Shown piece by piece: positions 1-64,000 of a stretch of DNA of 64,000 bases. The translations under genes were made by a program, and so were the position numbers. The notes beneath the pieces were generated by a model. That model was given only the letters and a program-made list of their open reading frames with translations. It had not been told where the DNA came from and made no database searches. The stretch spans positions 1-64,000 of IMG/VR virus record IMGVR_UViG_3300022910_000005; one strand, given 5' to 3'. Every line of letters starts with the position of its first letter. Within the stretch, counting starts at the first letter, position 1. The DNA comes from a virus.

Positions 1-292
1 GTCCTACGCGCGGGGGCGGCGCGGGGGCACCCCCCTGGGTGCGCGCGGCGCGAGCGAGGCCGACACGCCCGACCGCGTTGTGGGGCTGACCTGCGGAAAC
101 GAGGGTCGGACTTGACAGTACGCCCCGGCTTGAGGCAGAGTGGTCCTCAGCACCACAGCGAGGCACGCAGAGCGAGCACACGCTGAGGTGGGCAGCACCC
201 CCGTAGTGCAGGGGGCAGCACGGGCCTCGCCCCTCTGCTACCCCCTCCACAGGGCGCACCACATGCACCCCCTGCACCACAGCACCCCCCGC

Positions 293-321
293 TTGACAAG
301 CGGGTGACAAGGCAGTAGCGT
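293..321 (+). promoter_or_regulatory. sigma70/HrdB-type promoter TTGACA-N17-TAGCGT
   Basis: TTGACA 293-298, TAGCGT 316-321; member of a repeated phage promoter family. Confidence 0.8.
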
Positions 322-648
322 ACTACCCAGCACCACAGCAGCACCCCCGCCGGGAGGCGGCACGAACACCCCTGCGAGCCAGGGCCTCACGTTGATCGGC
401 ACTCCCCGTATGGACGCCCATACGGTCGGGGGGTTCCGGGCGGCGTGGGCACACCAGCCGGGCGGGGCAGAGCGCACATGCAATCGCTGACACGAGGCAT
501 CGGGACATGCGTGATCCACGGGCTGTCCGTTGGATCTCCGATAAAGCCGGGCGACCATGCGAAACGCTCAAGCACAATCCCCTTGCACCACAGGGGAGCG
601 TGCCGAGAGCCCCTCTCCACACGGAGGGTGGCCGTCGGGACGCTCCGC

Positions 649-677
649 TTGACAAGCGAGTGACAAGCCTGTAGCGT
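649..677 (+). promoter_or_regulatory. promoter TTGACA-N17-TAGCGT
   Basis: TTGACA 649-654, TAGCGT 672-677; upstream of ORF 718. Confidence 0.85.
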
Positions 678-717
678 ACTACCCAGCACGACAACGACAA
701 CGGAAGCGAGGCACACG

Positions 718-945
718 ATGGAACGTGACCTGAGCAGCACCGATGAGCGAGAGATCGCTCTGGTCAACGAGATGGTCAAGACGCCCGGCCAACAGGTCCA
801 CATCCTGATGGGCCCGTGGGCCGCAGGCAACGGCCGGACGATCCGGGCCAACGGCAACGCCGTGACGGTCTGGGTGTTCCGGGCCGGTTGCGAGGTCGAG
901 TACGACGTGTCCGATCTGGACATCGACCGGACGGCCGCGAAGTGA
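718..945 (+). CDS. hypothetical early protein
   Basis: ORF after promoter and GAGG RBS; GC3-rich codons. Confidence 0.7.
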   Translation: MERDLSSTDEREIALVNEMVKTPGQQVHILMGPWAAGNGRTIRANGNAVTVWVFRAGCEVEYDVSDLDIDRTAAK

Positions 946-1139
946 GCCGGGTCACGATCGACATCGATACGGCGCGGTGGGCAGCCGAGAGCCTGGCGAA
1001 CCACGCCATCGAAACCCAGAGCGCCTATGAGGCGCTCTGCGCCATCAGGATGTACGACGCCATCGTGAAGGCGGGCGGCAGTTCCGCCGTCAAGCACGTC
1101 CTGTCCGACCTGGCAGAACTGGCTCACGTCGATCTGTGA
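942..1139 (+). CDS. hypothetical early protein
   Basis: GTGA overlap with upstream stop. Confidence 0.65.
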   Translation: MSRVTIDIDTARWAAESLANHAIETQSAYEALCAIRMYDAIVKAGGSSAVKHVLSDLAELAHVDL

Positions 1140-1146
1140 AAGGCCC

Positions 1147-1183
1147 GGCCGGACGGCACAAGTCGTCCGGCCGTAGCATCCAA
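1147..1183 (+). repeat. ACAA-loop hairpin repeat copy 1 (others at about 1508, 2104, 2455, 2755, 4656)
   Basis: GGCCGG(A/G)CGGC-ACAA-GTCG(T/C)CCGGCC followed by GTAGCATCCAA; 6 intergenic copies. Confidence 0.9.
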
Positions 1184-1223
1184 CCGTAAGCGAGCCGCTT
1201 GGCTCACGTCGAAAGGCAACCTC

Positions 1224-1487
1224 ATGAAGCGCACTCTGTCCGCCATCGCCCTGTCCGTCGCCCTGATCGCCGGAGGAGCGACGTCGGCCCAGGCCCAGCC
1301 GCACCACGTCGACCCGGTCAAGACCTGCGAGCGGTACCTGAAGTGGGCCGACCGCAAGCACACCGAGGCTCGTGCCGACCGGGCCGTGATCGTCTGCGGC
1401 CGGACCGTGCGGACTGAGCGGCAGGCTGAGCGGCTCTACGCTTGGGCCGCTCACCAGTCGCCGTACATCCGCGACCTGATCGGCTGA
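1224..1487 (+). CDS. small secreted protein
   Basis: N-terminal signal peptide MKRTLSAIALSVALIAGGATSAQA. Confidence 0.7.
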   Translation: MKRTLSAIALSVALIAGGATSAQAQPHHVDPVKTCERYLKWADRKHTEARADRAVIVCGRTVRTERQAERLYAWAAHQSPYIRDLIG

Positions 1488-1568
1488 AAGACCGCACGTC
1501 GCTAGACGGTCCGGCTGGCACAAGCCAGCCGGGCCTAGCATCCAACCGAAAGCCCCTTCGAACGGCGC

Positions 1569-1597
1569 TTGACAAGCGCATGACAAGCCTGTAGCGT
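1569..1597 (+). promoter_or_regulatory. promoter TTGACA-N17-TAGCGT
   Basis: near-identical to the promoter at 649. Confidence 0.85.
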
Positions 1598-1627
1598 ACT
1601 ACCCAACGACAGAGAGCGAGGCACACA

Positions 1628-1867
1628 GTGAAGCGACCGGAGCACACCAGCAACGTGAACGACATCCGGCTGATTGAGAAGTACCTCAAGGCGCACCGCA
1701 AGCCGGTGTGGGTGGTCCACACCCCGCCCGAAAGCCGTCTGCTGGGTGGCTTCGCCTGCGAACTGATCGACTCGTCCGGGAACCGGATGTGGAAGGTCAA
1801 GATCGCCAACGGCGACATCCTGACCGTCGATCGGCGTGAGATCTCAATGCAGATCGGGGAGTGGTGA
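1628..1867 (+). CDS. hypothetical protein
   Basis: ORF after promoter and RBS. Confidence 0.65.
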   Translation: MKRPEHTSNVNDIRLIEKYLKAHRKPVWVVHTPPESRLLGGFACELIDSSGNRMWKVKIANGDILTVDRREISMQIGEW

Positions 1868-1869
1868 GC

Positions 1870-2097
1870 ATGGCCAACATCGAGATGCGGTTCCTGATCG
1901 GGGACCTGAGCGAGACTGCCGGAACCCGCCGGATCACCCAGCCGGACGGCGGGACGTTCGTCCTCGGCCGATCCTGCCGCGTACCGGATGAGGCGACGTC
2001 GGCACTGGCCAACGGTCTGCTGGCCGACGTCAAGGTATCGGTCAACTTCTGTAACGACGTCGTCCGGATCTGGGATGTCAAGCCCGTAGCACGCTGA
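1870..2097 (+). CDS. hypothetical protein
   Basis: in-operon ORF; start uncertain (1861-1870). Confidence 0.6.
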   Translation: MANIEMRFLIGDLSETAGTRRITQPDGGTFVLGRSCRVPDEATSALANGLLADVKVSVNFCNDVVRIWDVKPVAR

Positions 2098-2101
2098 TCG
2101 T

Positions 2102-2174
2102 CCGGCCGGGCGGCACAAGTCGTCCGGCCGTAGCATCCAAGCCGCACAACCGGAAGGGGTCCATCGTGGCCATC
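2102..2174 (+). repeat. about 73-bp direct repeat (hairpin + RBS + first 3 codons), second copy about 2453-2525
   Basis: two copies differ by one base. Confidence 0.9.
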
Positions 2175-2447
2175 CACAGCAAGAACCGCGCCATCATCCT
2201 GTCCAAGATCCAGGACCGCGACAACTTCGCGGTAGCCAGCATGTCGGGAGGCGTGTTCTGCGGAACCGGGCGACTCTCGCCCGAACTGGCGGACGAGATC
2301 AAGGCGGACAAGCCGGTCTACGTCGTCTACTCGTACGGAACGCCGATCGGCTGGGTCCTGCCCGACAACCGGGCCAAGGTGCCTACCGTGTCCTACTCGG
2401 CGACAACGTCCGCCCACCAAGGCATCGTACGCCAGGCTCTGCTCTGA
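2166..2447 (+). CDS. conserved-type phage hypothetical protein
   Basis: YVVYSYGTPIGW...YSATTSAHQ pattern recalled from phage early proteins. Confidence 0.65.
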   Translation: MAIHSKNRAIILSKIQDRDNFAVASMSGGVFCGTGRLSPELADEIKADKPVYVVYSYGTPIGWVLPDNRAKVPTVSYSATTSAHQGIVRQALL

Positions 2448-2516
2448 AACGCCCGGCCGGGCGGCACAAGTCGCCCGGCCGTAGCATCCAAGCCGCACAA
2501 CCGGAAGGGGTCCATC

Positions 2517-2747
2517 GTGGCCATCGTCGAGACAGTTACAGCCAAGATCGTCGAGAGCGAACTGCTCAAGAACTCTGCGAGTGGGGCGGCGCGCTACCGG
2601 ATCACCTTCGACGACGGGGTGACCCGAACGAGTAGCAGTGACGCATCGTGGGTATGGGGATTCGGGAATCCCGGAATGCGCAACGGCGACAAGGTGACCA
2701 TGACCTTGACCCGTGCGGGCTACATCTCGCACATGTCGCCAGCCTGA
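2517..2747 (+). CDS. hypothetical protein (paralog of 4222..4446)
   Basis: shared G..(Y/W)(R/K)(I/V)TFDD pattern. Confidence 0.65.
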   Translation: MAIVETVTAKIVESELLKNSASGAARYRITFDDGVTRTSSSDASWVWGFGNPGMRNGDKVTMTLTRAGYISHMSPA

Positions 2748-2807
2748 AACGCCCGGCCGGGCGGCACAAGTCGCCCGGCCGTAGCATCCAAGCCGCACGA
2801 ACCGCAG

Positions 2808-2836
2808 TTGACAACCGCTTGGCAAGCCTGTAGAGT
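2808..2836 (+). promoter_or_regulatory. promoter TTGACA-N17-TAGAGT, leaderless start at 2844
   Basis: ATG 7 nt after the -10; an RBS-preceded ATG at 2865 is an alternative start. Confidence 0.8.
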
Positions 2837-2843
2837 ACTACCC

Positions 2844-3524
2844 ATGACGACGACGGAGGCCACGATGACCGAGACAACACCGGCAGTGAAGCGCAAGGCG
2901 CTCTCCCTGGACGCCCTCCTGCCCAGCAAGGGCGAGATGACCGGCCGCATCCTCGCCACGTACAACGCGGCGAACGAGGACCAGATGCTCGATGGCAAGT
3001 CCTGGTACAGCACTGCGCATCACCTGGCCGTCCGGCTCGACCCTGAGTCACCGATCAGAGCGGCTGGTGTGATCGCGGCGCTCTCTCCACAGATGGACTG
3101 GGAGCGCAACATGTTCCTGGCCGAGCGGACCTACGCCGAGGGTCTGGCGTACGGATGCCTCGGGGTGTCCTGCCGTAAGGCGAACGAGATCTACAACGGC
3201 AACGGCTCCGAGGTTGACGTGATGCGGCTGCTGAACGCGCCGAAGACGCAGGCTTTCGCCGCGACCATCGCGAACCCGGACCATGAGGATGCCGTGGTGA
3301 TCGACCGGCACGCCGTGAGCATCGCTCTCGGTCGACCGTCCGACGACGCCGACGTGGCCACGCTCGGCCGGAAGGGTGCCTACGCCTACTACGCCGCTGC
3401 CTACCGGGCCGCCGCCGAGGTTGCCGGTGTGTCGCCGTCCACGATGCAGGCCGTGACCTGGGTGGTCTGGCGCGAGACGTCCATCCGCACGGCCGCCGCC
3501 GTCCGAGCGAAAGCCGGTCGCTGA
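2844..3524 (+). CDS. phage protein with HhH-GPD glycosylase-like motifs
   Basis: WY...AALSPQ..W..N, KTxAF, VVIDRHA, QAxTW motifs. Confidence 0.5.
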   Translation: MTTTEATMTETTPAVKRKALSLDALLPSKGEMTGRILATYNAANEDQMLDGKSWYSTAHHLAVRLDPESPIRAAGVIAALSPQMDWERNMFLAERTYAEGLAYGCLGVSCRKANEIYNGNGSEVDVMRLLNAPKTQAFAATIANPDHEDAVVIDRHAVSIALGRPSDDADVATLGRKGAYAYYAAAYRAAAEVAGVSPSTMQAVTWVVWRETSIRTAAAVRAKAGR

Positions 3525-3601
3525 CAGGTCGAAACGAGGGCCGGGAAACCGGCTTTCGTCCACGGGTGAGGCCCGTGCTGACGAGACCAGAGGAGAAGCA
3601 G

Positions 3602-3889
3602 ATGCCCGACAAGGTGACGTACGACGTGTTCCGCGACTGGATGAACCGGCCGGTCAAGCCGTACCGCAGTGAGGCGCTCTACCGGCCCGACCTGCGCAAG
3701 GCCATGATGGCCAAGATCGCCGCTCCGCTTCAGGTGATCCGCGAGCGTGGCGATGCGGAATGGACCGACGCGACCAAGATCCGTTACGAACAGGTCGACC
3801 CGGAGATGGGCATGGTCCGGTTCGTCGTCCGGCTGGCCGACGGCACCGAGCACACGGTGTCGGAGGACCGTGTCCGCGTCCGTCCCTGA
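3602..3889 (+). CDS. hypothetical protein
   Basis: GAGGAG RBS, ATG at 3602. Confidence 0.65.
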   Translation: MPDKVTYDVFRDWMNRPVKPYRSEALYRPDLRKAMMAKIAAPLQVIRERGDAEWTDATKIRYEQVDPEMGMVRFVVRLADGTEHTVSEDRVRVRP

Positions 3890-4179
3890 TGCCGCCGCAG
3901 TGGGAGGCCACGCTCACGCCGAAAGACGGGAGCGTGGTCAACGGCGACAAGCGCGAGATCGGCGTCGTGAGCGTCGTCCGGCTGGACAGCCCGGACGCCG
4001 ATCCGGTCAAGGTGGCCAGCCGTGAGGTTCGCGCGCTCACCTTGATCGGCCTGCGACGCAAGGCGGATCGAATCGCGAACGACCTGATTGACCGTGATCG
4101 GCGCAAGGTGAAGGCGGCCATCCAAGCCAAGATCGACCGCAAGCAAGCCGAACTTGACAAGCAGTTGTCAAGCCAGTAG
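3889..4179 (+). CDS. hypothetical protein with C-terminal coiled coil
   Basis: TGATG coupling to upstream gene. Confidence 0.6.
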   Translation: MPPQWEATLTPKDGSVVNGDKREIGVVSVVRLDSPDADPVKVASREVRALTLIGLRRKADRIANDLIDRDRRKVKAAIQAKIDRKQAELDKQLSSQ

Positions 4180-4182
4180 AGT
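4154..4182 (+). promoter_or_regulatory. promoter with operator palindrome TTGACAAGCAGTTGTCAA
   Basis: TTGACA-N17-TAGAGT. Confidence 0.85.
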
Positions 4183-4221
4183 ACTACCCATCAGCCCGAA
4201 CGAGCAGAGAGCGAGACCACG

Positions 4222-4446
4222 ATGAGCATCAAGATCGTCCGCAAGGTCGTCACCAAGGTCGAGCGCAAGAGCGCCACCCGCAACGGCCGCATCGTCTGGA
4301 AAGTCACCTTCGACGACAACACGGTGGCCACCACCAAGCCGAACTCACACTTCGGCCTGACCGTCACCCAGAACGAGCAGGGCCTGTACTCGGTCGAGTT
4401 CGACGACTACGGCCGGATCGTCGGCTGGGAGAAGGAGGAAGCCTGA
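4222..4446 (+). CDS. hypothetical protein (paralog of 2517..2747)
   Basis: ORF after promoter. Confidence 0.65.
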   Translation: MSIKIVRKVVTKVERKSATRNGRIVWKVTFDDNTVATTKPNSHFGLTVTQNEQGLYSVEFDDYGRIVGWEKEEA

Positions 4447-4698
4447 TGGCCGCCCGGGGCGAAGCGCAGGCGATGAAGGTGGACGGCGTGTTGATGCTGG
4501 TCTGCCAGTACTTCGGGGCCTGCACGAACGGCACCCTGAGCGCCTACGACCATCCGGTGCTCGGACCTGTGCCGACGTGCGTCCGCTGCGCTCGCAAGAT
4601 GCGCATCGCGAACGACCTGAAGCCGATCGAACTGGTGGTCGAGAACTGAACTGCCCAGCCGGGCGGCACAAGTCGCCCGGCTGTAGTATCCAACAGAG

Positions 4699-4727
4699 TT
4701 GACAAGCAAGTGACAAGCCTGTAGCGT
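4699..4727 (+). promoter_or_regulatory. promoter TTGACA-N17-TAGCGT
   Basis: family member directly after hairpin copy 6. Confidence 0.85.
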
Positions 4728-4750
4728 ACTACCAACGACGACGAAGGGAA

Positions 4751-5041
4751 GTGAGCATCGTGGGCAACCGGATGCGGTTCAACGCACGGGAGAAGGAACT
4801 GCTCGCCAGTGGCGTGCTGGACATCGAGGTGTCCTACGGCTCCGGCCAGTGGATCGCCTTCCGGCTCTCCAGCACCGAGACCGAGAAGTCGGTCGACGGC
4901 TACTGGCGCACCGCCGTCGGCATCATCGTCAGCGACATGAACACCAAGGGCCAGAGGTCCAAGGTGATCGGCAAGGGCTGGCAGATGCGCGGCACGCCCG
5001 GCCACATCCGCCCGGTCGGCTCCGACTGGAAGGTGACCTGA
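4751..5041 (+). CDS. hypothetical protein
   Basis: ORF after promoter. Confidence 0.6.
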   Translation: MSIVGNRMRFNAREKELLASGVLDIEVSYGSGQWIAFRLSSTETEKSVDGYWRTAVGIIVSDMNTKGQRSKVIGKGWQMRGTPGHIRPVGSDWKVT

Positions 5042-5042
5042 G

Positions 5043-5318
5043 ATGGCGCAGCAGTTCAAGATCCTCGGGCACGAGACCTGGTACGAGGTCACAGAAGTGA
5101 CCGCGCAGCAGGCGCACAACGCTGGATGCCCGACCGCGACGCACCGGATCGAAGGACCGCGCACCCACTCGCTCTACTGGGGCCGGTTCGAGTGGAACGG
5201 CAAGCGCGTCAGCAAGATCCCCGGAACGACCAACAGGCACGGCATCAAGGCCGTGTTCCACACCGAAACCCCAGGCACGGACGATGTCCGGTTGCCTGGT
5301 CACCTCACCACCGACTGA
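5043..5318 (+). CDS. hypothetical protein
   Basis: in-operon ORF. Confidence 0.6.
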   Translation: MAQQFKILGHETWYEVTEVTAQQAHNAGCPTATHRIEGPRTHSLYWGRFEWNGKRVSKIPGTTNRHGIKAVFHTETPGTDDVRLPGHLTTD

Positions 5319-5334
5319 GAAGGGAGGCACCACG

Positions 5335-6669
5335 ATGGCCAAGACGCCGTCCGACATCCAGAACGAATGCATCAAGGCGCTACGGCGCGACTTCGCGGCC
5401 GGGCTCAACCGCTTGGCCATCGTGCTGCCGACCGGCACCGGAAAGGGCTTCGTGATCGCCATGTGCGCGGCCACGTTCGCGGCCGGTAAGCGTGTGCTGG
5501 TGCTGGCCAACTCCGGCAAGTTGATGCGCCAGATCGAGGAGGACATCCGGGAACTGCTGCCGAACGCCTCGATCGGCTGGGTCAAGGCGGGCCGCAACGA
5601 GGTCAGCGCCGAGATCGTCATCGCCAGCGTGCAGTCGATGTCCGAGAAGCGCTGCCACGAGATAACCAACGTCGGGCTGGTGCTTGGCGACGAGACGCAC
5701 TACGCGGTCGCCCCGTCATGGATGCGGGTGTTCGCTCACTTCGGCTGCTTCGAGCCGGGAAGTTCTTCCACGCCGTACATCGGCTTCACGGCCACGCTGG
5801 TGCGCAACGATGAGAAGGGCATGGGTGACCTGTTCCAGAAGGTGTCGCTTCAGCGTGACCTGAAGTGGGCCATCAAGAACGGCTACGTGCTCCCCGACCG
5901 GCGGATCGACGTGGCCATGCCGACGCTCGACCTGCGGAACGTGCCGCAGGATACGGAAGGAGAGTACAACCAGGAGGTGATCGGCGCGATGCTGGCCGAT
6001 CCGTCGGCTGGCCGGTTCATCGCCCGCACGTTCAAGCACTACGCAAGGGGCAAGCGCGGGATCGTCTACGCCCCGTCCAAGAAGGCCGCTCACGCGCTCG
6101 GTGAGTTCTTCACCGAAGCCGGGATCACGAACGCGGTGATCACCGGGGACATGCCGGAGGACGAGCGGGAGGAGATCTACGCCGCAGCACGCCGAAACGA
6201 GATCCAGGCGCTGATCAACGTGGGCGTGTTGATCGCCGGGTTCGACGATCAGGGCATCTGGCTGGTCCTGGTGGCGACGATGACGAAGGCGCAGAGTCGC
6301 CTGACGCAGATCGCTGGCCGGGCCATGCGGATCGACCGCAGCGACCCGACGAAGACCGAGGGCCTGGTCGTCGTGATGCAGGGCGTCGAGGCCGAGATCG
6401 CCACGATCGTCGACCTGAAGCGAACCGGCGCAAAGAAGCCGACCCGGACGGCGTCCGCCAAGCGGGCCAGTCTGGCGAAGATCCCGGCCAGGATGCTGGA
6501 CGGCCAGTACAAGGCGCGGCGTGACGGTGGCTACCTGGTGGTGACCCGGCTGCATCCAGACCCGATGGAGATCTACCGCGTGCCAATGCCAACGAAGGGA
6601 GGCGAAGAGATCGCCGCGAAGGTGATCCGGCTGGACCAACTCCAGCGCAACAAGGCCAAGAAGCGTTGA
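5335..6669 (+). CDS. SF2 DExH-box helicase
   Basis: LPTGTGKG (Walker A), DETH, TAT, GFD, QIAGRAMR motifs; GGAGG RBS. Confidence 0.92.
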   Translation: MAKTPSDIQNECIKALRRDFAAGLNRLAIVLPTGTGKGFVIAMCAATFAAGKRVLVLANSGKLMRQIEEDIRELLPNASIGWVKAGRNEVSAEIVIASVQSMSEKRCHEITNVGLVLGDETHYAVAPSWMRVFAHFGCFEPGSSSTPYIGFTATLVRNDEKGMGDLFQKVSLQRDLKWAIKNGYVLPDRRIDVAMPTLDLRNVPQDTEGEYNQEVIGAMLADPSAGRFIARTFKHYARGKRGIVYAPSKKAAHALGEFFTEAGITNAVITGDMPEDEREEIYAAARRNEIQALINVGVLIAGFDDQGIWLVLVATMTKAQSRLTQIAGRAMRIDRSDPTKTEGLVVVMQGVEAEIATIVDLKRTGAKKPTRTASAKRASLAKIPARMLDGQYKARRDGGYLVVTRLHPDPMEIYRVPMPTKGGEEIAAKVIRLDQLQRNKAKKR

Positions 6670-6694
6670 CAACCGCCTGACAAGAGAGTAGAGT
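6666..6694 (+). promoter_or_regulatory. promoter TTGACA-N17-TAGAGT, leaderless start at 6702
   Basis: ATG 7 nt after the -10, no RBS. Confidence 0.8.
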
Positions 6695-6701
6695 ACACCC
6701 C

Positions 6702-6887
6702 ATGAAGAACTACTGGCTACGCGACGGCGGCGGCGGCACCTGGCCGATGTCCTTCAGGAACAACGAAGAGGCGATCAACTTCGCGTTCCGATCGCAGTCC
6801 TTCCAGCGCAAGGACCAGGTCGTCTCGGTGCGAGACGCCGACCACAACCTCATCTGGGCCACGACAACCGAAAGGAAGTCTTCATGA
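6702..6887 (+). CDS. hypothetical protein (leaderless)
   Basis: ORF at predicted +1. Confidence 0.6.
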   Translation: MKNYWLRDGGGGTWPMSFRNNEEAINFAFRSQSFQRKDQVVSVRDADHNLIWATTTERKSS

Positions 6888-7195
6888 TCAAGAACATCGC
6901 CACCATGCACACCACGAGCATCAGCGGCCTGCCGCTGCTGGTCGTGTTCCTGCCGCCCGGCACCTGGGCCGGGTATCCGGCCGCGAAGTCCGACAAGCCG
7001 CTGGTGGAGTTCTACGACACCCGCTACGACCACACGCTGTTCGGCCAGTTCACGGGCGGACGCTACTACGCCGACGAACTGCTGACGGTCGACCGACCGG
7101 ACCGGGGCCTGGCCCTGGAGAGTGGCGTTCGTGACTGGACGATCAGCGCCACCGAAATCGCCAAGATCCGCACCTGGGTAGAGGACTTGATATGA
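6884..7195 (+). CDS. conserved-type phage hypothetical protein
   Basis: PLVEFYD.RY...GQF..RYY pattern; ATGA overlap. Confidence 0.7.
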   Translation: MIKNIATMHTTSISGLPLLVVFLPPGTWAGYPAAKSDKPLVEFYDTRYDHTLFGQFTGGRYYADELLTVDRPDRGLALESGVRDWTISATEIAKIRTWVEDLI

Positions 7196-7431
7196 CGTAC
7201 GACGAGTTCCAGTACCACACGCCCGCCGCGAAGGCGGGCACCCTGTTCATCCGCGCCCTGCCGGACGACGAACTGAAGCAGGCAATGGATCAAGGCACGC
7301 CTGCCTACAACAAGGTGATGGCGATGCTCGGTCCGGACACGAACCCGTTCTGGATCACCTCGCTGGCCGCCGAGACGGCCTACTTCCGAAACCTCATCAG
7401 CGAGAAAGAGTTCGACTGGAGGACCGAGTGA
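7192..7431 (+). CDS. hypothetical protein
   Basis: ATGA overlap. Confidence 0.6.
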   Translation: MTYDEFQYHTPAAKAGTLFIRALPDDELKQAMDQGTPAYNKVMAMLGPDTNPFWITSLAAETAYFRNLISEKEFDWRTE

Positions 7432-7776
7432 CCAACCGATTCGGGATCGACGACGAGCACCTGCCGGACCTGCGGGACGTGCAAGGCGGCCGACCGGCCC
7501 CGGAACCGTCGTTCGCCCGTCGCGTCTGGGACGCGAAGACGGACCCGTGGGCACCGCAGTACGACCCGGCGTGGGTCGGGACGGAGCCTCCGTCGTGAGC
7601 GGCGAACGGCGAACGATCTACTGGTACCGGGGCGTCGCGTACGCAGCCGACGGCACCGCGCTCGGCTGGATGAGCCTGAGTGAGGCGGCGATGCTGACCG
7701 CAGCGGCCGGTGACCGGGCAGGCGACATGGCGTTCGTGCGGATCGGCCTGCCGCCTACCTGACGGAAGTACCTGAG

Positions 7777-7810
7777 AGCCCGGCCAGCAGACTCTGCTGG
7801 CCGGGCTTTT
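7777..7810. terminator. intrinsic terminator between convergent operons
   Basis: AGCCCGGCCAGCAG-ACT-CTGCTGGCCGGGCT followed by TTT. Confidence 0.85.
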
Positions 7811-7815
7811 CGGCG

Positions 7816-8043
7816 TCAGTCGAGGATCGTGCCGCTCCAACCGGCTCGGCGCAACTGTGCCCGCAGGTTCTTCTTCCAGCGCGCCCGGTCGCCGGGCGAG
7901 CAGGGGATCATGATGATCGGCCCGTTGTCCGGTGGGTAGACCTTGGTGTGCTTGCCGCCTTCGGCCTGGAGGCTGACCCGCCAGCCGGGTAGGGACGCCA
8001 GTTCCTTCTCCAGCGACTTGATGACCTTCTGCTCGGAACTCAT
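7816..8043 (-). CDS. HicA-like mRNA interferase family protein
   Basis: GW...GGKHTKVYPP.NG...IPCSPGD...NLRAQLRRAG pattern. Confidence 0.7.
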   Translation of the reverse strand: MSSEQKVIKSLEKELASLPGWRVSLQAEGGKHTKVYPPDNGPIIMIPCSPGDRARWKKNLRAQLRRAGWSGTILD

Positions 8044-8513
8044 CGACCTTCCTCTCGTTCGGCCGCACGCCGTAGGCGACGTTCTGCGGCTGCTGCGGCT
8101 CTCCGGGCACGATCGGCCCGTGCCTGGCTCAGTTCGGGCGCGAGCGGAGCGCTGGGGGCCGCTGGTGACCAGTCCTTGCCGTGGCCCTTCAACGCCGCCG
8201 CCCGCCGGTTGCAGCGTCCGCGATGCTCCGGCCCGCCGTACCGGCCGTCGTCCAGGTGACCGAGGTCCCACTCCTCGCCCGGCAGGATCAACCCACCGCA
8301 GCGCCAGCAGGTGACGAGCCCGGCCAGCACTGCCGGGGCCGCCTCCACTCGCGCGGCGACATGCTTCGCGTCGTACCCGCGCTCCTGCCGAGAGCCGCGC
8401 CGCGCTTCGTACGCCTGCGCGTGCGGCTCGCACCGGTTGCCGTTAGTTGCCGGGAAAGGACATCTGGAGTTGTCCGTCACTTTCTCCGCGCAGGTCCGCT
8501 TCGCTCTTGGCAT
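8040..8513 (-). CDS. HNH endonuclease (packaging-associated type)
   Basis: ERGYDAKH, CWRCG, WDLGH, PEH...CNR motifs. Confidence 0.85.
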   Translation of the reverse strand: MPRAKRTCAEKVTDNSRCPFPATNGNRCEPHAQAYEARRGSRQERGYDAKHVAARVEAAPAVLAGLVTCWRCGGLILPGEEWDLGHLDDGRYGGPEHRGRCNRRAAALKGHGKDWSPAAPSAPLAPELSQARADRARRAAAAAERRLRRAAEREEGR

Positions 8514-9006
8514 TCTTCACCGCCTTGTCCAACTGGCTCCAATTGCAATTCATGACCAGGCGGCGATTCTTCAGGATCATCCCGGAATCCCATCCGTTCT
8601 TCACCCAATGCCCGACGTACGTCATGTCGCCGTGCTGAATGACGACCCGGACGGAATCCACGGGGCCGACCCGTTCGCTGCCGACCTGTTTACGAGCAGC
8701 CTTTCCAGTGGGCGTCTCCTCGCCGGTCGGTTCCATGATCGCAACGCTCAACGGAAGCCCGGTCGACGGAGTGATGTCCTCACCGACGGCGTGCGTGATC
8801 CGAACGTTCGCGCGCATCTCGATCCCCAACGTTGCGAGACGGCGAGCGTTGGGCGGAACGATCGGAGCGTGGGCCGTCACCTCGATCGCTCGCTGCACCG
8901 GCTCCGGATGAACGATCGCAACGTACGTCGTCTTGCCCCACGTTCGACCGTCGACCGGAACGCTCTCCAACGTTGGGTCGAGGTGAGCGTTGTGATCGTC
9001 AGCCAC
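8443..9006 (-). CDS. hypothetical protein
   Basis: GTG at 9006 overlapping upstream stop; contains AACGTT cluster. Confidence 0.6.
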   Translation of the reverse strand: MADDHNAHLDPTLESVPVDGRTWGKTTYVAIVHPEPVQRAIEVTAHAPIVPPNARRLATLGIEMRANVRITHAVGEDITPSTGLPLSVAIMEPTGEETPTGKAARKQVGSERVGPVDSVRVVIQHGDMTYVGHWVKNGWDSGMILKNRRLVMNCNWSQLDKAVKNAKSEADLRGESDGQLQMSFPGN

Positions 9007-9403
9007 CGCAGAGCCTCCGGAACGAATCCATCGCAACGTTGTCGGGTCGAACGTTGAACTGGACGTGGGCCGGTGCGACGAACGTTCGGTTGAACCGGCT
9101 GCGGCTGTCCGTCTCACGGAAGTACTCGCCGATGTCAACGAACCGGCCAGCGTTGACGGCGTAGCGATGCGGTCCAGCCCGGCCGACGCGGTGACGGGCG
9201 GCGGCGCGCGCGACGAGGATCACCGGCCCTCGGCCCGGCTCGCCGTCCGCATCGTCCTCGATCACCCACCAGGCGGACATCCCGGCCAGGGGCTTGGCTA
9301 CCGCCCAGATCCGCCCGTAGCAGTCCGTCTCGTCGCCGTTGCCGTCGATGTCACGCCACGTAATGGACTTCGGCTCGCTTGCGGGGGGTTCTCTGGTTGC
9401 CAT
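8999..9403 (-). CDS. hypothetical protein (leaderless)
   Basis: minus-strand GTGACA-N18-TAGGAT promoter immediately upstream. Confidence 0.6.
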   Translation of the reverse strand: MATREPPASEPKSITWRDIDGNGDETDCYGRIWAVAKPLAGMSAWWVIEDDADGEPGRGPVILVARAAARHRVGRAGPHRYAVNAGRFVDIGEYFRETDSRSRFNRTFVAPAHVQFNVRPDNVAMDSFRRLCGG

Positions 9404-9536
9404 GTGTCACATCCTACTCCGGTTGACAACCGCTTGTCACCTGTCCCTTGTGTCCGATTCGCCCGGCTATGCCCCGACAATCCCGGCCAGTGATGCAGCC
9501 CACACTTCTCGTTGGCCGAATCGGGAACAAGATCCA

Positions 9537-9624
9537 CTGTCACAGGTGTCACAGGCAACTTATTAGTTTTCTAGCAGATTTTGCCTCGCAGGGAACGAAT
9601 CTAGAGCCTGTGACACCTGTGACA
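9537..9624. repeat. 88-bp origin-like element copy 1
   Basis: TGTCACAGGTGTCACAG / CTGTGACACCTGTGACA inverted arms around an AT-rich core; 5 mismatches to the copy at 45617. Confidence 0.9.
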
Positions 9625-9754
9625 CCCCAGGTCCAGGCTGTGTCACAGCCCCCGTAACCGAACCGATGCGGCACGCGCCCTTGAATGGCCGGGCTCTGTC
9701 AAGCGGTCGGTGTGACGCTTGCTGTGACACCCCTCGCCGAGGACAATTCGGCGC

Positions 9755-10045
9755 ATGAAGCAGCCGCGAGTGAATCCTCCTCGAACCCCGCTCACGTTCA
9801 CGCAGCGTGACTATGACCGTGCCGACATGGCCGGTCTGATGGTCCGCCTGGACGGCCGCCGGGCGGTCCTGGTGAACGAGGAAGGCTCCCACCACGACTA
9901 CCGGGTGGTGGGCGAACTGCGATCCAGTGCGCTGGCTGTGGTGGTGGACGTGGTGCGCGATGAGGCGTGGTGGCGGCACAAGCACCTGGCGATGCGCATG
10001 GAGCCCATCCGCTGGCCTGCCGCTGCCGTCTGGGTGGAGATGTAG
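9755..10045 (+). CDS. hypothetical protein
   Basis: GAGGA RBS and ORF. Confidence 0.5.
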   Translation: MKQPRVNPPRTPLTFTQRDYDRADMAGLMVRLDGRRAVLVNEEGSHHDYRVVGELRSSALAVVVDVVRDEAWWRHKHLAMRMEPIRWPAAAVWVEM

Positions 10046-10430
10046 GCACCCGGCCGCAGGTCGGGGGCCTGATGTCCGTAAACGGGCATACGGGCCGCCT
10101 GGATGTCCGGGAAGTGCCTGATGGTGGACATGAGGAGGGGCTCCGGGGAGGCATAAGCCGTCAACCCGGAGCCCCACGCGGTCCGTCCTGCACCTGCCGC
10201 AACGCCTCCGCCGACCCTGCACCCGGTGGAAACGCTCGCCATGCTTGAACTGAACCGCCTGTCGAGCGTACCAGCGATGTCAAGTTCTTGGTAACGCTGC
10301 TATCGGTTCAGCCCTACCCGGCGGCCGGGGGTGGCTCAGCCGAGAAGTGCGTAGGCGCAGGTCAGGAAACCGAGCGCGATCCCGATGCCCAGCCCGAGGC
10401 AGAAGCCGGTCCAGAAATCCTCCGGCGTGT

Positions 10431-10613
10431 TCACCAGATCCATCCGAGCCAGCGGTCCATGAGGTGCCAGCCGAACCACCAGGTGGGGACGGACACGGCC
10501 GCCCCGGCCTGAAGTCCGACGTACCAGAGCGCCAGCGTCTGCCAGGTCGCCCGCCCGCCTCGGTGCACGGCGGCCCGGGGTGGCGCGATGATCTCGTCGA
10601 AGGTGCTGGTCAC
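10431..10613 (-). CDS. small membrane protein
   Basis: hydrophobic Trp-rich ORF among several small TM ORFs (about 10336-10702). Confidence 0.5.
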   Translation of the reverse strand: MTSTFDEIIAPPRAAVHRGGRATWQTLALWYVGLQAGAAVSVPTWWFGWHLMDRWLGWIW

Positions 10614-10692
10614 AGGCCCTTCCTTCCGTTGATCAGCATGGCCAGCCCGGTCACACCGGAGCCGATCATGATCAGGACCAGCCAGATGACGT

Positions 10693-10968
10693 TCACGTCC
10701 ACGGTCCGTCCTCCTTCAGGTTGGGCGGGGTGAGGTTCAGGTAGATGTCCGACATGCCGTTCCTGCTGGTCAGGCGCAGGGCGTCTTGGCCGTTCAGCAG
10801 CAGCCGTTCGGCGGTGTGAGCCTGCTGGAGCGCTCCGAGCGCCTCGGAGAGGGTCCACATGCGCCGGGGGCCGCCGAGCCAGCCGGTGACGCTGTGGGCG
10901 GCGGTGGCCCACAGCAGCGGCTCGGCGTCCACCTTCCGCATGACGATCACGAAATCCTTGCGCTTCAT
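10693..10968 (-). CDS. hypothetical protein
   Basis: ATGA overlap with upstream gene. Confidence 0.55.
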   Translation of the reverse strand: MKRKDFVIVMRKVDAEPLLWATAAHSVTGWLGGPRRMWTLSEALGALQQAHTAERLLLNGQDALRLTSRNGMSDIYLNLTPPNLKEDGPWT

Positions 10969-11750
10969 GACCAGACCCGCTGGACGGACTTCAGTTCGGT
11001 CTGCCGCCCGTAGTGCTTGTGCTCGACGTGCGCGGCAACGACAGCGTTGACGGTGACCTCCTCGCCGAGTTCGACAACGTTGGCCCACGCGGCGCTGCTG
11101 GTCATCTTCAACGCTGACCCGTCGCTGGCCTCCAGGATCACCAGAACGTTCGGCTTCCGCTCGCCGTAGCGACTGGGCAGCGTTGCAACGTTCGTGACGC
11201 GACCGGCGAACGTTCCGCCCTCCCCAACGCTGCCGACGTAGGAACGTTGCGGCGTCTCGAACGCTTCGCTCAACGCTCGGTCCAGCAGGAGGCTGACGGC
11301 GTAACGTTCCTGCGTAACGTTGAGGGGCATCTGGATCGCACGCAGCGCCAGCGACAGCAGCGTCGGATCAACGTTGCGGTCGCTGCCGGAACGTACGACG
11401 GCCAGCAGGTAGGCCACATCAGGCACGCGGGCGGCCCATTCGTCGATGTCCGCGAGCCTTTCCAGTTCCTTCTTCTTGGCGTATGTCATGGGCGAGTTCT
11501 CGAATCGGATGCGCTTGCGCAGCACCTCCTTCATGCGGAATTCCGATCCGGCGAGCCGGAGGATTTCTGATCCACCGCAGCGCGGGCAGCGGTCATGGTC
11601 GATCCCCGGGCAGAATTCGTACCAGGCGTCGTTCTCGGCCTTCAGGAGGGTTTTACCGTTGACGTCGTAGGCGAGGTATTCCTGTCCGTTCATGGGCCAG
11701 CGGGGATCGTGAAGGAGGGTCGGGCTGATCGCGATGGTTGAGGTTGGCAT
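10965..11750 (-). CDS. phage protein with predicted C-terminal OB-fold (leaderless)
   Basis: YVGSVGE...SRYG...GEEVTVNAVV..H...GRQTEL pattern; promoter 11758-11786. Confidence 0.65.
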   Translation of the reverse strand: MPTSTIAISPTLLHDPRWPMNGQEYLAYDVNGKTLLKAENDAWYEFCPGIDHDRCPRCGGSEILRLAGSEFRMKEVLRKRIRFENSPMTYAKKKELERLADIDEWAARVPDVAYLLAVVRSGSDRNVDPTLLSLALRAIQMPLNVTQERYAVSLLLDRALSEAFETPQRSYVGSVGEGGTFAGRVTNVATLPSRYGERKPNVLVILEASDGSALKMTSSAAWANVVELGEEVTVNAVVAAHVEHKHYGRQTELKSVQRVWS

Positions 11751-11757
11751 GGGTAGT

Positions 11758-11786
11758 ACGCTACAGAAGGGCGCTTGACTTGTCAA
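11758..11786 (-). promoter_or_regulatory. promoter TTGACA-N17-TAGCGT, leaderless
   Basis: TAGCGTACTACCC-ATG, same tail as the plus-strand family. Confidence 0.85.
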
Positions 11787-11858
11787 GCCCCTACCAACCG
11801 CTTGTCAACTAGAGAGGCCCGGCCCCCACGATCGGGAGCCGGGCTGGTGGACGGTGGG

Positions 11859-12317
11859 TCAGCGGGTGACGATCGTTCCCTTCGTCGTGCCGGGGCCGTA
11901 GGCGTACACCGAGGCCGCGTAGGCGGCACCCTCGGGATGCACCTGCTGCGCGTAGTTGAAGATCCGCGCCGTCTCCAGGGCGACCTCCTTGTCCGACGTG
12001 ATGGTGACCGGCGGCGCGCTCAGGTTGTCGACCACGACCGCATAGTGGGTCGGCTTCTCGAACGGGATGTACCGGGTCGCTCGCATGGTCCCCACCGACC
12101 GGTCGTCGTCCAGCACCCGCTCCGCGTTCCGCTTCTGCCGTTCGGTGAGCGTGAGTCGCGGCGACGTTCCCCGCGCCTGGAACGCCTCCTGCCGGTACTC
12201 GTCTTCGAGCCTGCGGTGCCGGGCGGCTTCCTCAGGACCCCAGCGAGAACTCGGTCGCCTGGCGCAGTGCAGGAGGAAGGCGAAGTCGCCCATCGAGATG
12301 TTCATGTTGTGCGTCAT
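11859..12317 (-). CDS. hypothetical protein (leaderless)
   Basis: TTGCCA-N18-GAGAGT-N7-ATG. Confidence 0.6.
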   Translation of the reverse strand: MTHNMNISMGDFAFLLHCARRPSSRWGPEEAARHRRLEDEYRQEAFQARGTSPRLTLTERQKRNAERVLDDDRSVGTMRATRYIPFEKPTHYAVVVDNLSAPPVTITSDKEVALETARIFNYAQQVHPEGAAYAASVYAYGPGTTKGTIVTR

Positions 12318-12324
12318 GGGATGT

Positions 12325-12387
12325 ACTCTCTCACAGTTGATAGCCGCTTGGCAAGGACTTGACAACTCAGGTGATCAGGAGCACGAT
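12325..12387. promoter_or_regulatory. divergent promoter pair
   Basis: minus-strand TTGCCA/GAGAGT; plus-strand TTGACA(12359)-N17-CACGAT-N6-ATG. Confidence 0.65.
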
Positions 12388-12393
12388 CGAGTC

Positions 12394-12633
12394 ATGACGA
12401 AGCGAGAGAGGATCGTGACCATTGCGAATGAGCATGGCTGGCGCGAGACGAACTACAGCACCGCCCTGGCTCTGCAACTGGAGCGTGGGGACGAACTGCT
12501 GACGGTCGGCATTCTCCCACTGGACGGCGGCCTGGGGCCGATCAGCGTCGGCGACTCCGCGACCCAGACGTCCCGGATGCTGCGTTCCGGTCTGCCCGGC
12601 CTGCTGGCGATCGTCCGCAAGTCCCGCCCGTGA
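12394..12633 (+). CDS. paralog family A protein
   Basis: R..I...A..HGW N-terminal pattern. Confidence 0.7.
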   Translation: MTKRERIVTIANEHGWRETNYSTALALQLERGDELLTVGILPLDGGLGPISVGDSATQTSRMLRSGLPGLLAIVRKSRP

Positions 12634-12887
12634 GCCGCCGCGAGGAGATCGTCGAGTACGCCCGGCGGATGGGCTGGCGCGAGTTCCGGCGGCCGGGCGA
12701 CTCGATCCACATGCTGAACCTGAACGCCGACCAGCCGAAGCGCGTTCATCTATCCGTCCACTTCAAGATCGACAGCGGGCACATCGACCTGGCGATCGGG
12801 GCGGCCGAGAACGGCACCGTTCAGGCCATCACGGGCGGCGTCCGTGAAGTGAAGCGATTCCTACGAGAGAGGCGGCACCGCAGGTGA
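12630..12887 (+). CDS. paralog family A protein
   Basis: GW, V.F...G.I..A and ITGG patterns. Confidence 0.75.
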   Translation: MSRREEIVEYARRMGWREFRRPGDSIHMLNLNADQPKRVHLSVHFKIDSGHIDLAIGAAENGTVQAITGGVREVKRFLRERRHRR

Positions 12888-13135
12888 GCACCAGAAGCGA
12901 ACTGCTGGACCAGGCGCTCCAGCATGGCTGGACGCAGGAGACCACGTTCGGGGACAAGGAATGGTTCCTGGAACTGGAGAAGAGCACGCCCAACGAGCGC
13001 AAGGTCCGGCTGCGGGTGGAGTTCACCGAGTCCGGCCGCGTCGACTTCGCCATCGCCTTCGTGCGCGGCGTCGGCGAGCAGCGGATCACGGGCGGCCGGA
13101 CGGCTGTCCTGCGCTACATCAAGGCCGCGAAGTGA
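12884..13135 (+). CDS. paralog family A protein
   Basis: HGW, VEF..SGRV..A and ITGG patterns. Confidence 0.75.
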   Translation: MSTRSELLDQALQHGWTQETTFGDKEWFLELEKSTPNERKVRLRVEFTESGRVDFAIAFVRGVGEQRITGGRTAVLRYIKAAK

Positions 13136-13392
13136 ACCCCGTCGGCTCGCACGAGAACAAGATCCTGGTGGCGGCCCAGCAGTTCGGCTGGGACGTCGAG
13201 CACGAGCGCAACGGCTGGATCGTGCTGACCCGCCCGCCGGGGCCGATGATCCATCGCACGCCCCGCGACCGGATCTGCGTGCAGTTGAACGTCGGCGGCC
13301 GGTTGATGGGCGCTTTCTACGGCACGGAAGGCCAGCCGTACCAGGTGCCCAATCCGCTGATCAGCAACGTCCTGGAGATGATCGCCCGATGA
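13132..13392 (+). CDS. paralog family A protein
   Basis: FGW and V.L..GGRL..A patterns. Confidence 0.65.
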   Translation: MNPVGSHENKILVAAQQFGWDVEHERNGWIVLTRPPGPMIHRTPRDRICVQLNVGGRLMGAFYGTEGQPYQVPNPLISNVLEMIAR

Positions 13393-13616
13393 AGCGTCCG
13401 AGCAGGGTACGCAGTGCGTTCGGCACGCCGGTCGAGGTGGAACTGGAGTGGGAGGAGGACGGGCAGTACTCGCACTTCATCCTGGACGGCTACCGGTACC
13501 AGATGGGTCCGCGCGGCACCTGCACCACCGCGCCGAAGGGCCGCCCGAGGTACACCGTCGACTGGACGGACCTGCGGGTGGCGCTGGCGCAGACCGGCTG
13601 GGACATCGTCCGGTGA
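13389..13616 (+). CDS. paralog family B protein
   Basis: LDG..YQMGP...L...GW.IV. Confidence 0.7.
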   Translation: MKRPSRVRSAFGTPVEVELEWEEDGQYSHFILDGYRYQMGPRGTCTTAPKGRPRYTVDWTDLRVALAQTGWDIVR

Positions 13617-13837
13617 GGCTGCCGGTGAAGGTCGTCAGCCGGTTCGGCCGGGTGCAGCGGCAGATCGAGTGGCAGCAGGAGGGCGGCATGTCTGTCGGCC
13701 TGCTGGACGGGAAGAAGTACCAGATGGGTCCGGGTCGTGTCGTGCGCGTCTGGAGCCTGAGCGTGGCATCCGACGTCCAGGATTACGCCTACCTGGAGAA
13801 GGCGTTGCACGACAACGGCTGGCACATCGTCGCCTGA
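13613..13837 (+). CDS. paralog family B protein
   Basis: LDG..YQMGP...L...GW.IV. Confidence 0.7.
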   Translation: MRLPVKVVSRFGRVQRQIEWQQEGGMSVGLLDGKKYQMGPGRVVRVWSLSVASDVQDYAYLEKALHDNGWHIVA

Positions 13838-13961
13838 TTCTTCGGGTCGGCCGCCGATTCCAAGGCGGCGGCCGGTCCCTGTGGTCGCGTCAACCTCACC
13901 GCCCTGATTCCAATAGGGGAGCCCGGAAGGATGGCAGGAAGTCTGCCAGCGCGAAGGAGTA

Positions 13962-14000
13962 GAGCCCGGCCAGGTGCGCGCCAATGCCCTGGCCGGGCTC
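13962..14000 (+). terminator. GCCCGGCC-stem terminator
   Basis: GAGCCCGGCCAGG...CCTGGCCGGGCTC. Confidence 0.75.
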
Positions 14001-14052
14001 CTCTGCATCCAGTGAGTTGACAACTCCATGACATGCATGTAGAGTTCTGCTC

Positions 14053-14190
14053 ATGGAGAACAGCGAGAGGGTCCGCCGGACTCTGGAGCGTCGCCGCAGC
14101 GGGGCCGCCGGTAAGCATGGCGACCGGCGCACGAAGCGGCTCCGCTCTCGGTCCGCCATCAAGAGTCACGCGATCAAGGAGGCACGATGA
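14053..14190 (+). CDS. 45-aa Arg-rich leaderless peptide (not in ORF track)
   Basis: TTGACA(14017)-N17-TAGAGT-N7-ATG; ATGA overlap with the next gene. Confidence 0.65.
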   Translation: MENSERVRRTLERRRSGAAGKHGDRRTKRLRSRSAIKSHAIKEAR

Positions 14191-14519
14191 GCGACAAGAA
14201 CGTGGACATCACCCTGGTGGCCAGTTTGATCGACAGCGCCAGCCGCACGACGGCGGGCATCCTGATCGAGAACCTGGAGCCGCGCACGCTGAACCTCCCC
14301 GAGCGGACCGCCGCCCGGATGGTCATCAACCGGCTGCCGGGCATGGCGTTCGAGGTGGACGTGAACCGGCACGGCCAGGACGTGGCCGGTCTGCTTCAGG
14401 CCCTGGAGGCGTGCGGCAAGGAGTTGAAGCGGCTGTACGGCCGGGTCGAGGGCCTGGAGGCGCTGGCCACCCAGGACCGCGCCGACAAGGCCGCCCTGCG
14501 ACGCCTGATGGGCCTCTGA
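14187..14519 (+). CDS. hypothetical coiled-coil protein
   Basis: AGGAGG RBS. Confidence 0.65.
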   Translation: MSDKNVDITLVASLIDSASRTTAGILIENLEPRTLNLPERTAARMVINRLPGMAFEVDVNRHGQDVAGLLQALEACGKELKRLYGRVEGLEALATQDRADKAALRRLMGL

Positions 14520-14754
14520 TGGCGGCCACGGCGAAGCCGATCGTCTGGATTGAGACTCGGTTCGGCATGAAGATCGGCCGGGTCGGCGGCCGGGCCCTGT
14601 TCAGCATCATGAAGTCCACGAAGCGTGGCGACCATCGGGTGATCCTGTCCACCAGCCTGCCCGACCACGGCCTGAACTACTACGCCGACAGCGAGATCAA
14701 GGCGATGCAGATGGCCGGGACGATGATGCGCGAGTTCATCGCGGAGGCGACCGA

Positions 14755-15021
14755 GTGAAAACCCTCCTGAAGGCCCTGATCGAGTCCGGCAAGAAAGGCT
14801 CGATGACCCTGAACGGCCTGCGGGTGAACCAGTACAAGAACGGCGTGATCAACGTGATCGAGCCGGATGGGACCCTCACCCGCGCCCGCCTGGACGAGTT
14901 CCGGGCGGCCCTGACCGCCGCCGGTTACCGCGAGAAGGAGTCGTGGGTCGCCTCGCAGGGCGTCTCCTGGCTGTCGGATGGCGTTTTCGCTGGCGTGTCG
15001 ATGCGACTGGAGAAGATCTGA
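14755..15021 (+). CDS. hypothetical protein
   Basis: GTGA overlap. Confidence 0.6.
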   Translation: MKTLLKALIESGKKGSMTLNGLRVNQYKNGVINVIEPDGTLTRARLDEFRAALTAAGYREKESWVASQGVSWLSDGVFAGVSMRLEKI

Positions 15022-15443
15022 TGAGCCGCGCTCGCCTGCGGGTGTGCCTGGCGCTGATCCTGACGTCCGCTCTGCTGAACCTCGCCACCGGCCTGATCAT
15101 CGTCTGGCCCTACATCGGAAGGCTCGAATCATGGCTCAATGGCCGACCCTGAGCACCAACCAGCGGGACGCACTGATTGCCATCGCGGTTGAGCGGGTGG
15201 AGTTCTCCTGCATGACGAACGCGCAGGGCGTCAAGTACAGCATCGGCGGCCTGGGCGGCCCCCGCATCAAGCCGGTGACGATCAGCGCGCTGGCGAAGAA
15301 GGGCCTGATCAACGCCGAGTCGACCAACGACCGGATGTTCGGCCGGTCGCGGGTGATCCACCTGACGCAGTTGGGTTATCGGATGGTCACCTACTACGGC
15401 TGGAGCAGTTGACAACCGCTTATCAACTCTGGGAGAATGGCAC

Positions 15444-15695
15444 ATGGCAACCACAGAGAAGCGCAACCTCAGCGACATTGCCCGCGAGATCAAGGCCATC
15501 TGGTCCCGGATCGGCAACGGCGTCAGCCCGTACGCGAAGCCGTACCTCGACGCGATGATGGAACTCGATTCGGTCGACCAGGCGTACTACGCCGAGGACG
15601 GCCGCACACAGGTCCGCTACTTCCTGTCCAACGCCCAGTCGTTCCGGGGCGCGGACGCGAAGCGCCTGAAGGCCGAACTGAAGGCCCTGCTGTGA
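15444..15695 (+). CDS. conserved-type phage hypothetical protein (leaderless)
   Basis: AKPYLDAM...YFLSNA..FRG..AK..KAELK pattern; promoter at 15409. Confidence 0.7.
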   Translation: MATTEKRNLSDIAREIKAIWSRIGNGVSPYAKPYLDAMMELDSVDQAYYAEDGRTQVRYFLSNAQSFRGADAKRLKAELKALL

Positions 15696-16001
15696 GCGTC
15701 GTCCTGACCGAACTGGAGTGGAAGCGAATCAAGAGGACCCGCGACCAGGCGATCGTTGATCTCGACGGCGTGATCGCGATGACGAACGATCTGTCCGTCG
15801 AGGACCGGATCAAGAAGATCCAGGCTGACCTGAAGGCGGGCGTGAAATGAGGCATCAGCGCATCCGTTCCGGCTGGTGGATCATCGGCCCGTACATCGTG
15901 AAGCGAGTCGAGCCGAATCTCTGGCAGGCAACCCTGAACGGCTCCTGGGTCACCACCCGACCCACCCTGCGTGCCGTGATCGAAGACTTGGAGGCCGGAC
16001 G

Positions 16002-16241
16002 ATGAAGACCGACAGCCGTAAAGCCCTGCACACTGCCGCCGTCCACAACCGCTGGGACGTGAGGCTGCTCGGCGGGCCGTTTACCCTCTCCCGGCCGGGC
16101 GTGGCGATCACCGTCTACTTCAACGACGCGAACGGCCGAGTCCGGGCGGCTTACTTCCAGACCACCGAGAACCAGCACCCGGAGCGCATTCTCGGCGGCG
16201 TCCCGGCGATCGTCGCTGAACTCAAGCGGTTCGGCGGATGA
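16002..16241 (+). CDS. paralog family A protein
   Basis: VYF...GRV..A and RILGG patterns. Confidence 0.65.
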   Translation: MKTDSRKALHTAAVHNRWDVRLLGGPFTLSRPGVAITVYFNDANGRVRAAYFQTTENQHPERILGGVPAIVAELKRFGG

Positions 16242-16750
16242 TCCCCGTGGAGACCACCGTGGCAACGACGCCCGAAGTTCTCCAGGGGCCGTGGGAAGCG
16301 CTCGCCGAGCAGGTCGCCCGGCGGGCCCACGGCACCACCCGCAACAAGCATGACGGCACGCTCTACATCCTCCACCCGCAGTGGGTGGTCGAGTACCTGC
16401 GCCGCCGGGGATCGTCCGACATCCGCCTGGCCATCGCCTGGCTGCATGACGTGGTCGAGGACACCAGCCTGACCCTCGAAGATCTGTCCTGGATCTTCCC
16501 GATGATCATCGTTGAGGCGGTCGACGCGCTGACGCACCGGCCGGGCGAATCCCGCAAGGACTACTGCGCCCGGGTCGGGGCCGTCCTGGACGCGCTGATC
16601 GTGAAACTGGCTGACCTGCGCCACAACACGGACCGCTCCCGCCGGGAAGGACTGCCGCCCCTGGTGGTGACCCGGCTGGACCTGAAGTACACCGAAACGC
16701 ACCTGGAACTGAATCAATGGATCATCTACCACCTGGAGAACCCAGCATGA
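16238..16750 (+). CDS. HD-domain hydrolase (RelA/SpoT hydrolase-like, small alarmone hydrolase type)
   Basis: AH, YILHP, AWLHDVVEDT, VKLADLRHN motifs. Confidence 0.85.
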   Translation: MIPVETTVATTPEVLQGPWEALAEQVARRAHGTTRNKHDGTLYILHPQWVVEYLRRRGSSDIRLAIAWLHDVVEDTSLTLEDLSWIFPMIIVEAVDALTHRPGESRKDYCARVGAVLDALIVKLADLRHNTDRSRREGLPPLVVTRLDLKYTETHLELNQWIIYHLENPA

Positions 16751-17583
16751 GCAACGAGAAGCCGCACGCCGACCCGGCTGAGAACGCTGTCGGCGACAAG
16801 CCGACCGACTGGGGCACGAACGTCGGCCGACAGAGCCTGGACGATGACGTGGCCGCGCTGGCTGCCGCGTCCGGCACCCCGCAGGCGCTGCTGACGCCCG
16901 CCGCCGACCAGAAGATCGACGACGACGACGATCTGATCGTCTCGGACGCGCAGACGCTGCGCATGCTGATGGTGGAGCGGGCGGCGAAGGTGCTCGTCGA
17001 CCTGGCCGAGCGGCCGGGCTTCGGTCGCCGGGCGGCCGTCGACCTGGAGGACGTGCTGGAGTTGGCCGACTACTACATCGGGGACGAGGACTACCCGATG
17101 AAGAACGTGGTGGTGGACGAGGGCAAGCGCTTCTTCGACCAGATGACCCAGCAGGCCGACTTTCGCCCGAAGATCGCCCCCTGGCTCGACGGCGTCCTCA
17201 GCCCGTCGTCGGAGTCGTTCATTGCCGACCGGGCGGCGGCGCAGGCCGAGCAGGCGCGCCTCTACCGCGAAGGCACCGGCGGCCTCTTCCACTCGATGAT
17301 GAAGCCGGGCGCGCGCCACCCCAGGTCAACGACCGGCAAGGAGCCGACATTCGCTGAGCGGATGGACAGCCTGTTCGGCAAGCCGGTGCAGGCGAACATC
17401 CGGGTCGAGGAACTCCAGGTCGATGACCTGGTGACCAGCCACGGCGACGTGGTGATCGGCCAGCCGACCTGGGACGGCCGAGCCGAGCGCTGGGTGGTCG
17501 ACGTCTACTGCCCGAAGAAGGACGAGACCTACACCCACCGCGCGAAGGTGGACGACAGGGTCGACATCTTCAACGAGCGGTAA
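16747..17583 (+). CDS. hypothetical acidic protein
   Basis: ATGA overlap; GC3-rich codons. Confidence 0.65.
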   Translation: MSNEKPHADPAENAVGDKPTDWGTNVGRQSLDDDVAALAAASGTPQALLTPAADQKIDDDDDLIVSDAQTLRMLMVERAAKVLVDLAERPGFGRRAAVDLEDVLELADYYIGDEDYPMKNVVVDEGKRFFDQMTQQADFRPKIAPWLDGVLSPSSESFIADRAAAQAEQARLYREGTGGLFHSMMKPGARHPRSTTGKEPTFAERMDSLFGKPVQANIRVEELQVDDLVTSHGDVVIGQPTWDGRAERWVVDVYCPKKDETYTHRAKVDDRVDIFNER

Positions 17584-17600
17584 CCGATCCACCACAGACG

Positions 17601-17632
17601 AGCCCGGCCAGGCAACCGCCCGGCCGGGCTTC
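17601..17632 (+). terminator. GCCCGGCC-stem terminator, identical to 56483-56514
   Basis: AGCCCGGCCAGGCAACCGCCCGGCCGGGCTTC. Confidence 0.85.
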
Positions 17633-17711
17633 TCTGTGTTGCCAACGAGTTGACAACCGCTTGTCACTCTGATTGACTGTACTCATCGAACCAAGCGAAA
17701 CGGAGACCACC

Positions 17712-18206
17712 ATGAAGGCCAGCGAGATCCGGACGGACGGCACCGAGTACGCCTACCAGCGCAACGTCCACTCCTACGGACGCCGGGTGAAGGTGCTCCA
17801 GAAGGCCACCGTCCCCAGTTACGGCTACAACATGGCGCAGTCCGGTTGGCTGGTGGAGTTCCTCGACCAGCCGGTGTCCAGCGACCGGCGCGGCACTCCG
17901 AAGGGGCTCACCAAGGCCGTCACCAGCCGCCAGATCACCGCCCTGTGGGAGGTGTTCGACGCGCAGGCCAAGGCCGACCGTGAGCAGCGCGCTGCCGAGA
18001 AGGCCGCCTACGACGCAGAACTCGCCAAGCAGGAGCAGGCAGTGAAGGCGCTCGGTGCCCTGTTCGAGCAGTACGGCATCGCTGAGGGCATTCGACCGAC
18101 CAGCCGGATGCGCTTCACCGCGTTCGACTTGAACAGCCTCCTGGAGGATCTGATGACCGCCGTCACCAACGAGTACGTGGGCGATTCGACCACCGAGAAG
18201 TTCTGA
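17712..18206 (+). CDS. hypothetical protein
   Basis: GGAG RBS; after promoter/operator at 17650. Confidence 0.65.
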   Translation: MKASEIRTDGTEYAYQRNVHSYGRRVKVLQKATVPSYGYNMAQSGWLVEFLDQPVSSDRRGTPKGLTKAVTSRQITALWEVFDAQAKADREQRAAEKAAYDAELAKQEQAVKALGALFEQYGIAEGIRPTSRMRFTAFDLNSLLEDLMTAVTNEYVGDSTTEKF

Positions 18207-18248
18207 CCAGCAAGGTTTTATGTCCGACCCGACAACGAGAATGGAATC

Positions 18249-18800
18249 ATGAGCATCGACCAGGACCCCATCTTCAAGCCCACCACGACCGCCGCCCCGT
18301 ACCGCACGAAGGGCGTCGCGACCGGCGGCTCCAGCGCTGACGGATCGTCCGCCGACCGGGCGCTGCGGGAGGCCGGAGACGGCACCCTGTCCGCCCGCCA
18401 GGTGACGATCCTCCAGATCCTCGAACAGGCCGGACCGACCGGCCGCACGTACATCGAGATCGCCGACGCCACCAAGTCACGCGGCGGGGCGGTGACCGGC
18501 GCGCTGTCCGTCCTGCACAAGGCGGGCCTGGTGGCGGCGCTGAAGACGGACGGCATCCCGAACAACTCCCGCAACGGCTGCGGCATCTACGTCCTGCCCG
18601 AGCACGTCAACGGTCGGATCACCCGCAAGTTCACCGGCAACAAGAAGGTGGACGCCCGCCCGCGCCTGAACGACGCCGAGCGGGAACTGGTGAAGACCCT
18701 GAAGGCGGCCCTGCCGCAGTACAACGACCGGCCGTCGATGCCCCTGCGTCCGGCGTCCGTGAAGACCCTGGTGGCCGCCCTCGAACGGCTGGACGGCTGA
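18249..18800 (+). CDS. winged-helix DNA-binding protein
   Basis: LSARQ..ILQIL...G.TYIEIA...VTGALSVLHKAGLV. Confidence 0.7.
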   Translation: MSIDQDPIFKPTTTAAPYRTKGVATGGSSADGSSADRALREAGDGTLSARQVTILQILEQAGPTGRTYIEIADATKSRGGAVTGALSVLHKAGLVAALKTDGIPNNSRNGCGIYVLPEHVNGRITRKFTGNKKVDARPRLNDAERELVKTLKAALPQYNDRPSMPLRPASVKTLVAALERLDG

Positions 18801-19787
18801 TGCTGCCGACGAAGATCCGCTCGATCAAGCAGCCGAACTGGACTGACGAACTGACCTGGTCCGTCCACCAGAGCGGCCGGTGCGTGGCCGACGTCGACCA
18901 TGACTGGCGTGTCTCCTGCGACGTGAACGGCAACGACGCCGTCTACTGGAACAAGGGCACGCCGTTCAATCGCACGTACTGCGCGACGCTGGTCAAGGCG
19001 CTGTCTGCCCTCGACTACCGGCCCGACGGGCAAGCCCGTTCCTGACGTCGGAGGCCCGAACCGCTGGCCGGACTGGTGCATGGGCTACCAGCCCTACAGT
19101 TCGGCCAGCGAGCCCCGGCTGCGGGTGCTGCCCGGTTTCCGATTCCGGGCCGAGCAGTTCGCTGAGGCGGCCGAAGAACTCACGAAGATCCCGATGGAGG
19201 TCTGGCGCGACCGCGCCGGGCACTGGTCCGTTTCACCGAAAGAGAGCGACTGATGCTGAACACGAACCGCAAGCCGAAACCGCCCACCTGGGCGGAAGGC
19301 TGGCTCCCGATCTGGACCGAGGGGCAGTGGATCGTCCAGTTCACGGACGAGCAGGCCGCCCGGTTCGCCCTGAGGGAGATCCGCACGGCCGACAAGGACC
19401 TGCTGTTCCCGATGCTGGCCGCCGCCCCGTACCCCGGCGGCGGAAACTCCTGGTACATCGGCGAAGTGCATCCGTGAGCGCCAGCAGGGCTGCCGTCAGC
19501 CGTGCGTCCGGCGGCACGAACAAGGCCACCAGCGTCGGCGCTCGCACGCTGCCGAAGACCCGCTCGACCAGCAGCCACACGAAGGGCAACATCCCCGCTT
19601 ACCGCTACTGGGAGCAGGGGTACGGCACGATCACCATCTACGGCCGCCGCGTGGTGCCGTTCCTGTCGGAGGAGACCTGCCGCCGGATCGCCCGCAACGC
19701 GGAGCGGGAGATGAAAGAGCCGATGGACGTACGTAATCCGCCCGGTACCGACCTGTGGGTCTACCGGCCTGTTGACGAGGAGCGACT

Positions 19788-20684
19788 GTGAAGAAGAACC
19801 GCCGCCGCATCCTGCCGACCGTCGGCCGGATCTGGGGCTACCTCGGTGTGGCCCTGGCGCTGGGCACCAGCCTGGCCGGGAACGTTCAGTCCGCCCGCCT
19901 GCACACCCCGCTGGTCGATCCGTCCTGGACGGAGTACGCCTTCAGCGCCCTGCCGCCGCTCGTTGCGTTCGTCGGCATCGAACTGGTGAATCACAACCCG
20001 TGGACTCGCATCTGGTGGGGCAAGTACATCACCCGGGTGCTGTTGTTCGTGGTCGTGCCCGGCAGCGCTCTGGTGTCGTTCGCTCACCTGACGCTGGTCG
20101 GCTTGGACGCTTCAGCGGTGAAGGTGCCGGACGGGTTGCAGGACGTGCTGAACATCGCGACGGCGATCCTCACGTCGCTGTTGGTGGACGGCATGATCCT
20201 GGGCGGTACCGGTGCGCTGCTGCTGCCGACGAAGGTGGAGGACGAGCCGGAGGTGGTCGACGTGGTGCCGGTGGCGGCGATCGAGGCTTACCCGGACTGG
20301 CGTGGCGAGATGGAGCGCCTGCTGGCGACCGGGCGGACGGGTGAGCAGGAACTGCTGGGCCGCATCGCCGCCCTGACGGAGAAGATCGAGAACCTCCCCG
20401 TCGCCCCGGCGCCGACCCCCCGGCGCGAGAAGGTCGTGAAGGCGACCCTGGCTCCGCAGGAGTCGCAGGACAAGAAGGACCAGGTCCGCTGGCCGATCGG
20501 CACGCACCCGCTGTGGAAGGCGTGGCTGGCGGCCCGGGGCACGAAGGACGCCTGGGACGCCGACCGGTACGTGCTGGAAACGAAAGAGCACCTGCACCGC
20601 GACATCAAGCAGAGTGCCGGGCAGACGGCGCTCAACCGGTGGGAGAACGCACTGAAGGCGGACCCGAGCCTGCTGAACGCCTGA
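19788..20684 (+). CDS. DUF2637/SpdA-like multi-TM protein with coiled-coil C-terminus
   Basis: about 4 TM segments; SLAGNV, ALPP, VSFAHL, LLVDGM patterns. Confidence 0.7.
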   Translation: MKKNRRRILPTVGRIWGYLGVALALGTSLAGNVQSARLHTPLVDPSWTEYAFSALPPLVAFVGIELVNHNPWTRIWWGKYITRVLLFVVVPGSALVSFAHLTLVGLDASAVKVPDGLQDVLNIATAILTSLLVDGMILGGTGALLLPTKVEDEPEVVDVVPVAAIEAYPDWRGEMERLLATGRTGEQELLGRIAALTEKIENLPVAPAPTPRREKVVKATLAPQESQDKKDQVRWPIGTHPLWKAWLAARGTKDAWDADRYVLETKEHLHRDIKQSAGQTALNRWENALKADPSLLNA

Positions 20685-20699
20685 TCGTTCCTCCGCGAC

Positions 20700-20765
20700 A
20701 AGCCCGGCCAGCCCCGCCGCTGGCCGGGCTTTCGTTTGACAGGCGCATGACAAGGGTAGTAATGT
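20700..20765 (+). terminator. GCCCGGCC terminator followed by TTGACA promoter
   Basis: AAGCCCGGCCAGC...GCTGGCCGGGCTTT then TTGACA at 20736. Confidence 0.75.
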
Positions 20766-20799
20766 TGAGACATCACCTGCACACGATCAAGGGGTCACC

Positions 20800-21081
20800 A
20801 TGAAGAACCTCCGCAGCGTCGTCCTGTCGCTCGGCCTGGTCGCTGGCGTCGTCCTGCTGTCCGCCTCCTCCTGCGACGAGGACAGCAAGTACAGCCAGCA
20901 CAACAACGACGCTCCGACCGCCAAGGGCAACCACGACAAGGCCGACGTCGGCTACATGCCGGACGGCTTCAGCAACTACGCCACGAAGTGCGACCGGCCC
21001 GGCATCCGGGTGTACGTCCTGTTCCACGAGGACGGCGCGTTCGGCTCCATCAGCGCCATCGCCGACCCGGCCTGCAAGTAA
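20800..21081 (+). CDS. putative lipoprotein
   Basis: hydrophobic leader ending SASSC. Confidence 0.65.
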   Translation: MKNLRSVVLSLGLVAGVVLLSASSCDEDSKYSQHNNDAPTAKGNHDKADVGYMPDGFSNYATKCDRPGIRVYVLFHEDGAFGSISAIADPACK

Positions 21082-21468
21082 TGGCCGCCGACCGCCGCAA
21101 GGACACCAGCGAGGCGCTGACCGAGATCCGCACGGTGCACAGCCGCGCCTGGTCGGCGCTCGATCGGCTGGCCATGAACAACGGCCTGAGCGAGACGCGC
21201 CGGATCGAAGCGTCGTACGACGAGGACGGCGAGTACGTCCCGCCCAGCATCGAGAACTACCGCGACCCGGACGCCGACGAGATGGTGGCTGCCCTGGAGG
21301 CTTTCGTGGCCGCCACCGCCAAGTGGGCGAACCGCAAGCGTAAGGGGCTCTGATGGATCACTGGTACTGGGCCGGTGGATTTCAGGTCGCCGTCTGGGGA
21401 ACGCTCATCCTCCAGGTCGCCACGGGCATCGTCCGTAGCATCGTCAGGGCGGCGAAGGAGGGCAAGAA

Positions 21469-23136
21469 GTGAGCCAGACGAAGATCACCGGCAGCCTCCG
21501 GCAGCAGGTGTTCGACATCCGGCAGAACCCGCGCAAGCCGTCCGAGTTCCGTTGCGACGGCTGCGGCAAGTACTTCGTGCGCACGGCGCTTCAGGTCGAC
21601 CACATCGTCCCGGAGGCGGACTCGCGCCCGGAGGACCGGCTGGACCCGGACAACCTCCAGTTGCTCTGCTACACCAAGGGCTCCACCCGCTGGAATTCCT
21701 GCCACAAGCGGAAGACCTACGAGGAGCATCGACGGCGTGCGGTCCGCAACCGGCCGAAGAAGGACTGGGGGCCGTTCTGGCGGCGGGCTGCCGTGTGCGG
21801 CCTGGTCTTCCCGGCCACCTGGAACTTCTGGGTCAACGGTCAGCAGGAGATGATCGACGACCTGGTGAACGGCGTGCTGATCGAGGCCACCCTCTTCTCC
21901 ACCTATTTGGTCCAGAAAGGTTGGCGGATGCGCCGCCCCCGGCGGATCATTTCGGCCGACCCGGAAATGCTCGACGAGCCCGGCCAGGAGGAGGCGATCG
22001 ACACGCAGCGGATCGTCGAAGCAGCCCGCGAGGTGATGGGCCTGAAGGGCAGCGTGACCGCCCGAGGTGGCCATGAATCGTTCGTGCTGTCCTACGCCGG
22101 AACAGGTTTCGCCGACCATGAGTCGGACAAGCGGTGGAGCCTCCAGGAGAAGATCACCGCGAAGATCGGCGACCGGTGGATCGTCGACTGGAACACGGCG
22201 GAGGACAAGGCCACGTTCACCCGCCGACCGCCGCTGCCGCGCAAGGTGCATCATCCGGGCCTGGACCCGAAGCGGAAGTGGCACGTCCTGCCCGTCGCTG
22301 ACGGGGCCGAGTTCGACCTGCTGGTGACGCCGCACATCCTGATGGCCGGGGAGACGATGTCCGGCAAGACGGCCATGATGCGGGCGATGCTGATCGCCGC
22401 CAGCCAGTCGGCCGCGACCAACGACAACGTCGAGATGAACCTGCTGGACCCGAAACAGATCGAGATGATCGGCTTCCAGGGCTGGCCGGGCGTGAAGAAG
22501 ATCGTCACCGACCCGCACGACCTGTGGGCCTTCGCGATCGGCATGAAAGCCGAGATGGACCGCCGGTACCGGGAAGTGAAGGCTGGCCGGGCGGTGATGT
22601 CCCAGTTCAAGAAGATCATTAACTTCTGGGACGAGCAGGAAGAGTTCTACAACGCCATGCTGGAGTTGTGGCAGAGCGGTGAGAAGGACGAGAACGGTGA
22701 GCCGTACAAGCGCTCCGGAGAACGGGTTCCGCGTGCAGTGCGGGCCGTGGCCAGCCTGCTGGCCATGTCCCGTCGGTGCGGCATCCACAACGTGATCGCC
22801 ACGCAGTCACCGGACGCGCTGATCTTCGGCAAGTCCGGCGTCCGCCAGAACATGCCCGGCCGGGCCAGCGTCGGCGCGATCGACGGCATCCGGGCGGGCT
22901 GGCTGTATGGCGACAGCAGTGTCGGCCGCGACATCCCCTCGAACCTGAAGGGTCGCGCGACGATTCAGATCGGCGACGGCAAGCCGTTCGAGGTGCAGAC
23001 CTTCTGGGTGCCGGACCCGTCCGACGGCGACGCGAACTACGACAACGACCAGGAAGACTGGGCGACCCTGCTGCGGCTGGGGATGCCCACCGAACAGTTG
23101 CCCGAGAAGTTCAATCACCTGCTGGAGGCGGCGTGA
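21469..23136 (+). CDS. HNH-TM-FtsK/SpoIIIE (TraB/TcpA-like) DNA translocase fusion
   Basis: CDGC..LQVDHIVP..DNLQLLC..CHKRKT (HNH); two hydrophobic segments; HILMAGETMSGKT, DPK, EMDRRY, WDE, IATQ (FtsK). Confidence 0.88.
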   Translation: MSQTKITGSLRQQVFDIRQNPRKPSEFRCDGCGKYFVRTALQVDHIVPEADSRPEDRLDPDNLQLLCYTKGSTRWNSCHKRKTYEEHRRRAVRNRPKKDWGPFWRRAAVCGLVFPATWNFWVNGQQEMIDDLVNGVLIEATLFSTYLVQKGWRMRRPRRIISADPEMLDEPGQEEAIDTQRIVEAAREVMGLKGSVTARGGHESFVLSYAGTGFADHESDKRWSLQEKITAKIGDRWIVDWNTAEDKATFTRRPPLPRKVHHPGLDPKRKWHVLPVADGAEFDLLVTPHILMAGETMSGKTAMMRAMLIAASQSAATNDNVEMNLLDPKQIEMIGFQGWPGVKKIVTDPHDLWAFAIGMKAEMDRRYREVKAGRAVMSQFKKIINFWDEQEEFYNAMLELWQSGEKDENGEPYKRSGERVPRAVRAVASLLAMSRRCGIHNVIATQSPDALIFGKSGVRQNMPGRASVGAIDGIRAGWLYGDSSVGRDIPSNLKGRATIQIGDGKPFEVQTFWVPDPSDGDANYDNDQEDWATLLRLGMPTEQLPEKFNHLLEAA

Positions 23137-23463
23137 GTAAGGAAAACGCACCGACCGACGATCGTCATCCGTGGTGCGACACCTGCAAGAGCCCGGCCGT
23201 CTGGAGGGAGGGCCAAGGCTGGATGCATTCGACGCCCGAGCATCCGTTCGGCGTTTGGTCCGACACGTCCGGCCACGAGGTGACCGCCCGCGAGTGGAAC
23301 GCGAAACCACGACCAGGATGGGAGTTCTGATGGCAGTCTGCGAAGGCTGCGGCAGCAAGCGCGGCAAGAAGATGCTCGACCCGTACGAGGAGGACGTGAA
23401 CGACAAGAAGGTCGAGGTCGTCCTCTGCAAGAAGTGCGTTGAGGCTCTCTGCGAGGAGATCTG

Positions 23464-23904
23464 ATGGCGGACCTGCCGACACCGGAGACGGTGGTCCTGG
23501 AGTGGCGGAAGTTCGCTGCGGCACAGCAGATCCCGGTGAACATGCTGGAGAACCTGGAGTTCAGCGTCCATCATGACCACTTCTTCCGGCTGCTGCTGAT
23601 GCGGCTGACGAAGTCCGTGCTGGCTGAGCATCTGGCTGAGGAGGAGTACAGCGCTCGCGCTCGCTTCCCGGCCACCTGGTGGGACCACTGGAAGGAGACG
23701 CATGGGCAGACCTGGCTCGGTCCGCTGTGGATGCGGAAGTGGCCGCCCCGCTTCACGTATCGGGAGGCGACGATGAAGATCGAGCATGCCTTCCTGTATC
23801 CGGAGGCGAACGTCCCGCGTCCGCCAGACATCGGCAAGCCCGTTCGTTACGACCAGATCACCGGACCGTACTGGACCGACGAGAACCAAGGAGACACGCA
23901 GTAA
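23464..23904 (+). CDS. hypothetical protein
   Basis: TGATG coupling. Confidence 0.6.
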   Translation: MADLPTPETVVLEWRKFAAAQQIPVNMLENLEFSVHHDHFFRLLLMRLTKSVLAEHLAEEEYSARARFPATWWDHWKETHGQTWLGPLWMRKWPPRFTYREATMKIEHAFLYPEANVPRPPDIGKPVRYDQITGPYWTDENQGDTQ

Positions 23905-24342
23905 ATGAGCACCAAGACTGGTCCCGCGCACGGCACGTCACGCCGGTACGGCGACCCTCGCTGGATGTGCCGGTGCGACGTGTGCACGGACGGCAATTCC
24001 CGGCGCGCGAAAGAGGCGCGGGACAAGCGGTTCGGCCAGGAGCCGCCGGAGCATGGCGCGTCCGGCTACGCGAACTACGGCTGCACCTGCACGGTCTGCA
24101 CGGAGGGCAACCGGCAGATGCTGGCCGACAAGCGGAACGCGGCCGGACCGGGCGTCAACCGGCGCAAGGAATGGACGGACGCGGAGATCAAGAAGATCAC
24201 CGCGAAGAAGGACGGCCGCCGGTACCAGAAGACGGCGTACCAACTGGCCAAGGAACTGGGCCGGTCGGTCGGTGCGGTGAACCAGCAGCGGTCCATGTGT
24301 AAGGTCAAGTCAGCCACGAAAACCCGCGCCCCCCAGCGGTAG
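23905..24342 (+). CDS. Cys/His-repeat protein with C-terminal HTH
   Basis: two HG...Y..CxCxxC repeats; TAYQLAKELGRSVGAV. Confidence 0.65.
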   Translation: MSTKTGPAHGTSRRYGDPRWMCRCDVCTDGNSRRAKEARDKRFGQEPPEHGASGYANYGCTCTVCTEGNRQMLADKRNAAGPGVNRRKEWTDAEIKKITAKKDGRRYQKTAYQLAKELGRSVGAVNQQRSMCKVKSATKTRAPQR

Positions 24343-24350
24343 ATCCACCA

Positions 24351-24422
24351 GAAGCCCGGCCAGGTGCGCGTCGCCCGGCCGGGCTTCTTGCGTTGACAAC
24401 CGCTTGCCAACTGTGAGAGACT
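24351..24422 (+). terminator. terminator followed by operator-promoter, leaderless start at 24429
   Basis: GAAGCCCGGCC...GGCCGGGCTTC; TTGACA(24393)-N18-GAGACT. Confidence 0.75.
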
Positions 24423-25073
24423 ACATCCATGAGAACAGTAGTCATCATGGAGCACGACGGCACCGGCTACAAGGCCATGCCGATCGCGGTCCTCCAGGTG
24501 GAGGACGCGGACCAGGACTGGCGCGTCAAGGACTGGCTGGAGAGAAACGGCTGGTCCGACATCTACACCCCCGAGGGCAGCGCCTGGTCCAAGTTCGTGC
24601 CGGGCATCTACGGCGGCGAGCGCCGGTTCGCTGGCATCAGCGAACCGATCTTCGTGACGGAGGTGAACTGATGCAGAAGGAGATCCGGTCCTGGGCCGAG
24701 GTGTCCCACGACCGCGACGACGGCACCGACGTCGGCGTCTACGTGCAGATCAAGGGCCACCGCGTGTGGCTCACCACCGACGAGGCGCAGCGCCTGATGA
24801 TGCGCATCAATGCAGCCACCGTCCAGGCCACGCAGGCGAACAAGCGATGACCACCTGTCTCCTCCCCTACTTCGGCGACGAGCCGTGGTCCGCCACCTGT
24901 ACCCGCTCGCTTTACCACGACGGCGACCATGAAGGCCCCGCCTTCGACGTCGAGCCGCTCGGCGTGGTGGTGACCGACGGCATCTCCCTGCCGCCCGGCG
25001 CGGTGGTGTCCGGTCACTACCGGAGAATCGAACTGGGAACGAAGCGCTGGAACGACAACCAGGAGGTACAGCA

Positions 25074-26678
<1,605 letters not shown>

Positions 26679-26741
26679 TGATCCGATTACTCTGGGGGTC
26701 CTAGCGTGTGCTAGGCCCTTCAGACGTTTAGGAGCACCACC

Positions 26742-27167
26742 GTGGCCAACCAACTCCTGGGACCGGGACGAGAGGGCTTCCTGCTCGGCGAGATCGACTG
26801 GGACACCGCGACCATCAAGATCTCGGCCGTCCGTGGCTACACCTTCTCGTCCAGCCACAAGTTCGTCTCCGACGCGACCGGCGCAGGCGCGACCCTGGTG
26901 GCCACGGCCACCCTCGGCTCGAAGACCGGCACGAACGGCACCGCCGACGCGGCCGACGCAACGTTCACCGCCGTGGCCGCAGGCGCAGCGATCACCAGCC
27001 TGCTGATCTACCAGGCCAGCGCCGTGACCGGCGGCGCGGACGTCGCTTCCAGCGCGCAGCGTCTCATCGGCTACATCGACACGGCCACCGGTCTGCCGGT
27101 CACGCCCAATGGTGGGGACGTGGTAGTACAGTTCGATAACGGCAGTAACAAAATTTTTACCCTCTAG
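26742..27167 (+). CDS. putative virion structural protein
   Basis: Ala/Thr/Gly-rich, LIGYID...PNGGDV; AGGAG RBS; precedes the repeat fibre. Confidence 0.6.
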   Translation: MANQLLGPGREGFLLGEIDWDTATIKISAVRGYTFSSSHKFVSDATGAGATLVATATLGSKTGTNGTADAADATFTAVAAGAAITSLLIYQASAVTGGADVASSAQRLIGYIDTATGLPVTPNGGDVVVQFDNGSNKIFTL

Positions 27168-27216
27168 GGCCGTAGCCGCCTCTGCCGCAGCACTTCTCAC
27201 CCGATAGGAGCCCCAG

Positions 27217-29505
27217 GTGCCCGGTCTCATCGGCCCCTGGGGCTTCGAGGGTCAGTCCAGCGGGACGCAACCGTCTGTCGCGAACTCGGACGACTTCGGC
27301 GACCCGGCGTTCTCGTCGGTCTCGACCGGCGGTGGCATGTGCACGTACTCATCGGCGCAGGCCAAGTACGGCACGATGTCGCTGCGGTTCAACATCACGA
27401 CGGCGGCAACGGCGGCGATCGTCGACTCGGCGGACACCGCCTCGTCCAGCGTCGCCGCGCACTGCTGGATCTACATCGGCACATCACCCGGCGGCGAGAT
27501 CCAGGGCCCGATCGTGTTCCGGAACGCTGCCGGTGCGGTGAACGTCGCTCGCGTGCAGATGACCGCGACGAACCAGTTCCGCAACGTCTTCATCACGGGC
27601 GGCACCGGGACGGCCAGTACCGCGACCATCTCGACGGCCGGTTGGTATCGGGTCGAGGCCGTGGTGACCGGCGCGACCGGCGTCGCGTCGGCGCTGAGCA
27701 TGACGTCGAACGTGTACGACTCGTCCGGCTCCCTGGTGGTGGCCGTCCCGGCATTGACCGGCGGCACGGGCGGCAACATCGACACGATCCGCTGGGGCAA
27801 GGCAGGCGGTTCGTTCACCGTCGACTTCTGGCTCGACGACCTGCGGATGAACTTCGGGTCCGGTACCGAGATCGGCATCCCGACCCAGACGTTGACCCCG
27901 GCTGGCCTGGCGACCGTCGAATCGTGGGGCACGCAGGTGCTCACCCCCGGCTCGGTGAACGTCACCCCGGCCGGGATCATCGCGGCCGAGCAGTGGGGCA
28001 GCGCCCTGCTGACGCCCGGTTCGGTGGCCGTGGCCCCGACCGGCCTGGCGACCGGCGAGACGTTCGGCTCCGACACGGTGACGCCCGGCCAGGTGGCTGT
28101 CTCCCCGGCGGGGATCGCGTCGGCCGCCGCGTTCGGCTCCGACACGGTCGCGCCCGGTTCCGTCAGCGTCGCGCCGTCCGGCCTGGCGACTGGCGAGGCG
28201 TTCGGGTCGGCCACGGTCACCAGCAAGGCGACGATCAGCCCGGCCGGGGTCGCGTCGGCCGAGGCGTTCGGGTCGGCGACCGCTGGCATCGTCGTGGTCG
28301 CCGTCAGCCCGTCCGGGCTGGCCAGCGGTGAGGCGTTCGGCAGCAGCATGGTGGTGCCCGGCCAGGCGGCTGTCGCCCCGGCGGGGATCGCGTCGGCCGC
28401 CGCGTTCGGCAGCGCCACGGTGGCCGCTGCGGCTGCCGTCATCGCTCCGGCGGGGATTGCGAGCGGCGAGGCGTTCGGGGCCGGGAGCGTCCAGCCTGGG
28501 GCTGCTGTGGTGGCACCGAGCGGGCTCGCCTCCGGCGAATCGTGGGGCACCGCGACGATCCGCAGCAGCGTCACGCCCACCGGCCTGGCCAGCGCGGAGG
28601 CGTTCGGGTCGGCCACCATCGTCAGCGTCGTCGCGCCGGGTGGGGTGGCGACCGGCGAACAGTGGGGCGCACCGGCCATCAGCCGGGCGCTGACGGCCTC
28701 CGGCATCGCGTCGGCCGAGGTGTTCGGGACCGCGTCCGTCGTGCCGGGAGCGTCCAACGTCGCGCCGTCCGGCGTGCCTACTGGGGAGACGTGGGGCGAG
28801 CCATTCGTCGGCGCGGGCGGGGCCCGGCTCAGCCCCGTCACGATCCCCACCGGGGAGCAGTGGGGAACCGCCGCGCTCATCCCCGGCCCGGCACCGACGA
28901 TCCTCCCGCCGCCGATCGCGACCGGCGAACAGTTCGGCACGCCCCGGATCGACACCGGCCCGGCGCTGCCCGTCGGCCTGCCGTCCGCCGAAGCGTGGGG
29001 CGAGACGGCGGTCAAGCCGCAGCCGGTCGTCATCAGCGTGGCCGGGATCGCCAGCGCGGAAGCGTGGGGCCAACCGGACACGCTGCCGGGGGCCGCCGTC
29101 ATCTCCCCGGCAGGCATCCCGTGGGGGCAGGCGTGGGGAAGCCCGATCGTCGGCCCCGGCTACACCCCGATCATCCCGGCCAGCATCACTACGGGCGAGG
29201 CGTTCGGCACGCCATCCATCAGCACCCGGGCGACCATCTCGCCGTCCGGGATCGGCACCGGGGAAGCGTTCGGTCTGCCGACGCTGCACCTGCGGCTGCG
29301 CCTGGCCGGGATCGGCACCAGCGCTGCCTGGGGCTCGCCGACGATAGTCCTGGGTGTCGACCCGGACGGCCGGGACGTGGACCTGGTGGGCATCCTCGCT
29401 GACCAGGGCCGCATTGGCACTATCCTGGCTGAACAGGGCCGCGTCTCAACAGGACTCGCGACACAGGGGCGGATCACCGCCGGATTGAGGGACCAGGATG
29501 GCTGA
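27217..29505 (+). CDS. repeat-containing fibre-like protein with N-terminal beta-sandwich domain
   Basis: about 22 repeats of 20-24 aa, P(A/S)G(I/L)A(S/T)xEx(F/W)G. Confidence 0.7.
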   Translation: MPGLIGPWGFEGQSSGTQPSVANSDDFGDPAFSSVSTGGGMCTYSSAQAKYGTMSLRFNITTAATAAIVDSADTASSSVAAHCWIYIGTSPGGEIQGPIVFRNAAGAVNVARVQMTATNQFRNVFITGGTGTASTATISTAGWYRVEAVVTGATGVASALSMTSNVYDSSGSLVVAVPALTGGTGGNIDTIRWGKAGGSFTVDFWLDDLRMNFGSGTEIGIPTQTLTPAGLATVESWGTQVLTPGSVNVTPAGIIAAEQWGSALLTPGSVAVAPTGLATGETFGSDTVTPGQVAVSPAGIASAAAFGSDTVAPGSVSVAPSGLATGEAFGSATVTSKATISPAGVASAEAFGSATAGIVVVAVSPSGLASGEAFGSSMVVPGQAAVAPAGIASAAAFGSATVAAAAAVIAPAGIASGEAFGAGSVQPGAAVVAPSGLASGESWGTATIRSSVTPTGLASAEAFGSATIVSVVAPGGVATGEQWGAPAISRALTASGIASAEVFGTASVVPGASNVAPSGVPTGETWGEPFVGAGGARLSPVTIPTGEQWGTAALIPGPAPTILPPPIATGEQFGTPRIDTGPALPVGLPSAEAWGETAVKPQPVVISVAGIASAEAWGQPDTLPGAAVISPAGIPWGQAWGSPIVGPGYTPIIPASITTGEAFGTPSISTRATISPSGIGTGEAFGLPTLHLRLRLAGIGTSAAWGSPTIVLGVDPDGRDVDLVGILADQGRIGTILAEQGRVSTGLATQGRITAGLRDQDG

Positions 29506-29794
29506 CGAACTCACGCAGTGGAGTGTCGCTGCGGAGACCAAGGAGTGGGTCGGCCCGATCACGGTGACCGCCGACGGTGTGCCGACGAGCGCCTTCGAGG
29601 TGACCCTGACGGAGCCGGGCGCTCGCCCGGCCGACTGGGTGACGGCCACCCTGCTGGACGGCGGCCGGGGCATCCTGATCGGCGAAGGCACCGACTTCAC
29701 CCTGGTGGCCGGACGCAAGTACACGGTGTGGATCAAGTTCACGGACGACCCGGAGATCCCCGTGCAGCGCGTCGGCAACGTGAGGACGTACTGA
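29498..29794 (+). CDS. putative fibre anchor/Ig-like virion protein
   Basis: overlaps the fibre gene; L..G..YTVW..F.D.PEIPV pattern. Confidence 0.5.
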   Translation: MADELTQWSVAAETKEWVGPITVTADGVPTSAFEVTLTEPGARPADWVTATLLDGGRGILIGEGTDFTLVAGRKYTVWIKFTDDPEIPVQRVGNVRTY

Positions 29795-30150
29795 TGTACG
29801 ACTATCGGGCTCGGCTGGTGCGCCTGATCGACGCGGACACGTTCGTGCTGGACATCGACCTGGGCTTCTACGTCCACACCGAACAGCACATCCGCCTGCT
29901 CGGCATCGACTGCCCGGAAGGCAGGACGCCGGAAGGCAGGCGGGCCACCGAGTTCACCCGCTCCTGGTGGGCGGCCCGAGGCGACGAAGCGGTCGTCGTG
30001 ACCGCGAAGCGGCCGACCCGCTCGCTGGAACGGTTCGTGGCGCAAGTGCTGACCGCCGAGCAGATCGTGCCCTCGCCGCCGTTCGACAAGAACCTCGACG
30101 CCTGCCTGCGCCTGGCCGGTCACTTCAAGCCGGTCGAACACCTGGGGTGA
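29794..30150 (+). CDS. thermonuclease (SNase-like) family protein
   Basis: RLIDADT..LDIDLGF...IRLLGIDCPE. Confidence 0.85.
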   Translation: MYDYRARLVRLIDADTFVLDIDLGFYVHTEQHIRLLGIDCPEGRTPEGRRATEFTRSWWAARGDEAVVVTAKRPTRSLERFVAQVLTAEQIVPSPPFDKNLDACLRLAGHFKPVEHLG

Positions 30151-30703
30151 AGGCCACCCTGCGCTTGGCTTCCCGGCCACCCTGCGGCTGTGGCGCGAGG
30201 TAAGGAGAGCCGTACCGAGTCCCCGTCACCACACGCCGGGGTTCGGCTTGCGGCGACGCTTCAGTTCCCGCAGGGACGTCTTCGGCCCGATCAGCCCGTA
30301 CTCCACCCCGTACCAGGCGGCCAGCCTCGGCACCAGCCGCTCCACCGACCACTGAACCGTTTCGAGAGAGTGGTCGAGCAACTGCACGCCGATCTCGTTC
30401 CAGTCGATCCTGACCGGCTGGACGAGAACCGGCTCCAGGTAGTACCTGGTCTTGTCCGGCAGAGTGATGAAGGTTTCATGCCACCTGTGGCCCGGCTCCA
30501 GCCGGACGACCCTCATACCGGCGGCTCCTCGTACAGTTGGATCGCCTCTTCGGCAACCAGCACCCGGCCGAGGCCGACGTGCGCCTGCCGGACGTAGTAG
30601 ACGACGCCGTCGACCCGCACCCGGTTCGGCTTCGCGCCGTCCGGGATGCGCACGCGCTTCGGCTCGCCGTCACGGGGGCCGCCGACGAAGGTCATCGACT
30701 CGA

Positions 30704-31525
30704 TCATCGGATAGCCGGTTCCATCGTGATCTCGATGTTCGGCGGGAACGCCTTGTGCAGCGCGTCCAGCAGGGACGGCAGCGCCATCACGTCGGACCCG
30801 GCCAGGAGGGTCTTCGCCTCCCCGGCGTACGAGCGCAGTTCCGAGCGGACTGCCTTGCCGCGCAACGATTCACGCAGGACGTGGATGCTGCGGATGCGTG
30901 CGAGGGGGATCTGCTTGGCGGCCATCTTCTTGTCCGGGTCGAGCCGCACCACGTCGCCGTCGCAGTCGATGACGTGCGCCACGTTGGTGGACAGCGGCCG
31001 GTTCGTGGTCCGCTGGTAGGAGATCCGCACGTAGTTGCCTTCGGCCAGCGCCCACGGCCCGGCCGGGAGCGTCATGGCCTGCATCATGCTGTTCGCCTGG
31101 ACGCTGATCGGGATCTCGATCGAGATGCTGTTGCCGATGAAGTGCTGTACCTGGTAGGCGCGGGCGCGAGGTTTCGTCTCCGCGAAGGACAGCACCAGGT
31201 ACGCCAGGGACGTGTCGGCCGCCATCCGCAGGTCCGTGTCGGACAGGATCGGCTCGCTGGTTGGGTGGCTGTGAAACATCGCCACCGGCTCCTCGGCGGC
31301 CAGGTCGAAGTCGGCGTACGCCAGCCGGACTTCCTCCGGGTGCATCTTGAACGTGGTGATCGGCTTCTCGGACACGTTGCGCATCCAGTGCACGCGCACG
31401 CCGAGGCTGGAGCCCTTCTCGGCGACGATGAAGCCGCACGACTCCTGGGGTCGCTGGAGCCTGCACATCCGGATCATGTTCTGCATGGTGCTGGCCGTCA
31501 TGGTCAGCGAGCCGGGAACGCTCAC
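30704..31525 (-). CDS. JAB/MPN+ metalloprotease with C-terminal extension
   Basis: PQESCG and FHSHPTSEPILSDTD (intact JAMM motif). Confidence 0.85.
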   Translation of the reverse strand: MSVPGSLTMTASTMQNMIRMCRLQRPQESCGFIVAEKGSSLGVRVHWMRNVSEKPITTFKMHPEEVRLAYADFDLAAEEPVAMFHSHPTSEPILSDTDLRMAADTSLAYLVLSFAETKPRARAYQVQHFIGNSISIEIPISVQANSMMQAMTLPAGPWALAEGNYVRISYQRTTNRPLSTNVAHVIDCDGDVVRLDPDKKMAAKQIPLARIRSIHVLRESLRGKAVRSELRSYAGEAKTLLAGSDVMALPSLLDALHKAFPPNIEITMEPAIR

Positions 31526-32083
31526 TCAGGTGCCTCCGCTGGAAAGGATGATCAGGACCCCGTACCAGACGGCGACCATCCCTCCGAGCATTTGCACGCC
31601 GGTCACGAACCGGTCTTCGCTTTTCGAGCCGGTCACCATCCAGCCGATGCGGATCTTATGCTTGACCAGCGGATATAACAAGCCCACGCCGTCCACGGTG
31701 AGCATGTCGATGAAGATGTGCAGCCCCCAGCCGATCGCGACCGCGTGAGCCAGCGTCCAGTTGCTCAGCAGCCAGCCGGTCAGGCCCCACGCGAACAGCA
31801 CGGAGAGAGCGGAGTGGGTGAGCATCCGGTGCCCGCCCATCAGGCCCCTGATCCAGCGGGGCACGTACCGGCCGACCGTCGAGTTGTGGTGGTCGAGGTC
31901 CGGCAGGAACGACGCCAGCCCGGCCAGGATGAAACCCGCCAGCGCGTCCTTCATGCCCTGGCCGGGCAGGAGGATCGTCGTGCCAGCCAGGTGGGCCGAC
32001 GACCAGACGGGAGCCGACACGGTCACCGGCAGGCTGGCGAACCAGCCGACCCATGCCGTGTTGACTCCCGCCCGCGCGTTCAC
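31526..32083 (-). CDS. YdjM-like membrane metal-dependent hydrolase
   Basis: LPDLDH, HRMLTHS, HIFIDMLT..G motifs with TM helices. Confidence 0.85.
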   Translation of the reverse strand: MNARAGVNTAWVGWFASLPVTVSAPVWSSAHLAGTTILLPGQGMKDALAGFILAGLASFLPDLDHHNSTVGRYVPRWIRGLMGGHRMLTHSALSVLFAWGLTGWLLSNWTLAHAVAIGWGLHIFIDMLTVDGVGLLYPLVKHKIRIGWMVTGSKSEDRFVTGVQMLGGMVAVWYGVLIILSSGGT

Positions 32084-32924
32084 TTCAGGACCAGCATGTA
32101 ATGCGGTAGCACCTGCTCGGTGAGGCGGCCCGGCCGGATGTTCAACTGGCCGTCGATTTCGGACCGAACCTGGACGGCGACGGTGGTGCCCATGATGTCC
32201 TTCACCCGCCCGATGGCGGCACCGCCGCCCGGCCGGAGGACGGCCACGTTGCAGCCGACGGTGACCTCCTCGCCGATCCGATCGAACATCATGATGGAAT
32301 CCTTACCTGTTCGTGGGTTTTCACGACGTGCGCCCGATGCAGGCGGACGACAGGGTGCCCGGTCTGGTAGACGAGCGGACCACCGAGGTTGGCGGTGGCG
32401 ATCACTTCGGCGTCGATCATGCTGCTCATGCCGAGGATTTTGACGATCTTCCCGAGCACCACGTCGTTGCCCGCGTAGGCGGCGACCAGGTCGTCCACCT
32501 TGATCTGCGTTCCGACGGCGTCTTTCACGGCTTGATCACCCACTTCGCGTCCGGGACGGTGTCGACGTACTTGGCCTTGCTGCGCCAAAAGTGACCGTGC
32601 AGGGCGCACCAGATCTCGCTGTAGTCGGACGGCGTGACCTTGTAGCCGTTGAAGGCGGACTGGTTGCAGTTGCGCATGGTCACCACCCAGTTCTGCTTGT
32701 CCTTGCAACGGTTCATGCCCGGTCCTTCCTGAATCTCCAGAGAGGCTTGCGGTCGGACTGGTCCTGGTGGACCAGGTAGGCGATCGGCACCGCGAGCAGC
32801 GTGACCGGAAGCATTTCCGGTGCCCATTTCGCGATGCCGATCGCGCCCAGGACGCCCAGGCCGGTGACGAACCAGCGGCCGGGCTGCGTTTCCGAGAGGT
32901 CGATGACCCAGTGACGTTCCGGCA

Positions 32925-33239
32925 TCAGTGCTCGATGTACCAGACGGTGACGTCCACGGTGCCGACCTTGCCGGTCCGGCCGTAAGCCTTGCCGATCAGG
33001 CGCATGACCTGCTCGATGGCGGTCGGCAGGCTGAGCGCGTTGGCGACGTGGAGCATGACGCCTTCGTCCTTCACCTGGATGTGCAGGGCGTTGCGGCCCT
33101 GCACCCGAAGGTCGACCAGGCCGTTCTTCAGGTGCGGCCGACGGTCGATCTCGGCCAGCACCAGGTCGATGACCGCAGCACTGGTGTCGACGGAGGCGTT
33201 CTTCAGGGTGATGGTGCTGATCTCGGTCTTCTTCGTCAT
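32925..33239 (-). CDS. hypothetical protein (leaderless)
   Basis: TTGACA-N18-TAAACT-N6-ATG. Confidence 0.6.
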   Translation of the reverse strand: MTKKTEISTITLKNASVDTSAAVIDLVLAEIDRRPHLKNGLVDLRVQGRNALHIQVKDEGVMLHVANALSLPTAIEQVMRLIGKAYGRTGKVGTVDVTVWYIEH

Positions 33240-33257
33240 GACTTGAGTTTACCAACG

Positions 33258-33297
33258 CCGAAGGGGACTTGTCAACTGTATGACAAGTCCCCTTCGG
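33258..33297 (-). terminator. 17-bp perfect hairpin whose arm contains the next promoter -35
   Basis: CCGAAGGGGACTTGTCA-N6-TGACAAGTCCCCTTCGG. Confidence 0.8.
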
Positions 33298-33441
33298 GTG
33301 GTGCTACCGCGTCCTCGGGCTCGGCGTGCGGACCGGCGGGCTCCCGGTGCCCGGCCTCGGCGGCGGCGTCCCAGGCCCCGGGTTCGGAGCAATGGGCGAC
33401 GGTCCAGGGTCACGGCTCATCAGCGATCACCTCCTCCCGAA

Positions 33442-34248
33442 TCAGTACTTCTTCACCCACGGCAGCCGCAGGAACGTCGCCCGGCGGCCGACCGCCGCCG
33501 CGTAGTACCCCGGCTCGATGATCCCGGCGACCTTCATCGCCTTCAGCAGCCGCCGATACTTCCACCAGGGCATCGGCACGTCGATCAGCAGGTGGTAATG
33601 GCCCTCCGTGCTGGAGCCGATCACCTTCACCTCGTGGTCGATGTCGATCGCGACGGTGTGCATGTTCTCGTGCTTGACCATCCGGATCGGCGGCAGCCCG
33701 AACGGGTCGTCGCTGTCGTCCAGGATCAGCCCGGGGCCGAACTCGAACAGGTCGACCGTGCCGTCCACCTCAGACGAGTAGCAGTTCGCCAGCGGGCCGA
33801 ACGGGATCTGCGCCCGGTTGCGCTCGCTGTCGGCGTTGTAGTCCTCGTCGTTCCATTCCTGATCGGCCCGGGACTCCAGGTCGACGATGTACGCCTTGTG
33901 CGGCCAGCGCGACAGCGAATCCCATTCGTCCTGGTGGGTTTTCGGCAGCCGCTCGTTGATGTAGGTGGCCGCCTCGACGAAGGACCCGGCCAGCAGGACC
34001 CGGCCCCGGCGGAACGCGACGATGTCCCGGCGCTTCTTCAGGTCGTCCAGGGCCACCTCGACCACAACCCATTTGCCTTCGGTGCGGGGTCCACGAGCGA
34101 ACAGTCGGTCGTCGCCGAGTCCCCACAGCAGACCGACGTACTCGTTCATCAGGCCGAAGGCGTCGACCGGTGGCTGGTCGAAAGCCTCACCTGCGGCGGG
34201 CAGTTCGTCGTTCTCGTCCTCCACGAGCACCAGCACAAGATCACTCAC
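33442..34248 (-). CDS. hypothetical protein with DxD...S..GHYH motif
   Basis: AIDIDH...SSTEGHYHLLID. Confidence 0.55.
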   Translation of the reverse strand: MSDLVLVLVEDENDELPAAGEAFDQPPVDAFGLMNEYVGLLWGLGDDRLFARGPRTEGKWVVVEVALDDLKKRRDIVAFRRGRVLLAGSFVEAATYINERLPKTHQDEWDSLSRWPHKAYIVDLESRADQEWNDEDYNADSERNRAQIPFGPLANCYSSEVDGTVDLFEFGPGLILDDSDDPFGLPPIRMVKHENMHTVAIDIDHEVKVIGSSTEGHYHLLIDVPMPWWKYRRLLKAMKVAGIIEPGYYAAAVGRRATFLRLPWVKKY

Positions 34249-34507
34249 GATCTTCCTCCCGTGATCTGGTCCAGTCCGGCGTCGTTGAAACGCCAGTGGA
34301 AGTCGTGGAGGGTCATGGAGTGGAACCAGGCGTCCGCCAGTTCCAGGATCATGTGCGCTACCAGCGGCCGGTTGCACATCGGACAGCGCATCAGCGACAC
34401 CTTCTCGAACTTGACGACGACCAGCGGTTCCATCGAACCCCAGACGCGCCAGGTGAATTCGATGTCGTTCTCAACCTCGGACGCCAACCCCTCCAACAGG
34501 CCGGTCG

Positions 34508-35074
34508 TCACAGCGCGCCTCCCATCACCGCGTCGTGGTTGGCGATCGTCCACAGCACGTCGCCCATCGCGGTGTGCCGGTCGAACAGCGTTGGGTCCAC
34601 ACCGACCAGCCGGGACAGTTCGTCGGAGTCGATCGGGAACGGCACCGACACGCCGCGCCCGGCCAGGAATCCCCGCAGGAGGGTCTCCACGTCGGTGATG
34701 TGGTAGTGCCACGGCGACTTCGACCGCGTCACGCCCATCAACTGCCGCAGTCCGGCCGTGTCGAAATCCGGTACGGCACCGATCAGTTCGTGGCGCGGCT
34801 CGCCGTCGACTCGCGCGAACAGGTCCCACAGCAGGGTGCTGGCCCGGCGGCGGCTGACGGCCTGGACCGGGTCGTACCGCCGCAGGTAGTCGGTGAGGAA
34901 CGGCTCCGGCAGCCGCATCGCCTTGTCGACGTCATGCTCCACGAACAGGTGCAGCGACTCCATGTGCGGCATCAGTTCGGTGCCCCGCTTGACGGCGGCC
35001 AACTCCCAGATCTCGTCCATGCCGTTGTCCGGGTCGAGCCCGGTCGTCTCGGTGTCGAGGAAGATCTTCGCCAT
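34508..35074 (-). CDS. DEDDh 3'-5' exonuclease (DnaQ-like)
   Basis: FLDTETTGLD, FD, DVET, HTAMGD. Confidence 0.88.
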   Translation of the reverse strand: MAKIFLDTETTGLDPDNGMDEIWELAAVKRGTELMPHMESLHLFVEHDVDKAMRLPEPFLTDYLRRYDPVQAVSRRRASTLLWDLFARVDGEPRHELIGAVPDFDTAGLRQLMGVTRSKSPWHYHITDVETLLRGFLAGRGVSVPFPIDSDELSRLVGVDPTLFDRHTAMGDVLWTIANHDAVMGGAL

Positions 35075-35833
35075 CAGACGGGCCGCGTCCGGACGAAGAC
35101 CTCGTACTCGACGCCTTCGTAGTCGGCGATCGTGAAGGTGCCCGTGGTGCCGGACATCAGGGTCACCGGCCCGGCCAGGTGCGCCTTCGGCTCGACGGCG
35201 AAGTCGGTCACCTCGGACAGGACGGCTCGCACAGCGTTGGCCATGCTGACGCCTTCGATGTCCGAGTCGGCGAACGACGCGGCCACCTGGTCGTTCGTAG
35301 CGAACGTGCCGGAGATCGGCACGCCGTCCACGTCACAGCCGGTGAAGGTGGCGTTGAATTCCGGACGCTTCGGGACGTTGCTGCCCTCGTTGTCCGGCTC
35401 GCTGCTGTACTGCTGGGTCACTGCGGTGCCTCCTGTTTCGGTCCGAACTGCTGGACGGCGAGAACCCTGTGGCTCTCGATCGGACAGTCGTGGTCGTACT
35501 GTTCGACGAGCGACCCGGCGCAGCAGGCGGCACAGTGATCGATCGTCGGATGCCCGAAGGCGGGCGTCGTGCACGGGACGCAGGTGCAGGTCATGGCGCG
35601 ACCCGGTTGGTGATCTTGCAGACTCGCTTCTCGTAGTCCTCGGGGCTGACGCCGCCGCCGCACTCGAAGGTCCACTCCGCGCCCTGCTGGGTGTCGTTGT
35701 AGGTGACCCGGCCAGACTTCTCGTCCAGCCACACCTTGTCGCCCTCGCTGTCGGTGCCGAACAGGGAGACCTTCATGATCATCCTTCCATCGGGGGCAGT
35801 CGTCTCGGTCGCTCAATGAGACAACAGTACTCC

Positions 35834-35855
35834 AGTTGACAAGCGGTTGTCAACT
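35834..35855. promoter_or_regulatory. operator palindrome with perfect 9-bp arms / minus-strand promoter
   Basis: AGTTGACAA-GCGG-TTGTCAACT. Confidence 0.85.
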
Positions 35856-36426
35856 ACTCCTTGATCACCGAGTGCGCGAAGTTCTCTTCCAGGTAGCCGA
35901 CGATCCGCCGGGCCATCGCCACGTCCTTGATCTTCCCGAGAATCGCGTAGTTGCAACCCCACTCCTGGCCGGGGCAGAGCAGGCCACGCACCTCGTTGGA
36001 GTTGTGATCGTGGTCGGTGGCCATCCGCTTGCCGATCGAACGACGACCGCAGATCCGGCACTTCCCGTCCTGCTCCTTGAAGAGGATCTTGTAGTCCTCC
36101 CCGGTGAACGGCCTGCCGTGGATGGTGTACGTCCGGCGCAGGTACGAGTCCCAGTTCGCCAGCGAGGCGCACGCCGAGCAGCGGGACTTCGTGCATTCGG
36201 TCAGTCGCCGGAAGGACTGGCAGCCAGCACACCAGCGCCGTCCCACCGGCCATTCGGTGGCGGGCACCACCGCCCGCCGTAGCGGCTCCGGCACGCACGC
36301 CAGGCGCTTCTCAGCGGCCATCTCCTGGATCTCTGGAGCCTGCTCCAGCAGCCAGCACTCCTCGCACTTCTGGCCGCCGGGTCGCTTGTTCGACGCGCCG
36401 CACTTCACGCACATCTTCGTCGCCAC
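35854..36426 (-). CDS. endonuclease VII (Holliday junction resolvase-like)
   Basis: QDGKCRICG, DHDH, VRGLLC, CN...LG. Confidence 0.88.
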   Translation of the reverse strand: MATKMCVKCGASNKRPGGQKCEECWLLEQAPEIQEMAAEKRLACVPEPLRRAVVPATEWPVGRRWCAGCQSFRRLTECTKSRCSACASLANWDSYLRRTYTIHGRPFTGEDYKILFKEQDGKCRICGRRSIGKRMATDHDHNSNEVRGLLCPGQEWGCNYAILGKIKDVAMARRIVGYLEENFAHSVIKE

Positions 36427-36495
36427 GCAGGGTCTCCAGAATCAGAAGGGGCCGGGCAACCCGAAGGTTACCCGGCCCCGCCGACGATCAGTGGA

Positions 36496-36843
36496 TCAGA
36501 ACTGGCCGAACTCGCCCTCGGACGGCGTGCCCTCCGGCACGATGACCTGCGCGGGCGGCTGCTCCACGACGTTCTCGGACCGGCCGTCCACGAACAACTG
36601 GGTCCGCTCGATCAGCGCCTGCTCGGCGGCGATCTTCACCTCCAGGTCGACCACCTTGGCCTTGGCGGCGTCGACCGCCTTCTGCTTGGCGGCGGCGGCG
36701 GCCTTCTGGGCGTCCTCGGCGACGGTGACCTTCTTGGCGGCCTCGACCTTCTTGGTCTCCAGGGCCGACTTGCGGGTCTTCGCGGCCTCGATCGTGTCGT
36801 TGGCCTGCTTGAGGAACTTGCTGGGGTCGAATTCCTTCGGCAT
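36496..36843 (-). CDS. Ala/Lys-rich coiled-coil protein
   Basis: heptad-like AK-rich sequence. Confidence 0.6.
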   Translation of the reverse strand: MPKEFDPSKFLKQANDTIEAAKTRKSALETKKVEAAKKVTVAEDAQKAAAAAKQKAVDAAKAKVVDLEVKIAAEQALIERTQLFVDGRSENVVEQPPAQVIVPEGTPSEGEFGQF

Positions 36844-36980
36844 GATTCTCTGAATCCTTCTCTGTCGCAGGGAAAGTCGTTCGCTGGGTGCCCCGTGTGC
36901 ACACGGCCGGGGCCACGCCGCCTGGCTGGCTCTGAGCAACAGCCTGCCGGGCCGTCAGGCCGGGATGCAAGCGTGGTGGA

Positions 36981-37760
36981 TCAGAAGGGCGGCGGCTTCT
37001 GCTCGGCGTCGGCCTTGACGGCTTCCGGCCCCTTGTACGGGTCGGCCCCGTCCTGGCGGTCCTCTGCGTCACCGGCCTCGGCCCGCGCGTTGTCGACGTA
37101 AGCCTGCACCTGGGCGCGGGTTTCGTCGGTCGGCGGGTCGATGTGCACCTCGTAGTGCGAGGTCTTGCCGGGCTTGCCGACGTTCGGAACGCGGTCGACG
37201 AGCGTGACGGTCCAGGTCTGGCCGACCTGCGGGGCACCGTCGGTGGCCCGGATGCGACGCAGTTCCTTGTTGGCCGCCTCCCGCAGGTTCTGCGAGGAGA
37301 GGATCACCCGACGCTCGGTGACGCCGGACAGTTCCACCTCGTCGTCCTGCAACCGCAACTTGGCGTTGTCCGAGACGAACTCGCCGCCGCTGTAGGTGGT
37401 GGCCATCGTGATGCTGGTGCGGGAGACGCGACCGGCACCCTTGGGAATCGGCAGGTCGGGCCACATCTCGGCGAACTTCTGCTCGGTGACCGGCCGCTTG
37501 GAGCCCTTGAGGTCGTTCTTCGGACGCCAGACCATCCAGCCCTTGTCGTCCGGGTCGGTGTCCGTGCCCTGCTGGTACTCGCCGACCATCTTGTAGCCCT
37601 TGTCGGGCCGCTTGACCGGCTCGGGCGGAACCACGACGCCGACGAACTTGTCGCCGGGGCGGGAGTAGTTCCAGGAGATGACCGGCGCTCCGGCGCTTCC
37701 GCCCTGAGCCGCGTACGGGTCGTAGTACTCGTCCTCGTCGTAACCGTTTTCGTCGCTCAC
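36981..37760 (-). CDS. putative single-stranded DNA-binding protein
   Basis: acidic termini, C-terminal PPPF, replication gene context. Confidence 0.6.
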   Translation of the reverse strand: MSDENGYDEDEYYDPYAAQGGSAGAPVISWNYSRPGDKFVGVVVPPEPVKRPDKGYKMVGEYQQGTDTDPDDKGWMVWRPKNDLKGSKRPVTEQKFAEMWPDLPIPKGAGRVSRTSITMATTYSGGEFVSDNAKLRLQDDEVELSGVTERRVILSSQNLREAANKELRRIRATDGAPQVGQTWTVTLVDRVPNVGKPGKTSHYEVHIDPPTDETRAQVQAYVDNARAEAGDAEDRQDGADPYKGPEAVKADAEQKPPPF

Positions 37761-37886
37761 TGTGTCTCGTCTCGTTGTCGTTTCTTCTCTGTGGTGCAGC
37801 CATGAGTCTACAGGTCGTTGATAGGTCACGGCAAGCGAAAGGCCCGGCCAGCGGAGGGAAAGCACACCGGCCGGGCCACGAATCGG

Positions 37887-38993
37887 TCAGTATCGGACGG
37901 TGATCGCGGTGCCGTCGATGTACGAGCAGTTGGTGACCGTCGCGCGGCCGGTCCAGGTGCCACCGAAGTTCACCGTCTGCCCCTGCACGGCCTGGCTCTT
38001 GTCGAACACCAGCCCGTCGTAGAGGCCCATGCTCGCGGTGCCGCCGGGCGACGGGTTGCCGCCGCCGTTGAAGGCGTACTGCCCGCCGAGGAACAGCGTG
38101 TTCACGATCCGATGCTCGCCCGTGTAGCCCTGGCTGACGGTGCCGAACATCAGGCAGGCGTTGTCCGGCCCGTTGATCCTTCCCCGGCTCAGCAGGCCGG
38201 TCCCGTTGTCCTCCCACGGCAATGCCCTGGCCGGGTGCGTGGAGTCTCCGGCGAAGGCGTACGGTCCGCCGTCCGGCAGCGAGCCCATCGGCACGCTGAT
38301 CGGCTCATACGTGTCCGGGAGGTTGTACGCCTCGGCCTCGGTGAAGACGTGCCCGCTGGAGTCCATCAGCCACAGGTGGCCCGCCTGGCGGGCTGGCCGG
38401 GCGTCGATCACGCTGTCTTCGATGTCCATGCCGAGGCCGCCGAACAACTGGATGCCGTCGTTGTGGCTGATTGTGTCGGACGGATGGACGATCCCGCGAG
38501 CGTTGGCCGTCCACTTCGTGAGGCGGCGAATCATGGTGCGGCGCAAGATGATCCCGCACTGCCACCCGGCACCGGTCGCGTTGAACTGGTTCGAGTTGTT
38601 GACCGAGATGCCGTCGGTGGTCTTCTCGATCAGGCAGTCGTAGAACTCAAGGTCGTGCCCGTTGAAGGCGTTGCGGTTACGGATGAACTTCGGGGAGAAG
38701 ACGCACCGGTTGAACTTGATCCGCTTGGCGTTGATGTTCGTCGCCGTGTAGATCGGATTGTCGGTGTCGTCGCCCTCGAAATAGCAGTCGTTGTAGGTCA
38801 AGTCGGCCACGTTGCCGTTGACCCGGGCGAACCGGATGTTGTTGAACGTCTGCCCCGGGGTGTTGTGCGAGACATTCGCGACGGCCGTCGCGGGCACCCC
38901 GGCCACGACGGCGGCCACGTTGACTCCGGCGATGAAGACCTTCTTGGTGCCGACCAGGCCGGACTGGTCGGTGCCGGTCAGCGTGGTCGGCAC
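37887..38993 (-). CDS. right-handed beta-helix (pectin lyase-like) protein
   Basis: Asn/Gly-rich beta-helix coils; HNDGIQL motif. Confidence 0.65.
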   Translation of the reverse strand: MPTTLTGTDQSGLVGTKKVFIAGVNVAAVVAGVPATAVANVSHNTPGQTFNNIRFARVNGNVADLTYNDCYFEGDDTDNPIYTATNINAKRIKFNRCVFSPKFIRNRNAFNGHDLEFYDCLIEKTTDGISVNNSNQFNATGAGWQCGIILRRTMIRRLTKWTANARGIVHPSDTISHNDGIQLFGGLGMDIEDSVIDARPARQAGHLWLMDSSGHVFTEAEAYNLPDTYEPISVPMGSLPDGGPYAFAGDSTHPARALPWEDNGTGLLSRGRINGPDNACLMFGTVSQGYTGEHRIVNTLFLGGQYAFNGGGNPSPGGTASMGLYDGLVFDKSQAVQGQTVNFGGTWTGRATVTNCSYIDGTAITVRY

Positions 38994-38994
38994 G

Positions 38995-39228
38995 TCAGGC
39001 AGTGAAGGTGAACGTGGCCAGCGTGCCGGTGTCGGACACCTTCGTGAGCGTCTTGGCCGGGCTGATGGACAGGAAGCCCTGACCGATGACCAGGGTGTTG
39101 GTGCCGATGTTGCCGTCCTGGTCGGTGCCGGTCAGGACGTAGGTGCGCGGGTCGTAGTCGACGGTGACCGTGACCAACTGGCCGGGCAGCGGCGCGAGCG
39201 GGGTGAACGAGACGACGGGATTCGCCAC
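38995..39228 (-). CDS. small beta-rich protein
   Basis: AGGAG RBS; adjacent to the beta-helix gene. Confidence 0.55.
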   Translation of the reverse strand: MANPVVSFTPLAPLPGQLVTVTVDYDPRTYVLTGTDQDGNIGTNTLVIGQGFLSISPAKTLTKVSDTGTLATFTFTA

Positions 39229-39312
39229 GGTGTTTCTCCTGGGGACGCAGAGAGGGGCGCCGTCCTGGTGGACGACGCCCCTCACGCTACTGCGAAGTAG
39301 TTGAGCCCTGCT

Positions 39313-40356
39313 CTACAGCATGACCAGCACCTTCGTGAAGGCGACCAGGCCACGGTTCGGCGCGGTCGACTGCACGAAGATGTCGTAGTCGGGGTTCGGG
39401 TCGGCCTTCTGGCTGACCGTCATGTCCGGCAGGCCGATCATGTCCCGGATCTCCTGCTGCGTTCCGACGAAGACCTTGTCGGTCTTCTTCTCGACGATCG
39501 CGAGACCCTTGCCGGGCTGCACCTTTTCGCGCTTGTTCCACTGGTAGTAGCAGGTACCGAGCACGAACTTCATGCCGCAGTCGTCCTTGATGAACTTGTC
39601 GACGCGGATCTTCGGGTACTGGCCGGTCTTCGGGTCCTTCGCCGCGCCGTCCTGCGGGGCGACCGGGATCAGCCGGTACTTGTCACCGGCCAGCGGCGTG
39701 AGCGCGGCCCGGACGGTCGCCTTGTTGACGGTATCGGCTCCAGTTGAGAAGATCGCCCGGCTGCCGCGCACGCCCTGCTGGCGCATCGTCATGAAGTTGT
39801 CGGTCGCGGCCTTGATCGAGGCACCGGCCGTCTCCACGTTGCTGGTATCCCAGGTGGCGATGTTGTCCGGCGGGAAGCCCGCCTGCGCGGCCAGATGGAC
39901 GCTGCGGTGGTCGGGAACGAGCGTCGCAACGGAGTAGTTCTCCGGCAGGCCCGCGAGCAGGTTCCGCAGGGTGTCGGCCGACGCCATCGAGCGGTTCTCC
40001 TGCCCGTCGGTGACGACGAACGTCAGGAACGCATGGTCACCGTAGATGACCGACGTGGTCTTCAGGTCCCGCTGCGATTCGATGGTCGCGTCCCGCAGGG
40101 CGGTCATGCCGGACGGCCGGTACAGCGCGCCGATCGACGGGAGCCGCAGCACGTCCTTGTCGAAGATCAGGCACTTCACCTGGTCAGCGAAAGAGTAGAC
40201 GGACACGCGGACTTCGCGGTCCAGGTCGGTCGAACGCTTCGCCAGGTAGGCGATCTGTCCGTCGACCACCTTCACGACGTCGCGGCGCAGGCCGTTCATC
40301 GAACTGCTCGCGTCCATGACGATGGCGATGTGGTCGATCTGGTTCTGGGTTTCCAC
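39313..40356 (-). CDS. vWA domain protein
   Basis: MIDAS DASSSM, TALRDA, VTDGQEN. Confidence 0.88.
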   Translation of the reverse strand: METQNQIDHIAIVMDASSSMNGLRRDVVKVVDGQIAYLAKRSTDLDREVRVSVYSFADQVKCLIFDKDVLRLPSIGALYRPSGMTALRDATIESQRDLKTTSVIYGDHAFLTFVVTDGQENRSMASADTLRNLLAGLPENYSVATLVPDHRSVHLAAQAGFPPDNIATWDTSNVETAGASIKAATDNFMTMRQQGVRGSRAIFSTGADTVNKATVRAALTPLAGDKYRLIPVAPQDGAAKDPKTGQYPKIRVDKFIKDDCGMKFVLGTCYYQWNKREKVQPGKGLAIVEKKTDKVFVGTQQEIRDMIGLPDMTVSQKADPNPDYDIFVQSTAPNRGLVAFTKVLVML

Positions 40357-40410
40357 GGTGCGGTTCTCCTTGGTTTTCGAGGTGGATCTCAGTGTTCGTT
40401 CTCTACGATT

Positions 40411-40989
40411 TTACTGCGGGGGTACGACAGTTTCGGTGGCGTTCTCCTGGATCAGGCAGCCGTCGATGTACGCGGTCGGCCTGCCGTTGCCGTCCACCGA
40501 CCACGGGTCGGTGTCACTGTGGCGGTGTCCAACCCGAGACTCCATCGGCGCGCCTACGGCCACCTCGGGAGTAGTCACGACGACCGGCACGGCCGAGTCG
40601 CCTTCGGTGGCAGCCAGGAACTTGTCGATCTTCACGTCGCTGGCGATCGGGCCGAGCGTGCCGAGCCGCCGCGCGTCCACGTCCTGAATCTTCTTGAACA
40701 GCAGACGGAAAGCGTCGCCCCGGTTGCCGGTGATGTGTTCCACCACGCCGAGCGCGGTGATCGCCCAGTCGAGCGACTCCTCCTGAACGTCGAGGATGTT
40801 CGCCGTCACGCCCTTGCGGGGGTTCTGGCCGGACATGCCGATGATCTCGGCCGCCGCTTCGCCCCGCTCCTCATGGATCTTCAGGAACCGCGTCAGCAAC
40901 TGCTCCAGCGGCGTCTTGTCCGCGTTGTGGTCGTCGATCCATTTGCTCAGGGCCGTCAGCCGGGACTGCGCCTCGTCGAAATTCGTCAC
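40411..40989 (-). CDS. MazG-like nucleotide pyrophosphohydrolase
   Basis: KIHEERGE...GQNPRKG...EESLD. Confidence 0.8.
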   Translation of the reverse strand: MTNFDEAQSRLTALSKWIDDHNADKTPLEQLLTRFLKIHEERGEAAAEIIGMSGQNPRKGVTANILDVQEESLDWAITALGVVEHITGNRGDAFRLLFKKIQDVDARRLGTLGPIASDVKIDKFLAATEGDSAVPVVVTTPEVAVGAPMESRVGHRHSDTDPWSVDGNGRPTAYIDGCLIQENATETVVPPQ

Positions 40990-42170
40990 GCCGTGATCTC
41001 CTTCGGTGCGTTGATGACGGCCAGGCGAGCCGAGGCGTGCGCGATGAGCGCCGGGCTCCAATGGTCGCCGGGGTACTGGTGCCAGAGCGCTTCCAGTTCC
41101 GCCTGGCTGCCGGTCTGGTCGATGATCCGCCACAGGTTCGGGACGGCCGTGAACTGGACCATCCAGTCGTTTTCCCGCTGGTGGTCACGGATCAGGGGGA
41201 TCAGCGACACGGCGCGGAAGATGCCCCGCGCGATGTCCACCCAGCGCAACGTCGCTTCGCCTTCGCCTTCCGGCGGGATCGAGATGACGATCCCCCGGTG
41301 CGGGCAGACGTCCGGCAGGTCGTACCGGTCGGCTCCCTTGCCGTCAGGCCACGGAACGTACAACTTGGACCGGCTATAGATGCCCAACTGAATGCCGGTC
41401 TTTCGCTGGGCGTGGATCAGTCCGGTCAGGCTGGACGTCTTCAGGTCGGCGATGTAGTTGCGCCGCCCGCAGATGTCGCACGGCAGGTACTCGAACAGCC
41501 GGTCGAACGTCCCGGCCAGGTGGATCATGATCGGGTTGCCCTGGTCGTCGTACATCGGCTGGCCGAACTGATCGAGCCGCTGCGCGTCGAGCGCCACGAA
41601 GCATTCCACGCCCGGCTGGCCGGTCGGCAGGTCGACGATCTTCAGGTACTTCGTCAGTCGCACCCACTCCGTGAGGACGTACTCGTACTCCTCGATCGGC
41701 GTGAAAGGGATTCCCAGGTCGTAGTTCTCGGTCATCGTATGCTTCATGGTGCCGAGCCGGTCAGCGTCGAACACCAGGCGCAGAGCCTTGTCGTTGACCT
41801 TGTCGTGGCCGTCCTTATCGACATCAGGCCCGGCCAGGACGGACCGCTCCGCCCGCAGCGTCACACCCTGCTGGCCGGTGTCGAAGTAGCCGGACACCGT
41901 CTTGCGCGTCTTCCAGGCCGCCAGCCGCTCGCTGTTGTCGCCCGGTTCGCCCCAGCCGGACGGGCGACCGTAGTACTTCATCTTCTTCCCGTCCGGCAGC
42001 CACAGTTTCGGGCTGCCGTTCCCGCCGTGGCGCGGGATCAGGTCTTCAGTCCGCAGCGGCCGGTCCGGGTCCTCGCGGTCGGCCGGGTCCAGCAGCGCGG
42101 GGATGCCCTTGCTGCTGATCTTCTTCTTGGCGTACGGGTCATACAGTTCGTCGTCCGGATCGTTGCTCAT
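40986..42170 (-). CDS. PD-(D/E)xK (RecB/Cas4-like) exonuclease
   Basis: GT..H, E, AGTFDRL, IADLKT, QLGIY. Confidence 0.82.
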   Translation of the reverse strand: MSNDPDDELYDPYAKKKISSKGIPALLDPADREDPDRPLRTEDLIPRHGGNGSPKLWLPDGKKMKYYGRPSGWGEPGDNSERLAAWKTRKTVSGYFDTGQQGVTLRAERSVLAGPDVDKDGHDKVNDKALRLVFDADRLGTMKHTMTENYDLGIPFTPIEEYEYVLTEWVRLTKYLKIVDLPTGQPGVECFVALDAQRLDQFGQPMYDDQGNPIMIHLAGTFDRLFEYLPCDICGRRNYIADLKTSSLTGLIHAQRKTGIQLGIYSRSKLYVPWPDGKGADRYDLPDVCPHRGIVISIPPEGEGEATLRWVDIARGIFRAVSLIPLIRDHQRENDWMVQFTAVPNLWRIIDQTGSQAELEALWHQYPGDHWSPALIAHASARLAVINAPKEITA

Positions 42171-42941
42171 AGGCCAAGTCTCCCAGTGGGGTACGACATT
42201 TCAGAGAGGCTTCGGTTCCGTCATACCGTTGATCGTCAGGGTCTCGCCCGGGTGGACTTCCTGATCCTGGCTGATGCGGTACAGCAGTTCGCCGTCCAGA
42301 CCGAACACACCGGCACCGGTCCAGGGCCGGAGTCCGGAGACGAACGTCCATTGCGTCGGTCCGCCGACGTGCAGCACCTTGGTCTCCATCCAGTGCGGAC
42401 GGTTGGACGGCCTGGTGAAGATCCGCACGCGGCACGGCTCGACGGCCACCGGCTCGTCCCCGACCATCGGCCGGACGTGCGCAAGGATGATCATTGGCGA
42501 GCCTTCAGGTCGATCCTGACGGGCGACTTCGCGAGGCCGACGGACGCCCAGTCCTCCTTGTTGATGGCCTGTCCGAGGCGGGCCTTCTTGAGGACGGCGT
42601 ACATCGCCCGGTTCGCGGCGACCATCACGTTCCGCTCGGTGACGAAGCCTTCCAGCATGTCCGCGTTGATAATCAGGTCGGTCGGCTTGCCGTCCGGCCC
42701 CCACTCGATGCTCAACTGGTTGGTCTCGGTGTTGCGCCGGATGATCGGCACTGCGGCGGGGATCAGGTCCCCCAGGTCGATCTCAGGCATGTCGTTGCTC
42801 ACTTGCGGAACTCCTTGATGGTGGCCAGCACGATGGCCGCCACGACAACTGCCACCACTACGACGACTCCGATGACGAACAGGGCCTGAGCGGTGTAGGT
42901 CAGGAGCAGGCTCCAGGACACGTAATCCTCCCAACATAGAA

Positions 42942-42989
42942 AACCGGCTGTCACCTGCAAGAATATCGCAGGTGACAGCCGGTTGTCAA
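42942..42989 (-). terminator. 17-bp hairpin terminator overlapping a TTGACA-N18-TATTCT promoter
   Basis: AACCGGCTGTCACCTGC-N9-GCAGGTGACAGCCGGTT. Confidence 0.75.
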
Positions 42990-42996
42990 TTGGTTG

Positions 42997-45561
42997 TCAA
43001 TCCATCTCGTCCCGCTTGAACCGCAGGCCACGGAACACCCGGGCGCGCGCCGGGAGCGGCGGCTGGGCCGACGAGAACGTCACGTTGGGAGCCATCGGCG
43101 GCCGGGAGATGTCCGAGGAGGCCGTCCGCACCTGGCCCTCCGTCACCCCGGCCGAGCGGACCAGTTCATGCACCCGGAACCGGCCCAGGAACGTCTCGCT
43201 GCTCCACTTCGAGTGGTTCTGGGCTACCAGGAAGTTGACGAAGTCGGTGAACAGATCCTGCCGGGCGACCATGCCGTCTGGGTCCACCTCCAGCCGGTCC
43301 ACGAAGTAGGCCATGATCCGGTCCGCCTCCATCTGCCAGCCCTTCACCGCCTCGGACACCTCCAGCGGCCGACGCTCCACCTCCACCAGCATCGGGTCCG
43401 CGAAGTAACGCATCGCGCCCTCCACCAGCCAGGTGATGATCGCGTCATGCTGATCGTCGGTGTTGTCGCGGATGCGCCGCTTCAGCGTCGGATCGCCGAC
43501 CCGGTCGTTCTCGGCCTCCGGCTTCTCCTTGAAGGTGTACGGGAAGTCCACCAGCAGCAGCCGACGCCATGTGCCCCAGTCCACTTCGGCCACCGACGGC
43601 TTCGAGTTGGACGTCACGAACATGCTGTGGCTGGCCGGGAAGGTGATCGGGTTCTGGTGCAGCATCCGGGCCGTGATGTAGCCGGTGTCGGTGATCCGCT
43701 TGATCTCCTCCACCGAAAGCGCGTGCGACTCAGGCAGTTCCTCGATCAGCGCGAACCGAACGCCCCGCAGGCTGGCCCGGTCCGGCGTCGCTCCGGTGCC
43801 CTGGCCCTTGGAGATCAGCGTCGGCTGGGCCATGTGCGCGTAGTCGCCGAGCGCCGGGAAGACGCCCTCCGTGGTGTACGCGGACTTTCCGTTGTTGCCG
43901 GTGCCGACCAGGAAGATCGCGTCCTTGGCGTTGTGGCCGGTGGCCGCCTGCCCCATCCGGATCTGCATGTAGTCGGCCTGCTCCGGCGGCAGGGCCATCA
44001 GCGCCTTGTCCCAGTCCGGATGCCGGAAGCCCTGCCGGTAGCGGCCGTTCGTGACCTTGGTGAAGTACAGGTCCGGGTCATGCTTGGAGAACTTGCCGGT
44101 CCGCAGGTCGACCACGAAGTTCGGCGTGTTCAGCAGTTCGGCGTGCGCGTCCAACTGCGCCGGGTCGGCGAACACGCCGTCGATGATCGCCAGGGTGTTG
44201 CGGATCGCGTTCATCTTGGAACGGGCCTGGAACGAGCGGTACGCCTTGGCCAACTTCAGGTACTTGTCGTCCTCGGTCTTCTTGAACTTGTCGACCATCG
44301 CCCGGAACTGCTTGGTGTAGAAGCGGGCGATCATGTTGTCGATGGCGTCCTCAGAGACTGGTGCCCACCGGCAGCCGTCCCAGCGGTGCCAGCCGACGCC
44401 GTCGGCGTGCAGCACCCGGGTGCCCATCTTCTCGGCCAGGTGCTGCGCCTGCCCGACGTCCGTGGCCCAGTCGGACAGGGCCTGCGACTCCTTGTCCTCC
44501 GGCACCGGGGGAGCACCGAGCGGCTGTGTGCCCTCAGGAGCCTCCAGATCCTCAGGCGTGACCATCTGCTCGGGATCGGCCACGATCGTCGCGTAGGCGG
44601 ACGTCCCGGCGGCCTGGGCGGGCACCGCGACGGCGGCGCTCGCGGACTTCGTGGGAGCGCCAGGGTTGATCGGCTTCTCCCAGGCCCGCTTGTTGGCCAT
44701 GCCGTCCTTCACTCCCCTGATGATCGTCGAGTTCATCGACGTCATGTCCGCGTTGCTGCGGAACGTCCAGCCAGCGATGGCGTCCAGCAGGCGGCCGATC
44801 ACCTCGTCCTCGTCCAACTGCCCGGCCCCGACGTACTGCCCGCACCAGAAGGCGATCCGGCTGGCCGTCGCGTTCCCCTGCCCGTCCGGGGCCGCCTCCA
44901 ACTGCCCGGCCAGGTCTTCGAGCCGGTCGAGCACCTCCTGCTCGGCCGCGATCGGGCCGGACTGCACCCGCTCCGGCCGCTGGACGTCCTTGCACATCTC
45001 GATCAGGTGCTCCGGCAGGTACATGAACGGCATGTCCTTGAACAGCCGGTACTGGCCGGTGCGGGGAAGGCCGGTCTTCGGGCTGATCTCCGTCACGACG
45101 GACGGCGGGGCGATCACGTAACCGTTGCCCCGGGTGTCCACGTCCGGGCCGATGCCACGCCCGGCCGCCCGGCCGCTGGTGTTGCGCAACTGCATCCCTT
45201 CCGGCATCAGGTACCAGAAGTGCAGGCCGCCGGTCCAGGACTGGACGGTGTACGTGTCGACGAAGCCGTGCTCGCCGCAGATCTTCGCCCAGGTCTCGCC
45301 GCCGACCTTGCCCTTCTCCTGGTCGGTGTCCACGTCGACCATGTAGAGCCCGGACGCGGCGGCCGAGACGCCGACGTTGGCGTAGGTGGCGTCTCTCCAC
45401 ATCCGTTCGATGATCGCCGGGTCGCTGGTCGCTTCCAGGTGGCCGTTCGATCCGTTGAGCGGGGCCTTGCTACGCGGAGTGAGCGGGAAGACCTTCAACC
45501 CCCGGCCAGCCAGGTCCAGGGCGGCCTTCTTGGTGTCTCCAGCGTCAAGTTGATAGTTCAA
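42997..45561 (-). CDS. bifunctional Prim-Pol / D5-P4-type SF3 primase-helicase
   Basis: VFPL..K.P, ANVG, VDVD, GGLH, DTRG.GYVIAPPS; LNTPN..VDLRTG; GTGNNGKS; WRRL. Confidence 0.92.
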   Translation of the reverse strand: MNYQLDAGDTKKAALDLAGRGLKVFPLTPRSKAPLNGSNGHLEATSDPAIIERMWRDATYANVGVSAAASGLYMVDVDTDQEKGKVGGETWAKICGEHGFVDTYTVQSWTGGLHFWYLMPEGMQLRNTSGRAAGRGIGPDVDTRGNGYVIAPPSVVTEISPKTGLPRTGQYRLFKDMPFMYLPEHLIEMCKDVQRPERVQSGPIAAEQEVLDRLEDLAGQLEAAPDGQGNATASRIAFWCGQYVGAGQLDEDEVIGRLLDAIAGWTFRSNADMTSMNSTIIRGVKDGMANKRAWEKPINPGAPTKSASAAVAVPAQAAGTSAYATIVADPEQMVTPEDLEAPEGTQPLGAPPVPEDKESQALSDWATDVGQAQHLAEKMGTRVLHADGVGWHRWDGCRWAPVSEDAIDNMIARFYTKQFRAMVDKFKKTEDDKYLKLAKAYRSFQARSKMNAIRNTLAIIDGVFADPAQLDAHAELLNTPNFVVDLRTGKFSKHDPDLYFTKVTNGRYRQGFRHPDWDKALMALPPEQADYMQIRMGQAATGHNAKDAIFLVGTGNNGKSAYTTEGVFPALGDYAHMAQPTLISKGQGTGATPDRASLRGVRFALIEELPESHALSVEEIKRITDTGYITARMLHQNPITFPASHSMFVTSNSKPSVAEVDWGTWRRLLLVDFPYTFKEKPEAENDRVGDPTLKRRIRDNTDDQHDAIITWLVEGAMRYFADPMLVEVERRPLEVSEAVKGWQMEADRIMAYFVDRLEVDPDGMVARQDLFTDFVNFLVAQNHSKWSSETFLGRFRVHELVRSAGVTEGQVRTASSDISRPPMAPNVTFSSAQPPLPARARVFRGLRFKRDEMD

Positions 45562-45616
45562 CGAGTTCTCCTTCGCGTGTCCGATTTGATGCGATTCACT
45601 CGGTCACTCTCTGTGC

Positions 45617-45705
45617 CTGTCACAGGTGTCACAGCCAACTTATTGATTTTCTAGAGGATTTTGCCTCGCAGGGAACGAATCTAGAGCCTGTGACACCTGT
45701 GACAG
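45617..45705. repeat. 88-bp origin-like element copy 2, directly upstream of the primase-helicase
   Basis: same orientation as 9537-9624. Confidence 0.9.
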
Positions 45706-45849
45706 TAGCCCATCCCTCCAGGTCAGAGCAACGGTGCCGATTCTCTTGTTGATCTTGATACGAACCCTGAGACGTATCACGGTGCGCGACCGGCGGGGCG
45801 GGCGTGCCACTGGCCGGGCTCTGCGTGTGACAGGCGTCGGTGAAGCGCT

Positions 45850-46356
45850 TCACAAGGTGTCCAGCCGAAGGATGACCGGCGGCGTGGGGTGCGCTCGCCG
45901 TCCCATCCGGATCGTCTGCCAGGTGCCGGAGCGTCGCTGCCGGGGGTCGTCCTCCGCGCCGATCGGGAAGCCGACCAACTGGTTGCTGTTGTCGACGATC
46001 GACTGGTTGCGGTCCTTGTAGGTGCTGCCGGGCGGCATGTGGATCACCTGGACGGCGTGGCCGAACGGCAGCCACCATCGGTCGGTGAACGATTCGTTGG
46101 CGGGCACGATCACCAGGTGGTGGCGGCCGGGGAACTTCTCGGCGCAGTATTCGCCGACGATGGTGTCCAGTCCTCGGCAGGCTCCGGTCACGAAGCCGTG
46201 CGCGTACTCGCCGAGCCGGTCCAGGTGGCCGTACAGCCGGTCGACGGTACGTGCGTCGGGCGTGAAGCGGCTGCCGGTGAAGCCGAGGATCAGTTGTGGT
46301 CGGTCGGGTGCCGGACCGCTAGATGTAGTGTTCACTTCTTGACCGTACGCGGACAT
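45850..46356 (-). CDS. SLOG-superfamily (YspA/DprA-like) protein
   Basis: GFTGSR, TGAC.GLD, RNQSIVD, SGTWQTI. Confidence 0.75.
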   Translation of the reverse strand: MSAYGQEVNTTSSGPAPDRPQLILGFTGSRFTPDARTVDRLYGHLDRLGEYAHGFVTGACRGLDTIVGEYCAEKFPGRHHLVIVPANESFTDRWWLPFGHAVQVIHMPPGSTYKDRNQSIVDNSNQLVGFPIGAEDDPRQRRSGTWQTIRMGRRAHPTPPVILRLDTL

Positions 46357-46424
46357 GCAGGTGTCCTTCCGGAGATAACGAGGCCCCCGCCACTGATGAT
46401 GGCGGGGGCCTGACCTTACGCCGC

Positions 46425-46679
46425 TCAGACGACTGGCGCGTTCCGCTCCGGCTTGATGACGGCCAGAGCCCTCGCCACGGTCTCGTCGAACGTCTGCCCC
46501 TCGGGCAGCGCGGTCTCGTCGGCCGGGTCGAGCCCGAACAGCATGTTGATCCCGGCCCGCACGACCTCGGCCTTGCCCTCGATCGCCGGGTCGGCCGCGT
46601 CGGTCGCCTTGATCAGTTCGTGCTGAAGACCGGTCATCACCGAACCGAACTGGTCGGTGTACTTGCGCGCCTTACCCAC
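46425..46679 (-). CDS. putative ribbon-helix-helix DNA-binding protein
   Basis: basic N-terminus, short strand, KAEVVRAGI helix; own promoter. Confidence 0.4.
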   Translation of the reverse strand: MGKARKYTDQFGSVMTGLQHELIKATDAADPAIEGKAEVVRAGINMLFGLDPADETALPEGQTFDETVARALAVIKPERNAPVV

Positions 46680-46735
46680 TCGGGCCTCCTGCTCATCGTG
46701 CTCTGAGCAGGGCCGGATGCCCTGCTGACAACGAG

Positions 46736-46777
46736 ATCTTATGGGACTTGTCATTCGATTGTCAACTGTGCAAGACT
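46736..46777. promoter_or_regulatory. overlapping divergent promoters with tandem TTGTCA sites
   Basis: minus TTGACA-N18-TAAGAT; plus TTGTCA-N18-AAGACT-N6-ATG(46784). Confidence 0.7.
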
Positions 46778-46783
46778 CCGTGC

Positions 46784-48731
46784 ATGACAACGCGACCTGA
46801 GCCTGCGCGGCTCGACACCGTCCGGGGCACCACTCGGCAGATCATCGGCCTGACCCGCAACCTCGGCAAGAAGGCCGTCGAGGACATCGACCTCCAGCAG
46901 AAGGAGGCTGTCGTCGTCCTGGAGTCGGTCCGAGTGCTGATCGCTTCCTACGAGTCGCTGCTGGCCGTCTGTTCCGACAACGGCATGGTTGGCCAGGTGC
47001 TCGCACCTGAGCAGGAGGACTACCGTGCGGCCAAGCACTACCTGCGCATCCTGGATGGGCTGTACGGCCCGAAGGCGGCGAACTCATGAAGATGACCACC
47101 AACGGCAACTACGCGCACAAGCGCGGCCGGTGGACCGAGGTCGACCGGGTGAAGAACAAGAAGGACGGCATCGACTACCTGAAGTTCCAGTTGGGGTACA
47201 TCGAGGGCCTTTCCGACGACCGGTACCTGGAGATCCTCAAGGAGACCGGCGTCACCGTCACATTCGAGGAGGACTGATGGACCCGAACGCCTGCCTGAAG
47301 TACCTGCGCCAGGCCGTCGCTGACGGCGAGGCGGACCGTGCGCTCGAACTGCGCGAGGCCCTGCACCTGTGGGTCGCTCGTGGTGGTTTCGAGCCGGACG
47401 ACCCGAACTGGCGCTCGGCATGAGCGACACCTACAACCTCGGCTACCTGCCGACCGGCCGCAAGGCACACCTGTTCTACGGTTCGCTGGCCGGGTCCGCC
47501 GTCTGTGGGATCTTCAGCCCGAACGTCTGGATGGGCACCGGCAGCCAGGCCGAGTACGAACGGGCGAAAGCCCTGCCCCCATGCCGCCGCTGCGCGAACC
47601 TCGTTGCAGCGGGCCACATTTAAGGAGAAGTGATGGCAAGCAAGGACGTTCTGATGGTGCCCTGGTCGACGGGGCTGACCTACTCCGGCCAGAGGAACCT
47701 GCGCGTCGCCGCCGGGAGCCTCCTGGAGTACGCCCGGTACAACCCGGACTCCGGGTTCTCGGACGAGTCCGTCGCCTGGCGGCCGAACGAGGTCTTCTCC
47801 GGCTCGCTCCGGCTGGAGGACATGGAGCGCGGCCGGTCGGCCGCCCGGTTCATCTGGCGCTCGGACGACGGCCGGACGTATCCGATGTTCATGTCCGGCC
47901 TGCTGGACCTGGTCAAGACGCACGGCATTCAGCCGGGCGGCCTCGTCCACACCCGCTGGACCGTCGCGAAGCGTGGCAGCAACTTCGGACTGGTGGTGGC
48001 GAAATGAGCAACTGGAGGGACGTCCATCGGGGCTTCATCGTGAAGGACAAGACCGGCCAGGAGTGGCTGGTGCTGGAGCGCAAGCCCGGCCAGGTCTTCA
48101 CGATCAGCGCGCCAGGTCGCAGCGAGTACACCGGCCCGTTCCAGGGTGAGGTGGAGATCGTGAGACGGCCCGCGCCGCAGTCCGATCCGCGTGTCCAGGA
48201 CGTCATTGCGCGCGGTCTGATCGCCACCAAGTTCGGTGGCGTTGAGATCGGTAAGCAGGGGAAGGACAAGACGCAGCCGTGGATGACTCCGGTCGACTTC
48301 ACGGACCCGGGCGCGATGCTGGCCCACCTGCGGATCTTCCACAACGGCATGAGCGACGACCCGACCCTGGCCGGGCTCGTCAAGTATCACGCCACGCTGC
48401 ATCACCCGAAGCAGAAGGCGGCGGATCTGTATGAGCCGCACGTCCACACTCCCGACTTCGACGAGTTGTGAGCAACGGAAAGCGTTGTGGGCGAACGGGT
48501 AAGGTCAGATTCCGGGATGACGATGAGGCGAAGGCTGCACTGAGCCGCATCAGGTCCGACCGGGGAGAGCGGCGGGCGAAGGTGCCGGTGCGCTGGTACG
48601 ACGACTGCGAGTACTGCGGTGGCGTGCATCTGACCAGCCAGGAGTACCACAACGCGAACGGGACGATCTGGGAAGAGGAGGACGGCCTGCACGGGTTCCA
48701 TCCGCTGCCGGACGCCGACCGGGACTACTAA
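46784..48731 (+). CDS. operon of about 7 small hypothetical genes
   Basis: mostly start-stop coupled ORFs at 46784, 47086, 47277, 47420, about 47633, 48004, 48468. Confidence 0.6.
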
Positions 48732-48743
48732 CTGAACGCAGCC

Positions 48744-48811
48744 GCCCGCCACCTCGTAGTAAGAGGTGGCGGGCTTCTGCGTTGACAAGCGGTTGTCAAG
48801 TCTGTTACCTT
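48744..48811 (+). promoter_or_regulatory. terminator followed by the operator-promoter of the transfer operon
   Basis: GCCCGCCACCTC...GAGGTGGCGGGC then TTGACAAGCGGTTGTCAA at 48782. Confidence 0.8.
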
Positions 48812-48843
48812 GATAGCAAGTTAGCAACCACGGGAGGAACCCC

Positions 48844-49137
48844 ATGAACCACCTGCACACGCTGGCCGTGCTCGCGGCTGCCCCCAACATCAGCGTCGAC
48901 AAGATCAAGCAGTCGGCGCTGATGATTCTCACCGCCCTGATCTGCATCGGCCTCGCCTACATGACCCTCAAGGTCATCTGGAAGGACACCGACGACGGCG
49001 ACTACAGCAGCGTCGCGAAGAAGGTGCTCACCTCGATCATCGGGATGATCCCCTTCGTCATGGCCGGATCGCTGGCCATCGCCGCCGGGTGGGCGACCGC
49101 GCTGCTGAGCCTGCTGACCGGGCTGGTCTCGAAGTGA
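48844..49137 (+). CDS. pilin-like (VirB2/TrbC-like) 2-TM protein
   Basis: 97 aa, two long hydrophobic helices, first gene before virB3/virB4-like genes; GGAGG RBS. Confidence 0.55.
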   Translation: MNHLHTLAVLAAAPNISVDKIKQSALMILTALICIGLAYMTLKVIWKDTDDGDYSSVAKKVLTSIIGMIPFVMAGSLAIAAGWATALLSLLTGLVSK

Positions 49138-49946
49138 GCCCCGTGCAGCGGAACGACGACGACGGACGCCAGATCCGGCAGCCGTGGCTGGGCGCGAAAG
49201 GCGCACGCTGGCCGATGGACTGGACCTACGACGAGTGGGCGCTCGGCCTGTTCGGGTTCATCGTCGGCGGGACGCTGATCACCTGGGTGGTCCCGGCTGC
49301 CGTCATGGCGTTCATCGTGATCCGTTCCGCTGCACGGTTCATCTCGATCCGCAACAACCCGCACGCGCCCCGCAAGACGTACCTGCTCGTCGTGGCGATG
49401 ATGACGACGCTCTGCCTGATCCTGTCCGTCAACCCGATGTTCTGGCTCAAGCCGATCTTCCTGCCGTTCGCGCTGGTCGCGTCGCTGTTCATGCCCTCGC
49501 GCACCGTGAAGGCGTACGGCAAGTACGTCGGCTGGAACCGGCCGCTGTCCTACTGGATCGCCATGCCGTTCCGGATCGCCCGGGGGCCGCGCCTGGTGCC
49601 CACCGACACGATCAACCCGGCGATGCTCGGCATGGGCCTCGACCTGGAGAGCCTCGACCGCGATGACACGGCCGACCTGGTGCCCGGCCGGATCGTCACG
49701 ATCCCCCGGCTGAAGGCCCCGGCCAGGAAACCTGCGCCGCAGGCGCTTGCCCCCAAGCCCGTCAAGGCGACCATCACCAGCGCACCGAAGAAGACCGCCC
49801 GCGTCGCCCGCACCCCGCTGACCGAGCGCCGCCTCGTCGCACCGGGCGCTCCGGTCCGCCACCGCACCCGCAAGCAGAACCTGATCTACCGCACGCCGAC
49901 CGGCCTGATGGTCTTCGGCACCGAGTACCGGATGGAGAGCCGCTGA
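49134..49946 (+). CDS. VirB3/TcpE/PrgI-like membrane protein
   Basis: TM helices; immediately upstream of VirB4-like gene. Confidence 0.5.
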   Translation: MSPVQRNDDDGRQIRQPWLGAKGARWPMDWTYDEWALGLFGFIVGGTLITWVVPAAVMAFIVIRSAARFISIRNNPHAPRKTYLLVVAMMTTLCLILSVNPMFWLKPIFLPFALVASLFMPSRTVKAYGKYVGWNRPLSYWIAMPFRIARGPRLVPTDTINPAMLGMGLDLESLDRDDTADLVPGRIVTIPRLKAPARKPAPQALAPKPVKATITSAPKKTARVARTPLTERRLVAPGAPVRHRTRKQNLIYRTPTGLMVFGTEYRMESR

Positions 49947-52633
49947 TGGGCCTGTTCGCCGCCCCCAAGAAGACGACCTGGACGACACCGGTCCGCAAGA
50001 CGATCGCTCTCGCGCCGACGGCCAAGCAGGTGGTGCGCAACCTGATCCTGCTGAAGGACGGCAGCGTGCTGGCCGGTTACCGGATCGGCGACGCACGCTG
50101 GGACTTCACCGGCAAGGACGCGAAGATCATGCGGATGGACCAGGACGCGGACGTGTTCGCCGCGCTGGTCGGCCGGTCCTACCACGAGCGGGTCACCACC
50201 CGCCCGCACCCGGTCGCGACCTGGGCCGGGAACCTCGACAAGCGGACGCCACGCCCGACGCCCGACATCCACACCTGCGACCTGAGCGCGGGCCTTTCCC
50301 AGGGCGACCTGCTGAACGGCCGGTGCGGCTGCGAGACGTGGGGCCGTCACCTGATCCGCCAGCAGGACGTCATCGCCCGTTCCGGCATGAACGACAAGAT
50401 CGTCTTCCGCTACTTCGGCCTGACCGTGAAGGTGTCGCCGCGCACCGACCTTCGCAAGCAGATCAACGAGTTCGTGAAGACCGGCAAGGCGTCCGGCGTC
50501 GTGGCTCGGCTGATCGCCGACGAGAAGCGCGTCAGCGACATCGTGACCGGCTGGCCGGGCTCCAAGCGGATGAGCGAGTACGAGCAGGGCTGGCTGCGGG
50601 TCCGCTCGCTGTCGCCCGGCGTCATCCCCACCGGCATCCACAGCAAGGACCGGGGCGGCTGGGACGAACTGGCCCTGCCTGCCCTCGCGTCCGACACCCG
50701 GTGGGCCGAGACGCCTTTCGGCCGGACCGTGACCGTCACCTCGTTCGCCGACGGCAAGCAGGTCGAGTCGGCCGTGCGCGTGCTGACGATGGCGCGGATG
50801 GCCGACCTGAACTACCCGGAGAACGGGATGCCGCCGTGGCAGGTGCACGGCGAGTCCGTCCTGGACGCTTCCGGCCGCCCGTTCCCGGTGGAGTGGTCGG
50901 TCGTCGGCCGTCTGCGCTCCGGCGAGGAACTGGCCAAGGAGGTGGAATTCGAACTGCGGCGCGTCCAGCACGTCAAGGGCGACTACGAGGATCACAGCGA
51001 ACTGCCGCCGTCGAACGTCGGCAAGGCCATCGCCGTCGCCGTCGACACCCGCGACCAGGTCACCACCGGCCAGGCTGCTGTCGCCGCCAGGTTCCAGGGA
51101 CAGATCAACGTGATCATCTCCGGCCAGGCGACCGAGAACCTCACCGCCGAGCAGGTGGTCGAGGAGCGGTGCGCCGCGTTCACCCGGATGTACGCCAACG
51201 CTGGCCTGCGGATGGACTTCACCGGCTCCGACAGCCAGTCGTTCATGCTGGCCAGCACGGTGCCCGGTGAGCCGTACGACCGGCTCGGCTTCCAGCGTCG
51301 CCTGCGGCTGCCGTTCCTGACGGCCGGGATGCCGAACGTCTCCTCGTCCGTCGGTGACGGCGTCGGCCCGTACCTGGGCCACACCCGGGGAGCGACCCGG
51401 CGCGCGGTGCAGCACGACCCGCACTTCGCCACGGAAGGTCTGCGGACCGGCCGGGGCCAGAACATGCACGTCGTGCTCGGCACGCTCGGTGCCGGGAAGT
51501 CCGTCGTGACCGGCTCCATCGGCTACAACGCCGTCCGCCGGGGCATCCGCACGGTCATCTCCGACCCGTCCGGCCCGCTCGCGGCGCTGACGAAAATGCC
51601 GGAGATCGCGGACGTTTCGCAGGAGATCAACCTGCTGAACGGCGCGCGGGGCATCCTGTCCCCGGCCGCACTGATCCGCGACCCGCTGCTGACCGAGTAC
51701 GACGAGCCCGGCCAGTTCGCGGAGGCCCTGGGCCAGGCGGCGGCCGAGCGGCGGGACCTGATGGTCGACATGGCCAAGCGCTGCCTGCCGGACTACCTGA
51801 TGAAGGACCAGGCCGAAGCCCGCACGGAGGCGGCCCTGCGCCTGGCCGCTCGCCAGCACGCCGAGACGCGGGACGGCTGGAAGCAGACCGACACCATGTG
51901 GGACCTGATGCGTCCGCTGAAGGACAGCACCGACGACTGGGCGAAGGCCGTCCACGGTGCGCTGACGGACGCCTCCACCGCTCCGCTGCTGCGCCTCATG
52001 TTCCCGGAGCCGGGCGCTCCCGGCAGCATCGGGCACTACGACAAGACGCTCACGGTGATCACTACCCCTGGCATCGTGCGGGCCGTGGACGGCACGCCGC
52101 GCAAGGACTGGAACCCGCTGGAGGTCGGGGCCGACGTGGTGCTGCGCCTGGTCGGACTGTTCACCGACCGGCTGATCTACTCGAAGACCCGCAGCGAACG
52201 CTGCATCGCGATCTTCGACGAGGCCGAGTCGCTGACGGACTTCGGGCCGGGCCGGTCCATGCTGTCCCGGCTGGGCCGCGACCACTCCAAGTGGAACATC
52301 GCCGTCTACCTGGCCGTGAAAAGCATCAACCCGCAGATGCTTTCGGGGGAGTTGAAGAACTTCCTCGCCAGCGTGTTCGTCGGCCGGATGGCATCGCGCG
52401 AACCGGCCGAGGCCGCGCTGGAACTGCTGGGGCTGACCGACAAGCGGTACGCGCAGGTGCTCATGGGCCTGTCCACGTACGTGCCCGGCGAGTTCGTCCA
52501 CGCCGACGTGGCCGGGAACGTGGGGATGCTGAAGGTCGACGTGGACTACCACCCGGCCCTGAAGGACGCACTGCTGACCGACCCGACTCCGGAAGGCTCC
52601 GGCCACTGGACCCTTGAAGAGGAGATCGCCTGA
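49946..52633 (+). CDS. VirB4-like conjugative ATPase
   Basis: 895 aa; C-terminal GTLGAGKS, ISDPSG, IFDEAE, R.GR motifs; GPYLG upstream of the P-loop. Confidence 0.82.
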   Translation: MGLFAAPKKTTWTTPVRKTIALAPTAKQVVRNLILLKDGSVLAGYRIGDARWDFTGKDAKIMRMDQDADVFAALVGRSYHERVTTRPHPVATWAGNLDKRTPRPTPDIHTCDLSAGLSQGDLLNGRCGCETWGRHLIRQQDVIARSGMNDKIVFRYFGLTVKVSPRTDLRKQINEFVKTGKASGVVARLIADEKRVSDIVTGWPGSKRMSEYEQGWLRVRSLSPGVIPTGIHSKDRGGWDELALPALASDTRWAETPFGRTVTVTSFADGKQVESAVRVLTMARMADLNYPENGMPPWQVHGESVLDASGRPFPVEWSVVGRLRSGEELAKEVEFELRRVQHVKGDYEDHSELPPSNVGKAIAVAVDTRDQVTTGQAAVAARFQGQINVIISGQATENLTAEQVVEERCAAFTRMYANAGLRMDFTGSDSQSFMLASTVPGEPYDRLGFQRRLRLPFLTAGMPNVSSSVGDGVGPYLGHTRGATRRAVQHDPHFATEGLRTGRGQNMHVVLGTLGAGKSVVTGSIGYNAVRRGIRTVISDPSGPLAALTKMPEIADVSQEINLLNGARGILSPAALIRDPLLTEYDEPGQFAEALGQAAAERRDLMVDMAKRCLPDYLMKDQAEARTEAALRLAARQHAETRDGWKQTDTMWDLMRPLKDSTDDWAKAVHGALTDASTAPLLRLMFPEPGAPGSIGHYDKTLTVITTPGIVRAVDGTPRKDWNPLEVGADVVLRLVGLFTDRLIYSKTRSERCIAIFDEAESLTDFGPGRSMLSRLGRDHSKWNIAVYLAVKSINPQMLSGELKNFLASVFVGRMASREPAEAALELLGLTDKRYAQVLMGLSTYVPGEFVHADVAGNVGMLKVDVDYHPALKDALLTDPTPEGSGHWTLEEEIA

Positions 52634-54429
52634 TGTTGAAGGGTTTTCACCGCTACGTGCGGCTGGCCCAGTTATCGGTGGTGCTGATGCTGGTGGCGTT
52701 CGCACTGATCATCCACGCCGCCTCGGCCCACGCTTCCGCCCCGGCCGGGATCGACGTGCCGGGCGTGGAGGTATGCCCGAAGGAGGCACCGTTCGCGCAG
52801 ACGCCGGAGTCCGGGCTGGCCGGGCTTCTCGGTGAGCGTCCGCTGAAGATCACCACCGACAACTCCCCCGATCACATCTGGACGACGGGCGGCTTCGCTG
52901 GCCTCCAGTCGAACACCTACGACCTCGGCTGTGGCATGAACCCCGGCAACTGGGTGAAAATCACCAGCGCGCACACCGGTTCGTCGATGAGCAACTTCTT
53001 CCTGTCGGCCGGGGACTCGATGGTGTCGCTGACGGACTCGATCGACCGGCGGGCGTGGCAGCCGCAGTGGCTGCTGTCGTTCCTGGACGACTTCATGTTC
53101 CGGGTGACGGGGATGACGAACACGCTCATCCTGCTGCCGTTCCTGGGCCTGGCGCTGGCGCTGGTCGGAGTGATCCTCGTCTGGAAGTCCAACGATGGTG
53201 ACTATGCCGCTGCCGCAACGAGTGTCGGCTGGATCTTCATCGTCCTTGCCATCACGTCGCTGCTGGTGACGACGCCGCTGATCGTCGCGAAGTTCGGCAC
53301 GAGCGTCGGCTCCACGTCGGTCGCGGTGCTGAACGGCGGCGCGAACGCCTCCGACGCCGTCACCAACCAGGTGGTCAAGAACGTCGAGTACCAGGGCTGG
53401 CTGCGTCGCAACTTCGGCCCGTCGGACACGGAGGTCGGCAAGAAGTACGGGCCGGAACTGCTGGCGGCCAGCCGGGTTTCGTGGGCGGAACTGGACAAGG
53501 TCAACGCCCTGCCCGCCGACAAGCAGTCGCAGGCGCGTTCCGATCTGACGGACGCGAAGGCGAAGAAGTTCAAGGACATCGCCGCGAAGGTGAAGGACGA
53601 AGACCCGACGGCCTACAAGTACCTGACCGGTGAGATCATCGGCACCCAGGAGAGCATCGTCGAGGTGATCTTCCTGTTCATGGCGTGCGCGCTGCGGATG
53701 ATGGTGGCGATCCTGATGATCGCCTGCGTGATCAGCCTGGCCCTGATCAGCATCCTGTGGGTGCTGCTGACGCCGGTCCTCATCCAGCCGCCGTTCAAGA
53801 TGCTGGACGGGCGCACACTCGGCACCGGCCTGCTGAACGGTTCGATGCGCGCCCTGCTGTACGTCGGCGAAGCGGCGCTCGGCGCATGGCTTTACGGCTT
53901 CTTCCTCCAGGCGTGCATGGCCCCGGGCCTGAACCTCTGGTGGTCGCTGCTGCTGCTGACGATCGGCACGCTGATCGCCTGGTTCATGATCGGCCCGTTC
54001 GGCAAGTTGATGGCGATCCTGTCGCTGGGCCGGGCCGACACCGGAGCCTCCTACGTCGGCAAGGCCGTGAAGGGCGCGCTGATGGCCTGGGGCGGCGGCC
54101 TGATCGCCGGGCTGGCGGCGGCGAAGTCGGTCAACGATCACGAGGACGAGGAGCGGGCGGCGGCCCCAGAGCGGCTGTCTGAGACGATCCAGCAGCCGCA
54201 GGTCGTGCACGCCACCGTCTACAACCCGTGGGAGCACCAGATGGACGACACGGTGCGCACCGAGCACTTCCCCGACGCAGACCGGACGCTGCCGACCGGC
54301 GGCACCCCGGAACTGCCGATGTACCGGCGCGGTGCCGAACCGGCCCCGCCGCCGGACGAGACCGCCAGCCCGTACGCCACGTACGAGCGGGAAAGTTCTT
54401 CTGATGACAACGAGGGAGCGCACCTGTGA
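52633..54429 (+). CDS. VirB6/TcpH-like polytopic membrane protein
   Basis: signal-like N-terminus, multiple TM segments, low-complexity C-terminal tail; follows VirB4. Confidence 0.7.
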   Translation: MLKGFHRYVRLAQLSVVLMLVAFALIIHAASAHASAPAGIDVPGVEVCPKEAPFAQTPESGLAGLLGERPLKITTDNSPDHIWTTGGFAGLQSNTYDLGCGMNPGNWVKITSAHTGSSMSNFFLSAGDSMVSLTDSIDRRAWQPQWLLSFLDDFMFRVTGMTNTLILLPFLGLALALVGVILVWKSNDGDYAAAATSVGWIFIVLAITSLLVTTPLIVAKFGTSVGSTSVAVLNGGANASDAVTNQVVKNVEYQGWLRRNFGPSDTEVGKKYGPELLAASRVSWAELDKVNALPADKQSQARSDLTDAKAKKFKDIAAKVKDEDPTAYKYLTGEIIGTQESIVEVIFLFMACALRMMVAILMIACVISLALISILWVLLTPVLIQPPFKMLDGRTLGTGLLNGSMRALLYVGEAALGAWLYGFFLQACMAPGLNLWWSLLLLTIGTLIAWFMIGPFGKLMAILSLGRADTGASYVGKAVKGALMAWGGGLIAGLAAAKSVNDHEDEERAAAPERLSETIQQPQVVHATVYNPWEHQMDDTVRTEHFPDADRTLPTGGTPELPMYRRGAEPAPPPDETASPYATYERESSSDDNEGAHL

Positions 54430-54923
54430 TCACCTGGATGTTCCAGAGCCCCGACCGGCTGAAGCGGGTGGCGATCACCTTCGCGCTGACCTGCGTGACG
54501 CTGACGATCCTGCTGACGATCGTCCGGGTCCACGACCTGGCTTCCCACCGGCCGACCGCCGAGCCGACCTACGGGGCCACCACGGAATCGACCGCTACCG
54601 GCCTGCTGCCGCCGTCTCCCAGCCCCGAACCGGCTCCGGCGACCACGGAGTACGGACCGGCCACGCCGATCGCCCTGGAGGCCGCTCAGGCGTTCCTCCA
54701 GGGGGACCGGAGCCGGTTCGCTGAACTGGCCCAGCCGGACGTCGTCGAGTCCGCCAACGAAGCGCCCACGCCCGGCGGGCAGATCACCGCGCCCGGCCGC
54801 GTCCTGCTCGGCGGGCCGACCCAGCAGAAGATCCTGGTGCCGACCAGCGAAGGCGACCTGACCCTCACCATGATCGTCATCGACGGGGCCTGGAAGGTCG
54901 CCGGGATGGAGTACGCGAAGTGA
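54426..54923 (+). CDS. VirB8/TcpC-like bitopic protein
   Basis: single TM, Pro/Thr linker, AAQAF...W.V NTF2-like pattern. Confidence 0.5.
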   Translation: MITWMFQSPDRLKRVAITFALTCVTLTILLTIVRVHDLASHRPTAEPTYGATTESTATGLLPPSPSPEPAPATTEYGPATPIALEAAQAFLQGDRSRFAELAQPDVVESANEAPTPGGQITAPGRVLLGGPTQQKILVPTSEGDLTLTMIVIDGAWKVAGMEYAK

Positions 54924-55244
54924 GCCGGTCGCAGCGGAGGATAGAACTGGACCTGAAGTACGGAATTGTCACCATGATGATCGTCGAGGCGGCCTGCTTC
55001 GCCGTTCCGTTCTGGCTGCTGGTTGCGCTCGTCCGGTGGTGGGCGGCGTGAGCAACTGGGTGCCGCCGCACATTCCGATCCGGGACCATCCCGGGCCGCC
55101 CCGCTGCTGGATGTGCAACCGGCGGCTGCGCTGGTGGCAGATGACCACCTGCCGGACCTGCTCGCCGCACTTCCACGACTTCATGTGGCTGCACAACCAC
55201 ATGGGCCGCAACACGTTCGCCCCACCCGACCGATGGAGGAACCG

Positions 55245-56228
55245 ATGAAGATCTGGATCGCTGCGGGCGCAGCCAGCCTGGCCGGGCTCGTCGCGGTTCC
55301 GCTCGCCATCACCAGTCTGATGTTCGGCCCACCGCCGCTGCCCGCGCTCAGCATCGCCACCCAAGAGGTCTCCTCCTGCACGGTGCAGATCCCGGCCAGC
55401 GCGCGCACGGCCGGAGCACTGTCGGCCGAGCAGGTCGCGAAATATGCGTACGCGGCCGGTTTCCGTGGGCAGGACATCAACATCGCCGTGGCCGTGGCCC
55501 GCGCCGAGTCCGGCTGGCGGCCGACCGCAACCCTGCTGAACACCAACGGCAGCACCGACCACGGCCTGTTCCAGATCAACTCGATCCACGCGGCGATCCT
55601 CGCGGAAGGGAACTGGGCTGACCCGGCCGACAACGCGAAGATGGCGTTCAAGGTCTGGACGCAGGCGGGCGGCAAATGGTCCCCGTGGGTGACGTACTGG
55701 CGCGGCACCTACAAGCAGTACCTGACGGACGTCGACCCGAAACCCACCTGCACCACACCGAAGTCGACCGGCCCGTGCAAGAAGGTGAGCGGTGAGTTCT
55801 CCAACGGGCTCATCCCGGCCAGCGCGCTCTGCACCCTGTGGACCAACCGCCACCACCGCCTGCGGGCCGACGCCGCCAACTCGTTCGACGCGATGAGCCG
55901 GGCGTACATGGCGAAATTCGGTGTGCGGCTGTGCCTTACGGACTCCTACCGGCCGCTGTCCGTGCAGATCGACCTGAAGCGGCGGAAGGGTTTCCTAGCC
56001 GCGAAGCCCGGCACGTCCAACCACGGCTGGGGTCTGGCTGTCGATCTGTGCGCTCGCGGCAGCCAGGAGAACCCGCAGCCGTGGAACCGTGGCACCGAGG
56101 ACGACGTGTGGCTGCACCAGAACGCACCGAAGTTCGGCTGGGTCCACCCCGGCTGGGCTGAGCCGTCCGGCTCGAAACCCGAACCCTGGCACTGGGGTTA
56201 CAACCTCGACAAGGAGCACGCACCGTGA
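55245..56228 (+). CDS. membrane-anchored lytic transglycosylase + M15B D,D-peptidase (VirB1/TcpG-like)
   Basis: AESG...GLFQIN; SYR...PGTSNHGWGLAVD...EPWHW. Confidence 0.88.
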   Translation: MKIWIAAGAASLAGLVAVPLAITSLMFGPPPLPALSIATQEVSSCTVQIPASARTAGALSAEQVAKYAYAAGFRGQDINIAVAVARAESGWRPTATLLNTNGSTDHGLFQINSIHAAILAEGNWADPADNAKMAFKVWTQAGGKWSPWVTYWRGTYKQYLTDVDPKPTCTTPKSTGPCKKVSGEFSNGLIPASALCTLWTNRHHRLRADAANSFDAMSRAYMAKFGVRLCLTDSYRPLSVQIDLKRRKGFLAAKPGTSNHGWGLAVDLCARGSQENPQPWNRGTEDDVWLHQNAPKFGWVHPGWAEPSGSKPEPWHWGYNLDKEHAP

Positions 56229-56473
56229 GCGATCCGCTTGACCTTCTGGGTGTTGCCGCCATGCGAAAACTACGGGCCCAGCAGGAACTTGCCGCAGCGA
56301 ACGCCTCCCTGGCAGCCGCCCTGCGACTCATGGCAGCCCGGCCTGGCGAACCGAAGTGCAGGGTCGGGCAGCACGCACGGGCCTACCTCGGCCTGCATGG
56401 ATTCGGACCAGAAGAGATGACGGCGCTCGGTATTTCGGACAGCAGTGTCAGGAACATGCTCGACGCGGGGTAG
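56225..56473 (+). CDS. small hypothetical protein (possible HTH)
   Basis: GTGA overlap; LGISDSSVRNML. Confidence 0.45.
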   Translation: MSDPLDLLGVAAMRKLRAQQELAAANASLAAALRLMAARPGEPKCRVGQHARAYLGLHGFGPEEMTALGISDSSVRNMLDAG

Positions 56474-56482
56474 GCAGCGAAA

Positions 56483-56514
56483 AGCCCGGCCAGGCAACCG
56501 CCCGGCCGGGCTTC
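56483..56514. terminator. terminator between the transfer operon and the lysis genes
   Basis: identical to 17601-17632. Confidence 0.85.
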
Positions 56515-56543
56515 GTCGTGTTCGCGACCTGCCAGACGAAGGA

Positions 56544-56786
56544 TCAGACGTCAGACAGCGTGCTGGCCGAGTCCGGGTTGCCGACCTGCTTGGCCACGAA
56601 CACCTTGACGGAGTTCAGACCGGCCAGGATGATCGGGGCCGACCAGATCGGCAGATCGAGGGAGTCGATCGACAGCAGGACGGACGTCACGACACCGTAG
56701 GACGTGGTCCAGAAGATCCGCTCCAGGGCGTCCTTCATGAACTTCGGCTGACGGTACCGGGGGACGGCCGGGGTTTCGTTGGTCAC
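56544..56786 (-). CDS. holin
   Basis: 80 aa, KDALERIFWT, two hydrophobic segments, downstream of endolysin. Confidence 0.75.
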   Translation of the reverse strand: MTNETPAVPRYRQPKFMKDALERIFWTTSYGVVTSVLLSIDSLDLPIWSAPIILAGLNSVKVFVAKQVGNPDSASTLSDV

Positions 56787-56803
56787 TGGTTTTCTCCTGA
56801 GGG

Positions 56804-57835
56804 TCAGACCGAGCGGGATTCGCCGGTCGGGTTGGACGGGATCAGCGTACTCGCCAGGTCGTTGACCTTGCCTTCGATCGTGGCCAGGGAGAGCGCCGTC
56901 GCCTCGCGGGCGGCCTTCTCCTCGTCCAGCGCGGCGGTCAGCGTCACCAGCAGGTTGTAGACCCGCTCGGCGGCCGGGCCGCCCCACTTCGCGAGCCGGT
57001 CGTAGGTCAGTTCGTCGCCCAACTTCCACGGCGTGGCGCTGGGGCCGTTGTTGCTGTTCATCTGGTCGACCATGTACTGGCTGGTCAACTTGACGGACAG
57101 GTCGTCCTTGGTGAGTGCGGCCACGCTGGGCTCCTTCGGTGGGTCCGGCTTCTCGACCGGAGGCTTGGGCTTCGGGGGGTTGAGCGCGCTCACGACGCGC
57201 GGGATGACGATCGCCTTCAACTGGGCGATCCGGGCGGGACCGGGGCAGCCCTTGCCGACCGCGCCAGACCACTGCACGCCGCCCTTCACCAGCCAGCCGG
57301 AGCCGGACGGCTTGAAGCCGGTCGAATGCTTGCAGCCCTGCCGGTGGTAGGCGATCCCCCGGCGGCCGGGCTTCGTGTCCGGCACCAGCCTGGCCGGGAT
57401 TCCGACCTTGTGGCACTCGAAGTGGCTCGGGCAGTCCTTGTGGGCTTCCTTCGAGCAGAGCCAGGTCACCAGCCGGACGATCGCGTCGATCTGCTCGGGC
57501 GTCCATCCGGCGATGTCCTCGACGAGACGCGGTGCGTTGTCAGCGGTTTCGATGGAGATGACCCCCATGTTTCCGTTGAGGTTCGCGTCGGCCTTGTACG
57601 CCGTGTCGCCCCATTGGTAGACGACGCCGTTGAGGTCGGCGGCCTTGTCGCCGCCCCACTTGCCGCCGACACCGAAATGCGATTCGGTGCCGGACCAGCC
57701 GTTCTGGTGGAACATCGCGTCGGTCGACGTGAGGAAGCCGACCATTGTGTGCAGGCAGATGAAATCGTGCGACGTCATCGCCGCCTGGTGACCGGCGGCG
57801 AGCGGTCGCCACCGGGCTCGGGAGTACCTAGCCAT
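56804..57835 (-). CDS. endolysin, N-acetylmuramoyl-L-alanine amidase
   Basis: LHT, SHF, ISIET, YH, CPG motifs; Pro-rich linker. Confidence 0.88.
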   Translation of the reverse strand: MARYSRARWRPLAAGHQAAMTSHDFICLHTMVGFLTSTDAMFHQNGWSGTESHFGVGGKWGGDKAADLNGVVYQWGDTAYKADANLNGNMGVISIETADNAPRLVEDIAGWTPEQIDAIVRLVTWLCSKEAHKDCPSHFECHKVGIPARLVPDTKPGRRGIAYHRQGCKHSTGFKPSGSGWLVKGGVQWSGAVGKGCPGPARIAQLKAIVIPRVVSALNPPKPKPPVEKPDPPKEPSVAALTKDDLSVKLTSQYMVDQMNSNNGPSATPWKLGDELTYDRLAKWGGPAAERVYNLLVTLTAALDEEKAAREATALSLATIEGKVNDLASTLIPSNPTGESRSV

Positions 57836-58262
57836 CCTGTCGGTCCTTCATCTCGTCAGTCCGGGCACCGAGCCTGGTCACCTGGGCCAGCAGCGCGTCG
57901 TATCGCAGGTTCGCTTCGGCGCGTTCGGTGCGGATCTGGTTCTCCAATCGTGCCACATCGGCACGAAGTCGCTCCTGATCGAACAGCCAGCGGGCGCGCT
58001 CGGTCGCGTGCCGGGCTTCGTCGGCGATGCGCTGCGAACGCTCCTCGGCGAGCATCTCTCTCAACCGAGCCACGTCCTCGCCCAGTTCGTCGCGCGCTCG
58101 CGCGACGGTGGCGATGTTGGCGTCGACAACTCCGGCATAGCGCATTTCCTTTGGGGGTTCGGCCCGCCAGGCTCGGAAGGCGTCGTAGGCATACTTGACG
58201 CCCCCTCCTGAGAGTACCGCGAGAAACACGGTCACCCACGGGTCCGGTGTGGGGGTGGCCAT
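57828..58262 (-). CDS. TM + coiled-coil lysis-cassette protein
   Basis: N-terminal TM followed by coiled coil. Confidence 0.6.
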   Translation of the reverse strand: MATPTPDPWVTVFLAVLSGGGVKYAYDAFRAWRAEPPKEMRYAGVVDANIATVARARDELGEDVARLREMLAEERSQRIADEARHATERARWLFDQERLRADVARLENQIRTERAEANLRYDALLAQVTRLGARTDEMKDRQDG

Positions 58263-58720
58263 CAGCAGTCCTTGCGTCGGGTACGGACAATCTCCTTGAT
58301 CAACGCGGCCTCCTGCTCTTTCAGCCACCACCCCCGCAGTAGGCATACGCAGCCGACCGTGAAGAAGAACGCCGCCGTGGCCCCGGCTCGGCCCCAGGTC
58401 GACGCTCCGATCACCGCGACCGAGAAGGCCACGAGGGTCGTTGCGAACAGGTACAGACCACTGGCGATCAGCCCGAGACGCCGGGATGCGATCCCGAACG
58501 CCACGGAAGAGCCAGCCATGATCATCATTACGGCCCAGACAAGTTCCAACTTGTCCGGCAATGCTTGCAGGCTCACCGACGGAGAGTTGCCGGTGATGAT
58601 GTTCATGACGATCGCTGCCGCCCAGATCACCAGGCCCATCTCCAGGCCGTATTCACCGATCGCGTGCGGAAGCCGCCTCCTGAGGACGAACCGTCGCGCC
58701 CTTGCTCGCCACGGAGACAT
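58262..58720 (-). CDS. 4-TM membrane protein
   Basis: hydrophobic helices; typical position before the lysin. Confidence 0.65.
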   Translation of the reverse strand: MSPWRARARRFVLRRRLPHAIGEYGLEMGLVIWAAAIVMNIITGNSPSVSLQALPDKLELVWAVMMIMAGSSVAFGIASRRLGLIASGLYLFATTLVAFSVAVIGASTWGRAGATAAFFFTVGCVCLLRGWWLKEQEAALIKEIVRTRRKDC

Positions 58721-58790
58721 CAAGATCCTTCCACCACAACGATTCGAGCCTGGACCCTGATCGTATGTCAACCCGCCGGTAACGTGCGGA

Positions 58791-59507
58791 TCAGAACACC
58801 TGCGTGGGCGTCACGTACATCCGGCTGGCCGTCGAAACGGTCGTGGTGTTCGCGTTCGAAGCACCCTGAGCCCACTGCCACTGCAACGTCCCGGCCGCCG
58901 TCACGGTCACCAGCATGTCCTCATGCAACACCGACGCGGCCAGGCCAGCATCCAGACCGATCCGCACGGCGGTCGCGAACCCGTGGCCGGACGCCCGGCT
59001 GACTGATCCGGCCGACTGACCCTCGGCCGCCGTCGTGTTCTCGCCCGGACCCATCACCGAGCGGCCGTTCGAGGATATCGTCCCGCCCGTGAAGGCCCAG
59101 GCCGTCCGCAGGTCCGGGACGTCGGACGGCGATGAGCAGTGAGCGAACAGTTCGATCCGGTACGTGCCGATCGACAGCGGCCACGCCAAGTCCGTGTCGT
59201 TCACCAGCGTGGTCGACGAAGTGACGCCCTGGCTGGCCAGTTTCCGCTTGCAGATGGTGCCGGACGGGATGCCGGACAGGCGACCGCCGACGATCCACGT
59301 CGACTTCTGCTTGACCATCCACACCCGGTCGCCGACCAGCAGTTGCGAATCCTGGTCTCGCGCAAGCCATGCCAGGTCCGTCTGGTCGGTGCGCACCTTC
59401 CGGGCCGCGCCCGTGTCGATCGCGGTGATGACGCCGATTCGCAGGTCGGCCGTCGGCTCCTTGTCGGCCAGGAGCCCGGCCAGGTCTTGCGTCTGGTCAA
59501 TGCTCAC
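58791..59507 (-). CDS. minor tail protein
   Basis: VGDRV..W..G N-domain; AGTLQWQWAQ beta-sandwich C-domain. Confidence 0.75.
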   Translation of the reverse strand: MSIDQTQDLAGLLADKEPTADLRIGVITAIDTGAARKVRTDQTDLAWLARDQDSQLLVGDRVWMVKQKSTWIVGGRLSGIPSGTICKRKLASQGVTSSTTLVNDTDLAWPLSIGTYRIELFAHCSSPSDVPDLRTAWAFTGGTISSNGRSVMGPGENTTAAEGQSAGSVSRASGHGFATAVRIGLDAGLAASVLHEDMLVTVTAAGTLQWQWAQGASNANTTTVSTASRMYVTPTQVF

Positions 59508-60619
59508 GTAATGGCCTCCTCGCACCGCAGGCGCGTGTGGTCGCCCTGCACGTTCACCAGCGGGATCGTTCCGCTGATCACCTTGTACCGGCCGTCGGTG
59601 GACGAACGGTTGTCGATCACGTTGATCACGTCGTAGATGTCGTGGCCGGGATGTCCACGGGTGAAGATCTCGACCTCCTGCTTCATTCCGCTGACGCGGG
59701 GCAGGGTTTCAGCAGCGATGGCGGCGGCCTGCACGTCGTTGACGATGATGTCGGACCAGACGCCGTACGGACGGCGGCCGAAAGGTCCGTCCGAATAGGT
59801 GGCACTGTTCGGGTCCGTGTCCCACAGTTCAGCGCGGATCGGCAGGTAGTCGGGATGCTGGCCGCGCACGATGACGCCGGAGTAGACCGCGTCCACCGGC
59901 CGGAACCTCCTGGACACATTCATCAGCACGCTGTGCAGACCGGTGGTGTACGTGACCCCGGTGTCCACTTCGGTGATCGGTTCGACGACCGCCTGCCCCA
60001 ACTGGTCGAAATAGCAGACGTACGAGGATGCTTCGCACAACGCACGGATCGCATCCCACGGCGACGTCAGCCGGTCGAACACCACCTCGGGCGTCACCCA
60101 CGCTGACGTGGTGACGCGGATGGCGACCGTCGGCATCCGGGCGGCGATGATCGCTGCGATGGCCGTGTGGATCGGCGTGCCGTCCTCCACCACCCACGGG
60201 TCCTCGAACCGCCTGCTGCGCAACGAGTCGACCCGGTCGAACCCCTTGATCTCCACGACGGTGCCGTCCGAGTGCGAACGCACCTCCGGCTCGCTGATCC
60301 CGAACACGCCCATCGGAACGTATTCGTAGCCGGACACTCCTTCGTCGTCGGTCACCCACAGACCGCGATAGATCTTCAGTTCCGTGCCTTTTGGCGTGAG
60401 CAGGTCGGTCGCCTTCGTGGGCGTCAGTTCGCCGTCCGCGTCGCTGATCGTGAAGTGGGCCTCCCGCCGCACCGCAACGTCGTCGATGCCGATGTAGCCG
60501 GAGATCAGCACGTCCAACGTTGTGATGAGCGTGTCCGCGTACAGCACGTCGATCTTCGTCGACCATCTCCGGGTGGAGTCGAGCAGCGCAAGGTCGAACG
60601 CCTTGCTGGTCCTCCACAC
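59504..60619 (-). CDS. minor tail / baseplate hub protein (DUF5047-like)
   Basis: VRR, LLTP.G.E...YRG, VPMGVF, YSGVIVRG, GPFGR motifs. Confidence 0.8.
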   Translation of the reverse strand: MWRTSKAFDLALLDSTRRWSTKIDVLYADTLITTLDVLISGYIGIDDVAVRREAHFTISDADGELTPTKATDLLTPKGTELKIYRGLWVTDDEGVSGYEYVPMGVFGISEPEVRSHSDGTVVEIKGFDRVDSLRSRRFEDPWVVEDGTPIHTAIAAIIAARMPTVAIRVTTSAWVTPEVVFDRLTSPWDAIRALCEASSYVCYFDQLGQAVVEPITEVDTGVTYTTGLHSVLMNVSRRFRPVDAVYSGVIVRGQHPDYLPIRAELWDTDPNSATYSDGPFGRRPYGVWSDIIVNDVQAAAIAAETLPRVSGMKQEVEIFTRGHPGHDIYDVINVIDNRSSTDGRYKVISGTIPLVNVQGDHTRLRCEEAIT

Positions 60620-63600
60620 TCACTGCCTCCCGAGCGTTGGGTCGATCTCGATGTAGTCGACAACGATGTTGCGATGCCGCTGTGCCTCAACGTTGTACTT
60701 GCGCCGGATCAGCCGAGCGAAAATGATCGCACCGACGGGACTCTGAAGGACGAACGTTGCCGTCCGATCCAGAACGCTCGTTGCGTATTCGATGTCGGCA
60801 GCCTTCACGAAGATGGTCAACGTTCCGGTGGCCGCCTGAAGTCCTTCAGTGTCAACGATCGGGTAGAAGCGTCCGGCCGGACGGTGAACGCTGGACGACT
60901 CGTCGTCCGTCCGATCGTGACCGACAACGTAGCCGTACAGTTCCGCTTCGTCAGCGCTGTCGCAATCGCGGATACCCCAACGTTCGGCCTCCAGGCTGAT
61001 CGTGGCCAGCGCTGACGAACCGCTCGACAGCGTGCTGCCCTGCCCCTGGTCGATGTCGGTGAACGCACGGTAGATCACGTCCTTGCCGAACGGCATCAGC
61101 CGGTCGTACGCGATGGCGATCTGGCGCAGGTTCGGCTTGATCCGCTCCAGGATCGTCGCGAACGTTGTCCCACCGTCATCGCTACGCTCCACCCGCAGCG
61201 TCTCGTTCTGAGCGAAACCTCCCGGCTGGTAAGCAACGACCCGGCCAGGGTGAAAAGACACGTACCCGACGTAGAACACCTCGGACGCTGCTGCCGTGCT
61301 CAGCACCTCCAGGACGACCCGGGCCAACACTGCGCCGACCGGAGCGACGTCCGTAACGTTCGCCTGAGCGTAGGCCGCGTTCGTTGCGTTGACCTGGCTG
61401 GACACCGTCGTTGAGATCAACGTTCCGGTGCCGTCGTCGTCGTCGTACCAGCGGATCGAAACGCGGGCCGCCCGCGTCGTTGTCGCTGCCCGGAACGACG
61501 CCATCAACGTATACGCTGTGCCTTCCTGCACCGGGAACGACAATGGTCGCAGCGGAGCCGGTTCGTCAGCGGTCGGCGGCGGCGGGTCGCCCACCACAGT
61601 GCGAGCGGCCATCGTCCCGGCCGCAACGCTGGTCATCTTGAATCCGATCAGCAGACCGGCCCCGGTGTCCTCGATCTGGTCGGCCAACGTAACGTTCGCG
61701 TCCGACTCCCAGCCGGTCGCACTGCCGTCCTGGTCGGCCGTCAGGAACGACGACTGGCCGGTCAGGTCCAGGCGAGCGCGCGGGACGCCAGACACAAAAT
61801 CGATTGAGTCCACCACCTCCACCAGCGGGCCGGACGGCGGCGTGACGAAGATGCTGAAGGACGAGTAGACCCAGTCGCTGGCGATGGCGGCCACACTCGT
61901 CGCCCGAACGTACGCCCGATACGAAACGTTGTTCGTCAGCGGCAGTTCGATGCGCGCTGACCTGGCGACACTGGAGCCGACCACGCCGGACGTCCACACC
62001 GCGCCGAGCGGGTCCGTCGGTGAGATGCCCGGCCCCTCCGGCACGATGCGGATCTCGTAGTCCCGTTGCGCGTCGAGGCTGGAGTACGTCCACTGCACCA
62101 GCGGCGTGCTCTCCTCGTACACCACGTTCGTCGGGTCGGTCACCACGACGATCGGGCTGGCCGCCGAGATGACGGTGCGCGGGCTCGTGAAGGCGCTGGA
62201 TGAGCCGCTGCTGGACACCACCTGGATCGCCCAGGTGTACGTGACGCCGTTCGTCCACTTGCTGGCCGGGAACGTCACCTGCGACGGGTTGTCCGGGTCC
62301 GTGGTGTTCGTGACCGTGCCGGACTGGAACGCTTGCGTCGTCGCGTTCCAGTACTCCGTCGTTCCACCGTTGACCCGCTTGAACACGTACCCGGCCTCGG
62401 CGTCGCCGGGCGCGATCGGGTTGTACGTCCAGGTGAACGTTCCGCCCAGCGCCAGGTTCAACTTCGCGCCGCTGGCCGGGCTCTCCAGGGTTGGCGTTGG
62501 TGGCGTCCGCACCAGCGTGGTGAGGATCGCCGAGTTCACCGTGTAGACCACGGGATTCGTGCCGGTGATGATCGTGTAGAGGTATGGGATCGTGTTCCGC
62601 TGCGGGTGCCGGGGCAGCGACACCTGCCCGTCCACCGTGGACGGGCTGCGGGCGATCAGCACCGACCAGGCTGACCAGGTCAGCAGCGAGCGGGTGAACT
62701 TGCTGTACCGCACGTCGCCGTCGCCCTGGTCGTGGAAGATCAGGTAGATGTCGTCGGTGACCGGGTCGCACGCCAGGGAGAGCCCGGCCAGTTGGGTGGT
62801 GCCGCCCGGGAGCGCCGGGGGTGAGCGGGTCACCGGGGCGGCCACGCCGTCCCATTCGACGACCGAGATGGAGTTCGCGTTCGCCGACCAGGCGAACATG
62901 TACCGCGCGCCGTCCCACACGCCGCACAGCGTCGTCTTCGGCACGCTGCCGGTCGCCAGGACCACCGGGGTTCCCCAGGTCCACACGCCGCCGCTGTAGG
63001 CCGCCCGGTTGAGCCGGATGCCGCCGGACGCGCCGTACAGGCCGGTCCCCAGGAACAGGTGAGGGGTCGCTGACGGGGTGATGCCGTCGCCCGTGTGCGC
63101 GAACTCCAGGCTGCCGAACTGGGTCGCCTCCAGGCCGCTGGACGGACCCATCGTCGTCGCGCCGACGCTCAGCACGCCCTTGTTGGAGATGTTGACCCGG
63201 GCCACCTGGCAGCCGCCGGTCGTGCCGATCGAGTAGCAGAGGAACGCCGTCCAACCGGTGCCGTTGCGGAAGGCGATCGGGTCCGAGTCGATTGCCAGGC
63301 GGCCACCGGCCGGGCTGATCTTCAGCGTCTTCCAGGACCAGCCGGGGATGTAGTTGCCGCTGGCCAGATCCTTCGCGCTGACGACGGTCGACGTGCCGCC
63401 CTGGAGCGTGGCCGTGTTGTTCGGGGCCTTCGTCGGCGTGCCCCGCGCGTAGATGATGACCTGCGGGTCCAGGTCGTACTGGACGAACGACAGGTGCGCG
63501 TAGCCGTCCTGGTCGACGTACATCGACGGGTTGGCCTTGTTCTGGCCGAGATTCAACTCGGACGTCGGACTCCAGTGCCAGGTGTTACCGGAGTCCCTGC

Positions 63601-63745
63601 TGTAGTAGAACTTGGCGACGCCGCCGGTCGAGCCGGACGCGGAAACCACGACGGCCCAGAAGAACCCGTCCTTGTCCTCCATGATCCGCTTGTCCGGCGA
63701 ACCCTGGAGGGCGAACGTGTTGTTGCCGACGAAGACTTTCGCCAC
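60620..63745 (-). CDS. large minor tail protein
   Basis: 1041 aa, Ser/Thr/Gly-rich, FN3/CBM-like segments; follows the tape measure. Confidence 0.78.
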   Translation of the reverse strand: MAKVFVGNNTFALQGSPDKRIMEDKDGFFWAVVVSASGSTGGVAKFYYSRDSGNTWHWSPTSELNLGQNKANPSMYVDQDGYAHLSFVQYDLDPQVIIYARGTPTKAPNNTATLQGGTSTVVSAKDLASGNYIPGWSWKTLKISPAGGRLAIDSDPIAFRNGTGWTAFLCYSIGTTGGCQVARVNISNKGVLSVGATTMGPSSGLEATQFGSLEFAHTGDGITPSATPHLFLGTGLYGASGGIRLNRAAYSGGVWTWGTPVVLATGSVPKTTLCGVWDGARYMFAWSANANSISVVEWDGVAAPVTRSPPALPGGTTQLAGLSLACDPVTDDIYLIFHDQGDGDVRYSKFTRSLLTWSAWSVLIARSPSTVDGQVSLPRHPQRNTIPYLYTIITGTNPVVYTVNSAILTTLVRTPPTPTLESPASGAKLNLALGGTFTWTYNPIAPGDAEAGYVFKRVNGGTTEYWNATTQAFQSGTVTNTTDPDNPSQVTFPASKWTNGVTYTWAIQVVSSSGSSSAFTSPRTVISAASPIVVVTDPTNVVYEESTPLVQWTYSSLDAQRDYEIRIVPEGPGISPTDPLGAVWTSGVVGSSVARSARIELPLTNNVSYRAYVRATSVAAIASDWVYSSFSIFVTPPSGPLVEVVDSIDFVSGVPRARLDLTGQSSFLTADQDGSATGWESDANVTLADQIEDTGAGLLIGFKMTSVAAGTMAARTVVGDPPPPTADEPAPLRPLSFPVQEGTAYTLMASFRAATTTRAARVSIRWYDDDDGTGTLISTTVSSQVNATNAAYAQANVTDVAPVGAVLARVVLEVLSTAAASEVFYVGYVSFHPGRVVAYQPGGFAQNETLRVERSDDGGTTFATILERIKPNLRQIAIAYDRLMPFGKDVIYRAFTDIDQGQGSTLSSGSSALATISLEAERWGIRDCDSADEAELYGYVVGHDRTDDESSSVHRPAGRFYPIVDTEGLQAATGTLTIFVKAADIEYATSVLDRTATFVLQSPVGAIIFARLIRRKYNVEAQRHRNIVVDYIEIDPTLGRQ

Positions 63746-63757
63746 CGAGCGCCATCC

Positions 63758-64000
63758 TTACTGGCGACGGATCGCCGTGAGCAGATCGTTGGCCAACTGG
63801 CCGCTGGCCCCATCGAACGCCTGCCGGGCCTCGGCCGGGCTGACGCCGTCTCCGACCTGCACCACAACCGACCCGGGGGCAAGGGTCACTGTAGTTGACC
63901 CCCCGCCCTGGCCGGTGCCCGTCGTGCTCGCGACCGCCCGGAACGAGCCTCCGGTGCCCAGGCCCATCGACATCACGTCAGCGATGTCGCGCGCTGCCGC
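63758..64000 (-). CDS. tape measure protein C-terminus (partial)
   Basis: GGGSTTVTLAPGSVVVQV...helix ending; position upstream of minor tail genes. Confidence 0.6.
   Translation of the reverse strand, partial: AAARDIADVMSMGLGTGGSFRAVASTTGTGQGGGSTTVTLAPGSVVVQVGDGVSPAEARQAFDGASGQLANDLLTAIRRQ

Follow-up and report, generated by a model that had tools for sequence, protein, structure and literature searches.

A family of covarying ACAA-loop hairpins behind small early genes of an uncultivated actinophage-like virus

The early region of the virus record IMGVR_UViG_3300022910_000005 carries six copies of a hairpin with a 12-bp stem and a 4-nt ACAA loop, each placed behind the stop codon of a small gene. 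We read these elements, with moderate confidence, as leaky mRNA punctuation hairpins that lack a U-tract and serve as attenuators or 3'-end protectors within recombining cassettes similar to the promoter-early stem-loop (PeSL) cassettes. The six elements appear to be copies of one intercistronic cassette of ~55 nt. Its order is a C-UGA-AAGGCC flank, the 12-bp ACAA hairpin, a UAGCAUCCAA tail, and then either a sigma70-type promoter or a leader, ribosome-binding site (RBS) and start codon.

The record is that of an uncultivated soil phage of 80,684 bp (~81 kb) with 66% GC, and the window analysed is its first 64,000 nucleotides. The genome has no DNA match among deposited phages. The relatives of its DUF7178 gene are mostly found in Streptomyces, Mycobacterium and Gordonia phages (actinophages). 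We infer an actinomycete host from the 66% GC, the TTGACA-17-TAG(A/C)GT promoters and the DUF7178 relatives only. The genes neighbouring the cassettes code for products of 64-95 aa with no known function.

All copies are oriented in the direction of the genes (Table 1). The initial annotation placed six elements shortly 3' of stop codons, and all are present with gaps of 5-20 nt: 6 nt at h1, h4, h5 and h6, 5 nt at h3, and 20 nt at h2. Its stem length of 11-12 bp needs correction, as every one of the six copies has 12 bp and none has 11. The helix is perfect or contains G-U pairs, and at most two extra pairs beyond a bulge extend it, not kept in every copy. Folding energies of the six copies range from -27.5 to -31.1 kcal/mol in 61-nt windows, with z-scores of -3.0 to -5.0. 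Also part of the repeat is a 5' flank of the C-TGA-AAGGCC type, which either provides the stop codon or comes after it. The loop-plus-tail pattern occurs six times in the forward direction and not once in reverse over the whole 80,684-bp record, and no further copy exists on either strand of these 80.7 kb. For the tail motif TAG(C/T)ATCCAA there are six matches against 0.87 expected by chance, a number reached in 0 of 100 shuffles.

Table 1. Hairpin cassettes, adjoining promoters and the terminator-type hairpin of the early region (positions in the window).
Feature	Position	Strand	Stop codon	Stem-loop	Tail	Remarks
h1 cassette	1137-1183	+	TGA 1137-1139	1146-1173 (loop 1158-1161)	1174-1183	Inside operon; next gene 1224-1487 without own promoter
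h2 cassette	1485-1545	+	TGA 1485-1487	1508-1535	1536-1545	Most diverged of the six copies; promoter at 1569 downstream
Promoter	1569-1597	+				Sigma70-type early promoter TTGACA-17-TAGCGT; 9-copy class; downstream of h2
h3 cassette	2095-2140	+	TGA 2095-2097	2103-2130 (two G-U pairs)	2131-2140	Then leader, RBS and start codon of gene 2166-2447; promoter absent
h4 cassette	2445-2491	+	TGA 2445-2447	2454-2481	2482-2491	Then leader, RBS and start as after h3, for gene 2517-2747; promoter absent
h5 cassette	2745-2791	+	TGA 2745-2747	2754-2781 (same as h4)	2782-2791	Promoter at 2808 next
Promoter	2808-2836	+				9-copy class; downstream of h5
h6 cassette	4647-4693	+	TGA 4647-4649	4656-4683 (pair 2 A-U in place of G-C)	4684-4693 (TAGTATCCAA)	Promoter at 4699 directly next
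Promoter	4699-4727	+				9-copy class; begins 6 nt past h6 tail
Hairpin with A and T runs	7774-7810			14-17 bp		Canonical bidirectional terminator type; ends early rightward block

The family comprises 12 copies in three phage records, and shared descent inflates the counts drawn from it. Pairing holds in 98.5% of the 132 pair cells across these copies, and in 500 shuffles the observed pairing or covariation was never attained on any measure, while sliding the pairing partner lowers the pairing to 15-58%. The alignment of the copies confirms the compensatory stem changes and G-U pairs quoted in the initial annotation. In all 12 copies the + strand hairpin is more stable than its complement, by 3.9-8.4 kcal/mol, through its G-U pairs. 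The proposal of a conserved structured RNA element is thus upheld by covariation at seven of the 12 stem pairs, by the sense-strand preference, and by a covariance model that scores 63-77 bits on the + strand and 15-18 bits on the - strand. The motif is also uncatalogued, as had been suggested: Rfam 15 gave no gathering-score match in the window, and within positions 1-6000 even E values up to 1 brought no match at the elements. The hairpin fold is real, under selection and evolutionarily maintained, and these features would be best explained if the element acts as a sense-strand RNA of early transcripts.

The same variation bears on whether the element is a site in DNA, such as a repressor operator or stoperator, a recombination site, or a single-stranded DNA replication hairpin. 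A repeated intergenic palindrome, like the phiC31 CIR operators, and breakpoints of relatives that fall at the element would suit such a site. However, the arm sequences vary freely with the pairing kept, which a sequence-reading dimer would not tolerate, and the G-T positions break the DNA palindrome and thereby make the fold strand-specific. The phiC31 CIRs, unlike the element, are sequence-invariant perfect palindromes; with eight of 12 pairs varying, seven of them on both sides, CIR operators and mycobacteriophage stoperators were ruled out. Altogether a DNA-level role is very improbable.

Outside this phage the element was found only in two other uncultivated phage records, with five copies in G001 and one copy in a third phage, G006; it is absent from the related complete phages G004 and G005. 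The phage studied here and G001 have most genes in common, but gene order differs between them, so that the hairpins preceding homologous genes are at different positions. Between the two, the elements are 83-93% identical and the flanking genes 68-77%; this high identity could reflect recent exchange instead of purifying selection. In relatives from two soil metagenomes a gene is deleted or replaced with its right edge at 1143/1145, just before h1, and one metagenome contig joins the h2 tail (1545) straight to post-h5 sequence, in each case on short contigs aligned at 80% likeness. It may be that the cassettes stay alike while the intervening genes shuffle by recombination among the copies, as is the case for PeSL cassettes.

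The promoters of the region set a limit on how strongly the hairpins could stop transcription. One class of sigma70-type promoters has nine copies in the window against 0.06 expected and is spaced at one per ~0.5-1.5 kb in the early region; besides those in Table 1, its sites are 293, 649, 4154, 6666 and 14017 on the + strand and 11758-11786 on the - strand. The promoter after h5 probably drives the DUF7178 gene, with a leaderless mRNA (ATG at 2844). A promoter of this class lies 6-33 nt downstream of h2, h5 and h6, whereas none of the nine sites falls between h1, h3 or h4 and the next gene. Since the genes downstream of h1, h3 and h4 have no promoter, transcription must read through these three hairpins. 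The reported absence of a U-tract is borne out, because the 8 nt 3' of each stem (UAGCAUCC) contain 2 U only. On this ground a canonical intrinsic (L-shaped) terminator, with at least 3 adjacent U in a U-rich stretch of 7-9 nt, was rejected; a terminator scan detected none of the six elements. Given the lack of a U-tract and the three copies that must be read through, a leaky mark is likelier than an efficient terminator.

The elements could also be plain factor-independent terminators without a U-tract ('I-shaped', as in the phiC31 early region), for which any stable GC hairpin suffices, the constant loop and tail reflecting no more than recent copying of, and gene conversion among, the cassettes. 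We regard this as possible, if rather unlikely. The anatomy fits, being a stable hairpin without poly-U, with termination itself only predicted. The precedent is the set of phiC31 early-region hairpins of Ingham, Hunter and Smith (1995, NAR 23:370), which lack poly-U and reportedly terminate, and for this reason real termination at the elements has to be reckoned with. The invariant loop and tail of the initial annotation are indeed present in the six copies, but a requirement for them is not established: the loop and tail columns do not vary significantly less than the stem pairs (Fisher p = 0.11; second p 0.27; 11-12 copies, 3 phages), most of the tail is gone from the copy in G006, which retains only TAGCA, and one G001 copy has an AUAA loop. 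Moreover, G004 and G005 manage without the element, and G006 mostly carries another repeated hairpin with variable loops. Among unrelated phages, 15 distinct hairpins share the top GGCGGC-ACAA-GUCGCC, compared with 10 that have the permuted loop AACA and at least 48 that have GAAA; the occurrence of this top in unrelated phages appears to be convergence, about as frequent as that of the permuted loop. What speaks against plain terminators is that efficient termination at h1, h3 and h4 would silence the promoter-less genes downstream, and that the element is better conserved than the neighbour genes. Also, the same genome has U-run hairpins at operon ends, where A/T-run hairpins lie at 20700-20731, 48744-48774 and 56514-56481 in addition to the one in Table 1; the phage apparently uses U-tract hairpins besides the cassette hairpins. 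Finally, recombinant mycobacterial RNA polymerase requires a U-tract and does not terminate without one (PMC3993855).

If the loop and tail do matter, the ACAA tetraloop with its closing C-G and G-U pairs and the UAGCAUCCAA tail would form a specific recognition module, read by an endoribonuclease (RNase III, or RNase E in the tail) or by a dedicated RNA-binding protein of host or phage. The early polycistronic RNA would then be cut into single-gene pieces or marked. This is doubtful, even though the elements have an intercistronic position inside operons and the 12-bp stem is kept exactly in 11 of 12 family copies. Conservation is visible near the loop, where the top three stem pairs are paired in all 12 copies (two invariant, the middle one G-U, or G-C in two copies) and the G-U adjoining the closing pair is retained in nine of 11 distinct copies, and in the tail, whose TAG.A core is present in all 12. 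Mycobacterial RNase E prefers RR|CNU (PMC10641625), and UAG|CAU in the tail agrees with this, although so short a motif gives weak evidence; h6 and two G001 copies, the TAGTA variants, no longer have it. On the other hand, for RNase III the stem is on the short side and has no T7-type internal loop, and the conservation of loop and tail is statistically inseparable from descent. No candidate for a partner protein was found; the early proteins have no informative PHROG match, and phyletic profiling is uninformative because the phage and G001 share most genes. A tRNA top-half mimic (a t-element-like minihelix for RNase P or Z) has a stack of the same 12 bp, and was rejected since the element has a 4-nt loop instead of a 7-nt T-loop and a CCA 6 nt past the stem rather than 1 nt, after a discriminator. 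If true, a recognition module would give phages of high-GC bacteria an mRNA punctuation signal that is new and defined by sequence.

An early-region hairpin whose A-rich loop is conserved also brings to mind a nut-like antitermination signal or a translational operator for a phage early protein, and the ACAA loop may loosely resemble the GACAA loop of P22 boxB. The placement speaks against the antitermination site that had been put forward, as the copies are found 3' of genes and 5' of promoters, not in promoter-proximal leaders. In addition, no boxA-like partner or shared boxA-like flank is present at the elements, six copies occur in one genome, and the hairpin does not occlude the RBS because it lies 30-50 nt upstream of the next start codon. 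We thus consider either role highly unlikely. A lambdoid nut proper (boxA plus boxB in a leader, with a short boxB stem and a GNRA-like pentaloop) was ruled out by the 12-bp stem, the 4-nt loop and the location after genes.

In the favoured reading of leaky punctuation, the hairpin would form immediately 3' of a small early gene's stop codon, marking the 3' boundary of the cistron. It may attenuate transcription weakly, its main role presumably being to block 3'-to-5' exonucleases, so that, whenever transcription occasionally terminates or the single-stranded tail is cut, the upstream cistron would be left with a stable hairpin at its end. The authors of PMC3993855 propose that hairpins without a U-tract might confer stability on RNAs or set where processed 3' ends lie. 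Of the 535 highly structured 3' ends in Streptomyces clavuligerus, 353 are without U (PMC8269248), and the cassette hairpins may represent this 'highly structured, U-lacking' class of Streptomyces. The phage would be a compact natural test case for the old actinobacterial question of whether U-less hairpins after genes are terminators or 3'-end protectors, and a clean comparison of the hairpin classes is possible because one genome carries both. The cassettes are also candidate insulator or stabiliser parts for Streptomyces expression.

The proposed likeness to the early RNase III sites of T7 (R0.3 to R1.3) holds for position, as related hairpins lie between the cistrons of a polycistronic early RNA in both phages; in T7 the hairpin left on the 3' end by the RNase III cut protects the message upstream of it, and the cassette hairpins might do likewise. 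The anatomy differs: the T7 sites are irregular helices of ~20 bp with an internal loop, and T7 has few promoters, whereas the elements here have a 12-bp helix and a promoter every ~0.5-1.5 kb. REP/BIME-type palindromes of enterobacteria are likewise repeated extragenic palindromes after stop codons, inside operons and without a U-tract, and are thought to block 3' exonucleases and stabilise upstream mRNA (PMC3993855). They are, however, chromosomal, present in hundreds of copies and linked to a RAYT transposase, in contrast to six early-region copies in a phage with no such enzyme. The phiC31 early hairpins and the I-shaped 3' ends of Streptomyces (PMC8269248) are GC-rich and lack a U-tract as well, and in phiC31 they are placed between early genes of a phage with a high-GC Gram-positive host; its intergenic hairpins, e.g. 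21343-21377, are also without U runs. The phiC31 hairpins are individually different, not one covarying family with a shared loop and tail, and what is repeated in phiC31 is a DNA site, the CIR operator.

The closest likeness is to the PeSL cassettes of T4-type myoviruses (Arbiol et al. 2010, PMC2839356; Comeau et al. 2014, PMC4122927). In each system a composite intergenic unit recurs between small early genes whose function is unknown, with a stop codon, a stem-loop containing G-T pairs, a sigma70-type promoter, present here after three of the six hairpins, and a Shine-Dalgarno sequence (SD) with start codon. PeSLs run from the upstream stop codon to the downstream SD and start codon (PMC2839356); here the repeat includes the TGA flank, and the leader, RBS and first codons are common to the downstream sides of h3 and h4. 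PeSL copies lie at the edges of indels or replacements between relatives, and the present copies may do so too, judging by short contigs aligned at 80% likeness. The hairpin is a proposed terminator or attenuator in either case, terminator activity and mini-circle formation having been shown in T4-type phages (PMC2839356, PMC4122927). The present cassettes differ in that only three of six copies carry a promoter, the hairpin is always upstream of the promoter and never overlaps it, and the hairpin has a fixed length of 12 bp and a fixed loop with no U or AT-rich context. They also belong to an unrelated phage lineage and host type, high-GC and actinophage-like; a T4-like myovirus lineage was ruled out by the 66% GC, the actinophage DUF7178 relatives and the lack of a DNA match to deposited phages. 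The elements look like a lineage-specific version of the hairpin/promoter cassettes known from other phages. Most documented cassettes of this kind, which both control small early genes and shuffle them, come from T4-type phages; with a U-tract-less counterpart in an actinophage-like virus, the concept would reach high-GC hosts as well.

The repeat carried by h1–h6, the six hairpin copies between the early genes, is a real, covarying and strand-specific RNA. Its tail, TAG(C/T)ATCCAA, occurs six times in the window, always on the + strand, against 0.87 expected, and the full record contains six matches to loop and tail combined, none of them in reverse, in line with the six elements of the initial annotation. 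Their stems, annotated as 11–12 bp, are all 12 bp long. As had been described, they lie close to stop codons: h2 has its stem 20 nt after the stop, the other five copies 5–6 nt after it, and a C-TGA-AAGGCC-type flank is part of the repeat. Only two U are found among the eight bases 3' of each stem, therefore a U-tract is absent, as first noted, and a simple scan for terminators picks up none of these hairpins.

Other roles for the repeat were considered and set aside. The tail could not be read as a promoter −10 element (TAGCAT), there being no acceptable −35 at 16–18 nt. It does not pair with another site, as a complementary copy is absent from both strands of the window. Neither the loop nor the position of CCA fits a mimic of a tRNA top half.

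Coordinates of hairpins, promoters and terminator-like hairpins (window positions unless stated)
Feature	Position	Strand	Remarks
h1 stem	1146–1173	+	12 bp, ACAA loop
h2 stem	1508–1535	+	12 bp, ACAA loop
h3 stem	2103–2130	+	12 bp, ACAA loop
h4 stem	2454–2481	+	12 bp, ACAA loop
h5 stem	2754–2781	+	12 bp, ACAA loop
h6 stem	4656–4683	+	12 bp, ACAA loop
Promoter	293–321	+	TTGACA-17-TAG(C/A)GT
Promoter	649–677	+	TTGACA-17-TAG(C/A)GT
Promoter	1569–1597	+	TTGACA-17-TAG(C/A)GT
Promoter	2808–2836	+	TTGACA-17-TAG(C/A)GT
Promoter	4154–4182	+	TTGACA-17-TAG(C/A)GT
Promoter	4699–4727	+	TTGACA-17-TAG(C/A)GT
Promoter	6666–6694	+	TTGACA-17-TAG(C/A)GT
Promoter	14017–14045	+	TTGACA-17-TAG(C/A)GT
Promoter	11758–11786	−	TTGACA-17-TAG(C/A)GT
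Canonical hairpin	7774–7810		shared stem core
Canonical hairpin	20700–20731		shared stem core
Canonical hairpin	48744–48774		
Canonical hairpin	56514–56481	−	shared stem core
Canonical hairpin	42984–42942		
Canonical-looking terminator	17601–17630	−	shared stem core
BarretLemon hairpin	L525 1502–1527 = phage 38466–38491		tail differs from ACAA-family tail

The window covers bases 1–64,000 of the source IMG/VR record, which is 80,684 bp long (100% complete by CheckV), with a GC content of about 66% and no tRNA genes. Positions 1–6000 have no DNA match in phage and plasmid collections (megablast, blastn). A leaf-litter metagenome DNA run contains 98% of the sampled words of the phage DNA, and soil or rhizosphere runs contain parts of relatives; among the runs listed for this DNA, none is of RNA. 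The left 7.8 kb consists of small genes, all rightward, and this early block is driven by a class of promoters present in nine copies in the window against 0.06 expected by chance; its consensus matches that of Streptomyces-type vegetative promoters. A second box, TGACAAG, lies inside the spacer of most of the nine and could be an operator-like direct repeat. The DUF7178 gene (2865–3524), 3' of h5, has relatives at most 45% identical, chiefly in Streptomyces, Mycobacterium and Gordonia phages. From GC content, promoter class and these relatives we infer an actinomycete host.

The same region holds several further features. No convincing gene lies in the roughly 320 nt between the first two promoters (322–648), where the ORFs (445–663 and 507–674) are weak; the stretch is a possible promoter-driven, non-coding leader RNA at the end of the genome. 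The DUF7178 gene appears leaderless, with an in-frame ATGACGAC start 7 nt 3' of the −10 box (2831–2846). This arrangement is kept in the related phage record G001 (locus L059, about 7140–7125, − strand), and in another, G006, many promoters run straight into ATGACGACGAC in the same layout (locus L111, e.g. 5450–5470). A weak Hammerhead_II match at 3527–3596 (22.4 bits, E = 0.43; gathering score 37), overlapping a GAAA-loop hairpin 3' of the DUF7178 gene, is most likely due to chance. Between the h1-type tail and the RBS that follows (1190–1210) lies a further small hairpin, its loop GCUU, which is kept in G001 with its third pair changed from G-C to C-G (L059, about 6375–6355 and 5050–5030, − strand).

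One real relative, G001 (60.9 kb, 78% complete), emerged from a pattern scan of IMG/VR; it has five copies at its early end, one with an AUAA loop and two with a TAGTAACCAA tail. The covariance model foreseen in the initial annotation was built from the 11 copies of the two phages; it found a single further copy, in G006, its tail cut to TAGCA by the next promoter. G004 and G005, which are complete relatives, gave no match to the model, nor did about 150 other DUF7178-encoding loci. When loop plus tail was sought in IMG/VR, metagenome contigs and GTDB genomes, the matches listed were almost all single and due to chance, those listed from metagenomes and GTDB without exception; a tail-anchored scan gave 118 matches with no real hairpin copy. 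The repeat is so far confined to three uncultivated phage records; DUF7178 proteins 77–79% identical (P0002–P0005) indicate that closer relatives exist, and the metagenomic set P0002–P0013 spans 60–79% identity. The phyletic pattern of the source phage and G001 is uninformative as to a partner protein, because the two share most genes, and ten early proteins had no useful PHROG match.

G004 and G005 have no other repeated hairpin family either. In G006 the usual repeated hairpin is a different one, whose loops vary and whose tails are richer in T. This four-copy family follows early genes (ATGCCCCCGCC...GGCGGGGGCAT; L111 5845–5873, 7242–7273, 7730–7758 and 8666–8696); its constant stems and changing loops are opposite to the pattern of the ACAA family.

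In the 12-copy alignment, standard pairs fill 98.5% of pair cells, 7 of the 12 pairs change on both sides, and 13 further pair types are present. In 500 column shuffles no measure attained its observed value, and sliding the 3' partner lowers pairing to 15–58%. A G-U pair adjoins the loop-closing pair in 9 of 11 distinct copies. Owing to such wobble pairs, the sense strand folds better than the antisense in every copy, by 3.9–8.4 kcal/mol; the covariance model scores are 63–77 bits for sense and 15–18 bits for antisense. The element is therefore a sense-strand RNA structure or, less likely, one formed in single-stranded DNA of the + strand, and not a DNA palindrome read by a protein. No Rfam match was found at the gathering or a permissive threshold, so that the earlier description of a conserved, uncatalogued structured RNA holds.

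Between the source phage and G001, nucleotide identity is 83–93% in the hairpin elements, 77–87% in promoters and 68–77% in coding flanks, and the commonest source-phage type differs from the G001 types at 3–5 of 38 positions. This reflects purifying selection or, alternatively, a recent exchange among phages. The loop, first described as part of an invariant top, and the tail are not significantly less variable than the stems: 7 of 12 stem pairs and 3 of 14 loop-plus-tail columns vary among the 11 copies of the two phages (Fisher p = 0.11), and 8 of 12 and 6 of 14 when the G006 copy is included (p = 0.27). The loop-and-tail claim is thus weaker than it appears. In Arthrobacter phage BarretLemon the intergenic region between gp53 and gp54 holds one hairpin with the same 18-nt top, GGGCGGC-ACAA-GTCGCCC, including the G-U pair. 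No second copy was found there. In control scans of IMG/VR for hairpins of at least 8 bp with the stem top GGCGGC...GUCGCC, ACAA loops gave 15 distinct cases, permuted AACA loops 10 and GAAA loops at least 48. Because this stem top is frequent whatever the loop, and the copy is single, BarretLemon is not counted as a family member and its match is read as convergence.

As to function, h2, h5 and h6 lie just upstream of a promoter. After h1, h3 and h4 come a leader, an RBS and a promoter-less gene, therefore transcription must pass these hairpins for 1224–1487, 2166–2447 and 2517–2747 to be expressed. At block ends or points of convergence this genome also carries canonical hairpins with runs of A and T, thus the ACAA hairpins are a distinct, U-less class. 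(Four canonical-looking terminators have the stem core GCCCGGCC(A/G)G in common, flanked by A and T; those at 17630 and 56514, − strand, are near-identical.) As a counter-example, early hairpins of phiC31 without poly-U reportedly terminate, a result ascribed to Ingham et al. 1995. Recombinant mycobacterial RNA polymerase needs a U-tract; hairpins lacking U downstream of genes may, according to the same study, serve to stabilise RNAs or mark exonuclease-trimmed ends (PMC3993855). Term-seq of Streptomyces clavuligerus gave 353 highly structured 3' ends without U and 182 with U, the former attributed to I-shaped terminators or to trimming of Rho-terminated RNAs (PMC8269248). Taken together, the need for read-through, the U-less class and this published context suggest that the hairpins most likely act as leaky punctuation. 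Transcription would be weakly attenuated at the hairpin, which would also protect the 3' end of the upstream cistron. Cleavage in the tail may be a secondary step and is less certain: mycobacterial RNase E prefers RR↓CNU (PMC10641625), and UAG↓CAU at the tail start fits, although this motif is short and is lost in the TAGTA variants.

The genes between the copies may be shuffled by recombination. The same leader, RBS and first codons follow h3 and h4, before two unrelated genes, and members of one gene family stand 3' of a hairpin at different positions in the source phage and G001. Three metagenome contigs of relatives differ at or just before the hairpins: in one soil-metagenome relative the gene at 945–1139 is missing (junction at 1143), in a second it is replaced (junction at 1145), and in a third contig the h2 tail (1545) joins directly the sequence 3' of h5. 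The run shared by h2 and h5 is only 10 nt, too short for a k-mer assembly artefact, but the contigs are short and were aligned at 80% likeness.

The early intergenic regions of phiC31 offer one comparison. Their hairpins are likewise U-less, yet individually different, and they are accompanied by sequence-invariant CIR palindromes. The CIR palindromes are repressor operators. Here, in contrast, pairing is maintained and the bases are free to vary, evidence against an operator. Stop codon and hairpin, followed by a promoter or by SD and start codon, form an order that parallels the published anatomy of PeSL, the promoter-early stem-loop cassettes of T4-type phages (PMC2839356, PMC4122927). The repeat is best read as a high-GC variant, lacking the U-tract, of the terminator/promoter cassettes of T4-type phages.

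Follow-up and report, generated by a model that had tools for sequence, protein, structure and literature searches.

The DNA considered here is the first 64,000 nt (the window) of a complete virus record of 80.7 kb (80,684 bp), from an uncultured soil and leaf-litter lineage in which nearly all proteins lack a known family. The genome contains tailed phage genes and has a lytic-type look. Three arrays of a short degenerate palindrome, ARCGYT, are embedded in this genome, all of them within minus-strand genes. The arrays and the genes around them are listed below, together with two of the corresponding arrays of G1, a syntenic phage and the only diverged relative with DNA available for comparison.

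8040 to 8513, minus strand: HNH endonuclease gene (PHROG 1808), with a blastn match to mycobacteriophage HNH genes
8443 to 9006, minus strand: gene B, 187 aa, alpha/beta fold, no assigned function
8743 to 9154: array 1, 11 ARCGYT sites (6 perfect AACGTT), shared between gene A (3' end) and gene B (5' half)
8999 to 9403, minus strand: gene A, 134 aa, no assigned function, with a 41% identical homologue in G1
9349 to 9729: TGTCAC/GTGACA cluster, intergenic, between arrays 1 and 2
10965 to 11750, minus strand: gene C, about 261 aa, host of array 2
11043 to 11375: array 2, 14 ARCGYT sites (8 perfect), in the 3' half of gene C
60516 to 62441: array 3, 18 ARCGYT sites (11 perfect)
60620 to 63745, minus strand: minor tail protein gene, 1041 aa, host of most of array 3, with relatives 46–79% identical
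52752 to 52992 of G1: ARCGYT array at the locus homologous to array 1
50021 to 50329 of G1: ARCGYT array at the locus homologous to array 2

Genes A and B and the HNH gene (157 aa) form an operon in that order, with the HNH gene last and directly downstream of array 1; the gene order is the same in G1. The GTG start of gene B overlaps the stop of gene A, and array 1 runs across this junction, with sites at 9035, 9050, 9081 and 9149 in the 3' end of gene A and the remainder in the 5' half of gene B. A fold comparison gave no clear match for the gene B product. The gene C product is modelled (AF2, pLDDT 90.5) with a zinc-ribbon N-terminus, a helical middle and a C-terminal OB fold, the last with structure matches at Z 8–9 that are generic and of the single-strand-binder type. 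The dense core of array 3 (60516–61166) straddles a gene junction, to which the 1041-aa tail gene contributes its 3' end and the following gene its start. The original prediction placed its AACGTT clusters within coding sequence, and the frame plot, GC3 and protein homologues of the host genes (42–95% identity for genes B and C) agree that these are real genes.

The perfect palindrome AACGTT occurs 27 times in the window and also 27 times in the whole 80,684-bp genome, whereas dinucleotide shuffles give 6.75 ± 2.5 copies, with a maximum of 12. All but two of these copies (25 of 27) fall in the three arrays, at 8803–9086, 11076–11375 and 60516–62441. The 6 and 8 copies originally reported for the first two of these intervals proved exact in number and position on recount, and the third group comprises 11 copies; the single copy said to lie elsewhere, at 19881, is joined by a second at 26960. 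The one-mismatch copies that had also been pointed out in the clusters fared unequally: AACGCT/AGCGTT is enriched, with 15 of its 41 genome-wide copies inside arrays that make up 3.4% of the genome, as is AACGTA/TACGTT (6 of 9 genome copies), but AACGAT/ATCGTT is enriched only weakly (4 of 28). The underlying motif is the degenerate ARCGYT, of which AACGTT is the best form, with C or G favoured on either flank. R and Y variants are both present on the sense strand, where AGCGTT and AACGCT are about equally frequent. A density of at least 4 ARCGYT per 500 bp is reached at only these three loci in the genome, and in a survey of all 2080 hexamers the only strongly clustered ones belonged to the TGTCAC and AACGTT families.

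The enrichment is independent of the encoded protein. Array sites occupy all three reading frames, and they bring in atypical A/T-ending codons, as predicted: GTT accounts for 5.5% of Val codons genome-wide, and 24 of its 102 codons lie in the arrays. Amino-acid-preserving shuffles had been proposed as the test of the original prediction, and the enrichment persists in them even with codon usage kept. The observed AACGTT count was reached in 0 of 2000 synonymous-codon shuffles for each of gene B, gene C and the tail gene. For ARCGYT, the result was likewise 0 of 2000 for gene C and the tail gene, in the window phage and G1 alike, and at most 4 of 2000 shuffles reached the observed count for genes A and B.

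The sites also keep a spacing register. Pairs with centres 17 bp apart number 8, against 1.1 expected (0 of 20000 permutations), and the preference is present independently in the window phage and in G1. Among neighbour spacings, 12% are at 17 bp, compared with about 1% in the background, and 7% are at 34 bp, within a second peak at 33–35 bp. Since 17 is not a multiple of three, this register cannot arise from codons. Of 20 partners at 17 bp, 16 are complete palindromes; half-sites are not enriched, and many sites have no partner at this distance. Arrays 1 and 2 show the register clearly, whereas array 3 does not; array 2 contains four sites in succession at exactly 17 bp (11209–11265) and a further run at 33–35 bp (11043–11184).

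G1 is 65–75% identical to the window phage at the nucleotide level, and its proteins are 41% (gene A), 48% (gene B) and 33% (gene C) identical to those of the window phage. A search of two proteins against 185,579 species genomes found no relatives. ARCGYT arrays are present in G1 at the same three homologous loci, and no other G1 locus has at least 4 sites per 500 bp. Most individual sites have moved between the two phages, which share few alignment columns with sites; at several window sites G1 carries substitutions, either synonymous or changing the amino acid. The G1 counterpart of array 3 has 8 sites in the same tail gene, 5 of which are in the same alignment columns. One site has been lost in a relative (L002), in which another is present some 20 bp off, and in a 96%-identical relative the AACGTT at 8969 is replaced by AGCGCT, a symmetric double change. 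In near-identical variants, for which data are few, conservation at motif positions is not visibly higher than around them. The comparison with G1 shows that the arrays persist at the same three loci in a diverged relative while individual sites turn over. The array-carrying sequence was also recovered, sites included, in independent metagenome contigs, so the arrays are not an assembly artefact.

Arrays 1 and 2 flank an 88-bp TGTCAC inverted-repeat element at 9537–9624, within the TGTCAC/GTGACA cluster, and thus lie on either side of an origin-like element, as first described. The AT-richest spot of the region (9542–9581, 38% GC) is 390 bp from array 1 and 1.4 kb from array 2. A near-identical second 88-bp copy is found at 45617–45704, upstream of a gene for a PrimPol-D5N helicase, and both copies are conserved in G1. 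The second copy has no flanking ARCGYT array, the PrimPol-D5N helicase gene adjoins this copy rather than an array, and array 3 has neither an 88-bp element beside it nor any of the 25 AT-richest spots nearby. The link between the arrays and the origin-like element is, thus, loose.

That the arrays are an overprinted cis-acting DNA signal, as the original prediction proposed, is well supported by the enrichment in three frames, the synonymous shuffles, the retention at three loci and the 17-bp register. Because they occur at the same three loci in a distant relative, the arrays look like docking sites for a DNA-binding protein, and the full 6-bp palindrome with its 17/34-bp register fits a dimeric protein that binds double-stranded DNA. 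We put at about an even chance the explanation that they are selected double-strand DNA sites for a dimeric binder, written over genes; binding at the arrays and the role of the resulting complexes are what we infer from the pattern. Each dimer would read one ARCGYT palindrome, and dimers may assemble side by side into a multi-copy nucleoprotein complex covering 350–650 bp per locus. The function we prefer for such complexes, with roughly one chance in three, is the organisation of replication: arrays 1 and 2 would bracket the TGTCAC/AT-rich origin-like element, and array 3 would serve as their distal counterpart in the late region, comparable to the oriR of SPP1. Of the functions first suggested for the arrays, a site for a DNA-organising protein comes close to this one; a partition centromere, a translocase loading locus and a packaging site find no support, as discussed below.

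The binder could be one of the many phage proteins without a family, or a host protein. Scans of about 80 predicted proteins with Pfam and PHROG gave a single weak MarR-like match as a possible DNA binder; six-frame searches of the whole genome gave no RHH_1, ParB or sigma domains, and no gp38-like protein or other initiator was recognised. Judging from their predicted structures, the products of the genes that carry the arrays (the OB fold of gene C, and gene B) do not look like readers of double-stranded DNA. A bolder form of the same idea, possible but rather doubtful, is that a small family-less dimeric protein polymerises on 17-bp-phased palindromes in three genes, as an undescribed chromosome-organising system whose complexes bracket the origin-like element and mark a site in the tail-gene region. 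Such complexes might bridge the loci, or block forks and polymerases there, and might, for example, time a switch in replication mode or from early to late expression. Rapid turnover of sites would then reflect selection on density rather than on position.

Among the closest known arrangements is that of phage SPP1, with oriL embedded in gene 38 and oriR placed within the late region; gp38 bound at the distal oriR is thought to stall forks, switching the mode of replication (PMC6316719). The phage studied here resembles SPP1 in having repeated sites written inside an early gene and a second set far off in the late/structural region. The SPP1 sites are, however, direct repeats beside an AT-rich unwinding element, in the gene of their own binder, whereas here a 6-bp palindrome is present in 11–18 copies per array, with an AT-rich element near arrays 1 and 2 only. 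The lambda ori, with four 18–19-bp iterons in the linker region of the initiator's own gene O, is another array inside a protein-coding gene, in which DNA and protein constraints are superimposed; the sites described here are far shorter and more numerous, lie over a structured OB domain and occupy three loci. The stoperators of cluster A mycobacteriophages are 13-bp asymmetric sites, dispersed singly and oriented with transcription. They provide a further example of many repressor-site copies inside transcribed, often coding, regions of actinophages, but differ from the dense palindrome arrays at three loci seen here.

As an alternative, though an unlikely one, the arrays could be zones where a phage HNH nuclease, either the 157-aa protein or an HNH-FtsK fusion, cleaves or nicks the DNA. 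Clustered palindromic hexamers would guarantee a local break, leading to recombination-dependent replication or genome processing. Dimeric nucleases, some HNH-type ones among them, classically have targets of this size, a palindrome of 6 bp; the array 1 operon, which ends in the HNH gene, keeps its gene order in G1, and a second HNH is encoded in fusion with an FtsK ATPase. The 17-bp register, however, suggests cooperative binding rather than independent cutting, and in siphophages the usual role of such small HNH proteins is to assist the terminase.

The FtsK-HNH protein (gene at 21469–23136) could instead be a translocase for which the arrays are loading or accessory sites in DNA transfer, in the manner of clt or oriT, but we consider this quite unlikely. 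The genome does encode an FtsK/SpoIIIE ATPase, and the presence of a short symmetric motif in three separate arrays is reminiscent of the sbmA-C sites of F, three sites at which TraM binds arrays of the short motif GANTC. Against this, distances of 10 kb and 38 kb separate the arrays from the FtsK-HNH gene, FtsK_SpoIIIE and HNH are the only Pfam domains reported for its product, with no gamma winged-helix domain, and RHH_1 is absent in the six-frame search of the whole genome. The recognition sequences known for TraB, FtsK and SpoIIIE are asymmetric 8-mers, and a palindromic motif gives a translocase no direction. The clt of Streptomyces, asymmetric 8-bp direct repeats bound by TraB at or next to traB, is similar in being a cluster of short repeated words in actinomycete mobile elements, sometimes over the 3' end of a gene; the sites here differ in being a 6-bp palindrome, at three loci and remote from the FtsK gene. 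The clt-like loading locus of the original prediction is, thus, disfavoured by the palindrome, the distance from the FtsK-HNH gene and the lack of a gamma winged helix.

A packaging recognition site of the P1 pac type is very unlikely, despite a strikingly similar anatomy. In P1 pac, seven TGATCA/G hexamers are packed into about 161 bp inside pacA, with a group of four on one side of the cut site and a group of three on the other; the site depends on Dam methylation, and its function has been tested by synonymous recoding (PMC10028697). Both cases have palindromic hexamers overprinted on coding sequence, in two groups around a central site. Here, however, there are 11–14 sites per group, a distance of 1.9 kb separates arrays 1 and 2, where the P1 groups fall within about 160 bp, and the third array is 50 kb away; the genes of terminase size are at 76.6–80.0 kb, on the far right of the genome and distant from the arrays, and searches for four common families of DNA methyltransferase were negative. 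The G1 contig terminates about 1.4 kb from the position corresponding to the left end of the window (position 1), which suggests a fixed genome end there rather than a permuted genome cut near 9–11 kb. The left end of the window thus appears to be a real genome end, and with the terminase genes far to the right, the packaging role originally suggested becomes improbable.

A control region that depends on methylation, with clustered targets of a host methyltransferase or an undetected phage one read in the hemimethylated state, has an equally slim chance. The GATC clusters at the E. coli oriC and the hexamers of P1 pac are precedents for such a readout, a short palindrome with a CG core is a typical methyltransferase target, and two of the clusters flank the origin-like element. 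Six-frame searches of the phage nevertheless gave no C5, N4/N6 or Dam-type methyltransferase, and methylation alone would not predict a 17-bp register.

The signal might also act in RNA, as AACGUU in three minus-strand mRNAs, with an RNA-binding protein or sequence-specific RNase as the reader; this seems highly improbable. One candidate reader would be the OB-fold protein from gene C, acting on the gene C mRNA. The genes of all three arrays are on the same strand, and gene C combines a zinc ribbon with an OB fold of the single-strand-binder type. Three arrays would, however, share a strand by chance about one time in four, and the motif and its variants are strand-symmetric, down to the symmetric double change from AACGTT to AGCGCT in a relative.

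Promoter arrays of the ECF-sigma type, or decoys for such a sigma factor, are exceedingly improbable. One class of actinobacterial ECF promoters has the form GGAAC-N17-GTT, and a pair of AACGTT sites 17 bp apart yields AAC-N16-CGTT on both strands, a -35/-10 geometry. The AAC half-sites are at background level, though, the 17-bp partner being so often the full palindrome; the G1 pairs are mostly AACGCT-N11-AACGCT, which leaves one strand with a poor -10 and the opposite strand with a poor -35; the many sites unpaired at 17 bp do not fit, and the Sigma70_r2 domain is absent from the phage. A plasmid-type partition centromere (parS- or parC-like), the first of the functions originally suggested, is largely refuted and has next to no chance of being correct: ParB- or ParR-type proteins typically bind centromeres made of repeated short sites in arrays, but this genome has the look of a lytic tailed phage, and six-frame HMM searches of all 80.7 kb with profiles of known families matched neither ParB_N nor the ParA-type ATPase AAA_31 nor RHH_1 at E ≤ 1 (controls were positive in 11–14 of 14 genomes). 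There was also no tyrosine integrase or serine recombinase, nor any other sign of prophage or plasmid maintenance.

The arrays represent a clear case of dual coding, in which a DNA signal in places overrides both codon preference and the choice of amino acid, and this signal has been kept at three loci while the host proteins have diverged to 33–48% identity. The arrays can be used as bait for their binder, making an unknown phage lineage testable. Should the arrays prove to have an organising role in replication or expression, hidden signals of this kind could be destroyed when such phages are recoded synonymously, and searches for clustered k-mers inside genes could expose cis-elements that scans of intergenic regions have missed.

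Both the window and the whole genome contain 27 copies of the hexamer AACGTT, where dinucleotide shuffles yield 6.75 ± 2.5. Of these copies, six are found at 8803–9086 (array 1), eight at 11076–11375 (array 2) and eleven at 60516–62441 (array 3). The original prediction had given the same counts for the first two clusters, and a single copy outside the clusters where there are two (19881 and 26960). Of all hexamers examined for local clustering, only those of the AACGTT family and of the intergenic TGTCAC family (9349–9724) stood out. Some degenerate copies are also concentrated in the arrays, namely AACGCT/AGCGTT (15 of 41 genome-wide copies) and AACGTA/TACGTT (six of nine), but not variants in which the central CG is altered or the outer A/T is altered in other ways. 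ARCGYT sites number 11, 14 and 18 in arrays 1, 2 and 3, respectively, and a density of at least four per 500 bp is reached in these three loci only. In 89% of symmetrised sites, the motif is preceded by C or G. The arrays lie within minus-strand genes, three of which, at arrays 1 and 2, are revealed by frame-specific GC content, bearing out the placement of these sites within coding sequence.

Genes hosting the arrays
8999–9403, minus strand: gene A (frame-specific GC), array 1
8443–9006, minus strand: gene B (frame-specific GC), array 1; its GTG start overlaps the stop of gene A
10965–11750, minus strand: gene C, array 2; start probably at 11750, from homologue alignment
60620–63745, minus strand: tail gene of 1041 aa, with array 3 in its 3' part and at the start of the next gene

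The sites occupy all three reading frames: AAC GTT (Asn-Val), xxA ACG TTx and xAA CGT Txx. When synonymous codons were permuted inside each gene, preserving the protein and the gene's own stock of rare codons, none of 2000 shuffles each of genes B and C and of the tail gene reached the observed number of AACGTT, nor did any of 2000 reach that of ARCGYT in gene C or the tail gene. The enrichment therefore survives the shuffle that had been named as its refutation and acts at the level of DNA, as expected of the overprinted cis-acting array that had been proposed. The atypical codons said to be forced on these reading frames are also apparent: GTT makes up 5.5% of valine codons, and a quarter of all GTT codons are found in the arrays, which cover 3.6% of the genome. 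Two other origins were considered and rejected. Mutational decay of AGCGCT to AACGTT would leave the clustering unexplained, and AGCGCT is not enriched in the arrays; a diversity-generating retroelement, considered for array 3 with its many AAC codons, is not supported by inspection, as the arrays share the hexamer alone, with no longer template/variable repeat pair.

Relatives at several distances retain the arrays. In all metagenome runs, the sequences compared were assembled contigs. A 96% identical contig (L001), spanning 11176 down to 7934, retains seven of the nine perfect window sites in its span, and reads AGCGCT at 8969, a symmetric double change that preserves the degenerate motif; a run from another sample (X2) carries the same two changes. 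In a 92% identical variant (L002), the 11076 site is gone and an AACGTT lies about 20 bp away, in a different codon. A small hypervariable spot was noted within array 1 at 8985–9000, at the start of gene B and beside the stop of gene A, where L001 (2090–2110) has a 12-bp insertion and several substitutions. The diverged IMG/VR contig G1 (60,874 bp) is syntenic, with 65–75% nucleotide identity where alignable and protein identities of 41% (A), 48% (B) and 33% (C). It has at least four ARCGYT per 500 bp at three places only, all homologous to the window loci (at the junction of genes A and B, in the 3' half of gene C and at the tail gene's 3' end), and synonymous shuffle tests are significant there as well. 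The alignment columns differ for most sites; in the tail gene (80% amino-acid identity), there are 17 sites in the window and 8 in G1, with 5 in common columns. At several window sites of this gene, G1 encodes the same amino acids with ordinary codons (e.g. AGT GTG against AGC GTT), and at others the amino acid itself has changed (e.g. Glu-Val against Asn-Val). What is conserved is thus the density at the locus, with turnover of the individual sites, as would be expected under selection on a redundant binding-site array. Farther relatives of the tail gene (46–51% amino-acid identity) have no array.

The spacing of the sites is also constrained. A neighbouring ARCGYT is found at 17 bp in 12% of cases and at 34 bp in 7%, versus about 1% for other distances. 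Eight pairs lie at exactly 17 bp (five in the window, three in G1), against 1.1 expected, a number reached in none of 20,000 permutations with random placement within the arrays. Array 2 contains a run of four sites at 17 bp and a run of five at 33–35 bp; the 17-bp register is not evident in array 3. As 17 is not divisible by three, this register is not that of a protein repeat. When viral contigs were searched for three sites spaced in this register, 23 loci were obtained; apart from G1, they are unrelated tandem repeats or chance occurrences. In the literature, nothing relevant was found linking AACGTT to phages, Streptomyces, operators or repressors.

These features point to double-strand DNA sites for a cooperatively packing dimeric protein, because the motif is a full 6-bp palindrome, degenerate in a symmetric way and set at a fixed distance from its neighbours, and because the arrays, of 350–650 bp, are conserved in location but not in exact positions. 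Such a protein, whose binding we infer from sequence, would sit on the double-strand palindromes and pack cooperatively along the DNA. Six-frame searches for a candidate binder found no ParB_N, RHH_1, sigma region 2 or ParA-type ATPase, nor any integrase or any of three classes of methyltransferase domain, and domain scans of about 80 ORFs gave one weak MarR-like match only.

The host genes themselves have homologues at 42–95% identity (genes B and C). Gene C belongs to an uncharacterised family with 43 representatives at 50% clustering, and its model (pLDDT 90.5) comprises a four-cysteine zinc-ribbon sheet, a helical bundle and a C-terminal OB fold. The OB domains of RPA, SSB, tRNA synthetases and MCM-N match this fold equally well (Z 8–9). 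One distant homologue forms part of a 1435-aa protein that carries a type IB topoisomerase domain; the gene C product therefore probably acts in replication or repair by binding nucleic acid, and its model is not obviously that of a double-strand palindrome reader. A specific MCM-N identity was rejected, the resemblance being no better than to the other OB domains and indicating a generic OB fold only. For gene B, an alpha/beta sandwich, fold comparison gave no convincing match (top Z 6.5) and the protein atlas none. Downstream in the gene C operon, inspection of the sequence at 10330–10968 (minus strand) shows a 91-aa gene, with start and stop codons overlapping as ATGA, and three tiny hydrophobic ORFs; none of these has a family.

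Arrays 1 and 2 bracket a 1.9-kb segment containing the TGTCAC cluster, a well-conserved 96-aa gene and a non-coding stretch. TGTCAC/GTGACA is the genome's most clustered hexamer (9349–9729), and the AT-rich inverted-repeat element of 88 bp at 9537–9624 holds the AT-richest spot of the region. Arrays 1 and 2 do lie on either side of this origin-like element, as originally described. A second copy of this element is found directly upstream of the PrimPol-helicase gene, and both are retained in G1 (16664–16748 and 52042–52126); the element may be an origin or an operator of the PrimPol-helicase.

Features of the segment and of the genome
9755–10045: 96-aa gene; small beta-barrel resemblance only in the protein atlas
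45617–45704: second copy of the 88-bp element
42997–45561, minus strand: PrimPol-D5N helicase, within the replication module
21469–23136: FtsK-HNH fusion, from domain scan
left part, plus strand: short early genes, from the GC3-based gene map
terminase-size genes at 76.6–80.0 kb, down to 56.8 kb, minus strand: long structural operon, from the same map

In three runs, metagenome contigs break exactly at the borders of the 88-bp element, 9537 and 9624, and proceed into the sequence that flanks its other copy. A natural deletion variant is seen in two samples, whose contigs join 10042 to 10131 and lack 88 bp of the non-coding DNA that separates the 96-aa gene from the genes for small membrane proteins. 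In G1, an extra gene (50958–51413, locus L010), absent from this place in the window, lies between the gene C operon and the 96-aa gene; its product was judged zinc-finger nuclease-like from the Cys and His motifs of the translation. No Rfam family or tRNA was found in the region, and a promoter and terminator scan there gave nothing useful.

The virus record (80,684 bp, 66.6% GC, about 125 genes on the GC3-based map), of which the window is the first 64 kb, is rated 100% complete by CheckV, without terminal repeats, and no terminal inverted repeat was found at the genome ends. Near-identical DNA is present in leaf-litter, rhizosphere and soil metagenomes from several studies, which shows that the sequence is no assembly artefact. 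Pfam and PHROG families are lacking for most proteins, the public phage collection holds no relative by DNA or by protein, a scan of 185,579 species genomes with two proteins gave no relative, and G1 was the only relative among viral contigs scanned with two alignments, the primase and genes B and C. The genome entirely lacks many GC-rich palindromic hexamers, including GCCGGC (0 against 110–162 expected), CCGCGG, CTCGAG, CTGCAG, GGATCC, CAGCTG, GAGCTC, ACGCGT, CACGTG, AGGCCT and CCATGG; the list for G1 is similar, not identical. Such absence is the usual sign of restriction avoidance in actinomycete phages, and fits heavy restriction pressure. Six-frame family searches of the whole genome found no tyrosine or serine integrase, ParA, ParB, sigma factor or methyltransferase, so that the phage looks lytic from its gene content, despite its FtsK-like genes.

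Our best guess as to function, a tentative one that may well prove wrong, is that the arrays organise replication. There is a precedent for in-gene repeats with a second, distal set among late genes in SPP1, whose gp38 has binding repeats within its own gene 38 (oriL) and another set in the late-gene region (oriR), where the bound protein is believed to block forks and so prompt a change to concatemer synthesis (PMC6316719). Against this reading, no array accompanies the second 88-bp copy, and array 3 lacks an AT-rich partner. Arrays 1 and 2 start some 290 and 430 bp, respectively, downstream of the promoter-like TTGACA...TTGTCA motifs near 9440 and 11800, and may therefore be just as plausibly roadblocks or silencers of these two minus-strand operons. 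The closest anatomy among known systems is that of P1 pac, with seven TGATCA/G hexamers in two groups inside pacA (PMC10028697). A packaging site of this type, among the functions first suggested, is nevertheless unlikely, as the G1 contig ends about 1.4 kb from window position 1, which suggests that the genome has fixed ends at this point, the terminase genes map to its extreme right, and no methyltransferase of three classes was found in six frames. It is improbable that the arrays are nuclease target zones for the conserved neighbouring HNH gene or the HNH-FtsK fusion. A signal at the RNA level is disfavoured by the motif itself, which has no strand asymmetry, since AACGCT and AGCGTT both occur on the sense strand. 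Two AACGTT at 17 bp do read AAC-N16-CGTT, the geometry of an ECF promoter, but the half-sites are not enriched and the G1 pairs are mainly AACGCT-N11-AACGCT. Two other functions first suggested are not supported: a clt locus fails on its symmetry, position and missing reading domain, and a partition centromere on the absence of ParA and ParB partner genes in six frames and of any sign of a maintained state. A DNA-organising protein site, likewise among the first suggestions, may be correct and is close to the replication reading preferred here.

Binding-site arrays inside genes are an already known phenomenon, of which the present system is a variant. In this uncultured, actinophage-like virus, the arrays are a real, statistically extreme and evolutionarily maintained system of cis-elements overprinted on three genes.

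Follow-up and report, generated by a model that had tools for sequence, protein, structure and literature searches.

An uncultured soil phage that infects actinobacteria encodes a protein that joins, in this order, an HNH nuclease, a hydrophobic hairpin of two helices, a small alpha/beta domain, and an ATPase of the FtsK type. This fusion is the only candidate coupling motor for the plasmid-type conjugation channel of the phage. In our preferred reading, to which we give a probability of roughly 0.55, the fusion is the coupling/translocase ATPase of a VirB4/VirB6-like/hydrolase conjugation-type machine, inherited from actinobacterial plasmids, with the HNH domain fused to its N-terminus. The reading is preferred because the active sites of the HNH domain and the motor are conserved, the motor and the operon are homologous to those of plasmids, the two co-occur, and no alternative parts were found; pELF2 and pZL12 are named as precedents. 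The architecture, the conserved active sites, the ancestry of motor and operon, the one-to-one co-occurrence, and the absence of a relaxase, VirD4, and integrase are established. As read from its genes, the phage may be capable of relaxase-independent DNA transfer between cells.

Gene transfer by conjugation and gene transfer by phage infection are usually kept apart. For the processing of DNA in conjugation, two means are generally considered necessary alternatives, namely a relaxase, for single-stranded DNA, and a TraB-type sequence-reading pump, for double-stranded DNA. The DNA analyzed here is a stretch of 64,000 nucleotides (the window), which is part of the complete 80.7-kb genome of a tailed actinophage from leaf litter.

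Architecture and conservation of the fusion protein

The fusion gene and its parts are the following (aa, positions in the protein).
21455-21461, plus strand: strong Shine-Dalgarno sequence AAGGAGG, 7 nt before the GTG start, read directly
21469-23136, plus strand: HNH-hairpin-FtsK fusion gene, 555 aa (open reading frame, translation, Pfam, AlphaFold2)
21469-21747, plus strand: HNH (beta-beta-alpha-metal) domain, aa 1-93; Pfam core aa 29-83, at 21553-21717
21769-21921, plus strand: two-helix hydrophobic hairpin, aa 101-151, putative membrane anchor (AlphaFold2, hydropathy)
21925-21987, plus strand: disordered linker, aa 153-173, poorly conserved (pLDDT below 50)
22003-22224, plus strand: small alpha/beta domain, aa 179-252 (AlphaFold2 secondary structure)
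22285-23028, plus strand: FtsK/HerA-superfamily motor ATPase, aa 273-520 (Pfam, PHROG, Foldseek)
22348-22371, plus strand: Walker A, aa 294-301, within the motor
22630-22635, plus strand: Walker B DE, aa 388-389, within the motor

An earlier note on the window had claimed an HNH-FtsK fusion at 21469-23136. This was confirmed, since the reading frame is open, both Pfam domains score above their cut-offs, and the protein is conserved. GC3 of the frame is 0.91, and the N-terminus (MS.TK) is kept in the aligned homologs. The single-chain AlphaFold2 model, which gives the domain boundaries listed above, has a mean pLDDT of 86.9. A simple scan for sigma-70 promoters and terminators around the gene gave nothing above chance.

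Thirty-six homologs have the same architecture. Residue conservation was counted over 26 aligned homologs with 37-85% identity, in all of which the catalytic residues of the HNH domain and the ATPase are invariant. The relatives are all metagenomic (about 60 metagenomic homologs), and one metagenome scan returned two short fragments, both of the sister clade. Among cultured relatives, no phage or plasmid record covers at least 80% of the fusion, nor of the longer HNH-FtsK-gamma relative P0064. A literature search found no published description of an HNH-hairpin-FtsK fusion.

Pfam HNH (PF01844) matches aa 29-83 with 36.7 bits (cut-off 21.4), and several PHROG HNH families match with E-values around 1e-10. 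The best solved-structure match by sequence is the HNH endonuclease 5h0m (E 1.9e-5). The motifs quoted in the earlier note are all present, namely C29xxC32, VDHIVP (43-48), NLQLLC (62-67), and CHKRKT (78-83). C32, D44, H45, N62, C67, C78, H79, and K82 are invariant in the 26 homologs; C29 is kept in 90% or more of them. The catalytic His, the structural Asn, the metal-binding His, and the four zinc cysteines are all present down to 37% identity; judged by these residues, the HNH domain is predicted to be catalytically intact. It is not a relaxase fold of the HUH, Rep_trans, or tyrosine-recombinase type.

The hairpin consists of helices 101-123 and 125-151, modeled with a pLDDT of 72-79. The two hydrophobic segments described previously are present, but their hydrophobicity here is marginal (Kyte-Doolittle peak over 19 residues, about 1.0); several homologs have clearly transmembrane-like segments at the same position, with peaks of up to 2.5. 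The first helix is preceded and the second is followed by K/R-rich stretches, and the loop between them is acidic. This charge distribution fits a putative N-in/C-in hairpin and agrees with the proposal of a membrane anchor that keeps both domains cytoplasmic, but the anchor is weaker here than that proposal implied. The linker starts with basic residues (RRPRR) and is acidic thereafter. The alpha/beta domain is common to the plasmid FtsK-type relatives; the part that aligns with plasmid and metagenomic relatives starts at about aa 150-225.

In the motor, FtsK_SpoIIIE (PF01580) matches aa 281-372 with 48.9 bits (cut-off 24), and PHROG 1358, "FtsK/SpoIIIE-like", spans aa 282-516. G299, K300, T301, D388, E389, T445, P448, D449, R459, N461, and R465 are invariant in the 26 homologs; Q446 is kept in 90% or more of the sequences. 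The first-ranked Foldseek match is TcpA (6o1x; E 1.4e-16, target TM-score 0.60), followed by the FtsK motor 6t8o (E 8.6e-14). The FtsK_gamma profile does not match the fusion, and AlphaFold2 places only short helices after aa 520; some longer relatives (P0064, P0082) have a gamma domain. The P-loop of the homolog P0012 is interrupted by an intein, an observation that was counted in favor of the preferred reading.

Ancestry of the motor and its co-occurrence with a VirB4 operon

By sequence, the fusion matches best with FtsK-type proteins from actinobacterial plasmids (27% identity over aa 74-516, E 1e-32). A VirB4-like reading frame lies 4-9 kb upstream on the same strand in 8 of the 11 nearest GTDB loci. 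In FastTree trees, whose support values are SH-like only, all HNH-bearing motors fall into a single clade (support 99; about 99 sequence clusters), and the plasmid T4SS motors are its sister group. A separate grouping outside the 184-row ingroup (support 99) contains TcpA of pCW3, pIJ101 Tra, and chromosomal FtsK. The label "TraB-type" given to the motor earlier was not retained. By sequence, the nearest proteins are the FtsK-type ATPases of actinobacterial plasmid VirB4 operons; by structure, the nearest is TcpA; and the C-terminal DNA-recognition domain of TraB is absent.

The gene block around the fusion (20800-24342) and the VirB4 operon contain the following features.
20736-20753, plus strand: promoter-like phased heptamer pair TTGACAGGCGCATGACAA, after a hairpin and upstream of the block 20800-24342
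20800-21081, plus strand: gene of a 93-aa putative lipoprotein, signal peptide with ...LLSASSC, first gene of the block
48782-48799, plus strand: promoter-like heptamer pair, exact match to TTGACAGGCGCATGACAA, in front of the VirB4 operon
48844-49946, plus strand: genes of two small proteins (97 aa and 285 aa) at the start of the transfer operon (GC-frame reading frames)
49946-52633, plus strand: VirB4-like ATPase, 895 aa (Pfam AAA_10, E 7.6e-19)
52633-54429, plus strand: polytopic membrane protein, 598 aa, VirB6/TcpH-like by position (plasmid homology)
54426-54923, plus strand: 165-aa operon protein, conserved in G001, G002, and G003, no Pfam family
55023-56228, plus strand: cell-wall hydrolase, SLT_3 lytic transglycosylase and VanY/M15 peptidase (Pfam)

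The VirB4-like ATPase is 28% identical, end to end, to the 903-aa ATPase of the Streptomyces sp. 891-h plasmid (E 1e-90) and 22% identical to TcpF (E 3e-12). The 598-aa polytopic protein is homologous to the 848-aa protein after VirB4 on the Streptomyces plasmid (E 5e-38) and is kept in all related phages. The hydrolase has 44-57% identity in G002, G003, G009, and G010. The 285-aa protein is conserved in G001, G002, G003, and G009; neither it nor the 97-aa protein has a Pfam or PHROG family. The putative lipoprotein has no Pfam family either, and a homolog with 52-53% identity occurs elsewhere in G003. The 298-aa membrane protein upstream (19788-20684) was considered as a DUF2637/Spd-like partner and rejected, because neither the plasmid DUF2637 protein nor the G010 neighbor is significantly similar to it.

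The motif TTGWCAA-N4-TTGWCAA occurs at 21 sites, with 0.12 expected by chance, and stands before about 19 other units; specific co-regulation of the fusion with the VirB4 operon was dropped on these grounds. The distribution of this promoter-like motif shows a putative common temporal class and not specific co-regulation. AACGTT clusters and an 88-bp element had been proposed as targets of the fusion, but they are specific to the studied genome (G000) and were dropped as conserved targets. AACGTT has 27 sites in G000, none in G002, and no clusters in G003, G009, and G010; the 88-bp element has two copies in G000 and none in these four relatives. No conserved cis-site for the fusion was found among the sites compared with the four related phages.

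Exactly one FtsK-type gene and one VirB4-like gene are present in each of the five near-complete genomes (G000, G002, G003, G009, and G010), so that co-occurrence with the operon, as asked for by the earlier note, is one-to-one throughout. G001, which is 78% complete, has a full-length HNH-FtsK relative and homologs of the VirB4-like and 598-aa proteins. G010 is a provirus in which the FtsK-type gene and the VirB4-operon genes are contiguous (four genes), the former directly after the operon. In the 782-aa FtsK-type protein of this provirus, a C...C...HH...CxxHH pattern is visible on inspection, but neither Pfam nor the family HNH profile gave a match, and an HNH domain was not assigned. In the four clade genomes G000, G002, G003, and G009, the fusion gene is outside the VirB4 operon, separated from it by 13-27 kb. 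GC content of the fusion-bearing clade ranges from 58 to 67%; therefore, the fusion and the VirB4 operon have both been retained for long. A diverse clade of soil phages has long kept a plasmid-type mating channel together with a nuclease-bearing motor.

The earlier note had seen no relaxase in the window and no VirD4 in the transfer operon, and both absences hold for the whole 80.7-kb genome over the seven families tested. Relaxase, TrwC, Rep_trans, MobA_MobL, Mob_Pre, and VirD4 had no match, and neither a MOB P/F/T/Q/V relaxase nor a TcpM-like tyrosine recombinase was found in the genome. Phage_integrase and Resolvase profiles likewise gave 0 matches, so an integrase is absent from the 80.7 kb. 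In the same relaxase, VirD4, and integrase searches, the control genomes did match. Genomes that retain a complete mating-pore operon have no FtsK/VirD4-type ATPase other than the fusion. Of the three findings named beforehand as contrary to the fusion's role in transfer (an inactive HNH domain, a relaxase plus VirD4 elsewhere in the genome, and no co-occurrence with the transfer operon), none was obtained.

Proposed function and competing explanations

In the preferred reading, the two-helix hairpin would hold the fusion at the cytoplasmic face of the membrane in an N-in/C-in orientation. The FtsK-type ring would then pump DNA, driven by ATP, to the channel formed by the products of the VirB4 operon, as expected from its family. 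The HNH domain, situated between the ring and the membrane, would nick or cut the loaded DNA, for example so that replicating or concatemeric phage DNA acquires an end and can be transferred end-first, or so that transfer is terminated. More speculatively, the cargo could be the phage's own genome, delivered to an adjoining cell or hyphal compartment with neither a virion nor a relaxase. Genes for a large terminase, portal, protease, scaffold, and head are all present in the genome, well away from the fusion gene; therefore, the fusion is not the packaging motor, and this role was dropped. The genome has no integrase and looks lytic; therefore, a donor cell would be short-lived, which counts against transfer. 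Also counted against the preferred reading are the distance of the gene from the VirB4 operon in the four clade genomes, the weak hairpin of this ortholog, and the lack of a DNA-recognition (gamma/wHTH) domain and of a conserved cis-site.

We infer rather than observe a relaxase-replacing role of the HNH domain, because the plasmid relatives lack both an HNH domain and a recognized relaxase. Relaxase independence may belong to the whole class of systems, with the HNH domain an addition and not a substitute, because these relatives have no HNH domain and are typed "non-mobilizable". The plasmid homologs presumably work without it, so the nuclease would not be an obligatory part of the machine. 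If phage DNA is indeed moved by the machine, viral spread in actinobacterial mycelia or cell chains would be receptor-independent, and conjugation would have a third way of solving its DNA-processing step.

A bolder extension, which we put forward tentatively and consider doubtful as a whole, is that the actinophage clade has two routes for spreading its genome, virions and a built-in conjugation-like channel, with the HNH domain in the coupling motor cutting the DNA so that it travels end-first. The HNH domain is predicted in this case to make the initiating or terminating cut, and double-stranded or nicked DNA would be pumped end-first into neighboring cells or hyphal compartments. Such spread would be a virion-independent infection route that needs neither a relaxase nor a cell-surface receptor.

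The fusion could instead be a weapon of conflict, in which a captured FtsK-type ATPase with a nuclease intercepts and cuts foreign or host DNA at the membrane, much as the HerA/FtsK-capture defense proteins (DndH/SspH class) would do. The DNA attacked could be the genome of a superinfecting phage, a conjugative plasmid entering the cell, or the chromosome of the host. Combinations of nucleases with FtsK-type proteins have been proposed to intercept DNA that is being pumped, replicated, or packaged (PMC10853773). The location of the gene outside the VirB4 operon in the four clade genomes and the plasmid motors without HNH would agree with such a role. In PADLOC, the ATPase regions of SspH and mad8 match aa 283-465 (E 2e-9 to 2e-7), but these matches are confined to the generic P-loop region, the neighboring genes match nothing, and no Dnd/Ssp partner architecture was seen; assignment to a known defense system was rejected. 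A complete mating-pore operon would also be left without a coupling motor. The position of the FtsK-type gene directly after the operon in G010 and the sister relationship of the motor to bona fide operon-linked plasmid motors further argue for transfer, and we regard the conflict explanation as unlikely.

It is quite improbable that the fusion is an enzyme of DNA metabolism or host takeover, working on replicating phage DNA or breaking down the host nucleoid while the VirB4 operon serves another role. Papers on cultured Streptomyces phages list FtsK-like proteins beside replication genes and guess at a replication role (PMC11536984), and the fusion gene lies in the early/middle plus-strand region, with a promoter class common to replication genes. 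However, FtsK-like proteins of cultured phages are only 26-28% identical to the fusion over the ATPase and have no HNH domain, and the nearest relatives are motors of conjugation operons, not replication proteins. The hairpin kept between nuclease and motor, strong in many homologs, points to the membrane, and the fusion co-occurs strictly with the VirB4 operon.

No better placed is the idea of a TraB/SpoIIIE-like septal pump that acts alone and moves double-stranded phage DNA across hyphal cross-walls or into spores, in the way that TraB of Streptomyces handles plasmids, with no need for a VirB4 machine. The FtsK family pumps double-stranded DNA, TraB-type transfer is known from Actinobacteria only (PMC3548315), and the plasmid-phage pZL12 would be a precedent. 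The similarity to pIJ101 Tra is weak (26% over 163 aa, E 3e-7), Tra lies outside the ingroup in the tree, and the fusion has no C-terminal wHTH/gamma domain for clt recognition. Unlike TraB systems, the fusion always occurs with a VirB4 operon, and we hold a stand-alone pump to be very improbable.

Finally, HNH genes are common mobile passengers in phage genomes, as the PHROG HNH matches recall, and FtsK-like ATPases also power type VII protein secretion, but a selfish or vestigial homing-endonuclease-like HNH is scarcely credible with the domain always N-terminal, in frame, and before the same hairpin and motor, its catalytic residues invariant in the 26 homologs and its motif kept, in diverged form, through the 99-cluster clade, and a secretion ATPase is equally so, as the EccC/EssC matches are weaker and confined to the P-loop region and the single ATPase domain is unlike EccC.

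Comparison with known systems

The closest systems are those of actinobacterial plasmids, for which Promicromonospora pNFX87a (NZ_CP183414.1), the Streptomyces sp. 891-h plasmid (NZ_CP050694.1), and Gordonia terrae pPAE01 (CP049837.1) were compared. Comparable FtsK-type/VirB4 loci are also present in Mycolicibacterium, Kribbella, and Cellulomonas genomes. The FtsK-type ATPases of the plasmid VirB4 operons are homologous to the fusion in the alpha/beta domain and the motor (E 1e-32). In all three plasmids, the order is VirB4, large membrane protein, (small protein), and hydrolase, with the FtsK gene adjoining, and these partners (VirB4-like, large polytopic, small protein, and wall hydrolase) are the same homologous set as in the phage. 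Plasmids and phage alike have no recognized relaxase and no VirD4; MOB-suite types the relative plasmids "non-mobilizable", which means no recognized relaxase. The plasmid FtsK-type proteins differ in having 690-780 aa, other N-termini, and no HNH domain, whereas the fusion has 555 aa with HNH; their genes adjoin the operon, whereas the phage gene is 13-27 kb away in the four clade genomes; and they form the sister clade of the fusion, not the same clade. To our knowledge, this plasmid VirB4 and FtsK-type system is uncharacterized. A set of actinobacterial plasmids typed "non-mobilizable" nevertheless carries the homologous machine.

TcpA of Clostridium perfringens pCW3 (PDB 6o1w-6o1z) is the best structural match to the fusion motor, and its profile match runs over the whole motor (aa 281-519). 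Like the fusion, in which hairpin 101-151 is marginal, TcpA has N-terminal membrane helices followed by one FtsK-type ATPase. Its partners are the VirB4-like TcpF, the hydrolase TcpG, and the VirB6-like TcpH, and the phage genome holds one of each kind. However, TcpA is only 25% identical over 251 aa, lies outside the ingroup of the fusion in the tree, has no nuclease domain, and works with the adjacently encoded relaxase TcpM, whereas the phage has no Rep_trans, Phage_integrase-like, or other MOB match. TcpA homologs have been reported in Firmicutes only (PMC3548315).

TraB/Tra proteins (pIJ101, pSVH1, and pSG5) are, like the fusion, FtsK-like motors of actinobacteria, and they are known in this phylum only (PMC3548315). 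TraB moves double-stranded DNA without a relaxase (PMC3548315; PMC3583192). It has a C-terminal wHTH that reads clt repeats and acts without VirB4, with Spd partners and no HNH domain; the fusion has no such wHTH and co-occurs with a VirB4 operon.

The linear plasmid pELF2 of Enterococcus faecium encodes an FtsK-type TraD, the VirB4 analog TraC, and TraG (PMC13492992). As in the phage, an FtsK-type motor is accompanied by a second hexameric ATPase and a polytopic membrane protein. pELF2 has no nickase, an end-first transfer model for double-stranded DNA has been proposed, and its tra operon contains the non-specific nuclease gene orf1 (PMC13492992). This putative nuclease is encoded by a separate gene and is not an HNH fusion; TraD has no membrane helices, and pELF2 is a plasmid of Firmicutes, not a phage.

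pZL12/phiZL12 is a Streptomyces plasmid-phage whose conjugal transfer needs a tra gene (PMC3583192), and it is a large plasmid-prophage with ParAB (PMC4487206). It is an actinobacterial phage, like the one studied here, and can also be transferred conjugally, according to the title of Zhong et al. 2010 and to PMC3583192. Terminases from Streptomyces plasmids that may be pZL12-like share only 25% identity with that of the phage.

Defense proteins of the HerA/FtsK-capture type (DndH/SspH class) combine an FtsK/HerA-type ATPase, acquired from mobile elements, with nuclease domains (PMC10853773). They differ from the fusion in domain order and partners, and the phage that encodes the fusion also keeps the cognate channel genes.

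The fusion protein and its homologues

The fusion, a protein in which an HNH nuclease is joined through a helical hairpin to an FtsK-type ATPase, is encoded by an uninterrupted open reading frame of 555 residues.

21469-23136 (+): fusion gene

The reading frame has a GC3 of 0.91 and the codon bias usual for the high-GC sequence around it. AAGGAGG lies 7 nt upstream of the GTG start, and the N-terminus is kept among homologues. The HNH motifs quoted in the earlier note were all found in the translation. Pfam searches placed HNH at aa 29-83 (36.7 bits; cut-off, 21.4) and FtsK_SpoIIIE at aa 281-372 (48.9 bits; cut-off, 24); a match to PHROG 1358 lengthens the ATPase region to aa 282-516. An AlphaFold2 model was generated using an alignment of 26 homologues and was confident (mean pLDDT 86.9).

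Domains of the fusion in the AlphaFold2 model
aa 1-93: HNH domain
aa 101-123 and 125-151: helical hairpin
aa 153-173: disordered linker
aa 179-252: small alpha/beta domain
aa 273-520: ATPase
C-terminal to the ATPase: short helical tail

In the 26-homologue alignment, the HNH residues C32, D44, H45, N62, C67, C78, H79, and K82 are invariant, as are Walker A (G299-K300-T301), Walker B (D388-E389), and T445, P448, D449, R459, N461, and R465 of the motor; C29 and Q446 are shared by 90% or more of the aligned proteins. Two hydrophobic segments had been described between the two domains. Such segments are strongly hydrophobic at this position in many homologues, but the hairpin of the fusion itself is weakly so (Kyte-Doolittle peak about 1.0). 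It has basic residues on its flanks and an acidic loop, as expected if HNH and ATPase are both cytoplasmic. The transcription block of the fusion (20800-24342) begins with a gene (20800-21081) for a 93-aa protein with a lipoprotein-type signal peptide (...LLSASSC), and a 52-53% identical copy occurs at another location in the related phage genome G003.

A search of a word index of 5.8 billion proteins returned 36 homologues of like length with the HNH-hairpin-FtsK layout (36-97% identity), the closest being 97%, 85%, and 83% identical. All 36 are metagenomic, several of them on 74-79-kb contigs. In the homologue P0012 (891 aa), an intein with homing-endonuclease domains splits the Walker A P-loop (residues about 303-625). 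When 1.84 billion cluster representatives were searched exhaustively with HMMER, 7107 hits were obtained, of which 71 lay below 1e-30. About 20 clusters aligned with the fusion over its full length. The remaining relatives are proteins of 500-900 aa whose alignment begins at about residue 150-225, many with two hydrophobic segments N-terminal to Walker A. Pfam detected HNH in 22 of the 54 closest representatives, and a family-built profile detected it in 67 of 196 proteins; many others carry degenerate 'C..CH..KT' remnants, and an HNH can also be read from the consensus of relatives 700-975 aa long. The calls on divergent members are based on regex and the family profile. Two long homologues, P0064 (950 aa) and P0082 (975 aa), combine the hydrophobic pair and FtsK motor with a C-terminal FtsK gamma DNA-recognition domain; HNH was called by Pfam in the former and by motif regex alone in the latter. 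No record in the cultured-phage and plasmid collections has the HNH end of the fusion, and among 185,579 species genomes it was found in a single 13-kb MAG contig with phage-like neighbours.

The phage genome and its VirB4 operon

The 64-kb window opens an IMG/VR virus record of 80,684 bp (G000), which comes from a leaf-litter metagenome and is rated complete by CheckV. G000 encodes a large terminase, portal, protease, scaffold, major head protein, adaptor, tail proteins, and endolysin, together with a primase-polymerase/D5 helicase, a second helicase, an exonuclease, and endonuclease VII. Neither a tRNA gene nor a tyrosine or serine recombinase was found in G000. The nearest cultured terminases are those of Arthrobacter phages (about 55% identity), and every match is an actinophage. 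The genome also carries an operon around a VirB4-like gene.

48844-56228 (+): VirB4 operon; genes for two small proteins come first, followed in order by those for an AAA_10 (VirB4-like) ATPase of 895 aa, a polytopic protein of 598 aa, a protein of 165 aa, and a wall hydrolase (SLT_3+VanY)

The observation that relaxase and VirD4 are missing extends to the whole of G000. Relaxase, TrwC, Rep_trans, MobA_MobL, Mob_Pre, T4SS-DNA_transf (VirD4), Phage_integrase, and Resolvase had no match in G000 at E <= 1, and each family was matched in the control genomes.

Co-occurrence of the fusion with the transfer operon was borne out in related genomes. Three more IMG/VR contigs carry a full-length relative of the fusion, and all three encode the VirB4-like ATPase and the polytopic protein. 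The reverse search, by VirB4-like alignment, yielded five further viral contigs; an FtsK-type match is present in both of those that are at least 90% complete, and the three contigs with no such match are 36-62% fragments. In sensitive profile searches, an FtsK-type gene and a VirB4-like gene each occurred once, and only once, in every one of five genomes (G000, its relatives G002, G003, and G009, and the distantly related provirus G010). G000, G002, G003, and G009 have 31-44 of 103 genes in common, their terminases are 69-78% identical, and their GC content spans 58-67%; hence, the fusion and the VirB4 operon are old core traits of this phage clade. The distance from the fusion gene to the VirB4 operon is 13-27 kb in these four genomes. 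G010 is an 85-kb provirus with an only distantly related terminase and portal, and its VirB4-like, VirB6-like, hydrolase, and 782-aa FtsK-type genes form one block at 25.4-36 kb (L116 631-3980). The gene after the block encodes a 334-aa protein that starts with membrane helices, continues with a long charged stretch resembling a coiled coil, and closes with an HTH-like C-terminus. An HNH-like string can be seen by eye in the 782-aa protein; profiles were negative.

Candidate DNA sites and a promoter-like motif

Two sequence features had been proposed as targets of the fusion. AACGTT occurs at 27 sites in G000 (about 7 expected), clustered as listed below together with the second feature, an 88-bp element.

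8803-9081, 11076-11370, and 60516-61419: AACGTT clusters
9537-9624 and 45617-45704: 88-bp element; direct copies, 94% identical, with TGTCAC-repeat inverted arms and an AT-rich core

AACGTT has zero sites in G002 and no clusters in G003, G009, or G010. The clustering is peculiar to G000; therefore, the feature is restricted to this lineage and not linked to the fusion, which is conserved. A counterpart of the 88-bp element is absent from four related phage genomes, both by sequence and by arm architecture. Among the related genomes compared, the AACGTT clusters and the 88-bp element are specific to G000, and neither was upheld as a conserved target.

Two pseudo-palindromic heptamers in phase, TTGWCAA-N4-TTGWCAA, are present at 21 sites (0.12 expected) spanning 293-48799 of the window, e.g., at 4154, 35836, 42983, and 48782. 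The pair is usually preceded by a hairpin and shares bases with a TTGACA -35 box. It precedes the fusion gene block (20736), the VirB4 operon (48782), and most other plus-strand units. It resembles a promoter/operator class that serves the non-structural genes across the phage.

Plasmid relatives and the putative role of the fusion

The best plasmid matches to the fusion are FtsK/SpoIIIE-domain proteins (25-31% identity) of Gordonia, Streptomyces, Rhodococcus, Cutibacterium, and other actinobacterial plasmids. In Promicromonospora pNFX87a, the gene order is AAA_10 ATPase (970 aa), 652-aa protein, M23 peptidase, and FtsK-type protein; in Mycolicibacterium, an SLT hydrolase gene stands ahead of the FtsK-type gene. 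The same operon adjoins the FtsK-type gene in Gordonia terrae pPAE01 and a Streptomyces sp. 891-h plasmid, both typed as non-mobilizable by MOB-suite. The arrangement on these plasmids (loci L029, L105, and L106) is a VirB4-like, polytopic-protein, and hydrolase operon beside an FtsK-type ATPase. A VirB4-like ORF lies 4-9 kb upstream on the same strand at 8 of the 11 nearest GTDB loci, the other three having less than 6.5 kb of upstream sequence. The phage VirB4-like protein is 28% identical end to end to the ATPase of the Streptomyces sp. 891-h plasmid (E 1e-90), and the phage polytopic protein matches its plasmid counterpart at E 5e-38. Residues 74-516 of the fusion align with the FtsK-type protein of Gordonia (E 1e-32); unlike the fusion, the Gordonia protein is without HNH. 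Judged by these alignments, the phage VirB4 operon is homologous to the actinobacterial plasmid operons, a group that resembles an under-described conjugation class without a recognised relaxase.

The best PDB structural match of the fusion is TcpA, the FtsK-family coupling protein of plasmid pCW3 (E 1.4e-16), with the FtsK motor close behind, and the TcpA sequence profile covers the whole motor. Direct comparison with the fusion gave 25% identity over 251 aa for TcpA (E 5e-11) and 26% over 163 aa for the pIJ101 translocase Tra (E 3e-7). Motor-domain trees were built with FastTree only. TcpA, Tra, and chromosomal FtsK fell outside a 184-row ingroup, in which one clade (81 rows) holds all four plasmid/chromosomal T4SS-linked proteins, which have no HNH, and another (99 rows; support 99) holds every HNH-bearing protein.

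In the best reading, the fusion serves a phage-borne T4SS-like machine as its coupling/translocase ATPase and has a nuclease built in. The fused HNH argues for DNA as the substrate, the conserved hairpin for a membrane location, and the motor ancestry and one-to-one co-occurrence for the VirB4 operon as its partner. The chief alternative is a 'captured' FtsK armed with a nuclease and used in conflict (PMC10853773); it loses weight because, under it, the genome would retain a channel but no coupling motor. The HNH may nick DNA, make an end-generating cut on replicating DNA, make a terminating cut, or destroy wrong DNA. That it stands in for a relaxase, as the earlier note suggested, is possible but not required, since the homologous plasmid systems have neither HNH nor a recognised relaxase.

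In full-text searches of the literature, we found no account of a coupling protein that joins HNH to FtsK, nor of a VirB4 machine encoded by tailed phages themselves; Streptomyces phage papers only name 'FtsK-like proteins'. The plasmid-phage pZL12 is an actinobacterial phage also capable of conjugal transfer (PMC3583192). A partial precedent for the fusion and its VirB4 machine is the published pELF2 system, which pairs an FtsK-type with a VirB4-like ATPase, lacks a nickase, and includes a nuclease gene within its tra operon; end-first transfer of dsDNA is the model put forward for it (PMC13492992).
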